Source: a virus | Taxonomy: Duplodnaviria; Caudoviricetes | IMG/VR virus record: IMGVR_UViG_3300009161_000021 | Reading direction: 5' to 3' (one strand) | DNA length: 64,000 nucleotides | Shown here: positions 1 through 64,000 of the stretch, in pieces | How the letters are laid out: every line of letters begins with the position of its first letter | How positions within the stretch are numbered: the first letter of the stretch is position 1 | Translations under genes and position numbers: made by a program | The notes under the pieces: generated by a model | Told to the model about the DNA's origin: nothing | Database searches by the model: none | The model's input: the letters and a program-made list of their open reading frames with translations, nothing else

Positions 1-1
1 C

Positions 2-1012
2 CCCACCGATGTTCCTTCTGTACCACCCGTAGGTTCCCGGGAACTTGCCGTCAGGATGCTCACCGAACCACTCTATTTCCTTTCCGTCCAGCACTTGTCT
101 GACGACCTTCTCGTCAGAGACGGTCTTCGCTCCACGGCCCAGGGCAACTTTTGCCATCGCGTCACTCACCTCGGCGTAGTATCCTGGAGTGGTGAGCTCT
201 TCACCAACCCGAGCTTTCAATGCTGACTTAGCGAGCCCGGTGCCATCCGTCGCGGATGCGACATTCTTCAGACCGAAATTGGTCCTCTTTCTCATGCTGG
301 CAGCGTCGACCTCGCGGTCATCATCAAGATCGATAAGAGCGAAAATCGATGTGTCTGATGCTTTCACGGCTGCGACAGACTTGTAGTTCGCGTGACCGCC
401 GATGTAAGCGTATGATTGATCGATGATGCTGAAGATCTCGTCGTAAATCTCCGGATTCTCGATGAGATCATCGTGGGAGAGCTCGATCCATCTTCCATGC
501 TGGTCTCCGTAGTGATCGGCGAACGATTCTCTCAAGCCCTCATCCCACATCGGGAAGTCGAGTGGGACCATCCGACCCTCGTGCATCGCCCACCTTCCCA
601 GATCGCTCTCGAAAATCTCGTACTCTTCCTCGGTCGCAGCGTACCTTCCCTCTAGCCAGAGATGACGAGCTTCATTGACAAGTCGAAAGAACTCCTTCGT
701 TCCTGGACGGTAAACGTTCTCGCTAAGCGGAATCCTGTTCTTCAGGTGGTAGTTTAACCCTTCCGAGAGAGTCTTCGCTTTCTTGTAAGCGGGAGTATTA
801 TTGTAAACGTCACGGGTTCCAAGCTTCTTCGGATTGTTGGGATTGCCCTCAACGTCCAGGTCGAGCGTCGCCCCACCGTAAATCTTGCTTTCCGTGTCAT
901 GACCGGGTAGGATCTTGTCCGTTACCTGTGGGGGACGAACGGAACCGGGACCCTTCTCGATGAGCCTGCTGATTTCTTCTCTGACAAGTATTTTAAGAGC
1001 TCTTGAGTTCAT
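2..1012 (-). CDS. Hypothetical, probably virion-associated protein (3' end runs off the window)
   Basis: Manually translated open frame from ATG at 1012 (MNSRALKILVREEISRLIEKGPGSVRPPQ...) to the window edge with no stop; absent from the ORF track because it is truncated. Confidence 0.8.
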   Translation of the reverse strand, partial: MNSRALKILVREEISRLIEKGPGSVRPPQVTDKILPGHDTESKIYGGATLDLDVEGNPNNPKKLGTRDVYNNTPAYKKAKTLSEGLNYHLKNRIPLSENVYRPGTKEFFRLVNEARHLWLEGRYAATEEEYEIFESDLGRWAMHEGRMVPLDFPMWDEGLRESFADHYGDQHGRWIELSHDDLIENPEIYDEIFSIIDQSYAYIGGHANYKSVAAVKASDTSIFALIDLDDDREVDAASMRKRTNFGLKNVASATDGTGLAKSALKARVGEELTTPGYYAEVSDAMAKVALGRGAKTVSDEKVVRQVLDGKEIEWFGEHPDGKFPGTYGWYRRNIGG

Positions 1013-1013
1013 G

Positions 1014-1208
1014 TTACCTGTGCTTCTTGTAAATGTCGAAGTTCTTCAACTTCTTACCTTTCATCGGTCTACCGAGATAATCCTCATCGTTGCTCAAAGA
1101 GACGCCAGTGAAAGATTTTCCCTCGTCCTCCGGATGTCCGAGAAGTGTGTCGCTTTTCGTGTCCTGGGGCGGACGAACAGTTCCAGGACCCTTGGCCTCA
1201 CCTATCTC
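1014..1208 (-). other. Startless 64-codon reading frame, probable frameshifted C-terminal extension of ORF 1202..1690
   Basis: Reads EIGEAKGPGTVRPPQDTKSDTLLGH...KKHR*, resembling KGPGSVRPPQVTDKILPGH in the neighbouring ORF; no start codon between the upstream in-frame TGA and the A9 run at 1209-1217. Confidence 0.6.
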
Positions 1209-1690
1209 TTTTTTTTTACGGCGCGTGACTTCTTCTTGGGAATGTCATACCACTCCGACTCGTTGGTCTTCTTCATGTTGCGGCGCTTCTTCATGTACCA
1301 CGGCTTCTTTGCCTCGTTCATGTCACCACGTGCCGTCTCTGCATTGAGGTAATCGTAAATTACGTCTATCATCTCGGAGGCAACAGCGATCTTCTCCTGA
1401 ACCCATTCAGGGAGATCATCGCCGTCCTCAAGGGCGTCGTGAAGCTCTTGAGCCTGCTGAGCCATGTTGTAGAGGTTTCCCTTTATCATCGAGGATTCCT
1501 CATACTCGTCAGAGTCCTCGAAGGTCATGTGACCTTCCTCATCCTCATAGGGAGCTGCGCCGTCCATGTGACCGTATCCGAGAATGTCGAGCATCGGCAT
1601 CGCTGCCGCAAGAGCATTGGGAAGCTGTCCCTCACGAGCCATGCAGCCGCACTCTTGCAGGATCATATTACGAAGTGCTTTCTTGTCCAT
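1202..1690 (-). CDS. Hypothetical acidic protein (LPEWVQEKI-type helical domain)
   Basis: 162-aa ORF abutting the upstream gene; N-terminal KALRNMILQE tag. Confidence 0.75.
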   Translation of the reverse strand: MDKKALRNMILQECGCMAREGQLPNALAAAMPMLDILGYGHMDGAAPYEDEEGHMTFEDSDEYEESSMIKGNLYNMAQQAQELHDALEDGDDLPEWVQEKIAVASEMIDVIYDYLNAETARGDMNEAKKPWYMKKRRNMKKTNESEWYDIPKKKSRAVKKKR

Positions 1691-1959
1691 TATTTCTTTC
1701 CCTTCTTGATCTTAACTTCAACGGCGGGTGTCTTCGGTACCATACGCGCAGTTTCTGAGATTCTTGCAATTTCAATCGCAGCCATCCTGACGACGGTCTC
1801 TGCCTGCTCGAGTGTTAGTCCTGAGCTCAGTAAGTCGACAACGCTCATGTCGGCGATCTCCTTCAGCTCCTGCTCACCAGCGCGTCCACCGTGCTGAAGT
1901 GAACTTATCGCAAGTCGCGTTGGATCTTTTATGCTAATACTATGTGCCTTCGGATTCAT
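1690..1959 (-). CDS. Hypothetical protein
   Basis: 89-aa ORF with GAGGAG SD; stop/start overlap with the next gene. Confidence 0.65.
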   Translation of the reverse strand: MNPKAHSISIKDPTRLAISSLQHGGRAGEQELKEIADMSVVDLLSSGLTLEQAETVVRMAAIEIARISETARMVPKTPAVEVKIKKGKK

Positions 1960-2024
1960 AACTCTCCTCGCCTGCTATAGATATGATGCAGGTGGTGAGT
2001 TTAATGAGACAGGCCGCAGTTAAA

Positions 2025-2480
2025 ATGACGATTCTCGAGTACATCAGCTTCCTGCGTATGATGGAGCTATGGTTCCACGGTGCCCATCATCTCACCCGCG
2101 GAGACAGCTTCTCCGGGGATCATGTGAACCTCTACGGTAAGATCTACGGGGCGATCGGTGACCAGGTTGATCCGGCTGTCGAGAAGGGCATCGGTCTCTT
2201 TGGGGATGAGTGCGGTGATCCGATGATGATCACCGCGCAGGCGACGATGATCATGTCCGAGTACCCGAGTCCACGTGAGCTCCCGCCGGCTGGCATCGCG
2301 GCGATCGGGTTTCAGATCGAGAAGGATTTCCTGAAGTTCTCACAAAGCATCTACGAGTCGCTCAAGCAGAGCGGCGCGATGACCCTGGGGCTTGACGATA
2401 TGATCATGGCGAATGCAAACGCTCATGAGGGTCATGTCTACCTGCTCCAGCAGAGGATCAAGCGCTCACTCGACAGGTAA
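2025..2480 (+). CDS. Ferritin/Dps-like four-helix protein
   Basis: LRMMELWFHGAHHLTRGDSFSGDHVNLYGKIY resembles the Dps/ferritin helix A-B HWxxxGxxF..H signature; start uncertain (1983, 2004 or 2025); only credible plus-strand gene. Confidence 0.6.
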   Translation: MTILEYISFLRMMELWFHGAHHLTRGDSFSGDHVNLYGKIYGAIGDQVDPAVEKGIGLFGDECGDPMMITAQATMIMSEYPSPRELPPAGIAAIGFQIEKDFLKFSQSIYESLKQSGAMTLGLDDMIMANANAHEGHVYLLQQRIKRSLDR

Positions 2481-2765
2481 GCAGCAGACTCTCAGCTCTT
2501 GGAAAAGCTCCGGTGACTCGATCAACCGGAGCTTTTTTTGCCTTGAGAGCCGCTTTACCTTTCTCTCCGTCCTCAGGGAGCATGAGAGGCAACACACAAG
2601 CCATGATGCTAGAAAACGGACGGGCCGCCGGGAGCGTGTGTATTTTGCTCCTCGGCGGCCGCCGTTATGCTCTTCCACCCTTCTCCCGACGTCCGTCGAG
2701 ATACCACAGTAGAGTGTGCCATCAGCGCACTCCACAAGGTAGAGGTGGTAGGATCTACTCGTCAA
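2466..2765 (-). CDS. GIY-YIG nuclease (UPF0213/YhbQ-like)
   Basis: LYLVECADGTLYCGISTDVGRRVEEHN..GAKYTRSRRP motif. Confidence 0.85.
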   Translation of the reverse strand: MTSRSYHLYLVECADGTLYCGISTDVGRRVEEHNGGRRGAKYTRSRRPVRFLASWLVCCLSCSLRTERKVKRLSRQKKLRLIESPELFQELRVCCLPVE

Positions 2766-2982
2766 TGTACTCGAGCATCTGATCAGCCTCGTGGCTCGAG
2801 TCGCCCAGGCGAGCCCGAATCTTCGCGATGCGGAGCGCAGCCTTGAGAGCCTTCACATCGACCCCGTGACCCTCCTCATACTCGGAGAGGATCTCCTTCT
2901 GGGTCTCACGAAGGAGTCCCATCTCGTTCTCGATCGAGGTGAGCTTGTCAACCAGTTCCTTAACAACTTCCTTGGTAGCCAT
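2755..2982 (-). CDS. Small coiled-coil DNA-binding protein (T4 DsbA/GapR-like)
   Basis: 75 aa; LTSIENEMGLLRETQKEILSEY...GVDVKALKAALRIAK pattern. Confidence 0.5.
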   Translation of the reverse strand: MATKEVVKELVDKLTSIENEMGLLRETQKEILSEYEEGHGVDVKALKAALRIAKIRARLGDSSHEADQMLEYIDE

Positions 2983-3014
2983 CTTGAATCTCCTTTACTT
3001 TGATATTAATGATC

Positions 3015-3230
3015 TCAGTCTCTTTTTTCAAGCTCATCATCCCAGGCATGAAGAACTTGGTCGTTTACCAACACTTCAAAATACTCGTGATCGTTCGGAT
3101 CCTTGCCCACGCTCTTGATGATCAATGCCAGGTTACCGTCGCAGCTATTAGGCGCGTGCTTCGTGGACACAAAGCGCGGACTGCGTGAGAGATTGAGACG
3201 GACCAGAGATCCTGGTATGAGAGCTGACAT
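3015..3230 (-). CDS. Hypothetical small beta-barrel (SH3-like) protein
   Basis: 71 aa; PGSLVRL...LALIIK...YFEVLVNDQVLHAWDDELE. Confidence 0.55.
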   Translation of the reverse strand: MSALIPGSLVRLNLSRSPRFVSTKHAPNSCDGNLALIIKSVGKDPNDHEYFEVLVNDQVLHAWDDELEKRD

Positions 3231-3499
3231 TAGGCTAAATCCTCGCCCTCGGGCTCCTCGTAATCGAGTTCCTCGATCTCAGTTCCGCATGACTTGCAGG
3301 TGTGCATCGTTACTTTCGTGTTTGACTTCAGAACGGTCGAGATGTCGTCGATGATATTTGAGAATTCGTCGAACTCATCAAACTGAAACTTTAGAAGAAC
3401 GTTTCCCGTTGGTAGACACACCAGACCCGTCTCCTTCATCAGCCAGGCTCCGTGCGGCAGACGGATCGATCCCTTCGGGGGTGACGGTAACTGATTCAT
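3230..3499 (-). CDS. Hypothetical protein with CxxC
   Basis: ORF track; overlaps 3378..3665, so the true start may be downstream. Confidence 0.5.
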   Translation of the reverse strand: MNQLPSPPKGSIRLPHGAWLMKETGLVCLPTGNVLLKFQFDEFDEFSNIIDDISTVLKSNTKVTMHTCKSCGTEIEELDYEEPEGEDLA

Positions 3500-3665
3500 T
3501 CTTCATCTCCGTTGGGAACATAATCGAGATCTGCTCGTCACTCGGCGGCTCAACTTCCAATTCTGACAGAAGACCCAGAAATTGCTCTCTGCTGACGACT
3601 CCCTTTGAAAGGAGCCACATTTGCTCATCAATTCGACGACGGAGCTTGTATTCATTCCAATTCAT
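3378..3665 (-). CDS. Hypothetical protein
   Basis: ATGA overlap with the upstream gene; C-terminus overlaps the next ORF. Confidence 0.55.
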   Translation of the reverse strand: MNWNEYKLRRRIDEQMWLLSKGVVSREQFLGLLSELEVEPPSDEQISIMFPTEMKNESVTVTPEGIDPSAARSLADEGDGSGVSTNGKRSSKVSV

Positions 3666-3898
3666 TCTTCAATTATCCTCATTTCTTTTCGAATGTTTTG
3701 GTCGAGAACTCTAAAAATGAGCCTCGCCCCCTCTTCGCTTATGCTGCTTCTGAGGTGCGAAATCAGAAGTCTCTCCAGCGAACCGATGTCGCTCGTTGTT
3801 TGGCTCTCCAGAAATTTAGCAGCTTTCTCGTAAACTCTTTCGAGTCGGGCTTCATCCCAATCGAGAATCTCCAGCAGTCTGGTTTCGGTGTCTATCAC
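3662..3898 (-). CDS. Hypothetical protein
   Basis: 78-aa ORF coupled by 4-nt overlaps on both sides. Confidence 0.6.
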   Translation of the reverse strand: MIDTETRLLEILDWDEARLERVYEKAAKFLESQTTSDIGSLERLLISHLRSSISEEGARLIFRVLDQNIRKEMRIIEE

Positions 3899-4194
3899 GG
3901 CGATCCAGTGTAAATATCTCCCAGCATCGAAGCCATCGACTCCTGGAATCGCGGGTCGAGAGAGACCCGCTTCGACTCCTCATCGAGCTTGTCCGTGGGA
4001 GTTCCCTGCAGGATGCAAACCTCACGAGCGATCTTCTCGAGAGCTCGCAGGACCAGATTACGTGCGGTCGAGATCGAGATGTCGTCTCCACCCTCAGCCA
4101 TCTTCTCGACAATAGCTCGATACTCCATGCCTCCGAAATCGGAGCTCACGGTCGCGTAGCCATTCTTGAACTTGGAACCAGTGGGCATGCTCAT
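3895..4194 (-). CDS. HTH-like protein resembling sigma region 4.2
   Basis: MEYRAIVEKMAEGGDDISISTARNLVLRALEKIARE; ATG directly follows the sigma TAA in frame. Confidence 0.55.
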   Translation of the reverse strand: MSMPTGSKFKNGYATVSSDFGGMEYRAIVEKMAEGGDDISISTARNLVLRALEKIAREVCILQGTPTDKLDEESKRVSLDPRFQESMASMLGDIYTGSP

Positions 4195-4980
4195 TTACTT
4201 GATCTCCGAGCTGATGGTAAGAGCGTGAAGCTCTTCATGGGTGATGGGGAAATTGACATGATCGGTGGAGCTTTCGGTGATCCCGAAGCGGAGTCGAAGG
4301 ATCTTCTCCTCACGAGCCGTGAGCTTCGAGAGTCCGCGACGGATCGCTGCTGCGATCTTCTCTCGGTCGATGTTGTCATTGATCTCATCGGCGCCGGTTC
4401 CCGGGATCATCTCGCCGAGAGTGGGACCGTCGCCATCATCGCCTGCCATTCCGGGAGCATCGATCGAGAGAGTGTACTTCGAAGTCTGGAGAAGAATGTC
4501 CAGAGACCCGGAACCCACGCCCAGGAGGTCGGCGAGCTCCTCCACGGTCGGCTGCACACCGAACTGTCGATTGTACTCCTCCGTAACCCGACGGGCACGC
4601 CACACGAGGTTATTCGCGCCCGCCGGGAGACGGATGGAAGAGGACTGGAGAGTGATATGCCGCATGACCGCCTGGCGGATCCACCACGTCGCGTAGGTCG
4701 AGAACTTGAAGCCTCGACGCCAATCGAAGCGATCGACCGCCTTCATGAGACCGAGAGTCGACTCCTGGATGAGATCCTCGAAGTCACAACCACGGTTCTG
4801 GTACTTCTTCGCGATCGAGATCGCCAGTCGAATGTTCGACTGAACCATGCGATTTCGGGCCGCAGCCCGAACTGCCTCGTCCTTGCTCTCCATCTGCTGA
4901 GCGAGCTCAACCTCACCCTCACGATCGAGAAGCTTGTGGCGACCAACTTCCTTGAAGAATGACTGCATCATGTCCGGCAT
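4195..4980 (-). CDS. Phage sigma70-family RNA polymerase sigma factor (regions 1.2-4.1)
   Basis: LLDREGEVELA (1.2); NIRLAISIAKKY...DLIQESTLGLMKAVDRFDWRRGFKFSTYATWWIRQA (region 2); PTVEELA (region 3); LTAREEKILRLRFGI (4.1). Confidence 0.95.
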   Translation of the reverse strand: MPDMMQSFFKEVGRHKLLDREGEVELAQQMESKDEAVRAAARNRMVQSNIRLAISIAKKYQNRGCDFEDLIQESTLGLMKAVDRFDWRRGFKFSTYATWWIRQAVMRHITLQSSSIRLPAGANNLVWRARRVTEEYNRQFGVQPTVEELADLLGVGSGSLDILLQTSKYTLSIDAPGMAGDDGDGPTLGEMIPGTGADEINDNIDREKIAAAIRRGLSKLTAREEKILRLRFGITESSTDHVNFPITHEELHALTISSEIK

Positions 4981-4995
4981 GTTTACTCCTTTCCC

Positions 4996-5301
4996 TTAGT
5001 TGTCGTCGTAGTAGTAGTCGTCGAAGGCCTGCGGATTACGCCGCATGAACTCCATGTGATTACGCTTGCGCGTCTCACGGAGCTGAAGCTCTTCGGCGAG
5101 ATAGCAATACTCGACCTCGAGGGCGTGCGTGTCCTGACCACGGCGGCGATCGGCTTCGATCCAACCACGGTACTGGACTACCTTCCCACGAAGGTCATCC
5201 TCGGGGATGACCGCAATATAGTCACGGTCGTGAACGGGTACATTCCTACCTGCCATTTTCTTTCTCTTTGCTTGATGTTCCGTTGGAGGGATATCCGCCA
5301 C
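4996..5301 (-). CDS. Hypothetical protein
   Basis: 101-aa ORF downstream of a sigma70-type promoter. Confidence 0.65.
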   Translation of the reverse strand: MADIPPTEHQAKRKKMAGRNVPVHDRDYIAVIPEDDLRGKVVQYRGWIEADRRRGQDTHALEVEYCYLAEELQLRETRKRNHMEFMRRNPQAFDDYYYDDN

Positions 5302-5337
5302 CGGTGGGGAGGAAGCTTCCTTCCTTCACCCTTTATT

Positions 5338-5366
5338 ACTATACCACGCCTTACCGGGGTTTGCAC
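5338..5366 (-). promoter_or_regulatory. Host sigma70-type (early) promoter
   Basis: GTGCAA-N17-TATAGT with TG just upstream of the -10, intergenic. Confidence 0.6.
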
Positions 5367-5389
5367 GTTTCCCGCGCGTTATTTTCACA

Positions 5390-5674
5390 TCAGGTAATTT
5401 TTTCTTTGATCTGCTTGACGTCGTCCTCTACGTTATCGAGGCGCTGGGTCAATCCCGAGATGGCAGCTTCAAACGTCCGGCGATCAGCCTCGTGACTGTC
5501 GACGGTCTTCTCGAGAGCCTTGACGAGATCTCCGAACTTCTCGTTCTGACCCTCGAGGTACTTCTGGAGTACGGGTAGAATCTTACTCGCCAGCCAATAA
5601 AGAATTCCAGTTGAAAGAACCAAAGCCCCCAGGGGACCAGTAACCAAGCTCACAAGAGGGGCTGCGTCCATCAT
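5390..5674 (-). CDS. Single-TM membrane protein with coiled coil (holin-like?)
   Basis: Hydrophobic LVSLVTGPLGALVLSTGILYWLA followed by heptad repeats. Confidence 0.6.
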   Translation of the reverse strand: MMDAAPLVSLVTGPLGALVLSTGILYWLASKILPVLQKYLEGQNEKFGDLVKALEKTVDSHEADRRTFEAAISGLTQRLDNVEDDVKQIKEKIT

Positions 5675-5697
5675 TACTCCACGATGCCTGTCGCTAA

Positions 5698-7293
5698 CTA
5701 TTCCGCAGGAGAGTCATCTGTGATCGTGCAACCCACAGAAAGCAACATGCTCGCAGCGGAGTGCGCGTTCTCTAGAGCGGAGCGAACCACCTTCAGAGGA
5801 TCAACGATCCCGGACTCGAGAGTATCAACGTAGCGCTCCGTGGCAGCATCGTATCCCATGTTATCGCGGAGACGTTCAACCTTCGAGAGGACAAGCTCGG
5901 GATTGCGTCCAGCGTTCAAGACAATCTGACGGAGAGGGGCGCAGCATGATTGAAAGATGACCTCAGCGCCCTGTTTGAATGAATCGCTGCGATTCTTCGT
6001 GAGTCGGCGGCGAACCTTGGCTGCGGCACGGACAAGAGCAGTTCCACCGCCCGGGAGAATTCCCTCCTCGACGGCAGCTTTCGTGGCATGTAGAGCGTCA
6101 TCAACACGATCCCTGCGTTCCTTCAGCTCCGGTTCAGTTGCACCGCCGACCCTCAGGACAGCGACACCGCCAGAGAGCCGTGCAAGTCGACGACGTAGGA
6201 CCTCACGCTCCTGCTGATCGAGTGAGTTATCATCGATCTGGGATCTAATCTCCTTCGAGCGATCCTCGATCTCCTCTTTCTTGCCGGCTGCATCGATCAG
6301 GATCGTCCTGTATCGACCGACAATCGCGCGCTTGCAACGGCCCAGATCCTGGATCGTGACCTTGGCTAGCTCTGACTCTCCAACAATGACTCGCGTCCCC
6401 AGCAGCGCCGCGAGATCCTGAAGAGCGTGGAGACGGTTCTCACCGAACTCTGGACCCTTTATGGCACAAACCTGCAGGATACCCTTTGTTCGATTAACGA
6501 CAAGACCCTGCATCGCCTCGCCCTCGATATCATCAGCGACGATTAGGACGGGCTTCTGGGCATTATGAATCTTCTCGAGAAGTGGGAGGATCTCCTTCAG
6601 AGCCGTGATCCTATTGTTAGTTAGGAGCACGTATGGTGACTCAAGTGAGGAGACCATCTTCTCACTGTCTGTCACGAAGTAGGGAGAGAGGTACCCACGA
6701 TCGAGCTCAGCGCCCTCGACAACGTGAAGACTTGTGCTGAAACCCTTTGCCTCCTCAACAGTGATCGTGCCATCGCGACCGACAGCTCTCATCGCTCGCG
6801 AGAGAAGCTCTCCGATCTCACGTTCTCCATTGGCTGAGATCGTTCCAACCTGGATGATCTCCTCATCCGAGGAGACAGGTTTCGACATCGAGCGAAGCTC
6901 ATCGATAACGGAACCAACTGCCCACGACATGCCCGCGCGTACCTCGGGGCTGCTATGATCACCCGAAAGCACCCTAAGCCCACCGTTGAAAATCGCGTGG
7001 GTCAGCACGGTGGCTGTCGTCGTTCCGTCACCAGCAGCATCGCAGGTGCGATTTGCAGCCTCCTTGACGATCTGAGCACCGAGATTCATGTTACGATCCC
7101 GGAAATCGATCGCACGGGCGACGGAGACTCCATCCTTCGTGACGACCGGTGGTGCGCCCGGTATCTCAATTATCACGTTCTGACCTGAGGGTCCCATGGT
7201 GACCCTAACAGCCTGAGCGAGGGAATCGACCCCGCGTCTCAGACCCTCTCGTGCCTCATCATCAAATATGAGTGCCTTGAAACCCTCGGTCAT
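5698..7293 (-). CDS. groL: Chaperonin GroEL (phage-encoded)
   Basis: VTMGPSGQNV, TKDGVSVA, AGDGTTTATVL, DRGYLSPYF, EEGILPGGG, DPLKVVRSAL; no GGM tail. Confidence 0.97.
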   Translation of the reverse strand: MTEGFKALIFDDEAREGLRRGVDSLAQAVRVTMGPSGQNVIIEIPGAPPVVTKDGVSVARAIDFRDRNMNLGAQIVKEAANRTCDAAGDGTTTATVLTHAIFNGGLRVLSGDHSSPEVRAGMSWAVGSVIDELRSMSKPVSSDEEIIQVGTISANGEREIGELLSRAMRAVGRDGTITVEEAKGFSTSLHVVEGAELDRGYLSPYFVTDSEKMVSSLESPYVLLTNNRITALKEILPLLEKIHNAQKPVLIVADDIEGEAMQGLVVNRTKGILQVCAIKGPEFGENRLHALQDLAALLGTRVIVGESELAKVTIQDLGRCKRAIVGRYRTILIDAAGKKEEIEDRSKEIRSQIDDNSLDQQEREVLRRRLARLSGGVAVLRVGGATEPELKERRDRVDDALHATKAAVEEGILPGGGTALVRAAAKVRRRLTKNRSDSFKQGAEVIFQSCCAPLRQIVLNAGRNPELVLSKVERLRDNMGYDAATERYVDTLESGIVDPLKVVRSALENAHSAASMLLSVGCTITDDSPAE

Positions 7294-7296
7294 CCG

Positions 7297-7506
7297 TTAG
7301 TCCCTCAGGATGCGGCGCTGAGGCGCCTCGGTAACGATGTTCTCGGTCGTGATGGAGCGTCGGACGCCCGTGAGGGTGTTCACAGCGACGAGCAGATCGC
7401 CAGCTCGAACAGCGACCTCCTCGGTCTGGAGAACACCACGCGAACGAAGCCCAGCCTGCTCGGCATCGGGGAGGGGTTGATCGAAAGAAAGACCGTTGTT
7501 TGCCAT
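7297..7506 (-). CDS. Hypothetical protein
   Basis: Start reassigned to MANNGLSF (GGAG SD) to avoid overlap with the exonuclease. Confidence 0.6.
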   Translation of the reverse strand: MANNGLSFDQPLPDAEQAGLRSRGVLQTEEVAVRAGDLLVAVNTLTGVRRSITTENIVTEAPQRRILRD

Positions 7507-7532
7507 TTTGACTCCTTGTGTTGAAATTATAA

Positions 7533-8363
7533 TCACGCAGCCTGGGATGGAAACTGGATCCACATTCGATCGAATGATCCAACCCACTTCGGCCATGTCT
7601 TGTCATTGGTGAGGGATGCGATACCGAGACCCTGCATGCGCTCACGGAGCTCATCATTTCGACGTGATGGTGCGCTGAAGGTTGTCCCGTGCCAGGTCTC
7701 ATCCAGATTCTCGAAACCGATCATGGAGAGGTTATGCTCAAAGATCTGCCGAGTCTCTGGCTTCTTAAGGAAGAATGCTTCCAGAGCTCCCGCTTCGGTG
7801 ACGAGCGTAGTGGCTCGCTTGTCGCCGATGCCAGGAATGCCAGGGATATTGTCGGCCCCGTCACCACGAAGCGCCTTCCATCGAACATAGTCGTAGGGAG
7901 GAGCTTCGACGAAGATGTCCTTCACGGGAGAGTAGAGGGTGATACGTCGATCATCCGGACGGATGAGCTGGGTAAAGTCGGTGTCGGTCGAAACGATCGT
8001 CACTCGATCATCACGATGGTGCTTCTCTGCAAGATGAGCGATGACATCGTCAGCCTCGTAGTCCGCATGCCTCGTCACGATGACCGGTAGGTGGCGTGAG
8101 ATGATGTCTGTGATCTGTCGCTTCTGATTCCGGAAGGCGTCATCCATTCCAGTGCGCTGTGCCTTGTAGGTGCCCTCGGAGGCCTCGATGCGCCTGCGAG
8201 GAACTCCCTCCATGACGAAGTAAGCGACATCAGGCTTGAAGCGCTCAACGAGGGAGCGGACAGAGCGTAGTGCTGCGAATGTGCAGCCGTGCTCGGCATC
8301 CTGCATCGCGACGCGGGCCCGGTGAATGAGATTGAGACCATCGATAACGAGAACGTGCTTCAC
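7533..8363 (-). CDS. 5'-3' exonuclease / flap endonuclease (T4 RNase H/PolI N-terminal-like)
   Basis: VIDGLNL, YKAQR, YEADDVIA, STDTDFTQL, LRGDGADNIPGIPGIGDKRA. Confidence 0.93.
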   Translation of the reverse strand: MKHVLVIDGLNLIHRARVAMQDAEHGCTFAALRSVRSLVERFKPDVAYFVMEGVPRRRIEASEGTYKAQRTGMDDAFRNQKRQITDIISRHLPVIVTRHADYEADDVIAHLAEKHHRDDRVTIVSTDTDFTQLIRPDDRRITLYSPVKDIFVEAPPYDYVRWKALRGDGADNIPGIPGIGDKRATTLVTEAGALEAFFLKKPETRQIFEHNLSMIGFENLDETWHGTTFSAPSRRNDELRERMQGLGIASLTNDKTWPKWVGSFDRMWIQFPSQAA

Positions 8364-8779
8364 GGGATCTTAACCTTCGCCCGAGTTCCATCAGGCAGTA
8401 CGATTGTTGCAGTGTGTTCAGCGAGAGACTCATTCGCTACTTGAGGAATCAAGTCATCGACAGGAGGGCTCGAGCTCGGAAATGCCTCGGCAGCGGCCGC
8501 GACGACCCTATCAACCATCGAATTAACCTGCTGGGTGGTTCGTTCGATCAGCGTAGATCTCAGATCAGAGATGCTGACATAGTACTCAGCAGCCTCCGGA
8601 TCGAGGGGAACGCTCTTCTGGCTTCCGGCGAGCTGGATCATCCAGACCGTCTCCGTGCCATTAAGAGTTCTTCGAAGGATCTCCTCGGTGACCTGCGCAG
8701 GCATCACGCGCCTCTCTCCCGAGGGGATCAAATAAATGACTTGACCGACTTGAAATGGTGGTAGAGCTGTTGTACTCAT
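8360..8779 (-). CDS. Hypothetical protein
   Basis: 139-aa ORF behind a consensus-like promoter. Confidence 0.7.
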   Translation of the reverse strand: MSTTALPPFQVGQVIYLIPSGERRVMPAQVTEEILRRTLNGTETVWMIQLAGSQKSVPLDPEAAEYYVSISDLRSTLIERTTQQVNSMVDRVVAAAAEAFPSSSPPVDDLIPQVANESLAEHTATIVLPDGTRAKVKIP

Positions 8780-8785
8780 ACCACC

Positions 8786-8814
8786 ATTATAAGTCGGTCA
8801 GGAAGTTATTGCAC
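8786..8814 (-). promoter_or_regulatory. Host sigma70-type (early) promoter
   Basis: GTGCAA-N17-TATAAT just upstream of the ATG at 8779. Confidence 0.7.
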
Positions 8815-8828
8815 GAATTCGTGCGCGT

Positions 8829-9248
8829 TTAGCGTCGGAATCCGGGGCCGACGCCGCCCATGGTCACGCCACGTGAACGAAGAACAGAGCGGATCTCCTT
8901 GCGGACAGCCTCACGAACAGACTGCTCCTCCTGCTTCTCATCGTCCATAGCCCTCTTCGCCTTGCGGAGCTCGGTGCGGATCATCTCGCGAACAGCACCT
9001 TCCTCATCGTCCTCGCCCTTCTTGCGACGAGCTTCCATGGGCTCCTCTTCCATCTCGTCCATGGCGTCTTCAGGCTCATCGCCCTCGTGAAGATCGTGAT
9101 CGGCAGTGCTGACGTCGCCGTCGAGCCAGGGATCACCCTCTTCCTTGCCACCGCCGAACTGATCAGCCTTCGCGTCCTTGATACCCTTGTGCGAACCCTC
9201 GACCATGAGACCCGAGAGCTTTGCCATTCTGTTCTTATCGAAAATCAT
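8829..9248 (-). CDS. Acidic hypothetical protein, probably virion-associated
   Basis: Start MIFDKNRMAKLSGL (GGAGG SD); duplicated VRE(M/A)(I/V)RxE(L/I)R helices at the C-terminus. Confidence 0.65.
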   Translation of the reverse strand: MIFDKNRMAKLSGLMVEGSHKGIKDAKADQFGGGKEEGDPWLDGDVSTADHDLHEGDEPEDAMDEMEEEPMEARRKKGEDDEEGAVREMIRTELRKAKRAMDDEKQEEQSVREAVRKEIRSVLRSRGVTMGGVGPGFRR

Positions 9249-9351
9249 TTTAGTTGCCTCCGCATGTAAATATTCCTGACTCTGCAAATCATCCTGAACA
9301 AAGAGGTTCAAGGACTCACCTGCTACAAACTAACTATTATGCAGGCAACCA

Positions 9352-9705
9352 TTATTCATTAGATCCGACATTTTCTCTAACAGCTTGCGTGATCTTTTTG
9401 CCCTTCTCGACCGCCTGACGAAGCGGCTCAAGCCCAAGAACGCTACGAACCTTGTCATATTCCTGCTCATTTAACCCCGTCTTCAAAAGACCGAGATCAA
9501 CAAACTGCTTCAGGTCCATGTCGATGACGGGAACATCTTCGCCCTCGGATCCAGGCTCAAACTCACCCGTCTGATGAGCGACGAAGATGAAGAGCATCTT
9601 CGGGTCCTCCTGATCGGGAGGTACGTGAATGAAAGGAAGCTGTCCCTCGCCCTCTTCATATACAATCTCTGGGATCCAATTCTTAGGTTGCTTTTTCTTG
9701 CTCAT
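9352..9705 (-). CDS. Hypothetical protein
   Basis: 117-aa ORF. Confidence 0.7.
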   Translation of the reverse strand: MSKKKQPKNWIPEIVYEEGEGQLPFIHVPPDQEDPKMLFIFVAHQTGEFEPGSEGEDVPVIDMDLKQFVDLGLLKTGLNEQEYDKVRSVLGLEPLRQAVEKGKKITQAVRENVGSNE

Positions 9706-9735
9706 GGGAAATTTATAAATCGTCTATCGTAGTAG

Positions 9736-10905
9736 TTAAACGTTCGAAGGAACTTGCAGCTGCCTTTCTCCAGTCTCTAGCTGCTGCTCAAAGCTTGTGA
9801 GATAAGAGAGGTACTGCTGTCCAACAGGGAAAGTGGAAAGTTGGGACTTCATCTCTTCGCTAAGGGGCAAAAACATAGTTTGCTTCGCCGACTGTATCAT
9901 TTCTTCGAAAGAGTTGGAAAGCTCCTGCTGAATGCTCGACTTCGAGAGCCTAAAAGAGAGTTCGGTAACAGCTTTTAGATCATCCCTCTTGTCAATGTCG
10001 GGAAACTGTGATCTCGCTTTCGCAATGAAGGCGGCGAAATCCTCAGGCTTTTCGCTCATCATCTTTTTCGCTTCCTGCTCAATCTTCGATTTGGCAGTAA
10101 CGATCTCATTCGTGGACATCTTTATTCCTTGAGCCTGGGCACCCGTTGCGGCAGCCTCGAACTCCTCCACGGATTTCGCGTCCACGATCTTCTTGAAGAA
10201 AGCTATACGACCGAGGATCATATCCAATAGCTGCTGACCGCGAGCTTTCTCTCCCTCCACGAAGGATTGGGCGATCTTCTGCAGCTTTAATTTCTCCTGT
10301 TGGATTTCAGGATTCATGGCTTGCGTAGCTGGGACTACGGGTGCCTTCTGCTCCGAGATATTTGATTCCCTACCAAATTCAAAGAAACTCAACGCTCTTT
10401 CAAGACGATCTGAGGCTACGCTGGTGGTCTTTACGTTGGTTTTCTTTGAGGTAGGAACGTCGATGAGATTGTCAATTTCTCCGTCAAATCCCCGTCCCGG
10501 TTGATACGCCATCACGGGCAGAAGCATCGGGTTCCCAATGCCCACAAGGAGCGCTGGTCCGATCTTCATCTTCTGGATTGTTCGGCCATCCTTCGTCTGA
10601 GACTTTTCGTAAAAAGCGTCTCGAAAATAGCGTAAGTTCTCGTCGGACTCTTTCGCAAATTCCTCTCTAGCGTCCGCGAATTTCTTGAAGGCGTCCTTCA
10701 TCTTCTCGCGATCGCCGTCCATCGCTGCGACAGCCATTCTCGCGTTGAACATGAGGTTGTTACCGAGAAGCTTCGTTGACGACCAGATCGATTTGAAAAT
10801 GTTCCCAAAGCTGCTGACCAGCTTCTCTCGCATCTCCGGACTCGCGCGCATCGACGCGGGAACAGAGCCTATTCTCTCGGCGAGAATCCTACGAGAGTGA
10901 GGCAT
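9736..10905 (-). CDS. Hypothetical helical protein
   Basis: 389-aa ORF. Confidence 0.75.
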   Translation of the reverse strand: MPHSRRILAERIGSVPASMRASPEMREKLVSSFGNIFKSIWSSTKLLGNNLMFNARMAVAAMDGDREKMKDAFKKFADAREEFAKESDENLRYFRDAFYEKSQTKDGRTIQKMKIGPALLVGIGNPMLLPVMAYQPGRGFDGEIDNLIDVPTSKKTNVKTTSVASDRLERALSFFEFGRESNISEQKAPVVPATQAMNPEIQQEKLKLQKIAQSFVEGEKARGQQLLDMILGRIAFFKKIVDAKSVEEFEAAATGAQAQGIKMSTNEIVTAKSKIEQEAKKMMSEKPEDFAAFIAKARSQFPDIDKRDDLKAVTELSFRLSKSSIQQELSNSFEEMIQSAKQTMFLPLSEEMKSQLSTFPVGQQYLSYLTSFEQQLETGERQLQVPSNV

Positions 10906-10910
10906 CGGTA

Positions 10911-11411
10911 TTACGCTCCGCCAACCTTGATGGGAACGGGACCCGTCGAAGGGGCTGCTGCGGGTGCAGAGACAGAGGGACTCGGGGCTCGAGTCGCGTT
11001 CGCAGTGCTTGCTCCCAGCGACTTCTTGATCTGCAAAGAGTAAGGGTCAGCTGGATCAGCGGCATCAGCAGAGTCTACACCACTCGTCAGGATCTGGCCC
11101 AGACCCTGGAGGAAGGCCACTAGGGCCATCTTCTCGTCCTCATTGAATTGGCCGATGTACTCCTCGAGTTCTCTCTTCACGTCAGCGTCTTTGGTCGACC
11201 GACCCGCTCGAACGATGTTGAGTTTCTCTATAATATCATCAACCGTTATGGGCTGCTGGGCGCCGGGTTGTGAAGCATCGGGCGTGGGCCCGGCTGCAGA
11301 AGCAGGAGCTGCTGGATCTGCCGCGGGTGCGGGCGCGGGTGGTGTAGCCTGCTCCCTCAGACCACGTAAGAAGCTGATAAGCTCCCTTTCGCTTTTGATC
11401 GTTTTCATCAC
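10911..11411 (-). CDS. Pro/Ala-rich hypothetical protein
   Basis: 166 aa; low-complexity linkers around a helical core. Confidence 0.7.
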   Translation of the reverse strand: MMKTIKSERELISFLRGLREQATPPAPAPAADPAAPASAAGPTPDASQPGAQQPITVDDIIEKLNIVRAGRSTKDADVKRELEEYIGQFNEDEKMALVAFLQGLGQILTSGVDSADAADPADPYSLQIKKSLGASTANATRAPSPSVSAPAAAPSTGPVPIKVGGA

Positions 11412-11584
11412 TCACCGTCCTGGGTGTAGCGTATCCTGTTATGAGTCTTCTCACGATATCTCTCGTTGTACCTACGCGCTGGGCTGTCAGCGTGATTCTC
11501 TGCGTACTCCTTGATCTTCTCGCGGGCGTTGTCCTCGCGCTGAACGATGTCCTTCATAAACTTATCGAATTCAAATTCTTGCAT
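11408..11584 (-). CDS. Small hypothetical protein (58 aa, below the ORF-track cutoff)
   Basis: Manual translation MQEFEFDKFMKDIVQREDNAREK...QDGE*; GAGG SD; ATGA overlap with the next gene. Confidence 0.6.
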   Translation of the reverse strand: MQEFEFDKFMKDIVQREDNAREKIKEYAENHADSPARRYNERYREKTHNRIRYTQDGE

Positions 11585-11590
11585 GTTTGA

Positions 11591-11881
11591 TTACCTCAAC
11601 AATCTTAAATAGCATCGTCCTGACTCTACTTTCAAAACTTGGGACTTAAACTCTTTACCCGAAAGAGTCACGGGAAGATTCGACTTTTCGAGAAGAGCGT
11701 TTATCATTGAATCGATCTTTCCGAAGCAATCAACGCAGAGAGTTATGAGATGATCATCCGTGAGCTCGACAGAAATGAACTGAAGGTTCACGGCCCTTCC
11801 ATCGATCTTTACTGTGACTCCTTTCCTATTCTCACGCTCATCTTCCAGCTGAATCTCGCTTTCGAGACCCTCTGACATCAT
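11591..11881 (-). CDS. Hypothetical protein
   Basis: Start reassigned to MMSEGLES. Confidence 0.5.
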   Translation of the reverse strand: MMSEGLESEIQLEDERENRKGVTVKIDGRAVNLQFISVELTDDHLITLCVDCFGKIDSMINALLEKSNLPVTLSGKEFKSQVLKVESGRCYLRLLR

Positions 11882-11897
11882 CACGTACGATTTCGAG

Positions 11898-12284
11898 TCA
11901 TCTATACCCGTAAGAGCAGACGTCGTTGTAGATGCCCTCTGCCTCATTCGCGTACTCCTTGTCGATCTCGGTTACGCACTCGACACCGTGAGTGAAAACT
12001 TCCACTGTCACAACCGGACCCTTACACTTGATCTCGGCGTGATGATCTCTCTGGTCTTCGTAGTTCATTAGCTCTTCGATAAAAGAGCGGGCCGATCTTC
12101 TGTCTCCAAATGTGTATGTCCGGCAGAGTCGCTCAGGTGACTGCTTCACGTGCCATTTGTTCTCAGACTTCGGAACAACGGGAAGAGCGCGAGTATCGAA
12201 AGAGAACTCACGTGGAAAGTACTGCGGGGGTACCTCATGCTCGAAGTACTCCCGCAGCAGGTTCGAGACCCGAGGGGTCCTCAT
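11898..12284 (-). CDS. Pterin-4a-carbinolamine dehydratase (PCD/PhhB)-like protein with N-terminal extension
   Basis: W...LCRTYTFGDRRSARSFIEEL...DHHAEI...VTVEVFTHGVECVTEIDKEYA matches the PCD HH(P/A)xI and TH...xT.xD pattern. Confidence 0.75.
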   Translation of the reverse strand: MRTPRVSNLLREYFEHEVPPQYFPREFSFDTRALPVVPKSENKWHVKQSPERLCRTYTFGDRRSARSFIEELMNYEDQRDHHAEIKCKGPVVTVEVFTHGVECVTEIDKEYANEAEGIYNDVCSYGYR

Positions 12285-12287
12285 GAT

Positions 12288-13823
12288 TTACTTCCTCGCA
12301 GCCTTACGAGCCGCCCTATCCGCTGCCTTGATCTGACCGACCATCGGCTCGTCCTTGCCCATGTAATCCGCAACGTGAAGTTCGGGGGGCTTGGAAACAG
12401 ACGCCGCCTTCTTCATCGTTGAGAATGCGGGTGAGGCATAGCTGCCGTACTCTTCCTTATCGGCATCATCTGCGGTCATCGCAGCAGCCGCGGTGAGAAG
12501 GCCTCTGTGACCATTCTCCTCCGAAGTTTCCAGGACATCGTTCACGAAGTCGGCGTATTCACCGCGCTGTGCCATCTGCTCGAGCTGATCCTCTTCGAAA
12601 GATTGCAGCTTCTTATTCTCTTCTCCAAACTCAGTCATGAACGCCTTACCGATCTGTCGACCTGGCTGTCCACGATGCGGCTTGAAGTTGAGCTCAGCGA
12701 TAGAAGCGAGTGCCTCGTAAGTTATGGCTCCAGCGAAATTCTGAAATAGAGCTGAGTGGTTGAGAGCGGCCTGATCCTTCATGATTGCCTTGTACTCATC
12801 GAGACCTTCCTCGTCGAAGAGCGTCTTCAGGAACTCCTGGTTCTCAGGAAGTTCGAAAGCGTCCTCGAAAGCCTCACGGATGGAGTTGTAGACGTAACGC
12901 TGAATCCTTCTAGGAGCGACGAACGCGTTGAGTCCCCGGACGCCGAGCACGTCGCGGATGAACGACTGACGGAGTCCGGATGCGGCTGCATACCCGTAAG
13001 GCTTTGCAGCGGTCTGGTACTCGAACTTGGGCGACGCCTTTTCGGCGGCGGCGGCGGCGTCACGAGTGACCTGGTCCTCGTAATCGTCCTTGAACCTGCT
13101 GATGAATGCGACGAGACCACGATCGTTCGGGTTCCGGAGACGAGCTCCGACCCTGTCAACGATCGCAGGATCATTCTGAAGAGCACCAAGAAGCTCGAAG
13201 AAATCCTCGATGTCGCTCGTCGAAATACGACCATCGCGAGTGGAGCGTATGATGTTGTCGAAGTGTATACGCCCAAGACCATATGCCTGAAGAACGCGCT
13301 CATACTTGAAGTACATCGCGTCGGGACCGGTGGCCTCCTGACGCTCGATCGCAGCAAGCTCAGCCTCTTCCTCGGGGGTGAGCTCTTCGTCATCGTCATC
13401 ATCGATCCCCTCAGATTCGCGAAGGCGTGCCTTCAGGCGGGCGTTCGCTCGACGAAGTGATTCGATCTGCATGTCCTTATTGTCGGACGCTTCGCTCTCT
13501 AGCTTCTCAATGACTCTCTGGAACTCTGAGTAAGCCTGGTCCACTTGATCATCGGGTACCATCTCTGCGAGAGCCTGAAGCGCGAAACCGAGCTCCTTTG
13601 AATTCGCTGGAATGTACTCAGGATCCTCAACGGGCGGACGCTCAACATCGAGCTGAGTCGACATCCTGTCGCTCGGAGAAAGCGGCAGCATTGAGGGTAA
13701 AGATGAGCTTTCGGGTCCAACCGTGAGACGTCTTGAAACGTCGCTATGCTTGCCGCCCGACTCGCTTAATGACTTTTTGATGATGCTCTGAAGCACAGAC
13801 TTTTTGATCTTGACATTTGACAT
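12288..13823 (-). CDS. Large acidic hypothetical protein, probably virion-associated
   Basis: Start reassigned to MSNVKIKKSVLQSIIKKSLSE, downstream of an ATATTTA motif. Confidence 0.75.
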   Translation of the reverse strand: MSNVKIKKSVLQSIIKKSLSESGGKHSDVSRRLTVGPESSSLPSMLPLSPSDRMSTQLDVERPPVEDPEYIPANSKELGFALQALAEMVPDDQVDQAYSEFQRVIEKLESEASDNKDMQIESLRRANARLKARLRESEGIDDDDDEELTPEEEAELAAIERQEATGPDAMYFKYERVLQAYGLGRIHFDNIIRSTRDGRISTSDIEDFFELLGALQNDPAIVDRVGARLRNPNDRGLVAFISRFKDDYEDQVTRDAAAAAEKASPKFEYQTAAKPYGYAAASGLRQSFIRDVLGVRGLNAFVAPRRIQRYVYNSIREAFEDAFELPENQEFLKTLFDEEGLDEYKAIMKDQAALNHSALFQNFAGAITYEALASIAELNFKPHRGQPGRQIGKAFMTEFGEENKKLQSFEEDQLEQMAQRGEYADFVNDVLETSEENGHRGLLTAAAAMTADDADKEEYGSYASPAFSTMKKAASVSKPPELHVADYMGKDEPMVGQIKAADRAARKAARK

Positions 13824-13878
13824 GCGTTGTTCTTCCGTGGAATCTACACTAAATATCATATAACGCGAATAGAAATCG

Positions 13879-13903
13879 AAAAGGCCGCATGATGCGGCCT
13901 TTT
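13879..13903. terminator. Rho-independent terminator, potentially bidirectional
   Basis: AAAAGGCCGCAT-G-ATGCGGCCTTTT perfect inverted repeat with U tracts in both orientations. Confidence 0.85.
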
Positions 13904-13929
13904 CTTTTTAAGAAGCTATCTAGATTAGA

Positions 13930-14196
13930 TTACTTCTTCTCGACAGCAGGAGCGGCGGGGGCCGTCTCCGCAGGCTTAGCCTCAGCAGCGTCGGCCGGGG
14001 CAGCGTCGGCAGGCTTGACCTCGGGAGCAACCTCGGGGGTCGCGGGGGCCGTCTCTGCTGCGACAGGCGTCGTCTCTGCTGCGGGAGCAGCCTCAACCTT
14101 CTCATCGTCCTTCATGGTCGCGAGGAAAGCGGTGAGTCCAGCGATGAGAGCTGCGATGAGAGCTGCGACGAGCTTGTTGTTCTTGATCATTTCCAT
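13930..14196 (-). CDS. Membrane-anchored or secreted Ala/Pro/Glu-rich small protein
   Basis: Hydrophobic LVAALIAALIAGLTAFLA followed by (A/P)AET/APA repeats. Confidence 0.7.
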   Translation of the reverse strand: MEMIKNNKLVAALIAALIAGLTAFLATMKDDEKVEAAPAAETTPVAAETAPATPEVAPEVKPADAAPADAAEAKPAETAPAAPAVEKK

Positions 14197-14209
14197 TTTT
14201 GTCTTCTCC

Positions 14210-14476
14210 TTAGTTGATTATATCATCATCGTTCGATTTTCTTCTTAGAGGAGCAGGTCCTGCTTTACCCTTGTTTAGCATGGAGATTTCCATGAGAGCA
14301 ACATGGGACGCGACCCTTCTAATGTCATTAGCCATCTGTTCGTCGAACGTAGCTAAAATATTAAACATCTCGATCAATTTTTCAATTTTTTTATCACTTT
14401 CGTCGAGTCGAGCTCGAAGAGACTCAATCTCCTTTCGATCATCTGGGAAACCCAGAATTGAACGTAGAAATTTCAC
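14210..14476 (-). CDS. Hypothetical coiled-coil protein
   Basis: 88-aa ORF. Confidence 0.6.
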   Translation of the reverse strand: MKFLRSILGFPDDRKEIESLRARLDESDKKIEKLIEMFNILATFDEQMANDIRRVASHVALMEISMLNKGKAGPAPLRRKSNDDDIIN

Positions 14477-14796
14477 GGCTCGCGACCCGTCTGGTTGGCG
14501 ATGAAATCGTAAATGTCATTCGAATCTTTCTCTGTCAGCTTCTTGATCCGATTCTCTTTCTTACGCTTCGCTAAATCGTCCATCTTTTTTTGGATACTCA
14601 TGTCGCCGTCAACTATCAATTGGCAAAATTCTACGAACATCTCTTGCAGAGAGAGTTTTTTTCTCAATCCAAAAACGCGCATCTCAGCGTGGAGCTCGGC
14701 GGGAAGTTTGATATGAACGCACTTCCGCGGATCGATGATAAAATCGATCTGCTTACGCAGCTCCTCCGCCGCCTCCTGCTCCTGCTCCGACTGCAT
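14473..14796 (-). CDS. Ribbon-helix-helix-like DNA-binding protein
   Basis: KCVHIKLPAELHAEMRVFGLRKKLSLQEMFVEF. Confidence 0.55.
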   Translation of the reverse strand: MQSEQEQEAAEELRKQIDFIIDPRKCVHIKLPAELHAEMRVFGLRKKLSLQEMFVEFCQLIVDGDMSIQKKMDDLAKRKKENRIKKLTEKDSNDIYDFIANQTGREP

Positions 14797-15532
14797 ATGA
14801 ATCCGGTGGTGCCTCTGGACGTTCCAATGATATGTTGTAATCCTTTCGAAGTAAATCCTTCAGCTGCTTCTTGAGACTGTCGGTCTCATTGGGAAAATCG
14901 TTGTCGAGATATTCCTCCGCCTGAGTGATCACATTCTTCTTAACATCGACAAGGGACGTGTAGTTCTTAATCAGCTTCGCAATTTCGCCGGCATACACCT
15001 CCATATCGATCTTGGGCTTCTTGTCTTCCTGCTCGATGAGGAATCGAAGAGACTTCCTACGAAGACTTTCATTCGCGGCAGACTCTGAGTCTTCTTCGGC
15101 GGATGAGGTCGCTTTCATAAGTGCCTTGTTAACCTGCGATTTGACGGGCTCCTTAACGGGATCAGGCGCTTTCGCTTTCTTTTTTGCAGTCGCTCCGGCT
15201 GCAGCGGCTCCCGGAGCGGGTGCTGGGGTCCCTGGAATTGCGGGGGCAGCTCCGGGGGCAGCTGCGGGAGCGGGAGCGGGGACTGCTGGCGTGGCAGGCG
15301 CAGCGGGAGCTGCAGGCACTGCAGGAGCTCCGGGAGCCGCTGCAGCCGGGTCAACTGCGGGGGCAGTGCCTGCAGCAGCCGGATCGGTCGCTGGAGCTGT
15401 GGCAGCTGGATCTGCTGCGGGAGCAGTTGCGGCCGGATCAGCAGGAGGCGCCTGCTCGTAAAGATTTGACAACTTTGTGTTATACATTTCCTGAATAACA
15501 AGTCGTCTTAGCACCGAACGGCTTGTGGTCAT
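14753..15532 (-). CDS. Pro/Ala-rich hypothetical protein
   Basis: Repeats of APAADPAA(T/A); N-terminal RSVLRRLVIQE tag. Confidence 0.7.
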   Translation of the reverse strand: MTTSRSVLRRLVIQEMYNTKLSNLYEQAPPADPAATAPAADPAATAPATDPAAAGTAPAVDPAAAAPGAPAVPAAPAAPATPAVPAPAPAAAPGAAPAIPGTPAPAPGAAAAGATAKKKAKAPDPVKEPVKSQVNKALMKATSSAEEDSESAANESLRRKSLRFLIEQEDKKPKIDMEVYAGEIAKLIKNYTSLVDVKKNVITQAEEYLDNDFPNETDSLKKQLKDLLRKDYNISLERPEAPPDSYAVGAGAGGGGGAA

Positions 15533-16254
15533 TTTGCAGCCTCCATCATTCTCTCGACCTTCCTGATTCGATCTTCAATGATTGACCACTTGAGCTCTTT
15601 CATCATCGAGAAGATGTACGATTTTCTATCCTTCAGGTAATCTCGATAATAAGAGTGTTCCCAGCAATCGAGAACAATCACTGGGTAGCTCGAAAATGGA
15701 ACTCCCGAGTTATGAAGATCCACCACAACGTTGACGTAGCGCTTGAGGAACATGTTGTACGCCATAACGACCCAACCGTTCCTTGAGCTCATCGCGCAGG
15801 CGATAAAGTCTCTTTGCCACGCGTCGAAGCTGCCCCAGTCACGTTCGATGCGCATGTAGGCGAGCGAGTCCATCGCCAGGGTCGATCTCACATCAGAGAT
15901 GTTCTCAAAGAACATTCCATGGAGAAATGCTGCATTTAGATTGTGTGTCTCGTCCATCTTCATGTTTCTGAAGGTGGAGTTGTTTGGGTTCGCGTTCTCA
16001 CGATCCGCAGAGTCTAGACCCGCAGATATCTCATTGAGGGATTTTATGTACCCGTCCATGAGCTCCTGGTGCGCAGCCTTGTTTTCCTCGCTAAGCTTCT
16101 CAGTCCTCAGGTCGAATTTGGTTGTCGACACGACGTAAGCTTCGTTCAAAGGCTTCGGGCTTTGCTCCTGCTTCTTCGGAAGAGTCAGAGATTCGCGAAT
16201 CACGTCAACGATCTCTTTCTCAGATAGACCTGCGATCTTTAATGGGTCTTTCAT
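15529..16254 (-). CDS. sod: Fe/Mn superoxide dismutase-like protein with N-terminal extension
   Basis: AHQEL, FLHGMFF and VLDCWEHSYY provide four candidate metal ligands; WGSFDAWQRDF...GWV. Confidence 0.85.
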   Translation of the reverse strand: MKDPLKIAGLSEKEIVDVIRESLTLPKKQEQSPKPLNEAYVVSTTKFDLRTEKLSEENKAAHQELMDGYIKSLNEISAGLDSADRENANPNNSTFRNMKMDETHNLNAAFLHGMFFENISDVRSTLAMDSLAYMRIERDWGSFDAWQRDFIACAMSSRNGWVVMAYNMFLKRYVNVVVDLHNSGVPFSSYPVIVLDCWEHSYYRDYLKDRKSYIFSMMKELKWSIIEDRIRKVERMMEAAK

Positions 16255-16263
16255 TTTATGTCC

Positions 16264-16593
16264 TTAAACCTTGAATTTCTTTTCGAAATCTTCGATGCTG
16301 TAAGAGTGTGAGTTCTGTCCAGGTGAAACTAATGTTTGAGCGCCATTTGAAGTTATCGGACCAGTGATGTTCTCGGGTGATATCAGATTGACCGTGATAT
16401 CGCTTCCATTCTTCTGCACGCTCTGGACGGTGAATTTTTCGCCTGTCTTAACATCAGTAACCTCAAGACCCGCATCGATCCGGACCTTTCCACCTGACCC
16501 GATGACTTCCATCTCAAGAAGCGTCGTGTAAATGCGTTGCTCGTAGCTCTCTCTCATCAGACGAATGATCTTTTTATCAGAGGACGTTCTCAT
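16264..16593 (-). CDS. Hypothetical protein
   Basis: Start reassigned to MRTSSDKK (AAGGA SD, ATGA overlap). Confidence 0.65.
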   Translation of the reverse strand: MRTSSDKKIIRLMRESYEQRIYTTLLEMEVIGSGGKVRIDAGLEVTDVKTGEKFTVQSVQKNGSDITVNLISPENITGPITSNGAQTLVSPGQNSHSYSIEDFEKKFKV

Positions 16594-18023
16594 TTTCCTT
16601 CCTTGATTCCTGCAAGCTCGCACCATCTGTCGATCGTGCCTTCGGTAAATACTACGTTCGGGGCAACGAATCTGTTAAGTTCCTGTCTCATCGAGTCCCT
16701 GTCTATCAGCCCTAGAACGGTGCTCAGATTTGCAGCGCGTTCAGTTGGCGTAGCCCCCTTGACGATCGAGGGAGTATTTATGAAGTTGTTGAAAGAATGG
16801 GATCGAGAGGCACCACGAACTGCACCAGCGCTGCCGCCAGAACCACCGGCGCTGCCTGTGCCTCGTCCACCTCCAGCTGATGCACCGCCGCCCGCAACTG
16901 ATCCATCTTCGCGACCGCCCTCTGGTCGAGTCAAACCCAGCATCCCCGAGATTGACGCAAGCCCTCCGAACACGAGAGTGTCAGCGATATCGTAAGAGAC
17001 CATGTCTCCTGTCGAGTTCGTAGTTTTTTCAACGAGAGCTTCGAAGTATTTCCTAAAAGCATCGAGTGTGATTCCCTCGATATCGGATGTTAGTTCGATC
17101 GGAGTTAACGTGGTAGGTTGTATCGCCTGCTTCTTTCTTATCGCCCTGTATATGCTGACGATGGTTCCCTCAACTGGTTGAGGAACTCGCAAGTTATCCT
17201 TCACGACTTTTCCAAGGTCGAAGGTCTTGTTTCCTCGTGAAGGATCCGTTGCAAGGAAGTCAATAGTCTTGTCAAGAACACCACGATCGGCGGGCTTAAC
17301 GACGCGGAGGAACAGGGTCTTAAACCCGTCCGGTACGGGCGTGGGCTCTCCATCAGAACCTCGACCGACGAGGTACATCTTACCGAGTGAGAGGTTCGAG
17401 ATTGCGAAGCTTCCGACGCCAGGGATATTCCAGGTGGCAGTTCTACCCGCACCGGCGCTTTCCGGACCGATCAGCATATAGTTGTTTCCCTGCTCGTATA
17501 TCTCATACGAGCCCAGCTCTTTAACCTTCGAGATGGGAACTCTTTGTGGCGTTGAGAGTCTCGCAGCCCCAGGGCCCGCGTCCACCACATTGTAAACCAC
17601 AGCTTCCTCTTCGAAGAATTTTAGGTTATTCTTCTTGAAGTCAGTTATGAACATCATCCTGACAGCATCCATCGCGTTGAGGATCGAGAACTTCAGAACC
17701 TCGGCGGTCGTGATAGCGTTGAGCAGATCCCTCTGCGGGTCAGCGAGACCCATGGCGCTGAGAATCGGATTCGGCTTCGCCGAGATGGAATCGTTGACGG
17801 ATTTAATGACGTCTCTGATTGCCTTCGCAGTATTCGGCATCTCGTTTGAACCTGCAGTTATTAGATCCTCGAGCTCAGAAAGAGGTTCGATCGTCCTAAG
17901 TGCAGTGTCGAACATGGACCTGTCGACAGCCTCGTCGAGCAGAAAGCTCATGCTCATCTCGTTCAGAGAGTAAATGTCGTGATCACTCATGGAGTTTTTC
18001 ATTTTCTTCTCAGCGGTCCTCAT
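16590..18023 (-). CDS. Hypothetical protein with Gly-rich linker
   Basis: 477 aa; C-terminal RWCELAGI. Confidence 0.75.
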   Translation of the reverse strand: MRTAEKKMKNSMSDHDIYSLNEMSMSFLLDEAVDRSMFDTALRTIEPLSELEDLITAGSNEMPNTAKAIRDVIKSVNDSISAKPNPILSAMGLADPQRDLLNAITTAEVLKFSILNAMDAVRMMFITDFKKNNLKFFEEEAVVYNVVDAGPGAARLSTPQRVPISKVKELGSYEIYEQGNNYMLIGPESAGAGRTATWNIPGVGSFAISNLSLGKMYLVGRGSDGEPTPVPDGFKTLFLRVVKPADRGVLDKTIDFLATDPSRGNKTFDLGKVVKDNLRVPQPVEGTIVSIYRAIRKKQAIQPTTLTPIELTSDIEGITLDAFRKYFEALVEKTTNSTGDMVSYDIADTLVFGGLASISGMLGLTRPEGGREDGSVAGGGASAGGGRGTGSAGGSGGSAGAVRGASRSHSFNNFINTPSIVKGATPTERAANLSTVLGLIDRDSMRQELNRFVAPNVVFTEGTIDRWCELAGIKEGK

Positions 18024-18048
18024 CCCGAGAGTATACCTCTACTAGGGA

Positions 18049-18474
18049 CTAAGTATCTTCCACTTCGCATAACTGACGAACCTTGATGCCAGCATTTGTA
18101 AGAAGAGTGATTCCAGACTCGTCTCGATACCTGTCGATGTAGATGACCTCGTCTATCTTCGCGTTTATGATCGCTTTCGCGCACATGCGACAAGGGTTGA
18201 GGCTCACATACATCTTCTTCCGTTTCGGGCTGTTGAAGTCAAGCTTGATAAGAGCGTTCACTTCAGCGTGAATGAATCCAGAATCTCCAGGATTGTCGGA
18301 CTCCCGACAATTCGGTCCTCCGGCATGATCGCCATTGTACCCGAGTGATAGGAGCTGCGTGTTGTCATCAGCTACAATTATCGCCGCAACTTTGAATGAG
18401 GGATCTGAGGATCTCTTGGAGATCGTAAAAACGACATCGGACCAGATCCGATCCCAGGAGGGTCGTGAGCTCAA
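18049..18474 (-). CDS. dCMP deaminase (ComEB family)
   Basis: LSLGYNG, HAEVNAL, SLNPCRMCAKAIINAKIDEVIY. Confidence 0.93.
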   Translation of the reverse strand: MSSRPSWDRIWSDVVFTISKRSSDPSFKVAAIIVADDNTQLLSLGYNGDHAGGPNCRESDNPGDSGFIHAEVNALIKLDFNSPKRKKMYVSLNPCRMCAKAIINAKIDEVIYIDRYRDESGITLLTNAGIKVRQLCEVEDT

Positions 18475-19319
18475 GTGTTCACCGCGTCGAAGATTGTTTC
18501 AATGCTAACGTTGGGAGGCAAGCTGAATCCAGCAGCTTTCCGATGACCGCCACCGCCGAACTTCTTCGCGACCTCGCTCACGTCAGCGTCATCATGGTGC
18601 GCTCGAAGGCTTGCCTTAACACGGCGGCTCTCATGATCGTAGTACCAGATCACGGAGAAATCGCACTTTGGAGAGAGAGCAGCGCCGATTTCAGACATCC
18701 AATGTGAAGAGTTAACCACGAGCACGCTCTTTCCAGCGATCTTCCGATGTGAGGCGTTCTTCGTAATCTTGGAGATAACGGTCTTGGAGTAGGCAAGGAT
18801 GTAAGCACCGCGCTCCTGGGCACTGTCCACTTCGGAATCGTCGAGATACTTGTCGAACTCCTCAAAATCAAACTTTACCATGTCGAAGGCCGCAGCGAAC
18901 TCCTTGGAGTAGGGGATCTCCCACTTCCAAAGGTCACGATCCTCGATGAACTTGATGAGTCGAGGAGCTTCCTTCCCGGGATGGAAGAACTTCCAGGCGA
19001 GCATCGCTCCGCTGTGGTTCATGTCGAAACGCGTGCATGAGACATCATGGAGCTCGACCATAGCTGACTTGTGGTGGTCGATGATGAGGAGGTTCTTGGC
19101 CTCCTGCATCATACGCTTCGTGGTGGCGTTATCGTAGGAGAAGTCCAGGACGACCACATTCTTTCCTGTCACGTCAGGTGGAGGCTCTCCGTGCTTCGCA
19201 GCGAGGTACTCCGCCCGATCACCGAGCAGCTTCCAGGCTGCGTAAGCAGCCCCAAAACCATCGGTGCAGTTTTCATGATAGATGACGAGATCGACGCTGG
19301 ACGGTTCTAGCATATTCAC
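18471..19319 (-). CDS. DHH/DHHA1 phosphoesterase (NrnB/oligoribonuclease-like)
   Basis: YHENCTDG, LDFS, IIDHH, EDRDLW, GGGHRKAAG. Confidence 0.9.
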   Translation of the reverse strand: MNMLEPSSVDLVIYHENCTDGFGAAYAAWKLLGDRAEYLAAKHGEPPPDVTGKNVVVLDFSYDNATTKRMMQEAKNLLIIDHHKSAMVELHDVSCTRFDMNHSGAMLAWKFFHPGKEAPRLIKFIEDRDLWKWEIPYSKEFAAAFDMVKFDFEEFDKYLDDSEVDSAQERGAYILAYSKTVISKITKNASHRKIAGKSVLVVNSSHWMSEIGAALSPKCDFSVIWYYDHESRRVKASLRAHHDDADVSEVAKKFGGGGHRKAAGFSLPPNVSIETIFDAVNT

Positions 19320-19339
19320 GTAAGCTCCGGACTAAACTA

Positions 19340-19933
19340 TTATCCCACGTTCTCGTTCGGATTGCACATTATCGGGTGATGCCTGAAACACCTTGGTTCG
19401 TAGAGATTCTTCCCACCGACCTCGATCTCCTTGTCATCGTTTGTGAGCTTCGCTGTGTAGTACGCATCGCTTCCGCAAGCTGGGCACACAGCAGGGCACT
19501 TTTCGACCTTCGTAGCGAACGGTAGAAGTGAGGTCACCTCCTCGAAGGGACGACACTTCGCGCTCAGATCAAGGGTCGCGATCAGCACGTCAACACCACT
19601 CCGCATGATCTCCAGGGCCGCTGGTGCCACCCCGTCTATCATGAAGGCTTCGTCTATGGCCACCGCATCAATATCACCCTTGATGCTTCTGAAGTGGTTC
19701 AGAAGGGCAGCTCCCGAGCTGACGCAGGTAGCAGGCCACTTGGCACCTGAGTGGGTGCAGATCTGAGATTGCTCGTATCTCGCGTCCATCGAGGGCTTGT
19801 ACGCTATCACCGTCCGACCCTGAAGCTTAAGACGCTCGATGGACGCGATCAGACGTGATGTCTTGGAGCCCCACATCGGACCACAGAAAATAACAAGATT
19901 TGGATTACCCTGCATTCGTTCTCCCGTAATCAT
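19340..19933 (-). CDS. tdk: Thymidine kinase (type II)
   Basis: GPMWGSKTSRL P-loop, IDEAFM, CPACG...YEPRCFRHH lasso/zinc region. Confidence 0.93.
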   Translation of the reverse strand: MITGERMQGNPNLVIFCGPMWGSKTSRLIASIERLKLQGRTVIAYKPSMDARYEQSQICTHSGAKWPATCVSSGAALLNHFRSIKGDIDAVAIDEAFMIDGVAPAALEIMRSGVDVLIATLDLSAKCRPFEEVTSLLPFATKVEKCPAVCPACGSDAYYTAKLTNDDKEIEVGGKNLYEPRCFRHHPIMCNPNENVG

Positions 19934-20327
19934 CCTCTATTATGATCGAACCGTCGTTCGACTTGTCGCCGATCTCAATGACAACACTTTCTTCGAGAGC
20001 CTCAAGTCTGTATGGACACTCGGATTGCACGTTGAAGACATCGCCTGGAGAAAGAATTCTCTCTTCCCAGGGATACTTCTCTGGCTTTTCAATCGTCCGC
20101 GAGCTGCCAAACGTCACCTTAACAAGTCCGCTCATTATCAGGAAGAACTCATTCTTAATCTTATGAAACTTCAGGCTCGTTCTATGGCCCTTCCTGATCG
20201 TGATGAGCTTTCCCTGAAAGTCAGCAGTGGAGCTCCAAACCTGAGCAGTGCCCCACGGCTTTATCTCGTTCGATGACTTGGTGACCCAAGCATGCTTAGG
20301 AGCCCTCATTAAAATCCCACCAATCAA
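19905..20327 (-). CDS. Cupin-fold protein (phosphomannose-isomerase type II/sugar-isomerase-like)
   Basis: KPWG...TSLKFHKIKNEFFLIMSG...GDVFNV...YRLEALEESVVIEI...EDDYGR; real start probably MRAPKH. Confidence 0.75.
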   Translation of the reverse strand: MIGGILMRAPKHAWVTKSSNEIKPWGTAQVWSSTADFQGKLITIRKGHRTSLKFHKIKNEFFLIMSGLVKVTFGSSRTIEKPEKYPWEERILSPGDVFNVQSECPYRLEALEESVVIEIGDKSNDGSIIIEDDYGRTNAG

Positions 20328-21312
20328 GAGTCATCTTAAGACCATCCACAAACTTGACCTGCGGCTTCCACCCAAGAACCTGCTCAATGATCGTCACGTC
20401 CGCAAGAGTATCCCGCACATCGCCCGCGCGGACCGGTGCACTGTTCACCTCGAGGTTCGGAAACTTGAGACGAAGGAGGTCGAGGACTTCATTGTTCGAA
20501 AGTGACTCGCCCGACCCAACGTTGAAAGCGTGCCCGCGGAAGTCATGCTGAGATTCAGCTGCCAAACGATTCGCCCGAGCAACGTCCTTGACGAAGACAA
20601 GATCTCGAGTCTGGTATCCATCACCGTCAGAGCGAAGTGGACGTCCCTCCTTCAGAGCTGAGCACCACGCGGCGACTGCTGTCGAGTAGGGAGACTTGCC
20701 GTCCTGGCCGGGACCGTAGACGTTGAAGTAACGTAGGCAGACACTCTTCTGCTGGTAGAGTCGCCCGAAGAGGGTCAGGTAATCCTCGATCATCCGCTTC
20801 TGCAGACCGTACGGAGACTGAGGGTTGGAGGGCGAGAACTCGGTGGTTGGCAGCTGGTCGATCTCGCCGTAGACGGACGAAGACGAGGAGAACACGAACT
20901 TGGTGCTTCCACCACGAATCGCATCGAGGAGAGCAAGGGTGCGAGTGACGTTGAGATCGTTCGATTCGAAAGGAAGCTGGACGGAGTACTCAACGCGTGG
21001 CATCGCAGCGAGATGGAAGATGACATCGTAGAGCCCAGCCTTGGAGCGAGACAGAATCTCACGATGAGCGAAATCGCCCTCGATCACGAGAACAGAGCCA
21101 GCGACCCTTTCGGACTCAGGGTGCTTCAGCTCGAAAGCCCCAATAAGATCGGCAGGAACTGCTCGAAATGAGATTCCGTTGAGAGAATCAAGTGAGCCGT
21201 TGGACATGTCGTCGATAACGTCGACGATGTAATCGTTCATGATGAGCTCACGAACAACATGAGAACCGATAAAACCACATCCGCCCGTTACAAGGGCACG
21301 CTTGTTATTCAT
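20296..21312 (-). CDS. NAD-dependent UDP-sugar C4-epimerase/dehydratase (extended SDR, WbpP/GalE-like)
   Basis: TGGCGFIGSH, FHLAA, SSSSVYG, YGLQK, LRYFNVYGPGQD, GDGYQTRDLVFV, RAGDVRDTLAD. Confidence 0.95.
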   Translation of the reverse strand: MNNKRALVTGGCGFIGSHVVRELIMNDYIVDVIDDMSNGSLDSLNGISFRAVPADLIGAFELKHPESERVAGSVLVIEGDFAHREILSRSKAGLYDVIFHLAAMPRVEYSVQLPFESNDLNVTRTLALLDAIRGGSTKFVFSSSSSVYGEIDQLPTTEFSPSNPQSPYGLQKRMIEDYLTLFGRLYQQKSVCLRYFNVYGPGQDGKSPYSTAVAAWCSALKEGRPLRSDGDGYQTRDLVFVKDVARANRLAAESQHDFRGHAFNVGSGESLSNNEVLDLLRLKFPNLEVNSAPVRAGDVRDTLADVTIIEQVLGWKPQVKFVDGLKMTLDWWDFNEGS

Positions 21313-21314
21313 TT

Positions 21315-22313
21315 TTACCTCTTGAAGAAATGATAGCCCTGATGATTTGTCGAGAGAAGGTATCTCTGGGCAAGCTTTTGATCCTTCATCTTTCTAGCCC
21401 TAAACGAGCAGAGAATGTTTCTCCAGTCATTAACAAGCTGGTAGAAGGCTGGATCATCCATCTCGTCGCTGAGCTTGGGACTGATAAGCATGAAACCGTC
21501 GAGGAATTCGCCATCGGTCATCTTGTGAACCCGCTCCTCAACTCGCATCAGATCATGGATCGGAAAAGATCGAGGATATGCTGGCATCGGACGGCCAAGA
21601 TTGTCGCTTGAATTCGCAATCGCGTCCAGCATCTCGAAATCACGTTCATAGCAGTGGAGAGAATTTGATGTGTGTACGTACTCGCCAAGTTCGACGTTAA
21701 GCTCATTCGCCAGAACCTCCTGCATAGTTGTGAAAGCTGGAACATCGTATGCGATCCCAAGGATGATGTCGCTGGATCGCATGTTGACGTGAAGGTGGAG
21801 CTTACCCTCGCGAATGAAGAATTGGAGCGCGAGAGTGCATGGAACGTCCTTCACGGCGTAGATCGAATCGTCAGGGGTCCTGATATGAATAACAGCGCGG
21901 CGACTGTCAGGATCGCGCTTGAGCTCGCTCTTGACGTACTCCCACTGATTCAGCCCACCATCAGCGATCCTCGGATGAAGCTTGAAGATTCGAGCGCCGT
22001 ACGCGGAGTTTGCAGTCTTTCCATCATCGCTGATGTCCTTCCAAAAGGAAGCGTATCTCGAGATCCATTCGGTGGAGTTGCTTCCGCTCATGTACCAGAG
22101 AGTCTCAGCCACAAAGTAGGAGAGCGAGAAGTTGCGAGCTTCGATGTAAGGAAGGCGATCTCGAACGTTCTTGATCCTGAACTGAACCCCCAGCTTCTCC
22201 TTGATCTTCATGCCACGAGGAGAAGAGATGAAATCGGACTCATCTCGAATCAAACGGCAAAGATCGACGTAAGCATGTGAGAAATTTCCGTAAGTCTTCA
22301 TACCTTCAGCCAC
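21315..22313 (-). CDS. Thymidylate-synthase homologue, predicted dCMP hydroxymethylase/methylase
   Basis: AETLWY, DSRRA, VPCT (catalytic Cys), MRSSDIILGIAYD (Asp at the position of ThyA Asn177), SLHCY. Confidence 0.8.
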   Translation of the reverse strand: MAEGMKTYGNFSHAYVDLCRLIRDESDFISSPRGMKIKEKLGVQFRIKNVRDRLPYIEARNFSLSYFVAETLWYMSGSNSTEWISRYASFWKDISDDGKTANSAYGARIFKLHPRIADGGLNQWEYVKSELKRDPDSRRAVIHIRTPDDSIYAVKDVPCTLALQFFIREGKLHLHVNMRSSDIILGIAYDVPAFTTMQEVLANELNVELGEYVHTSNSLHCYERDFEMLDAIANSSDNLGRPMPAYPRSFPIHDLMRVEERVHKMTDGEFLDGFMLISPKLSDEMDDPAFYQLVNDWRNILCSFRARKMKDQKLAQRYLLSTNHQGYHFFKR

Positions 22314-22813
22314 TCCCTAATTTCGAGCGTCTCGCGCTCAAGATTCTCGTCATCAACCCAGATCGTGAGAACCTCGCACTTCGTCCAGCCCTCGAACTCC
22401 TGATAGAGGCTGTCAAGCCCCTCGAGCGCGTGAGCGTCAATGTAACTGTGGAGGTCGTCGCGTATCCCATTATAGCTCTTCCGGCGACAAATGACAATCT
22501 TACCGCCGGCTTCAGCAAACTTCTCGTCAACCTTGCGAAGGACGACGTCATCCGTCTCACGATTGAAGTGCCTCGAGTAGACCCATTCCGATGCATAGTT
22601 CCTGTCCATGATGGCGCTAGCCTTTGTCTGGCAGAGAAAATCTGCTAGAAACGTCGCTCCGTACGTCAGCAGATTCTTGAAGTAGCTTGGATCACGAAGG
22701 TCGGTGAACCACTCACCCGAGTTCTTAAAAACAGGAATCCCGAGCTGCCGAGAAAGCTCGGCTGCCATCTCCGACTTTCCGCATCGATCTGGACCCTCGA
22801 ATGTGATAAGCAT
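22298..22813 (-). CDS. Deoxynucleoside monophosphate kinase (thymidylate-kinase fold)
   Basis: ITFEGPDRCGKS P-loop, IMDRNYASEWVY. Confidence 0.85.
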   Translation of the reverse strand: MLITFEGPDRCGKSEMAAELSRQLGIPVFKNSGEWFTDLRDPSYFKNLLTYGATFLADFLCQTKASAIMDRNYASEWVYSRHFNRETDDVVLRKVDEKFAEAGGKIVICRRKSYNGIRDDLHSYIDAHALEGLDSLYQEFEGWTKCEVLTIWVDDENLERETLEIREWLKV

Positions 22814-22814
22814 C

Positions 22815-23870
22815 TTAACCTCGCTTTGCGTGTTGCTCGATCAAATCAATCTTATGCGACGGGCTGAAATCTACAACCTGGCGAAGCGCTTCCTCCTGAC
22901 GATTGATGATATCGGTCCGCTCAGCAACGCTCATCTTGGAGAGACGGGTCACAGCTCGAACGACGTCCTCTGGATCGTTGACGAGGAAATCGCCCAGACC
23001 GACCGGACGAGCGTGAACGTACTCGTTCGGGATGAGAGACACAACCCCCGCCTGAATCGCTTCCGTGAATCGCATCGTGATGTTACCGTAGGGTGTGTAA
23101 TCGTCGCGGGTGATGTGAGTCACAGCGATGGAGTTGTTGATGACTCCGAAGATCTCCTTGTAAGCGAGGCGGGTACCAAAAGCGACGTGAGGATTCTCCT
23201 GCAGAAGAACGCTCGGGTCCTTACGTTCCGGGCTCCTTTCGAGCCAGTTACCCCACACCTTCGTCTGAATCCCGCGAGTCCTGAGGGAGTGACTCGGGAC
23301 GGAGTAGTACTTTCGGAACTGCGGATCGCGATCGTAGTTGTTACCGACGTAAGTGTAGTTGTACGAGTACTCAACGGGCTTGAAGAGACGCCGAGCCGAA
23401 GAAGCCCATGGCATCGAGATCCTGGCTCGGGTCTGTTCACGCGGCTTGATGCAAGCATCAGCGAGTTGCGCGTTGGGCCATCGAAGCTCCTCCTCCGGAG
23501 TCATCTTCAGATCACCGTCATGGATGATGATGGGAACTCCCTTCGCGTGATAGTGATCGAGGAGCTCGCACTGACGCTTGTAATCGGGCTCAGTAGCACG
23601 CTCGCCGCCGATGGACTCGTCGTTCTTCCAGGTAGGCCAACGCCACTCGACGAAGAGAACGTCTCCCTCGGGGAATCCAGCGTCATCGTACTCGACGCCA
23701 GGGTATGGCTCATCATCACGACGCTTCTGCACCTGAACAACAGTATGTCCGTGACGATGCATCTCGTCCACGAGATCGACTCGACCACCACGATAGTGGT
23801 CAGGAGTGTTCGAAACTGTCTGCTTCTCGAATGGGGTCACGAAACCCCAGAATGAATATAGAATTCGCAT
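22815..23870 (-). CDS. GT-B glycosyltransferase, T4 DNA beta-glucosyltransferase-like
   Basis: C-terminal YGNITMRFTEAIQAGVVSLIPNEY...FLVNDPEDVVRAVTRL resembles the T4 BGT C-terminal segment as recalled (FITLRVWETMASDAVMLIDEEF...FYVNNRAELIDRVNEL). Confidence 0.7.
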   Translation of the reverse strand: MRILYSFWGFVTPFEKQTVSNTPDHYRGGRVDLVDEMHRHGHTVVQVQKRRDDEPYPGVEYDDAGFPEGDVLFVEWRWPTWKNDESIGGERATEPDYKRQCELLDHYHAKGVPIIIHDGDLKMTPEEELRWPNAQLADACIKPREQTRARISMPWASSARRLFKPVEYSYNYTYVGNNYDRDPQFRKYYSVPSHSLRTRGIQTKVWGNWLERSPERKDPSVLLQENPHVAFGTRLAYKEIFGVINNSIAVTHITRDDYTPYGNITMRFTEAIQAGVVSLIPNEYVHARPVGLGDFLVNDPEDVVRAVTRLSKMSVAERTDIINRQEEALRQVVDFSPSHKIDLIEQHAKRG

Positions 23871-23878
23871 CTTTTACC

Positions 23879-26800
23879 TCACATAACCTTGATTTTCTTA
23901 CCCTTTGTCGACAACCCGAAGTCAGACCGATCGACCTCGGCAACGCAGAGCGTGTATGGTTCAAAAGCAATCTTACCGTCCCAGTCCCACATGAACATCT
24001 TTTCCGTGTTTCCAGCCTCACCCATCACCTGAAGCATGAGATAGGGCTTCCCGTTCTTCGTCTTCTTCTCGACAGAGCTCACGATAACGAACCAGTAGAC
24101 ATCAAGTCTCTCCCAGTTATCGATGGAGTAAACCTCCTTGTCCTTAAATTTCTGACGAAGTTCGGTGGAGACCAGGGAGATTGGATCCATCTTGCCCGAG
24201 AGCTCGATCTGCATCAGGGCAATCTCGCGACGGGTCCACTCGGGCATGCCCTCGGTCTCGACAGTGAGCTCGCGGAACTTCTTGATGCCGCGCTGTGGAT
24301 CCTTCTTCGCCCACTTCTTGATGTCGTCAGCATTCTCGATGATGACGTGGTGCATCTGCTTCCAGGACGAGAACTGCTTTCCGCTTCCAACGATTCCCAT
24401 CGAATCGAACGCGTTTGCCTTGATGAGTGCCTCGAGAGCGCGCTTGTTGAACTTGGAGGGTCGCCACTGACCGTCCTCCTTCCAGAGCATCTCCTCGATG
24501 CTGCGGTAAGGTCGGCATGCCACGATCTCCTCGATTGCTGTCTCACCGACTCCCTTGATAGTGTTGAAGGATGGGATGAGGAGCTTACGCTCAGAGTCGA
24601 CCGACCACTGATTCGTGGAGAGGTTGATGTCGACGTTGCCGATATCGTACCCCATCTTCTTCACATCGGAGATCGCCTGGGCACGATCGTCAGGGTTACC
24701 GATCATCGACTCCATGTAGGCGCAGAGCCACTCGGATTCGAAGTACGTGAGGAGCCAGGCGCAGTAGAAGGAATCGATAGCGTAGGCCAGGGCGTGGGAG
24801 AGGTTGAACCCGTACCCCGCGAAGAAGAGGATGTCGTCCCAGAGCTTAGAGGCGACGGATTCCCTGATGCCATTGCCCACCGCGCCGTTGACGAAGTTGT
24901 CCTTCATCGCTTTCGCCTTCTTCATCGACTCCTCAGGGTTACCGCCCTGACGCTTCAGGATGTTCTTTCGAACCTTGTCGCACTCGGACTTTGGGAACCC
25001 AGCCACCACGTTGCAGAGCTGCATGAGCTGCTCCTGGAAGATGATGCATCCGAATGTCGGCTCGAGGACCTGCTTGATGAGTGGATGCTTGTAGTCGATG
25101 TCTCGCGGGTTCGCCTTCGCCTCGAGGTAGAGCTTGTCAACCTTCGCCGCGAGCGGACCAGGTCGGAAGACCGAAGTCAGGGTGGCGATGTCGATGATCG
25201 ATCGTGGCTTGGCGTTCTGGAAGAGACGCTGGGCACCCTTGCTGGTGAGCTGAAAGACACCTGGCGTTCGGGATGTTGCCTCGTGGTAGACGTTCTCATA
25301 CACCTTCTGATCATCGAAGTTGATAACGTCGGTTGCCATGTGCTCATCGAACCACTTCTTGACCTCCTGGAACGTCGGGTTCTTGATCCCATGATGACGC
25401 TGAAGAATTAGCTCGATCGTTCGATGGATCGTTCGAAGCGTTTCAAGCCCCAGCAGGTCGAACTTAACCCACCCCAGCATCTCGAGATGCTTGTAGTTCA
25501 TGCCCTCGACCCAGGGGGTCTGCTGCTCTCCCTTCGCCATGATGAGTGGCATCCGCTCGGCAATACGTTCCGAGATGATGACACCACCAGCGTGTCGCCC
25601 CAGAGCCTTGTTCTGCTTGAACAGGACCTTGATGGATTCCGAGACCTGTGGGTGGCGATCGATGAAGTTTCGGAAGCTCTCGCAGTGCTCGTAGCTGTCC
25701 TCATAGGTCAGGACGAACAGGTTCTTGTCATCCCCAACCTTCTTCGTTGCGTTCATGACCTCACGTTCGACGGTCTTCAGGGCCTCGTTAACCTCCTCGA
25801 GCGGAATGTCATAGAGACGGGAGACGTCGCGGATGAGTGTCTTCAGCTTGAAGGTGTTGTAGTTCGAGATTGGAACGATGTTCTCGCCGCCAAACTTCTC
25901 ACGTAGGATCGAGAGTAGGAGATCTCGGTTCTCGACGTCGGTGTCGATGTCGGGTAGACCCTCGCGGTCAGGGGATAGGAATCGCTCGAAGAGCAGACCG
26001 TACTTGATCGGATCAACGTCAGTGATGCCGAGGACGTAGCAGACGAGGGAGCCCGCACCGGAACCTCGACCGACGCCGACGAACATCTGCTCCTTCGCAG
26101 CGGAGATGATCTCCTTCATCGTGAGGAAGTAGGACGAGAAGTCCTTCTGCTTGATGACATCGAGCTCGTACTTCGCACGTTCGACGTACACAGGATCGGT
26201 GTGGAAACCCTTCGCGATGAGGCCCTGCTTCACGGATTCGACAAGAGCCTGGTTCGCCGTCTTACCCTCAGGGATGACGTAGCTCGGAAGCTTGACGGAG
26301 CGATCAGGTTGGACGTCACCGATCTCCTCATGGGCGAGATGCCAGGTTCTCTCGACCGCCTTGCGAATGAGCTCCTCCTCACCACGGTAGAAATCATCGG
26401 TCCCGCGGGAGATCATGAACTCATCCCACACCTGCGATGCGTTCTTCGGGTAGAGCTCACACTTCAGCTGATCCTTGCTCTTTGGGATGGAATCCGCCGA
26501 GAGGTCAGCGTAGTTGAGCCAGCCGAGCTTCTTGTAGATCTCGCGCTCCTTCCAGTGCTCAGGGCGGGCATAGTGGGAGTCGCAGGTAACAACGAGCTGG
26601 TCGGTCATGCCCTGACGCTTCGCGAACTCCATGATCGCGCGGTTGACGATGTGCTGGGCTGGGAGACGGTTGAACTGCAGCTCGAGCATCACGTTCTTGC
26701 GACCTACAGCCCAAGCAAGACCATCGAACGAGTTACCGACTCGGTTGATGACGCGCTCCATGATCGACGGATCATTGAGAAGCCGGCTGTTCAGGCTCTC

Positions 26801-27502
26801 GAAGCTGTGCTCCTGCAGCTCGCGGAAGACCTCGAAGGCGAGCGGACCACCGATGCAGGCAGTGGAGACGATGAAGTTATCGTCCTCCTGTGCCTCCTTT
26901 AGCATCGCGAGGTCGACACGTGGGAACTTGTAGAAGCCCTCCGAGTAACCACGGCTCACGAGACCGAAAAGCCGTTCGAGACCCTTGCTGTGACGCGGTA
27001 GGACAACGAGGTGATGACGACGGTTGATTGGGTTGAAGTGCTTCGTGGACTTCGTCTCGTCCTCGTTCTCGATCGTGAGGGCGGAGGCGTCGGTGTCGAT
27101 GCCGATAGTCTCATCGTTCTCGTCGGTGACAGCGACGATCGGAGTCACGATGCTCTCGGGCTTCTCCTTCGCCTTCGCGTGGCTCTTGCGGTCTCGCTTG
27201 AGCTGCTGCCACTCGTGGTACTCAGCCTGCCAGGCATTGAGATCCGGGTGGATGTACATCTCACAACCCGGGATGAACTTCAGGTCCTTCCCCGCTTTTT
27301 TCAGCTTGTCAGCGTGAAGCCACGCGTGACCGAAGCCGTTCATCTGACCGTGATCGGTCAGGCTCCAACCATCGAGACCGTTCTCGAGGCAGAAGTCAAT
27401 GTGCTCTTGTGGGTAACCAAGTCCATCAAACGTCGAAAACCCCGAGTGCGAATGAATTCCAAAGAACTTTTCTGGACGTTTAAGTTCGCTAAGGTCTGAC
27501 AT
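23879..27502 (-). CDS. dnaE: DNA polymerase III alpha subunit (family C, DnaE) with PHP domain
   Basis: IHSHSGFSTFDG, LTDHG, GCE, TCDSHY (PHP); GRGSGAGSL, FERFL, PDIDTD, HAGGVII, KFDLLGL, GFNLSHA. Confidence 0.98.
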   Translation of the reverse strand: MSDLSELKRPEKFFGIHSHSGFSTFDGLGYPQEHIDFCLENGLDGWSLTDHGQMNGFGHAWLHADKLKKAGKDLKFIPGCEMYIHPDLNAWQAEYHEWQQLKRDRKSHAKAKEKPESIVTPIVAVTDENDETIGIDTDASALTIENEDETKSTKHFNPINRRHHLVVLPRHSKGLERLFGLVSRGYSEGFYKFPRVDLAMLKEAQEDDNFIVSTACIGGPLAFEVFRELQEHSFESLNSRLLNDPSIMERVINRVGNSFDGLAWAVGRKNVMLELQFNRLPAQHIVNRAIMEFAKRQGMTDQLVVTCDSHYARPEHWKEREIYKKLGWLNYADLSADSIPKSKDQLKCELYPKNASQVWDEFMISRGTDDFYRGEEELIRKAVERTWHLAHEEIGDVQPDRSVKLPSYVIPEGKTANQALVESVKQGLIAKGFHTDPVYVERAKYELDVIKQKDFSSYFLTMKEIISAAKEQMFVGVGRGSGAGSLVCYVLGITDVDPIKYGLLFERFLSPDREGLPDIDTDVENRDLLLSILREKFGGENIVPISNYNTFKLKTLIRDVSRLYDIPLEEVNEALKTVEREVMNATKKVGDDKNLFVLTYEDSYEHCESFRNFIDRHPQVSESIKVLFKQNKALGRHAGGVIISERIAERMPLIMAKGEQQTPWVEGMNYKHLEMLGWVKFDLLGLETLRTIHRTIELILQRHHGIKNPTFQEVKKWFDEHMATDVINFDDQKVYENVYHEATSRTPGVFQLTSKGAQRLFQNAKPRSIIDIATLTSVFRPGPLAAKVDKLYLEAKANPRDIDYKHPLIKQVLEPTFGCIIFQEQLMQLCNVVAGFPKSECDKVRKNILKRQGGNPEESMKKAKAMKDNFVNGAVGNGIRESVASKLWDDILFFAGYGFNLSHALAYAIDSFYCAWLLTYFESEWLCAYMESMIGNPDDRAQAISDVKKMGYDIGNVDINLSTNQWSVDSERKLLIPSFNTIKGVGETAIEEIVACRPYRSIEEMLWKEDGQWRPSKFNKRALEALIKANAFDSMGIVGSGKQFSSWKQMHHVIIENADDIKKWAKKDPQRGIKKFRELTVETEGMPEWTRREIALMQIELSGKMDPISLVSTELRQKFKDKEVYSIDNWERLDVYWFVIVSSVEKKTKNGKPYLMLQVMGEAGNTEKMFMWDWDGKIAFEPYTLCVAEVDRSDFGLSTKGKKIKVM

Positions 27503-27519
27503 GTTATCTCCTGTGTCTA

Positions 27520-27548
27520 ATCATATTACAAGACCCGTGCGTTTGCAT
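27520..27548 (-). promoter_or_regulatory. Host sigma70-type promoter for dnaE
   Basis: ATGCAA-N17-TATGAT followed by AGGAG SD. Confidence 0.6.
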
Positions 27549-27552
27549 GAAT

Positions 27553-28260
27553 TCAATTTTTTTCCCAATTCGGTATTTTTTCAGCGAACTCAACACTAAT
27601 TCTCTCGTATTCATCTCGTTGGATAAGTGTTACGCCAAAGTTGTATTCTTTGATAAAGTCCTCTACTTTCTCTTTAGCGCGACCGGTCCACAGTCCTTTT
27701 ACTTCATAAAATCTTTCGTCGTCCTCGACCCAGAAATCCGGAACGTATTGAAGACCTGATTTCAGAGAAAAACGTGAAGGTTCGTATTTCCACTTTTTTC
27801 CGATATACGTCAAATACCTCGCAAAGTTTGCCTCCCACGAACTTCTGAAAGTTGTTGATAAGTCATCTCGGAATCCAAATTTTGCAAATGACATTTTCTT
27901 AATTGACTCGATGTAACTTTCTCTTTGCGTGTGATGATTGCATTTGTATTTCCGTGAGCATGTTTCTTTTGTCTTACGTTCCATCTCGCCAGAAGACCAC
28001 CGTTCTTTCATTGATCGTGATAGCTTCTCACGATGCTCGGGCGTGTTTGGGTCCCACCCACTTTCATAGCGTCTTTTCATGGACTCGCTCTTCTTAAGGC
28101 GCTGGGCTTCATTCTGAACGTATGAACCGCGCTCGCGACGCAGCTTCACCATATTCGACTTTACACAAGTCGGGCAATTTCTGGATGTTTGGCGGCGAGT
28201 TACGTCAACGAACACCTCGAAACACGTTTCGCAATTCTTTTGAACACCCTCAGTTTTCAC
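27553..28260 (-). mobile_element. Free-standing homing endonuclease (CxxC + NUMOD3-like + PD-(D/E)xK)
   Basis: CETC..CPTC; PEHREKLSRSMK; RSSWEANFARYL..YEP..YVPDFWV..YEVKG; visibly AT-richer than the flanks; probable GTG start at 28260 (ORF track extends to 28488). Confidence 0.75.
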
Positions 28261-28420
28261 TAAAGTTTCAGCTTTTCTTTGTGATCTTAAAGCGGCAGCT
28301 TTCCGTCGAGGTGATCCCCCGCGTCCTTCGCCGCCGCCCTTACGATCTCCAAACTTTCTTTCGATAGTGCCATCATCGCTCCTACCGAAATTTAAGGACG
28401 ACCGTCCTTTTTTACTGGCC

Positions 28421-28705
28421 TCAGCCGCGGCCCGGACGCTTTCCACGATGACGCAGCTTGGAACGAGACATTCTCTCAGCGTCGTCATCGGAGACTCCAG
28501 ACGCTTTCAAACGAGCGAGTCGAATCTTCTGAAAGTCGTCCTCGTTTGTTGCTCCAGGAATGTCACCGAATTCGGTGCTATATCCACCACCGAACTCTTG
28601 CTCCTCAAGCTCGTCTGATTGGACTATGAGCTTCTTCTTGTCATGATCAACGCTCTCGATTTCCTCACGGATGATACGACGGAGCTGTGACTCGGTGATC
28701 TTCAT
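28421..28705 (-). CDS. Small hypothetical protein with helical N-terminal tag
   Basis: MKITESQLRRIIREEIE; preceded by ATACTTA and GAGG. Confidence 0.75.
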   Translation of the reverse strand: MKITESQLRRIIREEIESVDHDKKKLIVQSDELEEQEFGGGYSTEFGDIPGATNEDDFQKIRLARLKASGVSDDDAERMSRSKLRHRGKRPGRG

Positions 28706-28720
28706 TGTAACCTCTGACGG

Positions 28721-29164
28721 TTAAGTATCATCCCAGTCATCATCCTGGAGTTCGATCTTCTGCTTCTTTTCAGTTTTCTGAGCGTCCAGCTCCTCCAGCT
28801 GGGCATTAGCGAAGTTGACCATCGTTTCGATGGATCGCTTCATGCCGTTTTGAGTCGCCTCGAGGCTAATGATTTCCTCTCTCTGAGCTCTTGGTAGATC
28901 CTTCAGAGATTGAATCAATGACTTAACGACCTCATTGACGTTTTGAATCTTAGATTCAGCATCCTGATTTTGGTCCTCTAAATTTTCGTGGATCTTATCC
29001 ATGAAATTTAGGATATCGCTGGAGAAAGTCGTTACAGCAGCCAGCGCGATCTTACGATCTTCGATCATCTTTTCATTTTGCGCCAGTTGTTCATTGAAGC
29101 CATTCGCGACTTCGACAAGATACTGCGCGGCAAATCTCTTCTTCTCAGTTTCTGTAGTACTCAT
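28721..29164 (-). CDS. Coiled-coil hypothetical protein
   Basis: 147-aa ORF with heptad pattern. Confidence 0.65.
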   Translation of the reverse strand: MSTTETEKKRFAAQYLVEVANGFNEQLAQNEKMIEDRKIALAAVTTFSSDILNFMDKIHENLEDQNQDAESKIQNVNEVVKSLIQSLKDLPRAQREEIISLEATQNGMKRSIETMVNFANAQLEELDAQKTEKKQKIELQDDDWDDT

Positions 29165-29205
29165 GGTGTCATTTTATCGTGACGCCCAGGAAAAGAAAAC
29201 GAAGT

Positions 29206-29427
29206 TTAGGATCCGTAAAGCGCTTTTTTCAGCGCACGAACCTGAGCGTCATAAGCGCTGAACTCTCCATTGACGAATTCAAGGGCGAGCTCACTGCAGG
29301 TTCCGTCATCCTCAAATGTGAACTCGAACTTTCCGCCCAGAAGCTTACCCGCGGATAGCAGCTTGCGCCCGCGCATCTTTAGGAATGCAGCGAGCGCAAG
29401 GTCTGATGTTCTGTAGTTCGTTGCCAT
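29206..29427 (-). CDS. DUF5659-like small protein
   Basis: YRTSDLALAAFL..G..L...F.F pattern. Confidence 0.65.
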   Translation of the reverse strand: MATNYRTSDLALAAFLKMRGRKLLSAGKLLGGKFEFTFEDDGTCSELALEFVNGEFSAYDAQVRALKKALYGS

Positions 29428-29444
29428 AACCTAAATTATGGCGA

Positions 29445-29828
29445 TCAGTAGCCGTTCTTGAGCCTCTCGCAGATCTTGTTGTGCTTCTTGACGTAGGCTG
29501 CATGCAGCTCATCGGGAGTGACACCGACTAGCTTCAGGGTCGTAAAAAAGTACTTCATCGCGTCCACGATCTCCTCGAGGAATGCCTCCCGATCGAGATG
29601 TGGGACCTCGGTCTGCCGGTGGGACTTCGCGTTCTTCAGCTCCTGGAGAGCTTCGAACATCTCCTCGACACCCTTCAGCGTGACGTCCCTGAGAAGGATC
29701 TGTGACTCCTTCTTAGTCACATCGACGGGCCACTGGGGATAGTAACCCTGGAAACGCTCGCAGAGAAGTTGCATGAACTCCTCGCGGAGCTCAAACATCT
29801 CCTCTAGCTTGTCAGTTGACGTCGGCAT
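29445..29828 (-). CDS. Dimeric all-alpha dUTPase/dCTPase (T4 gp56/MazG-like)
   Basis: Start reassigned to MPTSTDKL; EEMFEALQELKNAKSH and EEIVDAMKYF acidic helices; YVKKHNKICER. Confidence 0.8.
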   Translation of the reverse strand: MPTSTDKLEEMFELREEFMQLLCERFQGYYPQWPVDVTKKESQILLRDVTLKGVEEMFEALQELKNAKSHRQTEVPHLDREAFLEEIVDAMKYFFTTLKLVGVTPDELHAAYVKKHNKICERLKNGY

Positions 29829-30051
29829 TCTGCATGCCCTCAGCCGCGAGCTCGTCAGCCTTATCCGAGAGACGCCTGACGGCATCGAGGAAAGCTTGGT
29901 TGTCATCCTCGTTGATGGTGAGCTTGTCACCATCGACCGTGAGTCGAAGAGTCCTGAGGTTGTCAATGATGTCGGTACCAGTCAGCAGAGCGAGCTGGAG
30001 GAGGTCAACGACACGGACGATAGCATGATCTGAAAGAGTGTATGTGCTCAT
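29812..30051 (-). CDS. Hypothetical protein
   Basis: 79 aa, GGAG SD, TATAAT upstream. Confidence 0.7.
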   Translation of the reverse strand: MSTYTLSDHAIVRVVDLLQLALLTGTDIIDNLRTLRLTVDGDKLTINEDDNQAFLDAVRRLSDKADELAAEGMQNADVN

Positions 30052-30103
30052 ATGTTCTTACTCCGTTGAGATTATAGTTCAGCGCCTGAGAAGTTTATAG
30101 GAA

Positions 30104-30913
30104 TCAGCTCTGTCGAGCTGGGACCCACCAAGTGGTTCTTCCGTCGAGGGTCTCCTCCTTTATGATCTCCTCTCCGTCTTCGTCAGTCTTTCTTCCGTAG
30201 CAGAGAAGTTCATTTCCGTAACCACCCGACTCATCATCAAACCCCTTATATGATTTGATTGTTGCCCCCTGAGACTCGTATGAGGCTCTGAGCACTCTCT
30301 TAACGCTTTCGTTGAGCGCCTCGAACTCCTCCAGACTCAGTGAGTCGACCTTGCGATGGGGAGAGAGCCGGGCGAGCCAGAGGGAATCAGCCTTCACGTA
30401 GTTACCGACCCCAGCGACCACACCTTGATCCATGAGCGCCTGGGCGAGTGTCCACTTCGGTTTCCTCAGCATCGCAGTCTGGAATCGCTCGTGGCTCACG
30501 TCCTCAGCCAGCATATCAGGTCCGAGAGTCTTCAACTTCGCAGCCAGCGTCCGCCGGCCCTGGGACCACTTCAGAGTCCCGAAGTTCCGGGTGTCATTGT
30601 AGTATACGTCCGTCCCATCATCGAGGCTCAGACGCACTCTGGCGTGGCGCGATGCACTTCTGGACCAGTGACCTGTCATGCCCAGCGTCGACCAGATCGA
30701 TGAGTCACCGCCGTCGAGCAGGATGTAGATGAACTTGCCGTGGCATCCAGCTCCGACGACCCGTTTGGGCAGTTCGGAGACAAGATCGGCATGACCCTCG
30801 AAAGGCTTCCTGGCGTAACGACCCGACAGGATCTGGACACCGGTGATCGTTCGATCGGTGAGAGCTCGAGCGAGCCCTTCGGCAGCTAACTTGCACTCTG
30901 CACCCTCTGGAAT
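30104..30913 (-). CDS. mutM: Fpg/Nei-family DNA glycosylase/AP lyase, apparent ATT (AUU) start
   Basis: AGGAGGT-N5-ATT CCA GAG GGT GCA GAG gives (M)PEGAE; GKFI, LGMTG, YYNDTRNFG, LGPD, AGVGNYVKADSL (H2TH), GRTTWWVPARQ. Confidence 0.85.
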   Translation of the reverse strand: MPEGAECKLAAEGLARALTDRTITGVQILSGRYARKPFEGHADLVSELPKRVVGAGCHGKFIYILLDGGDSSIWSTLGMTGHWSRSASRHARVRLSLDDGTDVYYNDTRNFGTLKWSQGRRTLAAKLKTLGPDMLAEDVSHERFQTAMLRKPKWTLAQALMDQGVVAGVGNYVKADSLWLARLSPHRKVDSLSLEEFEALNESVKRVLRASYESQGATIKSYKGFDDESGGYGNELLCYGRKTDEDGEEIIKEETLDGRTTWWVPARQS

Positions 30914-30954
30914 TTCGCACCTCCTAATTCATATTGTATAGGAAGTTCCCGATT

Positions 30955-32703
30955 TTACAGCATCTGCCTGATGAGTTGCCGGAGCCTGGATTCACTCATT
31001 GTTTTCTCTCGTTTTTTCAGAGCTTCACCGGCGAGCTGGGTGACACGGAGGTCATCGTCATTCAACATCGAGCGGATAACCTCCGTCGGAGTATTCGAAT
31101 GCTGCACGACCCATCTACGAACCTGATCCTCATCATCTCTTGCGAGCTTAGAGAGGATCTCTGGCGGGGTGTTCAGGTTCCACGCGACGCTTCTGCGCTT
31201 TATAGGGTCGGGATCGCTGGAAAATGACACGAGCATCTCTTGGGGCAGATTTCTGTTTGCGATCGCGCTCATATACACAGCTTCTCTTTTGTCATTTGAC
31301 AGCTTGACCAAGACATCTGGTGGTGTGTGCAGATTTTGTGCGACTCTTTCCCTGACGCCATCCGCGCGATCGCTCGCAAGCTTGGCGAGAACGACATGAT
31401 CTCTTGTCGAGCGCGCTGCTCTCCCGCGATCATCTTTGTTTTTGCTTCGTGATAGGTCCTCAAAGAAAGCGTTGATACTTTCTTTAGGGATCGATGGGTG
31501 CTTAGCGATCATGTACTTGTTGTCATTATCAGGATCGTTCCATAATTTTAGAGCCAGCCAGGCGGGTACGGCTTCTCTTCGTTTTTCAAAGTAATACAAG
31601 ATTGCTCGCCGAACGCTGGCGTCAGGATCGGAAACTACTCTATCGAGCATCTCATCTGAGAGCGTTAGATTCGATCCGCCGACAACCTGAGCTCGAACGC
31701 CTACGTTTCCTCTATCGAGCATCAACTTGAGAACGCCATCATCAACTCCTGGCTCTCTCAGAATGAGATGCATGAGGTCGCTCGCCTCGTCCTTTGAGAT
31801 CCCCTTCGTCACGTGATTAAAATCTTCAACGCTTCTCGCAGCGAGTTGAACTTTCAAACTAGCAGGATGCCTTCCACCCAAGCTTCGATTCTTTTCCTTG
31901 AATATCACCATGATCTCATCGTGATAAGGACCGAGAATATCTCGCAACCTTGTTTGAGTGAGACCTTTATTGGCTCTATCGACCGACAGCCCACCATCTT
32001 TGCCGCCCAAAGTGGGATTTCCGTTCACGAATCCGATTGAAACCCAATCAACATCGGATTTGGGACTATCTTTGATAGCATAGAAGAGCGTTACGTCCTG
32101 ACCTGGTCGGCCGACGTAGTTGTAGAATAGATTCGATCCCGAAGTTCGGGCTGTGCACCAGGTTGTCTTGGGCTCCATCGTTGCCGGATCGTACTGAGCG
32201 ATCTTACAGCTCTTCTCGCGAGTCGTGGGTAACCAAAGATTCCACGGTCCAACTTTGCCGACCCGGTCGCCCTCGATATCCTCAGCTTCATTGACCTCGA
32301 TCCTCTGCTTCTTCATCTCCGAGAGACCGAGAATCAGCTCCATCTCGTCAACTGTCATTGTGGTAGGATCAGCGGGAGAGTTCCACGAGCGTGCGTCAGG
32401 TGGGAATCGAGAATCTATAGCAGTCCTGAACTGCTCGTTTGCCTTGTACTTCTCACCGATCGCAGCGTCCCGTTTCGAGAAGTTTTTGATCGTGACAATC
32501 GCATCCTCAAACGGATGGATCTCCTCAGTCTTGGGCCTCTCACCAAAACGAGCAGTCAACCAGCCGATCCACTTGGGTTGAAGGCGTGAGAGATCCTGGG
32601 CATGATCCGGGTACTTCTCGGCGAGGTAGCGTTGGTCGTCCTTGAATCCCTCGAGGAGTACTGATTCGACAAGGACACGCAGTTTGAAACGGTTCAGCAT
32701 CAT
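30955..32703 (-). CDS. WCT-motif protein with C-terminal HEAT/LRV-like repeats (paralogue A)
   Basis: LQPKWIGWLTARFGE, TTWCTART, repeats of the type D....VR..VA.N..TP..L..L. Confidence 0.8.
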   Translation of the reverse strand: MMLNRFKLRVLVESVLLEGFKDDQRYLAEKYPDHAQDLSRLQPKWIGWLTARFGERPKTEEIHPFEDAIVTIKNFSKRDAAIGEKYKANEQFRTAIDSRFPPDARSWNSPADPTTMTVDEMELILGLSEMKKQRIEVNEAEDIEGDRVGKVGPWNLWLPTTREKSCKIAQYDPATMEPKTTWCTARTSGSNLFYNYVGRPGQDVTLFYAIKDSPKSDVDWVSIGFVNGNPTLGGKDGGLSVDRANKGLTQTRLRDILGPYHDEIMVIFKEKNRSLGGRHPASLKVQLAARSVEDFNHVTKGISKDEASDLMHLILREPGVDDGVLKLMLDRGNVGVRAQVVGGSNLTLSDEMLDRVVSDPDASVRRAILYYFEKRREAVPAWLALKLWNDPDNDNKYMIAKHPSIPKESINAFFEDLSRSKNKDDRGRAARSTRDHVVLAKLASDRADGVRERVAQNLHTPPDVLVKLSNDKREAVYMSAIANRNLPQEMLVSFSSDPDPIKRRSVAWNLNTPPEILSKLARDDEDQVRRWVVQHSNTPTEVIRSMLNDDDLRVTQLAGEALKKREKTMSESRLRQLIRQML

Positions 32704-32721
32704 GATCGTAAGTATTTCGCT

Positions 32722-34287
32722 TCAGATCATCCGTCTGATGAGATTGCGGAGCCGGGACTCACTCATACCGCGCTTCCTTAACTCCTCACGAGCGGTCAGC
32801 GCAACGCTTCCGTCCTTGTCGTTCGCGAGCTCACGTACGATGCTGATGTCGGTGCTTTTATTGTAAGCTACGGAGGCTCGAACGGTGGGGTTTTCGTCAT
32901 TTGCGAGCTGGCGAATCAAGCTGGCGGGAGCGCCCCTATTCTGAGCGACTCCCAAACGAATGTAATAGTCAGAATTCTTAGCAAGATTCTGAAGCGTTTT
33001 AACGGGGGTCGATGGATTCTTACCGATAGCCTTGAGAAGATCCCTGTCAGTGCGGCCCAGTACCCTGTCAAAGAACGAAATATCTGCGAGTGAAGCTAGT
33101 GTCTCGGGCGGAGCGTGAGGGTTCATAACGACATATTGAACGACCTCCTTGTCCTTCGTGAGGCGCGTGAGTATCTCGGGAGGAGTCGACTCATTTTTCG
33201 CGATCCTCTGGCGCACATCGACGCTATCATCTCGGGAGAGCTTCTCGATGATGTCAACGGGAATGTCATTGTTCTGGGCGAGCATATGTCTCACCCGCCA
33301 CTCGGGATCATCAGCGAGGAGCTGGGCTATATCACTCGAGATACCGGGGGCTTTCGCGACCTGCTGCTTCAGGGAAGCAGCCTCCGTCTTCGATATACCC
33401 TGCATGATGTGATTGAAGCTCTGGGCATCGCGAGCAGCATCCCTGATCTTCTCCCGCGCAGGTGAGACCCCACCATGTGCTTCTACACGCCCTCGCAGGA
33501 TCTCCATGACACCATCGAAGTCCTCTCCGAGCATGCGCCTCAGACCCACCTCATTCATAGGATCATTCTCACCGTCGACCGTGGGATGCTCTCCCGGGAT
33601 ACCCTCATACTCCACTGTCCCGCTATCATTCAAGGCTATCGAGACCCACTTCCGTCGGGTGGGAACGTTCCCCTGGTGAACGAGAGTGAACATGCTGTAC
33701 AGGGCGACGTAGTTGTAGAAGAGATTCGAGGCGTCGGTCCGAGCCGTGCACCAGTCGGTGTTGGGCTTTCCAGATTCCTTGTTGAGGCCCACAATGTTGC
33801 AGCTGTTCTCACGGCTGGAAGCCTCGTAGATCTCCCAAGGACCGACCCGACCGATCTTATCGCCCTCAATGCTCTGCGATCTATCGACCTCGATGCGAGG
33901 TTTCTTGAGCTTCGAAAGCTTGACGAGCCCTAGCATGTCAACGACAGTCATGTTCGTCGGGTCGGAGGGGGATGACCACTGCCTGTCCGGAAAAGCAGCG
34001 TCGACCTGTCCCCGCCACCAATCGTTGGTGCGGTACTTCTCACCCATCGCAGAATCGAGCGGAGCGTAGGACTTGATAGCTTCGAGAGCTTTCTCAAAGG
34101 TAGCGCTCTCGGAACTCGTCGGATTCTCACCGAATCGAGCGGTGAGCCACGCAATCCACTTGGGCTGAAGCTTCGAGAGCTCAGCCGAGTGATCCGGGTA
34201 CTTTTCGATCAGGTAGCGCTGATCGATCTTGTAGCTCTCGAGCAGGACTGATTCGATGAGAGCTCGCAGGTAGGGCTTGGAAATCAT
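32722..34287 (-). CDS. WCT-motif protein with C-terminal HEAT/LRV-like repeats (paralogue B)
   Basis: LQPKWIAWLTARFGE, TDWCTART, about six LRV-like repeats. Confidence 0.8.
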   Translation of the reverse strand: MISKPYLRALIESVLLESYKIDQRYLIEKYPDHSAELSKLQPKWIAWLTARFGENPTSSESATFEKALEAIKSYAPLDSAMGEKYRTNDWWRGQVDAAFPDRQWSSPSDPTNMTVVDMLGLVKLSKLKKPRIEVDRSQSIEGDKIGRVGPWEIYEASSRENSCNIVGLNKESGKPNTDWCTARTDASNLFYNYVALYSMFTLVHQGNVPTRRKWVSIALNDSGTVEYEGIPGEHPTVDGENDPMNEVGLRRMLGEDFDGVMEILRGRVEAHGGVSPAREKIRDAARDAQSFNHIMQGISKTEAASLKQQVAKAPGISSDIAQLLADDPEWRVRHMLAQNNDIPVDIIEKLSRDDSVDVRQRIAKNESTPPEILTRLTKDKEVVQYVVMNPHAPPETLASLADISFFDRVLGRTDRDLLKAIGKNPSTPVKTLQNLAKNSDYYIRLGVAQNRGAPASLIRQLANDENPTVRASVAYNKSTDISIVRELANDKDGSVALTAREELRKRGMSESRLRNLIRRMI

Positions 34288-34291
34288 CTCC

Positions 34292-34717
34292 CTAACTATT
34301 TCCGTCGCCGAGCGTTTTCCTCAGGTGCTCGTGATAATCGTTGAGAGCGTGATCGTTCGGTTGCACCGCGCGCCAGTCGCCGAGAATGAAGATGCGGTAA
34401 GCATCGTCCCCGTACTTACCGATACCGTGCAGGTCCTTCGCCTGCTTCCAGCCGCCCGCAGCGTACTCAGCGGACATCCGCTTGAGGGTCTGCGTGCGCT
34501 TCCGTTGCATGCCGAGGGACTTGATGAGGTCCTCGAGATCGGCGTCGGGAGCCGACGCAAGCGCGCCCGGAGTGGGCCAGCGTTGGAACATCTCCTCGAC
34601 AACCGGCTCCATCTGAGCGCGCTTCGTTAGGTTTAGGCACAGGCAGCAGACAAGGATCTTCCATCCATCTGGCCAATACTTTTCCTGAATGAGACCGAAC
34701 TTAGGAGGTGTCCACAT
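34292..34717 (-). CDS. MBD4-like HhH-GPD mismatch DNA glycosylase
   Basis: WKILVCCLCLNLT, WPTP, DLHGIGKYGDDAYRIF...WRAVQPNDHALNDY (catalytic Asp position retained). Confidence 0.85.
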   Translation of the reverse strand: MWTPPKFGLIQEKYWPDGWKILVCCLCLNLTKRAQMEPVVEEMFQRWPTPGALASAPDADLEDLIKSLGMQRKRTQTLKRMSAEYAAGGWKQAKDLHGIGKYGDDAYRIFILGDWRAVQPNDHALNDYHEHLRKTLGDGNS

Positions 34718-34756
34718 ACCATTATTTTACGTGGGCACCTTTACTTTACAAGCCGA

Positions 34757-35134
34757 TCAGCCTACGCCGTTAAATCCGCTTGAACCGGTGACAATCTGGA
34801 AGTTGTTCGTCGGAATGCTCGTGAGACCACCGAGCACCACGAAAGGTATCGATGCTGCAGTGGAGCTTGAGAGGAAGAGTCGATCGACACGAAGCTCAGC
34901 AGTGTAGCTGCTTCCCGACGGAACAACAAAAAAGTTATTTCCCTGAACTCCAAGCTGCGTGAATCCAACCCTTAGCTCGAGAGCGCTTCGATTCTGGACG
35001 GTAAAAAACCTCGTCACGAAGGGAAAGTAAACTGCAGCTGTCGAAGTAACGGACGATGACGTCACGAAGGGCGTGCCTGAGACCTGATACGCTGGGACGA
35101 ATCCCTCACTCATCACTGGATTGTTATAGCTCAT
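34757..35134 (-). CDS. Hypothetical beta-rich, probably structural protein
   Basis: PAYQVSGTPFVTSS...; preceded by ATACTTA. Confidence 0.65.
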   Translation of the reverse strand: MSYNNPVMSEGFVPAYQVSGTPFVTSSSVTSTAAVYFPFVTRFFTVQNRSALELRVGFTQLGVQGNNFFVVPSGSSYTAELRVDRLFLSSSTAASIPFVVLGGLTSIPTNNFQIVTGSSGFNGVG

Positions 35135-35178
35135 TTCTTTTTGCTCTCCGGTTAAGTATTACGTCAGAGAGCAATTGA

Positions 35179-35847
35179 CTAGTACGGTGGATGAAAAGCT
35201 TCCTTCACATCGTCACTGAAACCGAACGCTTCGATCGTGTGGTGGAACGGACTTCCGGGAATATCATGCACGAGATGCAGCATCTTTTGAGCAAGCTCAC
35301 GTACCTCGAGCTGCGCGTCCTGCTTCATCCGAAGGCCGAGAAAGTGATTGAAAGAACGCCAGTTGAACATGAGATCCATTGTCACCTGATTACCGTAGGG
35401 CAGGTAGAATCGGGCGGACTCCTTAGCTCGCTTGCGATCCATACCACACTCGACAAGACGCTCGAGAGTCTCGTGGTAGCGCATGACAGCGTCCTCCATG
35501 AAAGCGATGTACTTCGCCTTCTCAATCATAGGCCAATCGTTTGGAACGACGTACTTGTCATCCTTCAGCTCCTTGTAGCGAGCTGACTCAGCGTTGATCG
35601 AAACTCCGATACGATGCTTTAGAAGGTGGATGTGAGTCGCCGTGTCAACGGTAACGAGAAAATGCAGCGAACTCTTCTCGAAAGGAGTCTCATGACCATT
35701 CTCAGCCAGCATCTTCAGGAGGGCTGGAACCCGCTTTCTCTTCTCCTCTGTGAGATCCCGACTCGTGCTCGTCCACGCTGAGAGAGCGTGCGCTTCGTCC
35801 CCACCGTACCAACCGACCAGCTCCACCCTGTTGTCCTGAAACGGCAT
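35179..35847 (-). CDS. thyX: Flavin-dependent thymidylate synthase
   Basis: GHETPFE, KHRIGVSINAESARY (RHRx7SxR variant), ESARFYLP, NWRSFNHFLGLR, AQLEVR. Confidence 0.95.
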   Translation of the reverse strand: MPFQDNRVELVGWYGGDEAHALSAWTSTSRDLTEEKRKRVPALLKMLAENGHETPFEKSSLHFLVTVDTATHIHLLKHRIGVSINAESARYKELKDDKYVVPNDWPMIEKAKYIAFMEDAVMRYHETLERLVECGMDRKRAKESARFYLPYGNQVTMDLMFNWRSFNHFLGLRMKQDAQLEVRELAQKMLHLVHDIPGSPFHHTIEAFGFSDDVKEAFHPPY

Positions 35848-36052
35848 TTCTCAAACTGCTCCTAATGTGTTTATCCCAAATGATCTCAAAAAACCACTGA
35901 AGGAGAGTCAGCGTGGTCCCTGTGATGAGGACGATCCCGGCAGACTCTCCCGCGCTTCCAGTGAAAAAGTAAGCTATCGAGAAACCGTAGCACATGGAGA
36001 AAGCTCTCCAAGCTACGACTTTAGCGAGCAGCTCTACTTTTGCTGATCTCAA
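35702..36052 (-). CDS. DUF2061-like small membrane protein
   Basis: LAKVVAWR...two hydrophobic segments...FEIIW; 3' tail overlaps thyX. Confidence 0.6.
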   Translation of the reverse strand: MRSAKVELLAKVVAWRAFSMCYGFSIAYFFTGSAGESAGIVLITGTTLTLLQWFFEIIWDKHIRSSLRNAVSGQQGGAGRLVRWGRSARSLSVDEHESGSHRGEEKAGSSPPEDAG

Positions 36053-37083
36053 ATTACCTCACAGATCGTCTCAAGTAAAAGTCGGGTTACAACGTACGGA
36101 TCAACATTCGCGCAGGGTCGACGATCCTCGAGGTATCCGCAACCGTTCTGAGCAACGTGAAGTGGGATGCGAATGGAAGCGCCTCGATCGCTCACTCCCC
36201 AGCGAAAATCCTTGTAGGAACAGGTCTCGTGATGTCCCGTGAGTCGCTGCTCGATGCCATGACCGTAGTTCGTGATGTGCCAGCTATGGGAGCGGCGGAG
36301 ACGCTCGCACGCTGCTTCGATGTGATCCATGCCTCCCTTCTCCCGCATTTTCCGGGTCGAGAAGTTCGTGTGAGCACCAGCACCGTTGAGCTCCGCGACA
36401 GGCTTCGGGTCGAGTTTCGCAACGACGCCATGCTTCTCACCGATTCGATAGAGGAGCCATCGCGCGAAGATGAGATGGTCAGCGACCGTGATAGCGTCGG
36501 CAGTCCCGATCTGGAATTCCCATTGCCCGGGCATCACCTCGGCATTGACACCGCAGATAGCGAGACGAGAATCAAGGCAGGCAGCCATGTGTTCCTCAAC
36601 GAGCTCACGACCGAAGACCTCATCCGAGCCAACGCCGCAGTAGAAGGGTCCCTGCTGGGGTGGGTAACCACCTGTCGGCCAACCGAGGGGCTTGCCGTCC
36701 TTGAAGAGAGTGTACTCCTGCTCGATTCCGAAGAGAGGCTCGTGATCGAGCGTCTTCGTGACAACGTCACGTAGTCCTACGCGAGTGTTCGTAGCGTGTG
36801 GAGTTCCGTCGGAGTTGAACACCTCACACAGAACCAGGATGTGAATCCGCTCGTGATTCTTCTCCCGGGTAGGATCGAAGATCATACTCACGGGAACCAG
36901 AATGCAATCGCTTCGATCTCCCGTTGCCTGACCCGTAGACGACCCATCGAATGTCCACTGAGGAATGTCAGCTATCGTTAGGCTCTTCCCGCTCGCAGGC
37001 GTCTGAAAGATCTTCGTCTTGCTTCGGAGCTTGTGAGTGGGCAGGGTACCATCCTGCCAGATGTATTCGGCTACGATATTCAT
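36049..37083 (-). CDS. glnII: Glutamine synthetase type II
   Basis: EYIWQDG, FDGSST, GIEQEY, EVMPGQWEFQIG, NGAGAHTNFST, RLTGHHET, RGASIRIP, YLEDRRP. Confidence 0.95.
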   Translation of the reverse strand: MNIVAEYIWQDGTLPTHKLRSKTKIFQTPASGKSLTIADIPQWTFDGSSTGQATGDRSDCILVPVSMIFDPTREKNHERIHILVLCEVFNSDGTPHATNTRVGLRDVVTKTLDHEPLFGIEQEYTLFKDGKPLGWPTGGYPPQQGPFYCGVGSDEVFGRELVEEHMAACLDSRLAICGVNAEVMPGQWEFQIGTADAITVADHLIFARWLLYRIGEKHGVVAKLDPKPVAELNGAGAHTNFSTRKMREKGGMDHIEAACERLRRSHSWHITNYGHGIEQRLTGHHETCSYKDFRWGVSDRGASIRIPLHVAQNGCGYLEDRRPCANVDPYVVTRLLLETICEVI

Positions 37084-37085
37084 GA

Positions 37086-37688
37086 TTAGTCCAGAGTGTA
37101 CTTGAGATCGATCTTGCAGGTGAGAGTCGGCACCCTGAGTTCGTTCGCGATGTTGTGACTCTTCGCTTCCTGAGCGTCAAGGTACCAGTCAGCGTGACCA
37201 CGCTCATGGACAAGCTTCAGGAAGTAGTCGGACGGCTTGCCGCAGTTGCGTGCCATCATCTCGTAGACCTTCTTGTTGAGTCGATCGACTTCCTTCGCGT
37301 CAGCCTTGATCTCTTCGACCTTCCCGAAAGCACCGCTCGAAACATCGTGAACCATGAGCGTAGCATCCGGATCCATGTATCGCATGCCCTCGGCTCCGAA
37401 GGAGAAGAGGAGCGCTCCGCAGCTCATCGCCTTACCCTCTACGATCGTAGCGACCGGGATACGCGATCCCTTGATGGCTCCGATCATAGTCATGAGAGCG
37501 TAGACCTGACCTCCGTAGCTATCGATCACCACGGGGATGACCGACTGACCCGTGTTCTGGGCTCGACTCATGAGATCCGCAAACTCCTTTGCGGAGTCCT
37601 CGTCGAACTTATTGACCCGGATGATGATCGGGTCGACCTTGAGTTCGAATGCCTTGATATGATTGGAAACGTCCGCGATGAAATTCAC
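37086..37688 (-). CDS. ClpP-like serine protease
   Basis: Start reassigned to GTG at 37688 after the RNR stop; IDSYGG, AMSCG (Ser), MVHD (His), WYLDAQEA (Asp). Confidence 0.85.
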   Translation of the reverse strand: MNFIADVSNHIKAFELKVDPIIIRVNKFDEDSAKEFADLMSRAQNTGQSVIPVVIDSYGGQVYALMTMIGAIKGSRIPVATIVEGKAMSCGALLFSFGAEGMRYMDPDATLMVHDVSSGAFGKVEEIKADAKEVDRLNKKVYEMMARNCGKPSDYFLKLVHERGHADWYLDAQEAKSHNIANELRVPTLTCKIDLKYTLD

Positions 37689-37737
37689 TGCATACCCCGT
37701 TTGTGTTAGGTTTCGGATTACTTCTTCGAGTTCTTCT

Positions 37738-40700
37738 TCACTTGCACTTGCTGTGACCGCACGACTTGCAAGAGAGGCACCCCTCTTGATAGACGAGCTC
37801 GGGATTGCCGCATTCAGGGCACCCTTTTTCAGTTGATTTAGTACCATCCTTGATGTATCCCTTGAGTACCCGGGAGATTACCCTGGCGAATGAAAACATA
37901 TGACTATTCTTATCCTTTTGCAACTGTTCCACAACATAGTGGAGTGGCACCCCGTGTCTAAGAGCTAGAGAGATTGTCCTTGTGAAAGCACCCTGCGTCG
38001 GGTTGTCGAATAGGTTGATGATGTCCTTGAAGACGAGGTTGTCATCGTCGCCAACCGGAACCTGCAGGTTATAGGTTGTGACGCCATCCCGCTTTCCGTT
38101 CTTGACCAGCGTACCTGTTCTATACTTCTTCGGAATCTCGATATTTTCAGGAATTCCGCAAAATACTTCATACGGCTTGTCATCGGAAAGTCCCACAAGA
38201 ACGAGCCACGACTCGGACGTGTCACCGTTCCTGACGTTTGCGCGGTGGATGTCACACTGAAGGTTCTTTGGACGCTTCGGAATGAGTCGACCGTCCTCGA
38301 GCTTCTTCGTCTCCTTCTTGGGCTCATCGGTGGCGACGAGAACGCCGGTTCGGCACCCATCGCGGTAGACCGTGAAGCCCTTACACCCCGTCTTCCAAGC
38401 TTTCATATAGACTGCGTTGACAGTCTCCTTGGTGGCGCTGTTAGGAAGGTTGCAGGTCTTGCTGATGCTGTGGTCGACCCACTGCTGAGCTGCAGCCTGG
38501 ATATCGACGGACTTCTCCCAATCGATATCATTGGCAGTCGCGCCCCAGTACGGGCTCTCCTGCGGATCGGTCTTTCCGGTGACGTCCATCCACTTCTTGA
38601 ACCAGTGGTGATAGACCGTGTATTCTTGCCAGCGGTCTCCCATCGGGTCAGTGTAATCATGACGTGAGGTGAGATCACCCTGCGTGATCTTACGACGACG
38701 CTTGTACGAGAGCATGAAAGCGGGCTCAATTCCGGATGTCGTTCGTGTGAGACAGGAGACTGATCCGACTGGTGCGGTGGTCGTAAGGGCGATATTGCGT
38801 CGACCGGTCTTTCTCCACTGATCCTGAGTCGCAGTGCCGCAGGCATTCATAACCCGGTTGAGGTACGGGTGATCCTTCTCCTTGTTATAGTCGAAGACAG
38901 GGAACGCGCCACGCTCGACGGCGAGCTGGCAGGACGACTTGTGGGCTCCCATCGCAAGGTGCTGGTAGATGGCAGCGGTCATCTCGACAGAGAGTTGCGA
39001 ACCGTAGCGAACGTTTAGAGCGGCAAGCGCATCACCAAGACCAGTGATGCCGAGACCCGTCCGTCGACCGTTACGACCGGCAGCCCTGATCTTGTGCCAG
39101 AGATCCCATTCGATCTGCTTCACGTGCTGGGGCTGCGGGTCCTTCTCGATCTTCTCGAGGATCCGGTCCACGCATTCGATCTCGAGATCGACAAGGTCGT
39201 CCATCAGGCGTTGCGCTTTCATGACAACCGTATTGAATCGCTCGAAGTCAAATGTGGGACTTTCACCAAAAGGTCCCTTCACAAACGATGTAAGGTTAAT
39301 GACCATGAGACGACAGGAGTCGTAAGGGCTAAGCGGGATCTCACCACAATTTTTCACACAGATACCAGAAGATTCTATAAACTTGTCATCTGAATTTGAA
39401 GTAATCACAAAATAGTTATGGTTATCATCAACAGTGATGTTATAGACATCTTCAAAGCCGACGAATTCCACAGAGGTGACCTTGTGGTTTCCAATGACAC
39501 AGCTCTTGAAGTTGCTAAAGTTTTCAAATCTAAACTCATTAGAGATGTGTACTGGCGCACCGATGGACTTGGCATGTGATGTCCATGACCGCTTGGTGAT
39601 CTTTCCATCGCGTGCGTAGATCTTCTGGCCCTCAGAAATTAGATCTTCATTCGTGAAGCCGCTGAACCTTCCGTTGGTTTCTCCTGGATGAGATGCGAAG
39701 CTATGTTTCCACTCATCGTCCATCCGATGATAGGGATTGTTTTCCCCTCTCATTTTGGAGGCATGAAGCTCGCGATGGTCTTCGTGAAGAAGAACGGACA
39801 GGTTTTCGATTCGATCGTTGTAGCTGTCAAAATCCAAGTGATGGATTGCGTGAGTTTTCGCGTCAACTGGTCCGTCAAAGAACTCGTGAATGAGACGATA
39901 CTGCCGTCTATTCCTGAAGCCGTCTCCCTTGAGCTTCTCTCCCGTATTACAGATCTGTCTGTATCCGTTTGAATCGAAGGAGTTGAATGGAACGATGCTA
40001 TCACCAGACTTCAGCTCGGAGAGAGGAACATACACGAGATCCTTACGGAGAATCTTGTGATCTGGGGTGGCGCGAAGAGACGATCCATCATCCAGTGTTA
40101 GCTTCCAGACCTCTCTCTTTTCCCCGGTGAGACGGGGATTTCTGCCCATCTTTATAACAGTCCGTCCCGTCTTGATGTCTGTAGAATAGACCGTAACGTC
40201 ACGACCCTCTTGCGTAAGTTGTGCAATGCTTATTGCATTTCGTCCATCTGCGACCGCGATTAGGGAATCTCCCGTGATGCAAGGATTCGTCGAGATTGTC
40301 TTGTATCCGACATCTCGATAGCAGTCCACAATACCCTGATTGACGATTGTGTCCCAGAAGAGAGCGCCTGGTTCTGCAGAGGACCACGCAGCATCCACGA
40401 ACTTGTCCCAGACCTGCTTCGCATTGACGACCTTGCAGATCTCTGCGTCGAGCGGATGCGCCTCGACAGGCCAGCGGAGCGTGAAATCAGACCCGCTCTC
40501 GACCGCCTGCATGAACTCGTCCGTGAAACGGATGCTGATATTCGCGCCCGTGACCTTCTTCAGGTCGCGCTTGATATCGATGAAGGTCTCAATCTCTGGA
40601 TGACGACAGTCGATCGTGAGCATGAGTGCACCGCGACGACCGCCCTGAGCGACCTCTCGGCAGGAGTTCGAGAACCTCTCCATGAAGACGCCGATGCCGT

Positions 40701-41163
40701 CGGTGGTCCTCGCTGCATTCGTCGTGGGCTGTCCACGAGGGCGAATGTTGGAGACATCCATTCCGACGCCTCCACGTCTCTTCATGATCTGTACCTGCTC
40801 CTGGTCGGAGAAAAGGATGCCACCGTAAGAGTCATGTGGCTGATCCACAATGAAGCAATTCGAGAGCGATTGGAGCTGATGCGGGTTTCCGATTCCTGAC
40901 ATCGGCGATCCCTGCGGCACGACATCCGCGAAACCCTTGAGGAGCTCGTAGATCTCGTCCTCTCCCATCGGATTCGGATACTTCGCCTCGATTCTGGCGA
41001 ACTCCTTCGCGAGTCGACGGTGCATCTGATCCGGATCGGCCTCGAGGATGTTGTCATCAGCGTCACGAAGGGCGTACTTCATGAAAACATCCGGTGCTAG
41101 CTCATCTCCCTCGAAGTACTCGCTAGCTCGCCTCAAGACCTCTGCCTTACTGTAAGTCATCAT
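37738..41163 (-). CDS. nrdJ: Class II (B12-dependent) ribonucleotide reductase with intein
   Basis: PQGSPM, SLSNCF, GGVG, RRGALM, NP|CGE, GLGITG, TTAPVGS, TSGIEP, KGFTVYRDG, C-terminal CxxC...CxxC. Confidence 0.95.
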   Translation of the reverse strand: MMTYSKAEVLRRASEYFEGDELAPDVFMKYALRDADDNILEADPDQMHRRLAKEFARIEAKYPNPMGEDEIYELLKGFADVVPQGSPMSGIGNPHQLQSLSNCFIVDQPHDSYGGILFSDQEQVQIMKRRGGVGMDVSNIRPRGQPTTNAARTTDGIGVFMERFSNSCREVAQGGRRGALMLTIDCRHPEIETFIDIKRDLKKVTGANISIRFTDEFMQAVESGSDFTLRWPVEAHPLDAEICKVVNAKQVWDKFVDAAWSSAEPGALFWDTIVNQGIVDCYRDVGYKTISTNPCITGDSLIAVADGRNAISIAQLTQEGRDVTVYSTDIKTGRTVIKMGRNPRLTGEKREVWKLTLDDGSSLRATPDHKILRKDLVYVPLSELKSGDSIVPFNSFDSNGYRQICNTGEKLKGDGFRNRRQYRLIHEFFDGPVDAKTHAIHHLDFDSYNDRIENLSVLLHEDHRELHASKMRGENNPYHRMDDEWKHSFASHPGETNGRFSGFTNEDLISEGQKIYARDGKITKRSWTSHAKSIGAPVHISNEFRFENFSNFKSCVIGNHKVTSVEFVGFEDVYNITVDDNHNYFVITSNSDDKFIESSGICVKNCGEIPLSPYDSCRLMVINLTSFVKGPFGESPTFDFERFNTVVMKAQRLMDDLVDLEIECVDRILEKIEKDPQPQHVKQIEWDLWHKIRAAGRNGRRTGLGITGLGDALAALNVRYGSQLSVEMTAAIYQHLAMGAHKSSCQLAVERGAFPVFDYNKEKDHPYLNRVMNACGTATQDQWRKTGRRNIALTTTAPVGSVSCLTRTTSGIEPAFMLSYKRRRKITQGDLTSRHDYTDPMGDRWQEYTVYHHWFKKWMDVTGKTDPQESPYWGATANDIDWEKSVDIQAAAQQWVDHSISKTCNLPNSATKETVNAVYMKAWKTGCKGFTVYRDGCRTGVLVATDEPKKETKKLEDGRLIPKRPKNLQCDIHRANVRNGDTSESWLVLVGLSDDKPYEVFCGIPENIEIPKKYRTGTLVKNGKRDGVTTYNLQVPVGDDDNLVFKDIINLFDNPTQGAFTRTISLALRHGVPLHYVVEQLQKDKNSHMFSFARVISRVLKGYIKDGTKSTEKGCPECGNPELVYQEGCLSCKSCGHSKCK
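39349..40281 (-). mobile_element. 311-aa intein with HNH endonuclease at the RNR active-site Cys
   Basis: TNP|CITGDSLIAVADG...LRATPDHKIL (block B)...IHHLDFDSYNDRIENL (HNH)...DVYNITVDDNHNYF...CVKN|CGEIPL. Confidence 0.93.
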
Positions 41164-41169
41164 TTCTCC

Positions 41170-42561
41170 TTATTTCCCGCCCGTAACTTCCTGCCACTTC
41201 TTGCGCAGGAGCTTCTTGGCATCATTGTTATCTTGCGTCATGGATTCACTCAGCGTCAAGCTGTTCTCATCAAGAATCTTAATCCTAGATTGCGCGGTGT
41301 CGATGTGAATAGGGAAAAGAACGCCGTCCTTCCCAGCTCGATTCTTTGCCACGAAAAGACGACCTGACCCATCAGCTTTTTCGCTCGGCTTACGGGAGAT
41401 CGAGACGACGACGTCAGCGACCATCGCCTTGCCATACGCCTCGCTCATGTTCTCGAGACCGACGACCTCCGCACCCGACGCCTCACGATTCGCCTGCGAT
41501 GCGGTCCAGATCGGGAGGTTGAGCTCCATCGCCAGGTTTCTGAGCTCCTCGTAAACGAGCTTCAGCTCATGACGAAGGGAGTCGAAGGTCCTGGAGGATC
41601 TCATAATGTCGGCGTAGTCGATGACAATGAGACTTGGGACGAACCCCTTCAGGCTCAGCTTCTCGATGTGATTCCTGATCATCTGCACCGTTGCGGTACC
41701 TGTCGGGTACTCCTTGATGATGAGACGACCGAGGTCCATGTTCTTGTATGTGTTGAGAACGTCGTCCTTCATGTCGGGAACCTCGTTCGAGGGAATTCCG
41801 CAGAGGTTCGAGTCGTAACGAAGGCCGACAGCTGTCTCCGTGAGCTCGAACGTGTAATGAACGACGTTCTTACCCATCTTGAGAGCGTGAGCTCCCATCG
41901 CCGTGAGCCAGTGCGACTTGCCGACACCCGTCGGTGCCACAACGACTCCGAGCTCGCCGCGACCGAGACCACCACGGAAGATCTCCTTGCTGTCAAGGAC
42001 GTTGAGACCCGTCGGGCACGGGTTGCGGTTGATCTTCACGAAGCGCGCCTCAGCATCCTCGAAGAAATCGTGACCCGTGGTGTTCGCCATGCCGACGGAG
42101 ACGGCTTTCTTCATCAGGTCCACGACCGATTCGAACTTATCCGTCGCGACCATCTCGACTGCCTTCTCGAGCGCCTCACGGAAAGCCTGTCGCTTGCAGA
42201 AATCGAGCGACTTCTCCTTCGTGTAGCCGAGGTCACCAGGGTCAGGGTTCGCCCGCATCCGGTGCAGGAAGTCGATGATCTGGTCCTTGAGGATCGCATC
42301 AGGACCCTGCTGCAGGTCCTCCTTGATGATCGACACCAGGAGCTGCATCGTCGGGAAGCACTTGAACTTCTCGAAATGCTTGAAGTAGCGGTCCGTCAGA
42401 AACGCGAGGTACTTCAAGTCGAAGTAATCGGGCTTCATCACCTCGACCATCTGGGCTGCCCAGGCGTGGTCTGTCAGTAGACTTTGGAAGATTTTTTCCT
42501 GGAACTGCTTCCCATATTGGCGAAACAGGGCCTCACCGGCGTTAATCTCGTTTGAGAGCAT
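41170..42561 (-). CDS. dnaB: Replicative DNA helicase (DnaB/T4 gp41-like)
   Basis: APTGVGKS, FELTE, IVIDYADI, IWTASQANR, VAKNRAG. Confidence 0.93.
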   Translation of the reverse strand: MLSNEINAGEALFRQYGKQFQEKIFQSLLTDHAWAAQMVEVMKPDYFDLKYLAFLTDRYFKHFEKFKCFPTMQLLVSIIKEDLQQGPDAILKDQIIDFLHRMRANPDPGDLGYTKEKSLDFCKRQAFREALEKAVEMVATDKFESVVDLMKKAVSVGMANTTGHDFFEDAEARFVKINRNPCPTGLNVLDSKEIFRGGLGRGELGVVVAPTGVGKSHWLTAMGAHALKMGKNVVHYTFELTETAVGLRYDSNLCGIPSNEVPDMKDDVLNTYKNMDLGRLIIKEYPTGTATVQMIRNHIEKLSLKGFVPSLIVIDYADIMRSSRTFDSLRHELKLVYEELRNLAMELNLPIWTASQANREASGAEVVGLENMSEAYGKAMVADVVVSISRKPSEKADGSGRLFVAKNRAGKDGVLFPIHIDTAQSRIKILDENSLTLSESMTQDNNDAKKLLRKKWQEVTGGK

Positions 42562-42569
42562 GAGTGTCC

Positions 42570-43532
42570 TTAAGTATGAAGAAGATGACTTGTCAGTTGA
42601 AAGAAAGCGCGCTCTCGATCGAAATTGTTGATTCCGGACCTGACGAGCAGCCTGAGATACTCCATCTTATTGGCTTCTGGCTTGAATGATTCGAGTCCGG
42701 AATCGATTTTCCCGACTTGATTTCCAGACAGCGAGGAGACGTCAAGATTCATCAGCTGCCAGTTTAGACGTGCTTCGGCAGCTCCGTCAACTATGCTCTG
42801 AAACAACTGTGGGGCCTTCGGAGCCACCTTCGCAGCTGCAAGGCTGACAATATCATCCGGGCTGAGCAGGGCCTCTCCCGCGACTTCTGGGAACCTCTTG
42901 GCCATAGTTTTCCAGCCCGCGCCGTCGATTCCCGGGATCCCGTCGGAAGCGTCACCGACGAAGCAACGAGTAGACACGAAATTCTTCGCCGTGCACCCGA
43001 AACGGGTCAGGACGTCGGGCTCGTTGACGAAAGACTTCGAGGTTGGGCTCCAGATCCTGACACGATCGTCCAGAAGCTGGTAGTAATCCTTGTCCGATGA
43101 CATAATGACGCACGGATCGTCCTTCAGGCGGTAGCGGGCGACGTATGCGATGACATCGTCAGCCTCGCAGTCGGTGACATAGCTCTGCTGCACCGGTAGG
43201 AGCTTCAGAATCTGAACGAGGGTCGCAACCTGCCAGTTGCGGTTTCCTACAGTGTCAGGGATATCACCCTCGTAGTACCTGTTGAGCTTCTGGGGCTTTC
43301 GCTTCGTCTTGTACTCAGCGAAGAGAGCACGTCGTCTGGGAGAACCGCCTCCCTCCCAGACGACAATCACTCGCCTTGGGCTCAGAAACTCACATTTCTG
43401 CCCTAGCTCGTTAAGGAAGCCCACGATCCCGCCGACGGCCTGTCCATTCGCGCCCAGGGTTGGATTTGCACAGAAATGGCGTAACCAAACATTCATTCCG
43501 TCCACGAGAAGCGTGGGTCTTCCACCGAGCAT
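42570..43532 (-). CDS. Second 5'-3' exonuclease/FEN (T4 RNase H-like)
   Basis: LVDGMN, YKTKR, CEADDVIA, SSDKDYYQL, VGDASDGIPGIDGAG. Confidence 0.92.
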   Translation of the reverse strand: MLGGRPTLLVDGMNVWLRHFCANPTLGANGQAVGGIVGFLNELGQKCEFLSPRRVIVVWEGGGSPRRRALFAEYKTKRKPQKLNRYYEGDIPDTVGNRNWQVATLVQILKLLPVQQSYVTDCEADDVIAYVARYRLKDDPCVIMSSDKDYYQLLDDRVRIWSPTSKSFVNEPDVLTRFGCTAKNFVSTRCFVGDASDGIPGIDGAGWKTMAKRFPEVAGEALLSPDDIVSLAAAKVAPKAPQLFQSIVDGAAEARLNWQLMNLDVSSLSGNQVGKIDSGLESFKPEANKMEYLRLLVRSGINNFDRERAFFQLTSHLLHT

Positions 43533-44729
43533 TTAGGCCTCCGGGTCGATGTCGCCGGTCATCTGGTCACGAAGAGCTCGCATCTCCTCGTAGGACTCAG
43601 GATCGATGTCAAGATCGGCCGTGTTCACCGCGGTTCGGATGAGAGCTCTCTCGAGAAGACCATCAATCCACGGCTTGTACTGCGGATCCTTCCACATCTG
43701 ACCGAAATCGGTCTTGTGGAACTTCTTCTCCACGATATTCTCGTTCTTCTCATTCGTGACTCGCATCGTCTTCCACGCTGCGGTGCCCTCGATGCTCACC
43801 TCATGATCGTTCACCATGTCCGGACCGTGCTCGCGGAGGACGTCGAACACCTCCTCATGCTCCTCAATGCCCTGACCGAAGATGATCCGGAAGTGCACCT
43901 TGCGGAAGGGAGGCGCGACCTTGTTCTTGATCGTCTTCGCCCAGACGTTGATGCCGATCGCCTCGCCCTGCTTGTTCTCGATCGGCGCGCCGGCACCGAG
44001 CTTGAGACGGACCGAGGCATGGAACGGGATCGCCATGCCGCCGGGGGTCGTCGTGGGATCACCGTGCATGACGCCGATCTTTGTGCGGATCTGATTGAGG
44101 ATGACGAAGAGGACGTTCTGGTCACCGATGACACCGGTGATCTTTCGCATGCCCTTCGAGATCGCACGGGCCTGGAGACCAATGGTATCCTTGTCGTAGG
44201 CACCCTCGAGCTCAGCCTTGGGTGAGCTTGCGGCGACTGAGTCCCAGATGATGGTGATCGGGACGTCCTTTGCCATCGCCTTTGCCTTCAGGATCGTCTT
44301 CTCGGCGATGTCGAGAACCTCCTCGGTGCAGTGTGTGTCGACGTAGACAAATCGCTTCGAGACATCAACGCCGAGAGCCGCCAAGTTCTCGACCGAGGTA
44401 CCATTCTCGGTATCGATGTAGACTACGATGCCACCCATGCCCTGGGTGGATCGAGCGATCTGCGTTGCAATATGCGACTTTCCGATCGACGGAGGACCGA
44501 AGATCTCGACGATACGTCCCTCCGGGAGCCCACCGCTGGGCCTGTTCGCGATGATAAGGTCGAGCTGCTTGCAACCGCTCGAGATCCAACGCTTCACATG
44601 CGTCGGGGATGCATCGACCGCGAGGTTGTACGCGATTCGTGACCCATGGTCCTTGTTTAGGGATGAGATGAGCTCGCTGGTGAAATCATCAGCAGCGGTC
44701 TTCGCTGCTGCAGTATCCTTCTTTGCCAT
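43533..44729 (-). CDS. recA: RecA/UvsX recombinase
   Basis: GLPEGRIVEIFGPPSIGKS, YIDTEN, IWDSVAA, LQARAISKGMRK, LNQIR, TTPGG, KNKVAPPF. Confidence 0.96.
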   Translation of the reverse strand: MAKKDTAAAKTAADDFTSELISSLNKDHGSRIAYNLAVDASPTHVKRWISSGCKQLDLIIANRPSGGLPEGRIVEIFGPPSIGKSHIATQIARSTQGMGGIVVYIDTENGTSVENLAALGVDVSKRFVYVDTHCTEEVLDIAEKTILKAKAMAKDVPITIIWDSVAASSPKAELEGAYDKDTIGLQARAISKGMRKITGVIGDQNVLFVILNQIRTKIGVMHGDPTTTPGGMAIPFHASVRLKLGAGAPIENKQGEAIGINVWAKTIKNKVAPPFRKVHFRIIFGQGIEEHEEVFDVLREHGPDMVNDHEVSIEGTAAWKTMRVTNEKNENIVEKKFHKTDFGQMWKDPQYKPWIDGLLERALIRTAVNTADLDIDPESYEEMRALRDQMTGDIDPEA

Positions 44730-44744
44730 TTTTACTCCTTCGTT

Positions 44745-44773
44745 ATTCTAAATCGAGACGATAGAAAGTGCAA
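44745..44773 (-). promoter_or_regulatory. Host sigma70-type promoter for recA
   Basis: TTGCAC-N17-TAGAAT followed by AAGGAG SD. Confidence 0.65.
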
Positions 44774-44805
44774 AGGGCAGGGAAGCTTATTCAACTCCCC
44801 TGCCC
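44772..44805 (-). terminator. Probable Rho-independent terminator after the SSB gene
   Basis: GGGCAGGG...CCCTGCCC stem followed by TTT; overlaps the recA -35. Confidence 0.6.
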
Positions 44806-44826
44806 CCGCATCACCCAGCTAAGGGA

Positions 44827-45669
44827 TCAGAACCCGCTGTCCTCGAGATCGGCGAATGCATCATCGAGATCGCGTGCTGCGGCCTTCGGACCACCGCTCG
44901 AACGCTTCACGGGCTTCACATCGTCCTCATCGTCATCGAAAGAGGCGAGCTTATCGGGCTTCGGATCGGCCTTGGGCGCCGGACCGCCGCGGGTGGTGCC
45001 AGTATCGCTCGGGCTGCCACCGTTGATCCAATCATTCACGATCTTCTCGATCTCCTCATACGGCTTGAGGTTCGCAGCCTCGTCAACCTCGGGGATCGAC
45101 TCGATCCACTTCTTCGCCTGGGCGGAGTCACGGCTGAGGGGCTCAACCTTCGCGCGGGGTGAGATCTTCGTGTCGGCAAACTGCTTGCCGGGAAGCTTCG
45201 AGACCGAGACACGGATGTCGCGGCCCTCGAGCGGATCGGTAACATCGCCGTAGTCCTCATCGAGCATGAGGTTCAGGATGTCCTGGTAAACCATCTTACC
45301 GAAGGACCAGATTCGAACGCCCTTGTCCTCCTCACCACGAACGATGACAGGAGCGAAAGTGCGCATCTTCGGAGCAACCTTCTTCGCGAGCTCACGGCTC
45401 GTGTCGCTGCCCTCATCGTAGAGCTTACCACGAAGCTCCTTGATGGGATCGGCCTTGCCGAACTGGAAGGGCGCGAGGATACCTGGGCTGTTGCCAACGC
45501 CGTAGTAGTACCAGCGATCCTTGAAGGGCTGACCGTCGTTGTTCTGGAATGCCAGGAGTCGTACCGTGTACTCCTTGCCCTCCTCGGGCTTCCACTGCTG
45601 GTCACGCTTGTTGTTCTTACCGGAGAGTTCGCCGAGCTTGCGGCGGATTGCGTCGAGATCGATTGCCAT
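44827..45669 (-). CDS. Single-stranded DNA-binding protein (T4 gp32-like)
   Basis: MAIDLDAIRRKL...WKPEEGK..VRLL, VIVRGEEDKGVRIWSFGK, GRDI; acidic C-terminal tail ending LDDAFADLEDSGF. Confidence 0.85.
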   Translation of the reverse strand: MAIDLDAIRRKLGELSGKNNKRDQQWKPEEGKEYTVRLLAFQNNDGQPFKDRWYYYGVGNSPGILAPFQFGKADPIKELRGKLYDEGSDTSRELAKKVAPKMRTFAPVIVRGEEDKGVRIWSFGKMVYQDILNLMLDEDYGDVTDPLEGRDIRVSVSKLPGKQFADTKISPRAKVEPLSRDSAQAKKWIESIPEVDEAANLKPYEEIEKIVNDWINGGSPSDTGTTRGGPAPKADPKPDKLASFDDDEDDVKPVKRSSGGPKAAARDLDDAFADLEDSGF

Positions 45670-45780
45670 GATGTTTTAGTTTTTCCTTGATTGATTGTTG
45701 TTGATAGACGGAGAGTTTCGGCTTTCGCTTCCCCTCTCCGGGGTTTACCCGATGTCCCGCCTTTCGGGCCAGAACATAGG
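45670..45780 (-). promoter_or_regulatory. Structured 5' leader of the SSB gene
   Basis: Several GAAA/TAAA-capped hairpins and a GGAGAG...CTCTCC stem, then an unstructured AACAACAATCAATCAA tract before the SD; CTGAAA-N17-TACAAT upstream. Confidence 0.55.
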
Positions 45781-45808
45781 GAGATTGTAATTTATGGGTT
45801 GAGTTTTT

Positions 45809-46102
45809 TCAGCGGTTCTTTCTTTTCTTTCGCTTACCAAGACCACCGAACGATCGACGGGCGACGTTGACAACATCGCGACGTGGACCAGGCGGACGCA
45901 TGCCGAGCGGCATCGTATAACCAGCGATCGCACCGGCACCTGAGAACTCATCGAGCTCGTCCTCATCTTTCTCGCCCTCGTACATGCCACACTCATGGAC
46001 TTCACCAGCCTCATACATCGATCCGCACTCGGAACACTGACGCATTCCATCAAGCGCTTCCATAATCATGAGTCGAAGGTTTTTTCTGTCCAGCGTCTTC
46101 AT
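45809..46102 (-). CDS. Small hypothetical protein with two CxxC/H motifs
   Basis: MKTLDRKNLRLMIMEALD tag, CSECG...HECG; preceded by ATAATTA. Confidence 0.65.
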   Translation of the reverse strand: MKTLDRKNLRLMIMEALDGMRQCSECGSMYEAGEVHECGMYEGEKDEDELDEFSGAGAIAGYTMPLGMRPPGPRRDVVNVARRSFGGLGKRKKRKNR

Positions 46103-46110
46103 GCTTTTAA

Positions 46111-46695
46111 TTATTCGCTTCCAACCTTTCTGACGAGAATATCACGTGCGGAGCGAAGGAGAATTGTGAGCGTTGGCTCGGCGGTCGGAGCCAGACGACT
46201 TTCGACCCAATCAGGCGGACGGCTCGGACCACGGATCGCCATGAACTCCTCCTCGGTGAGATGGACGCCGTAATGCTGCAGGAGATAGAGCGAGCGCTCC
46301 GGAATCGTCATTCGTGACATGCCCTCGTTGGGCTTGTAGAAAGCGCCGAGCTTCTCGCGACGCCAGCTCTCCTCCTCCGGAACGAAGTACGATTCCTTGA
46401 GGTTGCCGACCTTGCCGAGCTCGTGGAGGAGACCGACAAGAAGGATGGACTCCGTCGAAGCTCCCATACCGAAACCATCATTGAGCTTCTTCATGCCCTT
46501 TGCGACAGTGATCGCCTGCTGGATGAGACCACCCGGCTCGCAGCCGGGACTGTCATTTCGAGGTTCAGCGGGACACATGAGGAGTCTCTCACCGAGATCT
46601 TCCATCATCCGAGTGAGACCGTCACCGCGATCGATCTTGTCAACGAGTTTGGTGTAGCTTGTCCAGAGGTCGGTAAGTTCGCGTTCGTTCATCAT
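46111..46695 (-). CDS. HD-domain-like phosphohydrolase (HD changed to HE)
   Basis: PGGLIQQAITV, LLVGLLHELGKVG, LLQHYGVHLTEEE. Confidence 0.65.
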   Translation of the reverse strand: MMNERELTDLWTSYTKLVDKIDRGDGLTRMMEDLGERLLMCPAEPRNDSPGCEPGGLIQQAITVAKGMKKLNDGFGMGASTESILLVGLLHELGKVGNLKESYFVPEEESWRREKLGAFYKPNEGMSRMTIPERSLYLLQHYGVHLTEEEFMAIRGPSRPPDWVESRLAPTAEPTLTILLRSARDILVRKVGSE

Positions 46696-46700
46696 GCCTT

Positions 46701-46729
46701 ATTATTGGCGGATGACGTTCATTTTGCAA
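46701..46729 (-). promoter_or_regulatory. Host sigma70-type promoter
   Basis: TTGCAA-N17-AATAAT. Confidence 0.5.
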
Positions 46730-47159
46730 ACCCTTCCCAACTAATAACGACACCTGTTCCTGAGCTTGTCACGTTCGTCTTGAGACCGCTGGGGATCGCG
46801 ATCCAGCCCAGCTTGTCAGCGGCAGCGAGCGTGGCACGGATGAATCTGATCATGACAGCCTGGCCAGAACCAAAGCGGTACAGATCAGCCGCAGCTTCAA
46901 CGATGACCTGTCCCTGGCTCTCACGCTTGCTGATTCCAGTGTAGAGACCGTTGAGGACGCTTGATCTTATCGCGAGCTCAAGGATATTGTATATGTCCTG
47001 AAGTCCGTCCTCACCCTTACCCCTGAATCTCGAAAGACCCAAGCCTTTGAGCAATCCGTCGGGGTCACGATCAGCACGACCGAGTCCGCTTCCCGCCCAT
47101 CGTGGTGGGTTGTCTCCGAAGCTCCGGTACTTCGATTTCAGGTTATCACGAATGCTCAT
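46719..47159 (-). CDS. Hypothetical protein
   Basis: 146 aa, AGGAG SD. Confidence 0.6.
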   Translation of the reverse strand: MSIRDNLKSKYRSFGDNPPRWAGSGLGRADRDPDGLLKGLGLSRFRGKGEDGLQDIYNILELAIRSSVLNGLYTGISKRESQGQVIVEAAADLYRFGSGQAVMIRFIRATLAAADKLGWIAIPSGLKTNVTSSGTGVVISWEGFAK

Positions 47160-48352
47160 GCAGTCTCCTGTGATACATAGGCCGGTGAAAGGGAAACTTC
47201 GAAGTGTCCCAAGCCCTCGACATCTATTCCTTCGTCAGAAATTGCCATCAGCTGCTCCATCGAGCCCGGATGAACATCAACAAGAAGCGCGTCATGCAGG
47301 ACGTAGCAGGGAACGACATCGAGATCCAGTGCCTTGACACGTTCCAAGACGTCACCGAATCCTCCGAGCGCGACGTCAACAGCTGTGGATTGCGTGAAGT
47401 GTGAAACGAGAAGATGCTGGTCACGAGCTTCCGGGAGCGGCCGGCCCCAGTGACTCTTGATCATACCACTTCGTCCCAGATCTGATGCGAGACGTGCCCG
47501 AAGGGTTGAAAGTCCGAAGTAATCCTCAATCTGCTTCACCATGCTGGAGCTAAGATTTCCGACTTCCTCGGCTACACCAGCCCGTGAAGATCCGTAAAGC
47601 ATCTTCAGCGTGGCAAGCTTCACCTGCCTGCGATTCGCGGCCCCCCCGAGACGTTCTGAGACGTCGGAATAGATGTCGATGGGTGCAACACCAGCTCGAA
47701 GCAAGCGAAGGACTCGGGGCTCGAGAGACACAAAGTCGATCTGCATCATCTGACCGCCGTCAAACCTGCTCGACAGAATCCGACGATGATCCTTCTGCAA
47801 CGTGAGGATCCTCGGGCCCTCCTTCACCGTGAGTCGACCCGTTGCGGTCGCATGGGAGTAGACCGGTGGTTGAACCATGAAATCAGGTCCTGGTTCGAAG
47901 GAATCAAGAATGTGAGAGGACGATCCTGTCTGGCAGATCCGAAGCGCTGCGAGATCGATCCTACAGGGTCGAAGGGCCTCGAGCACGCGGCGTGAGCGAG
48001 CCATGACATCTGCGTAGCCCTCGAGACGTTCCAGAGCTTCCTCGAGGATGCTGCTGACACGTTCAGCGTGATCCCGGAGCGCACCGATCGGAATGACAAG
48101 GGGCCACGGAACTTGGCCACGCGCGAGGCCATCCATCGATCTCTCATACTCCGGAGGGATCGGTGCGGGTGATTCTATCCCGAGAGTCTCGAAGAGAGCG
48201 ATAACAGACATCGATGCCTGAGGGTCGCCTAACATCCAGGATCCTTGAGTCTCCGACTCCCAACGGGATGAACCACCTTCGAAGACAAGGTTCTTGGGTG
48301 AGTTAAGGGCGTATCTCGAGATTGATAGCATGAGCAACCCTAACGAGACCAC
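47156..48352 (-). CDS. Truncated family A DNA polymerase (polymerase domain only)
   Basis: TATGRL, motif A IDFVSLEPRVL, motif B RRQVKLATLKMLYG, motif C VLHDALLVD. Confidence 0.85.
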   Translation of the reverse strand: MVSLGLLMLSISRYALNSPKNLVFEGGSSRWESETQGSWMLGDPQASMSVIALFETLGIESPAPIPPEYERSMDGLARGQVPWPLVIPIGALRDHAERVSSILEEALERLEGYADVMARSRRVLEALRPCRIDLAALRICQTGSSSHILDSFEPGPDFMVQPPVYSHATATGRLTVKEGPRILTLQKDHRRILSSRFDGGQMMQIDFVSLEPRVLRLLRAGVAPIDIYSDVSERLGGAANRRQVKLATLKMLYGSSRAGVAEEVGNLSSSMVKQIEDYFGLSTLRARLASDLGRSGMIKSHWGRPLPEARDQHLLVSHFTQSTAVDVALGGFGDVLERVKALDLDVVPCYVLHDALLVDVHPGSMEQLMAISDEGIDVEGLGHFEVSLSPAYVSQETA

Positions 48353-48366
48353 CCTACTTTTTCACA

Positions 48367-51300
48367 TCACTTCGGAGCCTTGGGCGGTTTGTCCTTCAGC
48401 TGCTGGTCGAGTTCCTCTTTCGCAGCAGCCATGACGATCCCGGCAGCTTCAGCTCCCATCGCGGCGATGTACTCGTCAGCGTTCAAGATGAGCTCTACGA
48501 TTCTCTTCGCCTGCTCGATGTCAGATTGGACCTCTGCGTACTTCGCAGCAACCTCGGCAGCTTTCTTCTGCGCTTCAGCGGCGGCGATCTTGACCTCCTC
48601 CGGTATCATCGCCTCGATCTTCGCCTGGGCTGCGACCTTTGCCTCCTCAACCTCAAGCGCGATCCTGTCCTTCACCTTCTGCAGCTCAGCATCGATCTTC
48701 ATCTGAACTTCGATTGCAACGCGTGCGGCGGGCGCGAGTGACTTGCCGATCGCGCGACCAGCGGCCTGCAGGAACTCGCGCTCCTTTATCTTTGCGCGAT
48801 CAATCGCGTTCTTCTCTTCCCGGGGACCAGAGAGTTTCACGGGAGCGGGTGGCGCAGTCGGCGAAGCGTCACTCGGGGCTTTCTCTGACATTGCATTCTT
48901 CACCCGAACGGCAAGCATCGCGAGATTCTGGCTCAAGCTTGTGTAGGTCGCGAAGCCCTCACCGTAGCTGAGCTTGACGTCAGTCTTAAATCCTGATGGA
49001 CCGATCTTATGCTCGGCTCCTTGCACGAAGTACACGTTGTCGATTGAAGTTCCAGTTCCGAAATCAACGAAAACACGTTGCATCGGGAAGAAGAGCGGAC
49101 AACCGAACGTCGAGAGACTCAGTGAACCTGGAATGAGCTGCATGGGAACTCCGCCGTCAACGACATCAGGTGCCACCTCGCCGGGAGCCTGAAATGACCT
49201 TACCATCATGGCATTACCAAAGCCGGCATTCGATACGCTCGCAAGTGAAGCGTTGATTATTCCCGAGTTCATCGAACCGTAGGTGAAGGTTGGCATTCCA
49301 GCAGACACAAGACGTTTGATATCATTGTAGTCTCCCGCTACCGAGTACATCGGTGGCAGACCCTCAATGGGCTTTCCGTCGCTTCCTTTAACGTTTGAGG
49401 TGTCAAGCTTTTTCAGCAATCCAGCTTTCTCACCGGCTTCAAGGACCGCATTGAGATCCTGACGTCTTTGAGTGATGAACTCCTTACCCGGGCTGCCGAC
49501 TGCCTCACGTGTTGCATCAGAGACCGGTCCGACTATCACCCCGAGTTGGTCATCACGAGCTGCCGTGAGCATTTCACCGAGAGTTCTGGTGGCTGTTGCG
49601 CTTGAGTCAAAGACATGAATCTTTATTATTGTCTTTGCTGTTCCATCCGAGTAGCGAAGCTTCTCTCCACGCGCGTCGAGAAGAGGAGCTCCCTCAACGA
49701 AAATTCCAAGCTTCGGTTGAATGAATTTCTTTTCGTAGATACCAACTTTCTCTAAGCGTTCCTCCTGGGTCGCCAAGAATGAAGCTGCGTTCTTGCCCTT
49801 GGCAAACTCAGCCGTTCCCTTCGAAGCCTTATCTTTGTTGTAAAAATCTGCCATCATGTAAGCTGGGTCGACAGGAAACCCAACGAATCTACTGTTGAGC
49901 AGCTCAATCATCTGATGGAGCGACATCTCTGGATTTTTGGTCACGAACTCGGACACATAGGAGCTGAGCTTGTTCTTGCTGATCGGAAACCAGCTTAGGG
50001 GACAGCCGTGAAGAGCGCCCGCGTAATCATTGAGAGGGTAAAAGATGACCTGAACTTCCTCGTACTGACCTGAATCAGCAAGCGGATTCGCGACGAGTGA
50101 CATAAAAATCGAACCCAGCGATGAGAAACCGCCCGATTCGGCCGGGTTCTTACCTTTCACGTAATCCAGTGCCTGCTGTGCCGTGCCTCCATTCGAGTCG
50201 TACCAACCTCCGGCACGTCGTCCCTCAAGATCCGTGAAAAAATCATCTGAGATGCCATCATCTCCCATTTTTGGAATTTTTCCGACCATCTCCGTGTAGC
50301 TTGTCTTTAGTTTATCAGCGATTTCAAAAACTGTGCCATTTGTCCCTGGTTTCGCTTTCCACGCACCCTTGCTCAGAGTCACCTCTCCGAAAGCGTCAGC
50401 AAAAGCATTCACTATGGCATCGCTCTTATCCATAGTGATGCCCTTTCCTTTCTGCTCCTGAAGGGAGTCAAGAGCATTCATGAAGCTGCTATCGCTCGCA
50501 GCTTTAATGAGTGATGTTGGATCGGTGATTGAATTCACGAAATCGTACTTTGCCATCCCTGGACCAGGGAGGCCCGAAGCTCGAACGAGCGCTAGGGCTT
50601 CTTTCACTTTCCGAACTATGCGTTCAAGATCATGCTGCCACTGCCGAGTTGCTCGGGTTGATAAGCTTAGAAGATCCGTGCTTCCCACTGAAAAGAGATT
50701 TAGAGAGATTTTTACTCCTCCGCCTTCCTCGAAGTTGTAACTTGATGTCGCAATCCTGTAGCGACCCTCCACCTTCAAAGCGTCAAGGAACTTTCCGAAC
50801 GAGTTGCTTGATTTGAGTCCCCCGTCAGGATGTGACCACCCGTAAGTGACGTCGATGAATGTTCTTCCGTAGAGATCAGGTCGGACGAGATCAGCGATCT
50901 CACGAAGTCGAGATCGATCATGTACCGTGATCTCCATCCTGATCTGTGAGAATGATGAGGTGTTCTTCTGCATCTTAACAGAGACGCTAAGCTCACCGAG
51001 GGAGGCGAGAGGGCGAAGTCGATCGATAACCGGTACGTACTCCGCTCCGTGAGCGTCCATGTTGACGAGCGTCTGAGGAGCTGTGAAAAGCTCCATGCCA
51101 GATCGTGTTCCGATTCCAAAATCGAGAACCTCGGATCCCACTGGCGTCGCTTGAGCGCCTAACATCGCAGAGTCGGCAGACCCGAGTCCCGGTGGGTTGA
51201 GAAACCTGAGCAGAGTCGGGGCGACCGTATTGCCATCCGCACCCGTCGCTGGACGTGAGGTGACAAGCTCAACGTTCACATATGGAACGCATTTCGACAG

Positions 51301-51873
51301 TTCAAGCGTCGGAATCGCGTTCATGAAAACCTCGATCGGTCCCATGTCCCTCGTCGCTGGTCCCATAGCTGGATTCGCGACTGCTACAGCGTACACGTTC
51401 GGAGCCTGATTCGTGGGTTCCGTCGGGGACGTGTTTATCTTGCTCGGAGCTCCGATTCCGCTAATCTTTTCGAAATTTGCGCCCGAAAAGATGCTCTTCT
51501 TTTCTCCGATACCAGCGATCTTGAACTGTGAACCGTACTTGTCCTCGACGCTCAATTGATCAACATTATTCACATTTCCGAGGAAGGCGCTGATGCTGAG
51601 TGCTCCGTTGATGAGATCAGAGATATGCTCTGCTGATGGAGATCCTGTCCTCGGCTCAGCAGCGACCCTGATCACGTCCCCGAGCGCGTTAATTTTATCG
51701 AGATCGGTTCGATATGAGCTCTGTAGATTTGTTGTGGTAGAAGCAGCTTTTCTATTCGCGCGGGCGACAAGGCGTGCCTCCCATGTCCTGTCGATGTAAT
51801 CAGCGTCGGTAATCGCGCCGAAGTACTGAGCAAGCTCGTTGGTTGCAGCATTGAGAAGTGGTGAACGTGGCAA
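48367..51873 (-). CDS. Large baseplate hub/tail-associated protein
   Basis: Probable TTG start at 51873 after the LysM gene stop; FIDVTYGWSHP, YRIATSSYNF, FVDFGTGTSIDNVYFVQGAEHKIGPSGFKTDVKL (late-control D/gp27-like pattern); position in the tail module. Confidence 0.7.
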   Translation of the reverse strand: MPRSPLLNAATNELAQYFGAITDADYIDRTWEARLVARANRKAASTTTNLQSSYRTDLDKINALGDVIRVAAEPRTGSPSAEHISDLINGALSISAFLGNVNNVDQLSVEDKYGSQFKIAGIGEKKSIFSGANFEKISGIGAPSKINTSPTEPTNQAPNVYAVAVANPAMGPATRDMGPIEVFMNAIPTLELSKCVPYVNVELVTSRPATGADGNTVAPTLLRFLNPPGLGSADSAMLGAQATPVGSEVLDFGIGTRSGMELFTAPQTLVNMDAHGAEYVPVIDRLRPLASLGELSVSVKMQKNTSSFSQIRMEITVHDRSRLREIADLVRPDLYGRTFIDVTYGWSHPDGGLKSSNSFGKFLDALKVEGRYRIATSSYNFEEGGGVKISLNLFSVGSTDLLSLSTRATRQWQHDLERIVRKVKEALALVRASGLPGPGMAKYDFVNSITDPTSLIKAASDSSFMNALDSLQEQKGKGITMDKSDAIVNAFADAFGEVTLSKGAWKAKPGTNGTVFEIADKLKTSYTEMVGKIPKMGDDGISDDFFTDLEGRRAGGWYDSNGGTAQQALDYVKGKNPAESGGFSSLGSIFMSLVANPLADSGQYEEVQVIFYPLNDYAGALHGCPLSWFPISKNKLSSYVSEFVTKNPEMSLHQMIELLNSRFVGFPVDPAYMMADFYNKDKASKGTAEFAKGKNAASFLATQEERLEKVGIYEKKFIQPKLGIFVEGAPLLDARGEKLRYSDGTAKTIIKIHVFDSSATATRTLGEMLTAARDDQLGVIVGPVSDATREAVGSPGKEFITQRRQDLNAVLEAGEKAGLLKKLDTSNVKGSDGKPIEGLPPMYSVAGDYNDIKRLVSAGMPTFTYGSMNSGIINASLASVSNAGFGNAMMVRSFQAPGEVAPDVVDGGVPMQLIPGSLSLSTFGCPLFFPMQRVFVDFGTGTSIDNVYFVQGAEHKIGPSGFKTDVKLSYGEGFATYTSLSQNLAMLAVRVKNAMSEKAPSDASPTAPPAPVKLSGPREEKNAIDRAKIKEREFLQAAGRAIGKSLAPAARVAIEVQMKIDAELQKVKDRIALEVEEAKVAAQAKIEAMIPEEVKIAAAEAQKKAAEVAAKYAEVQSDIEQAKRIVELILNADEYIAAMGAEAAGIVMAAAKEELDQQLKDKPPKAPK

Positions 51874-51875
51874 GG

Positions 51876-52169
51876 TTACACAAGCTCCAGAACTGAGTTC
51901 ACGTTTGTCGGAGCAAGGAGACGAGTCCCGGGCGGGACCTGCAACCACCAGCCGACCCCAGAAGCGATGGCGATAACCCACCAGAGCTTGCCATCTCCGT
52001 AGAGATCACCAGCGATGTGATCGAGACGTTGCGCTTCGGTGGTGGTGATCTCACGGGTCGCTATTGAACCATTCGCGATTGCCTGTCGAATTCGCAGGAT
52101 CGCCTGTGAGGAAGCGAGCCGTTGAGGCGCCCCGATGATCTGATCTTTCTGATACCTGCTGGTGGCCAT
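51876..52169 (-). CDS. LysM/tail-X-like baseplate protein
   Basis: QRLDHIAGDLYGDGKLWWVIAIASG...PGTRL. Confidence 0.8.
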   Translation of the reverse strand: MATSRYQKDQIIGAPQRLASSQAILRIRQAIANGSIATREITTTEAQRLDHIAGDLYGDGKLWWVIAIASGVGWWLQVPPGTRLLAPTNVNSVLELV

Positions 52170-52187
52170 TTTCTCTCCCCGTCAATC

Positions 52188-55100
52188 TTAGAACAATTTG
52201 CCTAACCAGTTAGGCTTGAATGTCTCTTCGTAAGCTATCTGGCTCTCAGCTGCATCGAGAGCTGCGTCTGTTCTCTTCGTTGTTCCTGCACCGTAAGGCT
52301 CTTTTTCACCGCCCTCAACGATTCCATTGACGAGTCTTCCGACCGGGTAGATCGGTGCTCTATTGAAGCCCTCATGGTCGAGGCCCGGTGCGATGTCGTG
52401 GATGGGCTCAAAGCTCATTTGCACCTTGCAAGAACGGGGCGCTCTGTTACCGGGCCCATCCTCTCCAACGCCCCAGAGAGCGTCATTCCATGTAAAGCCA
52501 AGCTGTGTGACAACGGCTGCGAGCCCCATGCCTGCAGCTGATTCGAAAGAGCGAACGATGAAATTGTTTTTTGCGTCGTAAAAATCTCTTATGTCACCAT
52601 TTGCGTCGTAGTTCAGATACGTTTTGGGAGTGTACTCGTCGTAATTTACGAGGATGGTAACCAATTTACCTTCCGCAAATATACTCAACGTAGCTACGCC
52701 GTTTGTGGGATCAACAGTTCCAGAAGCGTTCTCCGCTTTTTTAAAGATCTTGATCATTTCACCCGAAACTACACCCGTGATTGCGTCTACTGTGTAATAT
52801 TCTCCGGGCTTTACCGTGAAAGATGATATTCCAGCCCCAAGACCAGAAACAGATTGACCGAAATCGTTACTCTGATAACCGAAGATACGTTTTAGATTGA
52901 ATCTCGAGTAATTCGATCGAATCAAGTCTCCGACTCTTAAGCGAATAACCGGAGTTGCAGTGGGTATTTGAGAAAACGGTTGAGTGAACTTGAAATCAGA
53001 GTCGTTTATCTTTCCGCTGAGCTCTCTGCCTTTAGACCATTGCGGATAAACCATCGTTGTCAACTTATTGATCTGCCACCACATGTAATCGAAATCCTGC
53101 GGGTTCATTCCAACAATGTGAAACGTACATGCAACGGAGCGCTTTGTATCCTTATACGTCTGAACGTTCTCAATGCGACCGTATCCCGAAGTTGAATTAT
53201 AGTTCGCAGTGTAAGAATCAGTGATGTCATCTAGGAAAGCGTGGAAAGAGATGATCTCGTTTGTTCGAAGATCATGGAAATAGAAGGGCATGTACTCAGC
53301 GTCAAGAGCTGATTCTATCGATCGAACCGTCTCGGCAGAAATCCTTAACTTACCGTCAACATCGCTGGGGACCACGCCCTTCATACGATCAGCGACGTTT
53401 CCCGTCATCAGATTTCGATAAGATTGCGTGCTTCCGGCTGGAATCAAGTGCGCCGATGGGAGATCAGCGAGTCCTAAAGTGCTTCCACGCAGGCCGACGA
53501 GCTTGTCACCGTAAACACGACGAGCTGCGAAACCCTTCGCGGTGACGCTTGCACCTTTATCTTTCGAAAGATCAAATCCAGCTGAAGTTCCATAAGCATA
53601 TGCTGGTGAGGTCTCAATGTCAGTGCCACGATGCTCGATCGCAGCAGCTTGCGTGTAAACTAAGTCACCGATCTGCGCGAGAGTGTTCACAAACTTGAAG
53701 AGGGTCGAATCAAAGATGCTGTTTGAGCCTCCGCCAGCTCCGATGAGATCGAGACCTGCGTTTTTCAGTTCAGTCACAATATCACCCAGAGCGTAAGCAT
53801 TACGGTTGAGCGTTCTTATGATGTTCATGTAGTACTGACGTTGAACGGGATCAGCGAAAATAACCGATGTTAGTCGAGCAGTCGTTTCAGCAAGAATAAC
53901 AGCGGTGTTTCCATTGAGAACGAAAAAACCGCTTCCCAGAATAAGATCCTTGTCGATTCCGTATGAAACTCCGAGAAACGAAGCAAGGCCTGCGACAACG
54001 CAGTCTCCATAATTTGCGGTTGGGTTTGTCGGAGAATAGAACGGGTTGGTGAGTGTGAGACCTGTGACGTTGCTTGCGATATCGAGGGCTTTCGTTAACC
54101 CGGAAGCGAAACTTCCGGGTGGTTCCTCGTACCTGAACTTTCCAAACTTCAGTCTCCTGTTGTTTTTAAGTCCCGAGTTCACCTCGGCTGGAATCGCTGC
54201 TTTCGATTCTTTCGATGAACCGGCCGACCCAAGCAGCGCGGCGGCTAGAACAGCCCCAATGAATACGCCGCTCGTGACGAACGCGGTGAAAGCAGCGGAT
54301 CCCGTGTCGAATCCTGTATATGGAGCGTCTGGTCCGTATGGGACCGGGGTCGCTTTCGTGGTATAACGACCCTGATCTTCCCCAGCTTCTCCGGTCTCAA
54401 ACGCGTCGAGTCCGCCGGACGCCATCGTCCTATTCAGGTCCTGGAGGCTCTCTGGCGCTGCTGCTGCTGCTCTCAACGTTGCAGCGTTGAGCGGCTCTTG
54501 CTTCCAAGGACCCTTAAGCCACTTGCTTACGTCCTGATTCGGGCCTGTTGCCGTGATGGGAGCGCCCATCGCTCGTGCCATCAGGCTCTGCGCAACGCCC
54601 GTAAGATCCTTAAGATCGACTCGCTTGATGTCGGCGGTGTCGTACGATTTTCCAAGAGAATCACCGAGACGAACACGTCGGGCTGTCTCGATCCCCTCGT
54701 GTCTCGAGAAGCTGTTGTCGGCTGAGACCTCAAGATCATTGACTATCGTCTGTCCCGAATTTAGGTTCTTGTCTCGAAGCGCTTCACCCAAAGTTTTCGC
54801 GTACCTCGACGCGTTAGGAGTCGTGACTCGGGTGCTTGTTCCAGGACCCTGTGATCCGACAACACCATCGAGAGCATCAGGTCCGCTGCCGACGTGGTTG
54901 GAGCGTGCCTGACCTTTCGGAGAAACGTCAACGATCTGACTTACATCTCCGAAAAGAGCTGAAGGCTGAGTCTCCAGGTCCATAGCTTCATGAACTGCGC
55001 CCGTGAGTCCCGATGTGAAGCTATTCTGCGTCGCATCACCCTCTGCGATGCTATAGGGATTCGCATGATTTGGGGGATCTTGTCCCGTGTAAGGGTTCGG

Positions 55101-55262
55101 ATTGTTACTGTCAAATCCAGGTGTGAATCCGTGTGTGAGGGAGCTGAGGTATGATCCAAGCGTTCTCTTCTGCTCTTCGGGAATGTCGGTCCCATCGAAC
55201 TGAACTCCATCGCCCCCAGCGTCGATTAACGGATATGGTGGTGTGAACTTCGTCGATGGCAT
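52188..55262 (-). CDS. Baseplate/tail-tube initiator-like structural protein
   Basis: C-terminal YMPFYFHDLRTNEIISFHAFLDDITDSY...GYGRIENVQTYKDTKRSV...TPVIRLRVGDLI...SCKVQMSFEPIHD. Confidence 0.65.
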   Translation of the reverse strand: MPSTKFTPPYPLIDAGGDGVQFDGTDIPEEQKRTLGSYLSSLTHGFTPGFDSNNPNPYTGQDPPNHANPYSIAEGDATQNSFTSGLTGAVHEAMDLETQPSALFGDVSQIVDVSPKGQARSNHVGSGPDALDGVVGSQGPGTSTRVTTPNASRYAKTLGEALRDKNLNSGQTIVNDLEVSADNSFSRHEGIETARRVRLGDSLGKSYDTADIKRVDLKDLTGVAQSLMARAMGAPITATGPNQDVSKWLKGPWKQEPLNAATLRAAAAAPESLQDLNRTMASGGLDAFETGEAGEDQGRYTTKATPVPYGPDAPYTGFDTGSAAFTAFVTSGVFIGAVLAAALLGSAGSSKESKAAIPAEVNSGLKNNRRLKFGKFRYEEPPGSFASGLTKALDIASNVTGLTLTNPFYSPTNPTANYGDCVVAGLASFLGVSYGIDKDLILGSGFFVLNGNTAVILAETTARLTSVIFADPVQRQYYMNIIRTLNRNAYALGDIVTELKNAGLDLIGAGGGSNSIFDSTLFKFVNTLAQIGDLVYTQAAAIEHRGTDIETSPAYAYGTSAGFDLSKDKGASVTAKGFAARRVYGDKLVGLRGSTLGLADLPSAHLIPAGSTQSYRNLMTGNVADRMKGVVPSDVDGKLRISAETVRSIESALDAEYMPFYFHDLRTNEIISFHAFLDDITDSYTANYNSTSGYGRIENVQTYKDTKRSVACTFHIVGMNPQDFDYMWWQINKLTTMVYPQWSKGRELSGKINDSDFKFTQPFSQIPTATPVIRLRVGDLIRSNYSRFNLKRIFGYQSNDFGQSVSGLGAGISSFTVKPGEYYTVDAITGVVSGEMIKIFKKAENASGTVDPTNGVATLSIFAEGKLVTILVNYDEYTPKTYLNYDANGDIRDFYDAKNNFIVRSFESAAGMGLAAVVTQLGFTWNDALWGVGEDGPGNRAPRSCKVQMSFEPIHDIAPGLDHEGFNRAPIYPVGRLVNGIVEGGEKEPYGAGTTKRTDAALDAAESQIAYEETFKPNWLGKLF

Positions 55263-55510
55263 CAGAACCTCCTTGGAGCGCGTTGGGTCGGGCGATTGGG
55301 ATCAGCCGCCGCATCCTTATTTAATGACGTAAGGAAGTTATCGAGAGCTCCTTGCGGAAGACCCGTGATGAGAGCTTCATACGGTCTGAGCTCAGCTTCG
55401 AGGGTTGCGATCGCAGCCTCACGCTCAGCTTCCGGCACACGCTCAAGGAGCGAGGCGTAGAGAGGAGTTCTCTGTATGATATTAAGAAGCCTGCTCATTC
55501 TCCTCTCCAT
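55262..55510 (-). CDS. Hypothetical protein
   Basis: 82 aa between the tape measure and baseplate genes. Confidence 0.6.
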   Translation of the reverse strand: MERRMSRLLNIIQRTPLYASLLERVPEAEREAAIATLEAELRPYEALITGLPQGALDNFLTSLNKDAAADPNRPTQRAPRRF

Positions 55511-58500
55511 GAGTCATCGTTTCTTCTGGTTTCGAGCAAGCTCTCCGGGCTTCCGGGCTTGTACTCTGTCGTGTAGAAATCGTACTGGTTGCTACGCACG
55601 GAGTCCGGAGACTGGAGATAATCGGCAAATTCAACGTTGGGCTTGACGAATCCATCGAGGACGAGTGTCTCCGCCATCTTCTGCGCGCTCATCGTGACGT
55701 TCATGTTGACGGTGATCGAGACAGCGCCGTTGTTTATGTCGAACTTCTTCTTCACGACGTTCATCTTGGTGCCGAACCCTTCGACAGCAGCGTCGAGTCT
55801 CACAGTATCGAGAGCTTCGAGCACTTTGGCCGTCTCCGCCATCGCAGCCTTGATCTGCTGGAGCTGCTCCAGTGACGCGTTCACACGCTTTGCCACGTCG
55901 CCTGGGAGCTTTTCGGTCATGCCCGCGATATAGGTGCCGAGCACGTTGAACGAACCCTTCATGTTGGTTTCTCTTTTCGCGAGAGCTTCAAGGTCGATAC
56001 CATCGAAAGCCTTGAAGCTGTTGAGCGCGTTGAACAGATGGGTTGGGAAGCTCGCCGTGAGATCGCCGTTACCAGCGACTGTGTCTAGGAAAGTTTTAGC
56101 GCTCTCGATGTCAGTGGTAGCAACTTTGGACGCCGCTGATATCGCCGAGATCATTCCCATGAGCGCGCCCGAGGGAGCAAATATCTCGGTGAAGAAGCTG
56201 ATTTGGGTCTGATCTATCGCATTTGCTGGATCGTTCAACGCTGTCGCTAAATTATTGATGACTTTCGTCATCATCTGAATGATTCCGTCGGATGCCTCGA
56301 CCGGGATCGATTCGGTGTCAGTTTCGATGACTCCGCTTCCCGTTCCGAACAGGAGAGAGTTCAATGATGACATCGCGGAAACGACGTTTCCAGATACATC
56401 AAACGCTTGCACTGATTTAAGGAGCTCAGTTATGCTTTTTCCGAATGAGCCCAAGAATGTAGCGACTGTGGAGATGAGGCTCACCTTACCAGAAAGAGCG
56501 TCGACCTGATCTTTCGATAGATTCACCCTGCTGTTAATGTCGTTGAGAATATCAACCGCACCGCCTCCGACAGCGCCGATGAACTTACGAACCTGGTCCA
56601 TCGAATCTTCGGCTGTGGCCGTGGAGCCACCAGCTGCGAGACTAGCCGAAGTCTTGATGAAATCGAGTCCTGCGGTTCCGAACGTGCTCATCATCTTTGA
56701 CATCGGATCGAGGATGAGAGCTAGGGTCTGGAACTTCTGTGTTGCTGTCGCAAGATCGCCACCGAGTGAATCCTCGAACTTGCTTATGACACCGACGATT
56801 CCGACCTTCTCGTCCTTGTTTCCGACCATGGAAGAGATGTATCCCATGATTCTTGCGATCTTTGAAGATGGAGATTCTTCGCCCATGACCTCAGTGATCG
56901 TTCCGTCGGGATTCGTGGTTGTCGCGACCACCGTCGGAATGCCAGGAAGCGAGTTAAGATCCGTCGCGACCTTTATCATCGTTCCCATCATTGTTCCAAC
57001 ACTCGAGAATATCTTTCCGAGATTACCCATTGCGTCGATGTCCTCGGGTTTCACGGACGCGGCCAAAGAATTGATGTTCTTCAGCTGAGCAGCAAACTCT
57101 GGACTGCTAAGATACGTGGTCATAGAAGAGATCATCGCCGTAACTTTCGGAATAACCGCATCGAAGATATGCGAGATGCCAGCGAGGACCGCGACAGAAA
57201 CGGCGCCGCCTGCCAATTTCGCGAACAGGTCTCCCTTGTCCATCGACGCGACTCCCATCAAGATCGCAGCTATGCCGCCCATAGCGGCCACGAGCACAGC
57301 CCCAGTGATCAAGAAAGCGTTCTGCAACCCGTCCGCATTCACGGTCGAAAGCGTCGCTCCTGCGTCAGCGAAAAGCTGAATGAGACTTTTTCCGCCACCC
57401 TCAGGAGGCTCCAGCACTGATCTCACGAGCTTGATGATCGATGCACCTATCAATGAGATGCCGAGAGCAATAGCTCCGTACTCAGCTGCTTTTGTCGCAG
57501 CGCCCCCGAACATGCCGACCAGTCCACCGAAGCTATCCGGACCCGTGCCTGTCATAGCAGCACCTTGCTTGTTAAGCGCAGCAGCAAGATCATTCTGGGC
57601 TTTGGCGCTCTCATCCGCCTGCCGGGCAGCCTCAGAGATCTCCTCTGTTGTTCCGCCACCGGTGAAGAGGCCCATCACAGTATCTTTTAGCTGCCCGAAA
57701 ATTCCAGACGCTGCTGTGAGAATAGGACCGCCAGTGACGAACAACGTCGCGAACGGGAACTCCTGGATGGCACGTCCCAGGAAAGCAACGAGCTCGGACC
57801 CGAATTCGATCAGGATCGGCATGAAGGAGGGAAGCTCCCTGACAAGCTCACTGAAACCGTCCTTTATGCCCTCCAGCAGCCCCTGACCGATCGATGGGGA
57901 ACCGTCGGCCGGTTTCGTGAATGCCTGACGCATTGTTTTCGTAAGATTCGAAAGCACAGTCTTCAATGATCGAACGAGACCGAGGACGATTCCCGGCAAC
58001 GCTGCTGCGACCGCGAGAAACGTCTGGGTGAGACCTTCCATCAAATTGTCGAATATCGAGGGTTGCCCGTTTTTACCGGTGAAAAGACCATTGAAACCAT
58101 CCGTGATGACGGATGTGATTCCCGTCATCAAGTTTTTTGCAGCGTTCTTCGGATCCGTTGACATCGCTATTGTAAATTTTTCAATTTCAAGAGCAACCTT
58201 CGAGAAAATATCACCGATCGTTGTGACAACGTCGAGAAGACCTTGGAGGGCTTTCGTAACGCCTGGCACCTGTAGGAATGCTGAGAACGTCCTCATTCCT
58301 GCGTAATAAGTTTCCAGCAGCGCCTTGGCGATATTGTTGACGGCGTCCTGGACGGGTTTCGAACGATCAAAGGCATCCATAAAGCCCTTGATGAACGCAT
58401 CGAAGAAGCTCGTGAATCTCTGAATGGGTATTATCACGTTTTCGATGCTATCGGCGAGATCGCGCATGATCTCTTCCTGCGTCTTATGTCCCTTCATTGC

Positions 58501-59790
58501 CCCGTCTGCGGCCGTCTTCACCTCGTCGTATGACATCGAGAGACCCTTGGCTGAGAATGCAAGGGCTGCCTGCTCCTCGGTGAGACCCGACTGGGACGTA
58601 AGAAGAGCTTTATCCTGACGAGAAAGTGTCTCAAAAGATCTTCCTGTCGCTGCGAACGCTTTCTGAAGATCATCTAGAACTTCAGCGGGATTCTGGGCCT
58701 GAATGAGCTTGACAGGATCCAGCACCATACCGAATGCAGCGGCTAACTGAGCCGCAGCCTCAGCTCCCGTCTCGAAGTCATCGAACTTCTGGTTCAGACC
58801 GATAAGCTCATTGAGCTCGATACCGAGCTTACGGGTGTAAGCGGCGGCCTTGGTGATCTCTGTTACGTAATCTCCCGTCATCCGACCAAGCGACTTGAAG
58901 TTTGAGAGGAACGCGCCGACATCCTTTCCAAGGACCTTGGACGAGATACCGAGCTGGCGGCCGATCTTATTCACGCTGGCAAGGGTCTCATCGCTGAACT
59001 GCTTCAACGACTTGCTGCTCAGGATCGACATTGTTGAGACATTCTTGAGCGCTTGCTCGTTGAAAAGGAGCGCGTCACGCATGACGTACAGATTCGCAGC
59101 AGAGTCGTTGAACTCATCACCGAGGACATCGAGAGTGGGACCCATCGCGCCCGCAAGCTCGCGGACGAGATCGAGACGCTCGATCGCGCCCTCCATGCCC
59201 ATGTTAAACTTTGATGCAAAGACATTCACGCCACCGGCAGCCTGTTTCAGGCTGGCTCCGAAGCCGTCATACGTCTCCCTCACTCGCTTTGAGGTGTTCT
59301 CGGTGAAGCTTCCGAACTCCTTACGAACCCTCTCTAGAGCTTCCCGGAAATGGAGCATATCCTGGATACGCTCGTTGGCAAGCTCAAATATGTAATCAAA
59401 GAATGTTGACAGGAATCCCATCGATGCCTGCAGGGGATTCGTGATAACGTCAGCCAGCATGCTGAAGTTTTCTGAAAGCTGACCAACTGCAAGGCTTAAC
59501 CCCTCGGTCAGCTTTGAGTTGCCCTTGTTCAACCAACCCTGAAGACTCTGGGTAAACGTTTCGTTCTGCTTCGAGCCCTCTTCCATCACTCCGTTGAAGG
59601 CGCTTTGCTGCTCATTGAGCTGTGACATTGCGTCCGCGTGCTCTTCGATCGCGACAGCGGTCTCCTGATGTATGCCTGATTGACCGGCCTGCAGCTCCTG
59701 GATGGCTCTAAGCGTGCGCTCCTGACTCTGAAGCGCCTCGAGCATCTGCTTGGCTAACTCAAGCTGCTGCTTCTGTAATTCGGGATCCAT
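55495..59790 (-). CDS. Tape measure protein
   Basis: 1431 aa, helical and Ala/Gly-rich, downstream of the tail tube and chaperone genes. Confidence 0.8.
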   Translation of the reverse strand: MDPELQKQQLELAKQMLEALQSQERTLRAIQELQAGQSGIHQETAVAIEEHADAMSQLNEQQSAFNGVMEEGSKQNETFTQSLQGWLNKGNSKLTEGLSLAVGQLSENFSMLADVITNPLQASMGFLSTFFDYIFELANERIQDMLHFREALERVRKEFGSFTENTSKRVRETYDGFGASLKQAAGGVNVFASKFNMGMEGAIERLDLVRELAGAMGPTLDVLGDEFNDSAANLYVMRDALLFNEQALKNVSTMSILSSKSLKQFSDETLASVNKIGRQLGISSKVLGKDVGAFLSNFKSLGRMTGDYVTEITKAAAYTRKLGIELNELIGLNQKFDDFETGAEAAAQLAAAFGMVLDPVKLIQAQNPAEVLDDLQKAFAATGRSFETLSRQDKALLTSQSGLTEEQAALAFSAKGLSMSYDEVKTAADGAMKGHKTQEEIMRDLADSIENVIIPIQRFTSFFDAFIKGFMDAFDRSKPVQDAVNNIAKALLETYYAGMRTFSAFLQVPGVTKALQGLLDVVTTIGDIFSKVALEIEKFTIAMSTDPKNAAKNLMTGITSVITDGFNGLFTGKNGQPSIFDNLMEGLTQTFLAVAAALPGIVLGLVRSLKTVLSNLTKTMRQAFTKPADGSPSIGQGLLEGIKDGFSELVRELPSFMPILIEFGSELVAFLGRAIQEFPFATLFVTGGPILTAASGIFGQLKDTVMGLFTGGGTTEEISEAARQADESAKAQNDLAAALNKQGAAMTGTGPDSFGGLVGMFGGAATKAAEYGAIALGISLIGASIIKLVRSVLEPPEGGGKSLIQLFADAGATLSTVNADGLQNAFLITGAVLVAAMGGIAAILMGVASMDKGDLFAKLAGGAVSVAVLAGISHIFDAVIPKVTAMISSMTTYLSSPEFAAQLKNINSLAASVKPEDIDAMGNLGKIFSSVGTMMGTMIKVATDLNSLPGIPTVVATTTNPDGTITEVMGEESPSSKIARIMGYISSMVGNKDEKVGIVGVISKFEDSLGGDLATATQKFQTLALILDPMSKMMSTFGTAGLDFIKTSASLAAGGSTATAEDSMDQVRKFIGAVGGGAVDILNDINSRVNLSKDQVDALSGKVSLISTVATFLGSFGKSITELLKSVQAFDVSGNVVSAMSSLNSLLFGTGSGVIETDTESIPVEASDGIIQMMTKVINNLATALNDPANAIDQTQISFFTEIFAPSGALMGMISAISAASKVATTDIESAKTFLDTVAGNGDLTASFPTHLFNALNSFKAFDGIDLEALAKRETNMKGSFNVLGTYIAGMTEKLPGDVAKRVNASLEQLQQIKAAMAETAKVLEALDTVRLDAAVEGFGTKMNVVKKKFDINNGAVSITVNMNVTMSAQKMAETLVLDGFVKPNVEFADYLQSPDSVRSNQYDFYTTEYKPGSPESLLETRRNDDSWRGE

Positions 59791-59834
59791 GCTTTATTCG
59801 CCTTCCAGCAAATAACTATGCCGGATCATATTTT

Positions 59835-60095
59835 TCAGAGTCTCCAGTCCCGACCGAAAGCTCGCTGAAACTCCCGCTCTGCTCGGCGCTTCTCCTCGAC
59901 CATCGTTGCGACAGCAGCAAGCGATGCATTCTCGTCGCAGAGAGCCTCGTAAAGACGACGTGAAGCGAGAGTTGCTCGGCGGATAATCTTCATCTGGGAC
60001 GGATCACCCACCAGCTTGGGGGGAGTACCACCCTCGATGATGTATCTACCGGCGGCCGAAAAAATCTCCGCAAGCACCTTTTCTTCTTTGCTCAT
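59835..60095 (-). CDS. Hypothetical protein
   Basis: 86 aa, GGAGG SD, ATAATTA upstream. Confidence 0.7.
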   Translation of the reverse strand: MSKEEKVLAEIFSAAGRYIIEGGTPPKLVGDPSQMKIIRRATLASRRLYEALCDENASLAAVATMVEEKRRAEREFQRAFGRDWRL

Positions 60096-60118
60096 AAAAC
60101 CTCCAACTCGATCTCTAA

Positions 60119-60397
60119 TTATGTGAATCGACGAAGGCGCGCTGGAGTTTCACCGCGGTTCAGCCCCATCAAAGATCGAGCCTGCGGGCTGTTCTGATGA
60201 GCGGCCCTCGTCGGTGTGTTTTCCTTCTCACTTGCTCGCTGGAGCTCCTTGTTCAACCTCGTGATGAACCAGACACGATATCGTATGGGAATGTTGTAAC
60301 ACTCCCAGTACGAGAAACCCATGTAGTACATCAGTGAGAATGATTGCTCAAGGAAGATCTCTCGATCCTCAGGTGTCAGGCCAAAAAAAGCTGGCAC
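60119..60397 (-). CDS. Tail assembly chaperone, downstream (gpT/GT-like) frame
   Basis: FFGLTPEDREIFLEQSFSLMYYMGFSYWECYNIPIRYRVWF; overlaps the upstream gene at a T7 run. Confidence 0.7.
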   Translation of the reverse strand: MPAFFGLTPEDREIFLEQSFSLMYYMGFSYWECYNIPIRYRVWFITRLNKELQRASEKENTPTRAAHQNSPQARSLMGLNRGETPARLRRFT

Positions 60398-61211
60398 CCA
60401 ACGGCATCCGCACCTCGCTTACTTCGCTGCAGGATGGGCAGTCAAGGTTTCCCTTCATCTCGATGCCAGGCTCATTCGCATCGATAAACTTACGCAGGGC
60501 CATGGAGTCGCGAGCGGGCATATTTCGGATGAAGCCGTTGATCGCACCGCGATCAGTCTTACCATCGACTGAAACGATAGCATATTGGAGACGGGTCGTG
60601 ATGATATTATCAGCCTGGGCACCCTGCTTCTTCGCGCGTTCCTGGCCAACGTTGATATCCTCCTCATCTCGACCAGTGAGGAACTTGAAATGAACGGTCT
60701 TCTTGGTGACAGGAAGCTTGAACTCAAATACGTTCTGGCCAGGAGAGACGGGATCGATCGAAAGACGCTTGATCGGAAGCGCTCCGAGATCAAACTCCTG
60801 CTTGGAGCGAGTGTTGCACTTCGGACAATCAGCCTCAACGTTGTACTCGGCGCCGTATCCAGTCACTCGAAGAGCAATCATCAGAGCGTTGCGATCTCCG
60901 ACAAGCATGTCGGGAACGCTGATTCGCTTGTCCATGAGGCAGCTCTTGATGAGCTCGGTGATAACTGTTCCTTTCTTGATCAGAGCTCTGGATGTGAGAA
61001 TGTCCTCCTCACGAGCTGTCATCGCCCGAATGTCGACCGTCTCCCTTCCATGAAGGGGAGACTCAGCCGGATAAACTGCGCCGTTCGAGGGAAGTGGAAT
61101 CGACTCAACTGGAACCTCAAAACCGAAATCGTCACGCATGACGTCCTTCGTTTGGATACCGGCCGGAACTGCACCGCCGAATAATGCACTACGATCTGTC
61201 TCTGATGCCAC
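60369..61211 (-). CDS. Tail assembly chaperone / baseplate hub assembly protein (T4 gp26-like)
   Basis: LPSNG..Y, RAMTAREEDIL, DMLVGDRNALMIALR, CPKC, FKFLTGRDE, CPSC, ends FFWPDT. Confidence 0.75.
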   Translation of the reverse strand: MASETDRSALFGGAVPAGIQTKDVMRDDFGFEVPVESIPLPSNGAVYPAESPLHGRETVDIRAMTAREEDILTSRALIKKGTVITELIKSCLMDKRISVPDMLVGDRNALMIALRVTGYGAEYNVEADCPKCNTRSKQEFDLGALPIKRLSIDPVSPGQNVFEFKLPVTKKTVHFKFLTGRDEEDINVGQERAKKQGAQADNIITTRLQYAIVSVDGKTDRGAINGFIRNMPARDSMALRKFIDANEPGIEMKGNLDCPSCSEVSEVRMPLGASFFWPDT

Positions 61212-61272
61212 TTGAATCTCTCCTAGAAATTGCTAATACAATTCTTAAGGAAAGGAGAGACAAGTAAAAAAA

Positions 61273-62079
61273 TCACGGATCAAAGTTAAGTGATGGGTGC
61301 TCCTCACCGTGGCAGCGATGGCAGAGAACCTCGGCGGTGGGCATCATCTCAACGTGCCAGTCGATCACCCGCTCGACCCACGCTGCCTGATCCTCCCAGC
61401 TGATCTCATCCGACGTGGGGGCGCACCGATGGATGATCTCCGCCATACGAACCTCGCTGTGATGGACGTGGAGATCGTCGGTCGCGGCGCAACGCTCGCA
61501 CTTGAACCCTGCTCGCTGCAGGGCTGGGAACTTCCAGAGCTTGTAGAGTCGCGAGCTGCCGTGGCACAGCGTCCCGATTGTCGATGTCCCGCCCTTCCAC
61601 TGCGGATGAGCCGAGCCGGTGAGCGGAACGATGACCCCGGTCTGCCAATGTCTCGTCATCATTTCTGACTTTCTCTTTCTTTCTTTGTCAGATCCGTACG
61701 CAATTTCGCATAACTTCGCGAAATCGGAGTCATTTTCTTTCGTTTTACCTCGATTCCACGGATTACAACCCCATCGCTCTTCTTTGCGACGCGCTTCAAG
61801 GCTCTTAGCCAGCGCAGCCTTATTATTTCCCCAATTATTCTTGACGCGAGATGCATGTCCGAGAATGTACCCCGAGAATCCCTTCTGAAGGGAGTTAAAC
61901 TTGGTCGTCGTCCCGCACCCACAGCCGCACGTGGGTTCTTGGCCGCCAGGAATAAACAAGCTCACGTAGAGATCACGTGCGGTGATTCCATGGCGTTTCT
62001 GGCAGTGGATTCGAAGCGAATCCAGGCTGTCGGTCGAATAGTCTACGCAAGAAGGGCACTTAAAAGAAATCTGGTCCAT
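61273..62079 (-). mobile_element. Free-standing HNH homing endonuclease
   Basis: C2H2-like CPSC..HCQKRH, CGCGCG, WKGG, KCERCAATDDLHVHH...VLCHRCHGEEH; sits between the tube and chaperone genes. Confidence 0.85.
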
Positions 62080-62145
62080 GATAGTAAATATACCATGGAC
62101 CAGATGACTTATTAATTCGACAAAATATTTTGTCGAATCCTCACG

Positions 62146-62634
62146 TCAATATTGTAGAACACAATTATCGAAGCGGAGTGTCAGCGAGATTTCCATCGGA
62201 TCGTCGCCATCATAAGCAAGGTCACCGAAACCAGCTGACGTGATGAACGCGCCCTTGATATCCCAGAGCTCCACCACCGTGCCGACCGGGTCGAGCATCT
62301 TGAGCTGGCAGTCACGCTTGTAGAAGTCGGCGTAACCCGCGCGGCCTGAGACTGACTCGAAGTGGGTACGAACCCATTCCATCACCTGCTGGGCGCCGGA
62401 GGGTGCGATAGCATCGTAGAGGACAACGTCGATCGTATCGAATGTCGTCTTTCCAGCGATGTAACGACGTGAGTTGATCCAAGGAATTTCCTTCTCCTCA
62501 GTCTTCACGCTCGGGCGCTTCGTCGACTTGATGAGGTAAGCATCGATTCCTTCGACCGCAAAGACCCATCGGTTCTTCCTCTTCGGTTCGAACTTGTTGG
62601 GTAGCATATCGGTGACTGAGAGTGTCTCGGCCAT
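62146..62634 (-). CDS. Tail tube protein (T4 gp19-like)
   Basis: FEPKRKNRW, IPWINSRRYIAGK, LKMLDPVG.VVELWDIKGAF, ISLTLRFD. Confidence 0.9.
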   Translation of the reverse strand: MAETLSVTDMLPNKFEPKRKNRWVFAVEGIDAYLIKSTKRPSVKTEEKEIPWINSRRYIAGKTTFDTIDVVLYDAIAPSGAQQVMEWVRTHFESVSGRAGYADFYKRDCQLKMLDPVGTVVELWDIKGAFITSAGFGDLAYDGDDPMEISLTLRFDNCVLQY

Positions 62635-62650
62635 AGTGTCTCCTGTTCCT

Positions 62651-62657
62651 TAACTAT
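62651..62657 (-). promoter_or_regulatory. Candidate late promoter (ATAnTTA) for the tail tube
   Basis: ATAGTTA about 17 nt upstream of the ATG, followed by AGGAG; the motif recurs before many structural-type genes. Confidence 0.55.
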
Positions 62658-62674
62658 TACGTATCGTTGAAATC

Positions 62675-64000
62675 TTAGACAAAGGTTGAAGCATTTGTCG
62701 CCTCGAAATCAATCGAGATGAACTCTGCGGTCTTTGTCGGCTGCAGGTAGATCTTACCACGAATCGTGCTATTCTCTATGTCAGCCTGTGTGGTGGTGGT
62801 GGTGTCAATCTGCACGCGATACCTCTCAACACCGCGCTGGGACTGGATCTGCTTCATTATCGGTGTAACGGCAGCATTGAAACGAGCGATGGTCGACTCT
62901 CTGTTCGGCTCGAAAAGAAGACCGTAAGCAACAGCCTTCACTCGACGACGAACCTCGATGAGCAGACGACGGACGTTAACACGATCAAGAGCCGAGCCCT
63001 CAACGAGAGTTGTCCTCTGTCCATTGATCACGATATTCGCGCCAGGAACCGAAACGATCGGGTTGATACCAGCATCGTAAACGGTGTTGATGTTATCGTT
63101 GTTGAGTATCGTGCTAAGGGAGTTTCCAGGAATAACCGCTCTTGTGTAGCCTGCCGGTGCGCTCCAAGTGAATCCGATCCGATCGTTCTGCGCGTAGGCG
63201 CCGAGGACCAGGGTCGAAGCTGGAAGGCGTGTGCTAACTGCTACGCCGGTTCCCGGGTCAACGCTGACGTTCACGTCCGGGAAGTAAGCAGCACCGAATG
63301 AGCTGTTGAGGCTGCGATTCTTGAACCTCGTTGATGTGAACGCGACGTTGACGTTGGGGTATGAAGACCCGGCGTTGATGGAGGCAGTCACGAAGTTGTT
63401 GTTATCGTCCTTCAGCTCGACATCGGCGATGTAAAGAGCATCGAACTTTGTCTGCATCGCCGAGAGAGCGTAGTCGGTGATCGCGGGGTGACGAGTGTCC
63501 GGAATCGCGAGGACGCTGATGTCCGAGTAAGTCTTGTTACCCATGATGTCTACCGCCTTGCGATAGGCAGCGACCGTCGGTCCGTTCAGCTGACCCTGGT
63601 TGCTGTAGTCCATCTCTCGACGAGCCGCAGCATCACGCATGTAGAATTTATCTGCATCGAAGATGTTGAGACCATCGAAGCCTCCCTGCATGAAGGTCAC
63701 GAACTTGAGGTAAGATGACGGAGTACTGGACGGGAAATCGATCGTTGTGTCGATGAAACGTCCACCGAGGCTGGCGTCAAGAATTCCGTCCCTCTGGTAC
63801 ACAGCCTCGTCCCAACGGTCTCTGTCGAGAGTACCGCCGGAGCTTGTCTGAACCTGGATGTTCTCAAGCGTAAAGAGGTTCCTGTTGAAGAGGTCAGCGT
63901 CCACCACGGAGCCGTTGACGGTGGCTGCGCCATCATTGTCACCGACCCACGGGTTCTGATAGGTCGTGTGGTACTTCGGGAAGTACTTGGTGTAGCTTGA
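62675..64000 (-). CDS. Contractile tail sheath protein (C-terminal part; 5' end outside the window)
   Basis: Frame open to the window edge; LAIPD, YFPDV, WSAPAGYTRA, GINPI, NGQRT, LDRVNVRRLL, LFEPN, PTKTAEFI. Confidence 0.93.
   Translation of the reverse strand, partial: SSYTKYFPKYHTTYQNPWVGDNDGAATVNGSVVDADLFNRNLFTLENIQVQTSSGGTLDRDRWDEAVYQRDGILDASLGGRFIDTTIDFPSSTPSSYLKFVTFMQGGFDGLNIFDADKFYMRDAAARREMDYSNQGQLNGPTVAAYRKAVDIMGNKTYSDISVLAIPDTRHPAITDYALSAMQTKFDALYIADVELKDDNNNFVTASINAGSSYPNVNVAFTSTRFKNRSLNSSFGAAYFPDVNVSVDPGTGVAVSTRLPASTLVLGAYAQNDRIGFTWSAPAGYTRAVIPGNSLSTILNNDNINTVYDAGINPIVSVPGANIVINGQRTTLVEGSALDRVNVRRLLIEVRRRVKAVAYGLLFEPNRESTIARFNAAVTPIMKQIQSQRGVERYRVQIDTTTTTQADIENSTIRGKIYLQPTKTAEFISIDFEATNASTFV

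Follow-up and report, generated by a model that had tools for sequence, protein, structure and literature searches.

A conserved dnaE-linked module in an uncultured giant phage is predicted to make and glycosylate 5-hydroxymethylcytosine

Modified cytosines are made by phages in several described systems. The T4 glucosyl-hmC system comprises gp42, gp1, gp56, AGT and BGT. In phages RB69 and DLP3 and Rhizobium phage RL38J1, the gene clusters for glycosyl-5-hydroxycytosine contain a triad of a kinase, a first glycosyltransferase (GT) and a thymidylate synthase (TS) homologue (PMC13326640). The same study provided rules for reading TS homologues: N177D leads to dCMP specificity, L143D/E to a non-methyl product, and D169N is the mark of a 5-hydroxy-dCMP synthase. 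Lys133' and Ala176 give the CMP 5-hydroxymethylase MilA, which acts in mildiomycin biosynthesis, its CMP preference, whereas deoxy-specific enzymes have Arg and Ser (PMC5175136). Finally, in phage pathways that form 5hmC with a methyltransferase and TET enzyme, most GTs encoded beside a sugar epimerase needed that partner, and Hex-, HexNAc- or HexA-5hmC were the products (10.1101/2023.12.21.572611).

The DNA analyzed here (the window) is a 64,000-nucleotide stretch from an uncultured giant phage, a jumbo myovirus. A kinase, a TS homologue and a GT form a three-gene module directly downstream of dnaE (Table 1). An earlier reading of the sequence alone had described eight tightly coupled ORFs after dnaE; we found all of them on the minus strand, with gaps or overlaps of no more than ~30 nt, and Pfam, PHROG and NCBIfam agreed on their assignments. 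The Pfam domains of the replicase likewise bore out its placement in family C. For two genes, an ATG inside the ORF is the more probable start (22301 rather than the ORF end 22313 for TS, and 20309 for the cupin), and the pyrophosphatase gene probably covers 29445-29828. The module arrangement is conserved across dozens of diverged metagenomic phage contigs and is therefore not due to chance; the GT has dnaE as a neighbor at 34 of 36 non-redundant loci.

Table 1. Genes of the dnaE-linked run and two further genes of nucleotide metabolism
Position	Strand	Assignment	Matches	Role
23879..27502	-	DnaE-type (family C) DNA polymerase	Pfam PHP, DNA_pol3_alpha, DNA_pol3_finger, HHH_6	
22815..23870	-	GT-B glycosyltransferase, putative distant T4 BGT homologue	weak Glyco_trans_1_2	
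22298..22813	-	P-loop nucleotide kinase, RB69 gp45 / YorR type		predicted hm-dCMP kinase
21315..22313	-	TS-fold enzyme, long MilA-like scaffold		predicted dCMP 5-hydroxymethylase
20296..21312	-	GalE/WbpP-like UDP-hexose 4-epimerase (SDR)	TIGR01179 galE, E 1e-50	
19905..20327	-	small cupin	Pfam MannoseP_isomer, E 1e-6	
19340..19933	-	thymidine kinase (TK)	Pfam TK, E 4e-34; NF003296	backbone, dTTP supply
18471..19319	-	DHH/DHHA1 phosphoesterase, NrnA/RecJ-like	phrog_4771, E 1e-79; Pfam DHH, DHHA1	backbone
18049..18474	-	dCMP deaminase	Pfam dCMP_cyt_deam_1, E 6e-19; phrog_174	backbone, dUMP for ThyX
29445..29966	-	all-alpha NTP pyrophosphatase, remotely gp56-like	phrog_12184, E 7e-12	
35179..35847	-	ThyX, flavin-dependent thymidylate synthase	TIGR02170, phrog_85	

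Based on sequence, structural models and gene context, we consider it probable that this DnaE-replicating phage uses a T4-style, pre-replicative replacement of cytosine by sugar-tagged hmC. In the proposed pathway, the TS-fold enzyme would convert dCMP to 5-hydroxymethyl-dCMP with methylene-tetrahydrofolate, the gp45/YorR-type kinase would phosphorylate hm-dCMP, and host NDP kinase would complete the formation of hm-dCTP. DnaE would then incorporate hm-dC, and the BGT-like GT-B enzyme would glycosylate the DNA, attaching a hexose taken from a UDP-sugar at the hydroxymethyl group. Meanwhile, dTTP would be provided by ThyX, TK and dCMP deaminase, all belonging to the phage backbone.

The TS homologue matched Pfam Thymidylat_synt (E 3.8e-33) and scored well under all cut-offs of the NCBIfam ThyA models. 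Its translation contains VPCT and RSSDIILGIAYD, its catalytic Cys aligned with E. coli Cys146, and alignment to ThyA placed an Asp at position 177, each as the sequence-only reading had reported. This Asp lies in the stretch GIAYD, aligned with Asp179 of gp42 and the Asp of MilA, and was present in 57 of 57 related TS genes. At 12 active-site positions (58, 80, 94, 126, 127, 143, 146, 147, 166, 167, 169 and 177 in E. coli ThyA numbering), the window enzyme is identical to T4 gp42 (signature EWYRRDCTRSDD), and 49 related loci share the complete signature. Position 143 is occupied by Asp in the window protein and in all related loci except two. In a maximum likelihood tree, the clade of the window TS was sister to the gp42 clade and apart from RB69 gp48 and RL38J1 gp216.

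Asp169 and the folate-site Trp80 are kept in the window TS and in every relative checked, and the window enzyme also keeps the folate-binding residues. D169N was absent, whereas RB69 gp48 and RL38J1 gp216 carry Asn in the same alignment. Retention of Asp169 and Trp80 therefore predicts hydroxymethylation and not hydroxylation, and assignment to the 5-hydroxy-dCMP synthases was rejected. The best match in PDB was MilA (5jnh, 5b6d), which aligned over the full length with E 5.6e-45 (1e-22 for ThyA). Where MilA reads DSKR and RAND, the window protein reads DSRR and RSSD; its Arg126 and Ser167 are the deoxyribo-type pair, which favors deoxyribonucleotides over ribonucleotides. We predict that the enzyme is a gp42-type dCMP hydroxymethylase (EC 2.1.2.8).

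The neighboring kinase contains a P-loop and a DR-x-Y-x-S-x-W-V-Y motif. YorR (2axp) was its best PDB match, and hhalign related it to RB69 gp45 (93.7%, E 1.8e-7, 135 columns) and not to T4 gp1 (probability 0.8%). Five large relatives, of which one is 92% complete, likewise yielded no gp1 homologue. Loci in which the GT has been replaced still carry the kinase with the TS gene, whereas relatives that lack TS have no such kinase. The earlier proposal of a dNMP kinase is therefore retained as a P-loop kinase tied to the TS gene, but as a relative of RB69 gp45 and not of T4 gp1. Its sequence and this association suggest that it may be an hm-dCMP kinase, although in RB69 itself a gp1-type kinase does this job.

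The AlphaFold2 (AF2) model of the GT (pLDDT 93.5) has a GT-B fold of about 350 residues. T4 BGT was the top match by both Foldseek and VIA, with Z 23.0 over 306 aligned residues (1qkj), although the structural margin is small since generic GT4 enzymes reached Z 21.9. The suspected resemblance of the C-terminus to BGT was found by hhalign (E 7e-5) and by a family HMM (51.5 bits, BGT residues 140-349), in which only the C-terminal two thirds align; the same HMM gave no match to AGT, RB69 gp46:47 or RL38J1 gp215. Invariant Arg267 and Glu270 align with BGT Arg269 and Glu272, the UDP-binding pair of the BGT structures. For the catalytic base, BGT Asp100, the candidate counterparts are the invariant Asp96, Asp118 and Asp120, in an N-terminal domain that does not align by sequence. 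Judged by sequence and model, the GT and T4 BGT are distant homologues.

That its acceptor is hmC in DNA is predicted with the support of gene linkage. At 35 of 36 non-redundant loci, with GT identities down to 23%, no more than 6 kb separates the GT from a TS gene, and at one locus (L043) the same GT and kinase are paired with a gp42 orthologue (51% identical).

The other genes of the run had been listed together with the pathway enzymes. The epimerase, TK, DHH protein, dCMP deaminase and gp56-like pyrophosphatase were all kept in sister phages lacking TS, GT and kinase, on contigs that are fragments (20–48% complete), and we therefore regard them as backbone genes. In these TS-less relatives, identity reached 84% for the DHH protein and was 49–56% for the pyrophosphatase. 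The latter appears to be an all-alpha NTP pyrophosphatase whose similarity to gp56 is weak (BLASTP E 2e-4 against the gp56 C-terminus; Pfam dUTPase_2 E 4e-4, under cut-off). It is not specific to the module, so that full replacement of cytosine has no backing from a module-specific dCTPase. ThyX passed the curated TIGR02170 cut-off (106.9 bits vs 87.9), in agreement with the proposal that a separate enzyme could supply dTMP. Overall, the gp42 signature, BGT homology and TS-GT linkage argue for hmC replacement and glycosylation as first proposed, whereas a dedicated role of the accessory genes was not supported.

A co-encoded epimerase and cupin had also been taken to indicate a non-glucose sugar and hence an undescribed base. 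The cupin, by sequence and AF2 model (pLDDT 92), resembles a C-terminal type II phosphomannose-isomerase domain, with AlgA/XanB/ManC cupin domains as nearest structures (TM 0.72). Most of its HxH metal ligands are lost, and it occurs at only 14 of 36 GT loci. The epimerase has a Rossmann GxxGxxG motif and a Ser/Tyr/Lys triad, without the dehydratase Asp/Glu motif, in alignment with E. coli GalE, and carries Thr at the Y299 gatekeeper position. Its galE match was under the model cut-off, and its PDB matches were 4zrm, WbgU and WbpP, the last two over the full length. Orthologues (47–50% identity) occupy the same position in L072-L075, which have no TS, GT or kinase, and no epimerase was nearby at 7 of 36 GT loci. 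An exclusive partnership with a DNA GT was therefore rejected and the epimerase says little about the sugar, although it is possible that it supplies the donor.

A non-glucose sugar is still possible because 11 sister loci have a UDP-galactopyranose mutase inserted beside the GT. The donor in the window phage may come from the host pool as UDP-Glc, or from the neighboring epimerase as UDP-Gal/GalNAc. A more speculative reading, which we consider less likely than not, is that in this abundant clade of uncultured jumbo phages the slot after dnaE is a swap site for hmC decorations: Gal/GalNAc via the WbpP-like epimerase in the window phage (an undescribed base), galactofuranose via UDP-galactopyranose mutase in sisters, and, in others, non-sugar hmC derivatives made by an ATP-grasp enzyme and a carbamoyltransferase in place of the GT, all copied by a family C polymerase.

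The leading alternative to DNA glycosylation is that hmC is made but the GT has another target, for example a glycan of the host envelope, a small molecule or a protein of the phage, leaving bare 5hmC in DNA. Lipid and small-molecule GT-B/GT4 enzymes nearly match the BGT score (Z 21–22), the model has no DNA-binding-specific feature, and phages often carry epimerases and further sugar genes as auxiliary genes. However, the TS linkage (35/36) holds even at 23–30% GT identity and in differing contexts, homology is specific to BGT among DNA GTs, and the position after the replicase parallels the T4 order 43-42-bgt; we consider this explanation unlikely. In phage XP12, a dCMP methyltransferase is reported to make 5-methyl-dCMP. 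Asp177 would suit any dCMP-using TS homologue, and the folate-binding residues are present, which could mean DNA with 5mC and an unrelated GT. This is very unlikely, since position 143 carries Asp, as in gp42 and MilA, and not a bulky hydrophobic residue of the kind that goes with methyl products (PMC13326640), and an obligate GT partner that needs a hydroxyl acceptor would have to be explained.

The kinase-GT-TS triad with a gp45-like kinase, shared with RB69, DLP3 and RL38J1, and the UDP-galactopyranose mutase of sister loci, as in RL38J1, would also fit a flavin-dependent 5-hydroxy-dCMP synthase followed by formation of ether-linked glycosyl-5hoC. The residues at 169 and 80 (in the window and every relative checked), the separate place of RB69 gp48 and RL38J1 gp216 in the tree, and the lack of GT similarity to RL38J1 gp215 or RB69 gp46:47 all contradict it, and we see little more than a slight chance that it is correct. 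Least probable, and barely credible, is a MilA-like ribonucleotide enzyme that serves a small-molecule nucleoside product and not DNA. MilA is indeed the best PDB match, including the C-terminal extension, but Lys133'/Ala176 are replaced by the deoxy-specific Arg/Ser, the gene lies within a phage replication and nucleotide-metabolism operon, and no MilB-like N-glycosidase was detected among the window ORFs scanned. We therefore favor glycosylated hmC.

The literature already describes GTs that act with partner epimerases on 5hmC, as well as kinase-GT-TS triads (10.1101/2023.12.21.572611; PMC13326640), and the module is therefore not a new principle; most likely, it varies an anti-restriction strategy that was known before. 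Should the prediction prove right, cytosine replacement of the T4 type would reach a widespread uncultured lineage of DnaE-replicating phages of ~200–290 kb, a family C polymerase would accept hm-dCTP, and the BGT family would gain a large unnamed branch (489 clusters at 50% identity). With a kinase-TS core that is conserved and sugar genes that vary beside it, these loci would offer a natural series for new DNA glycans and 5hmC-labelling enzymes. If DNA of this lineage is hard to clone or sequence, heavy base modification would also explain why.

Compared with the methyltransferase/TET pathways, the window shows the same adjacency of a putative DNA GT and a sugar epimerase, but its epimerase type also occurs without a GT, and 5hmC would arise before replication via the TS homologue instead of afterwards by methylation and oxidation. 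MilA shares Asp at 143 and 177 with the window TS; it differs at the Lys133'/Ala176 pair and belongs to an antibiotic gene cluster, whereas the window gene is in a phage replication operon. With RB69, DLP3 and RL38J1 the window has in common the triad and the gp45-homologous kinase, and the mutase of RL38J1 recurs in sister loci. In contrast, the window TS keeps Asp169 and Trp80, its GT is dissimilar to the first transferases of RB69 and RL38J1, and arabinose-activation genes are absent. T4 differs in using a family B polymerase and an unrelated kinase, gp1, and in having AGT, which has no homologue in the window; its gp42 is shorter (246 vs 332 aa, 28% identity) than the MilA-like scaffold seen here, the gp56-like protein of the window is not module-specific, and sugar-nucleotide genes adjoin the window module. 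Yet the TS signature is that of gp42, the GT appears distantly homologous to BGT, dCMP deaminase and TK accompany a separate dTMP route in both, and the module follows dnaE just as 42 and bgt follow the T4 replicase gene, 43.

The window phage is a large uncultured myovirus that encodes a tail sheath, a T4-type baseplate protein, gp32, UvsX, DnaB, ribonucleotide reductase, a GroEL-like chaperonin and a sigma factor. No cultured close relative was found: in comparisons with 50,697 phage records its DnaE and tail sheath stayed under 33% identity throughout, near-identical DNA was not present in phage records, and tblastn searches of the same 50,697 records with the glycosyltransferase (GT) and the kinase matched neither. 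Eight closely packed minus-strand genes lie downstream of dnaE, and Pfam, PHROGs and NCBIfam were concordant on their family assignments, bearing out the positions and families that a sequence-only reading had proposed for this run. A promoter and terminator scan of the window gave sites no more numerous than in shuffled sequence.

Genes of the dnaE-proximal run in the window, in order of transcription
Gene	Coordinates	Strand	Position in transcription
dnaE	23879-27502	-	precedes the eight genes
GT	22815-23870	-	1st after dnaE
P-loop kinase	22298-22813	-	2nd
Thymidylate synthase (TS) homologue	21315-22313	-	3rd
SDR epimerase	20296-21312	-	4th
Cupin	19905-20327	-	5th
Thymidine kinase (TK)	19340-19933	-	6th
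DHH phosphoesterase	18471-19319	-	7th
dCMP deaminase	18049-18474	-	8th

Several further genes of the window, all on the minus strand, were noted. A glutamine-synthetase-like protein with Gln-synt_N and Gln-synt_C domains (36049-37083) adjoins thyX, and the ribonucleotide reductase large subunit (37738-41163) carries an HNH-endonuclease-like insert; among the relatives, dnaE of L002 (L002:1-9659) is interrupted by an intein and other insertions. A pterin-4a-carbinolamine dehydratase gene is found both in the window (11898-12284) and in L002 (20544-20894). Two glycosylases are encoded close to the modification module, an Fpg/Nei DNA glycosylase (30104-30925), also found in the relative L004, and a small HhH-GPD base-excision glycosylase (34292-34717, Pfam E 3e-8). 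The Fpg/Nei reading frame codes for its N-terminal catalytic domain ahead of the first ATG (30679) and so must use a non-ATG start. The gene for a protein with an Fe/Mn superoxide-dismutase C-terminal domain (15529-16254) is conserved downstream of that for dCMP deaminase in nearly every relative, those without the TS homologue among them.

The TS homologue scored under every NCBIfam thymidylate-synthase cut-off. Its best PDB match was MilA, a CMP 5-hydroxymethylase (E 5.6e-45, full length including the C-terminal extension), and the match to ThyA was only about 1e-22. Previous work showed experimentally that N177D (E. coli ThyA numbering) confers dCMP selection, that L143D/E accompanies non-methyl products, and that D169N marks the flavin-/O2-dependent 5-hydroxy-dCMP synthases of RB69, DLP3 and RL38J1 (Lee et al. 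2026, PMC13326640). We aligned the window protein and its relatives with E. coli ThyA, T4 gp42, RB69 gp48 and RL38J1 gp216, and read positions 58, 80, 94, 126, 127, 143, 146, 147, 166, 167, 169 and 177. This 12-position signature was EWYRRDCTRSDD in the window protein and in 49 related loci, the same as in the dCMP hydroxymethylase T4 gp42, and the motifs quoted for this protein from sequence alone were found in its translation. The preference of MilA for CMP is set by Lys133' and Ala176 (PMC5175136); the counterparts in the TS homologue are Arg and Ser, the deoxy-specific state. In a maximum-likelihood tree the window TS clade was sister to the clade with T4 gp42 (support 83/85) and apart from the 5-hydroxycytosine (5hoC) synthases, the SP8 hmU enzyme and ThyA, although several long branches mean that the tree was weighed as supporting evidence only.

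Two other functions were rejected for this protein. An ordinary ThyA was discarded on the cut-offs, on Asp177 and on the presence of a separate ThyX, which had been predicted near 35179 and was recovered above the curated cut-off at 35179-35847. A 5hoC synthase was rejected because RB69 gp48 and RL38J1 gp216 depart from the signature with Ala at 80 and Asn at 169, whereas the window protein keeps Trp80 and Asp169. Thus, the TS homologue is best read as a predicted methylene-THF-dependent dCMP hydroxymethylase, in agreement with the proposal that had called for profile and phylogenetic comparison with ThyA and the hydroxymethylases.

The window GT had no PHROG or NCBIfam match and a PDB sequence search with it gave nothing useful, as was also the case for such a search with the cupin. 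The metagenomic family is nevertheless large, with 138 word-indexed matches and, by profile search, 489 clusters at 50% identity, of which 133 reach E 1e-30 or better. T4 beta-glucosyltransferase (BGT), to which the C-terminus had been likened, was the first PDB match to the AF2 model (pLDDT 93.5) by both Foldseek and VIA-align (Z 23.0, 306 residues). However, generic GT4 enzymes and T4 alpha-glucosyltransferase (AGT) followed closely at Z 21-22 in VIA-align, so a fold match is not in itself diagnostic of function. Comparison of profiles was more discriminating. With hhalign the GT family matched BGT over 130 C-terminal columns (E 7e-5), and the invariant Arg267 and Glu270 of the family align with BGT Arg269 and Glu272. 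A family HMM (about 270 members) gave BGT a score of 51.5 bits, the match spanning residues 140-349 of that enzyme, and gave no score for T4 AGT or RB69 gp46:47; no similarity was seen between the GT profile and RL38J1 gp215. This specificity for BGT indicates that the GT is, as judged by its profile, a distant BGT homologue; no residue of the GT could be matched to the catalytic base of BGT.

Linkage of the GT to its neighbors was examined across IMG/VR, where a scan with the GT profile gave 57 loci and contig look-ups four more places. Counts were made on 36 non-redundant loci (collapsed at 90% GT identity, with at least 5 kb on each side). Within 6 kb of the GT, the TS homologue was present in 35 of the 36, DnaE in 34, the kinase in 32, the epimerase in 29, the cupin in 14 and UDP-galactopyranose mutase in 11. 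The TS-GT linkage held at GT identity as low as 23-30%, where the epimerase was missing (L059-L068). In one locus (L043:8001-10350), a true gp42 orthologue (254 aa, 51% identical to T4 gp42) replaces the long MilA-like TS, next to a GT and a kinase that are 57% and 53% identical to those of the window; this replacement argues that the long enzyme and gp42 are equivalent in their role for the GT family. TS homologues with the gp42 signature also occur in Lactobacillus phage ATCCB (L154, MK504445.1 34336-36240), where the next gene is annotated as beta-glucosyltransferase, and in Enterococcus phage nattely (L156). Both phages are cultured and could be tractable models of 5-hydroxymethylcytosine (hmC) glycosylation beyond the T-even phages.

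The best PDB match of the kinase was YorR. Its family matched RB69 gp45 (hhalign 93.7%, E 1.8e-7), with a DR-Y-S-WVY motif common to both, matched RL38J1 gp214 weakly and did not match T4 gp1. RB69 gp45, DLP3 gp78 and RL38J1 gp214 are the putative "nucleotide kinase" of a published kinase-GT-TS triad (PMC13326640). The gene is kept where another protein replaces the GT (L070, L076, L081 and L083), and is absent along with the TS gene in L072-L075, where its place is taken by a Tmk-like protein (about 300 aa) unrelated to it. No gp1 homologue was found in any of five large relatives, of which one is 92% complete; two of the five encode a canonical Tmk as well as the gp45-type kinase. We infer that the gp45-type kinase is an hm-dCMP kinase.

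The replaced GT slots differ in content. Between kinase and TS/epimerase, L070 (5669-6991), L081 (6074-7366) and L083 (6673-8001) encode unannotated proteins (430-442 aa) that match nothing in Pfam. In L076 (2632-8001) the space between the gp45-type kinase and the TS homologue is filled by a Ter-type ATP-grasp enzyme of 430 aa, a 628-aa carbamoyltransferase and a further protein of 232 aa, and this ATP-grasp/carbamoyltransferase set could provide another, non-sugar decoration of hmC.

With regard to the sugar, the phage's own epimerase and cupin had been taken to suggest a special, non-glucose sugar. The epimerase is GalE/WbpP-like (Ser/Tyr/Lys triad, without the dehydratase motif, Thr at the Tyr299 gatekeeper position), features compatible with UDP-Glc/Gal or UDP-GlcNAc/GalNAc as predicted substrate. 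The cupin gave a confident model that most resembled the type II phosphomannose-isomerase cupin domain of AlgA, XanB and ManC, and most metal ligands were not conserved. The argument for a special sugar was not established: the cupin occurs in a minority of loci, and the epimerase is present in L072-L075, whose order in a profile scan was dnaE, Tmk-like kinase, epimerase, TK, DHH, dCMP deaminase and SOD-like gene. Neither these loci nor their whole 57-108 kb contigs (genome fragments) contain the TS, GT or gp45-type kinase; three of the TS-less contigs have gp56-like pyrophosphatase orthologues (49-56% identity). Since epimerase, TK, DHH and dCMP deaminase are kept without TS, GT and gp45-type kinase, the insertable unit consists of kinase, TS and usually GT, and the remaining genes of the run, like the pyrophosphatase gene, are phage backbone.

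UDP-galactopyranose mutase requires UDP-galactose, and its gene lies between TS and GT in 11 sister loci. There is a precedent in RL38J1, which combines a base-proximal galactose with a phage-encoded mutase (PMC13326640), and many GTs acting on TET-made 5hmC need partner epimerases (10.1101/2023.12.21.572611). No gene for the mutase, for a sugar nucleotidyltransferase or for a HAD phosphatase, as found in some relatives, is present in the 64-kb window. A sugar other than glucose is possible for the window phage, if somewhat doubtful. The mutase insertions beside the GT are at L001:8880-10004 and in 10 other non-redundant loci (e.g., L019, L021, L030, L044 and L062); in L001 the nucleotidyltransferase and HAD phosphatase genes are present too, upstream of dnaE, with a gene for an MT-A70 methyltransferase downstream. 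In the L041-L058 sub-lineage, whose genomes encode a canonical Tmk in addition to the gp45-type kinase, the GT is followed by a second SDR, a distant paralogue with 25-28% identity to the epimerase (e.g., L041:9010-10029).

Taken as a whole, glycosylation of hmC is the fairly probable mechanism of the window module, which would work like the glucosyl-hmC pathway of T4 and has the kinase-GT-TS layout in common with the glycosyl-5hoC clusters. It differs from the known systems in its MilA-like TS scaffold, a kinase of gp45 type instead of gp1 type, a GT that appears to be a very divergent BGT relative, DnaE as replicase, and variable flanking sugar genes.
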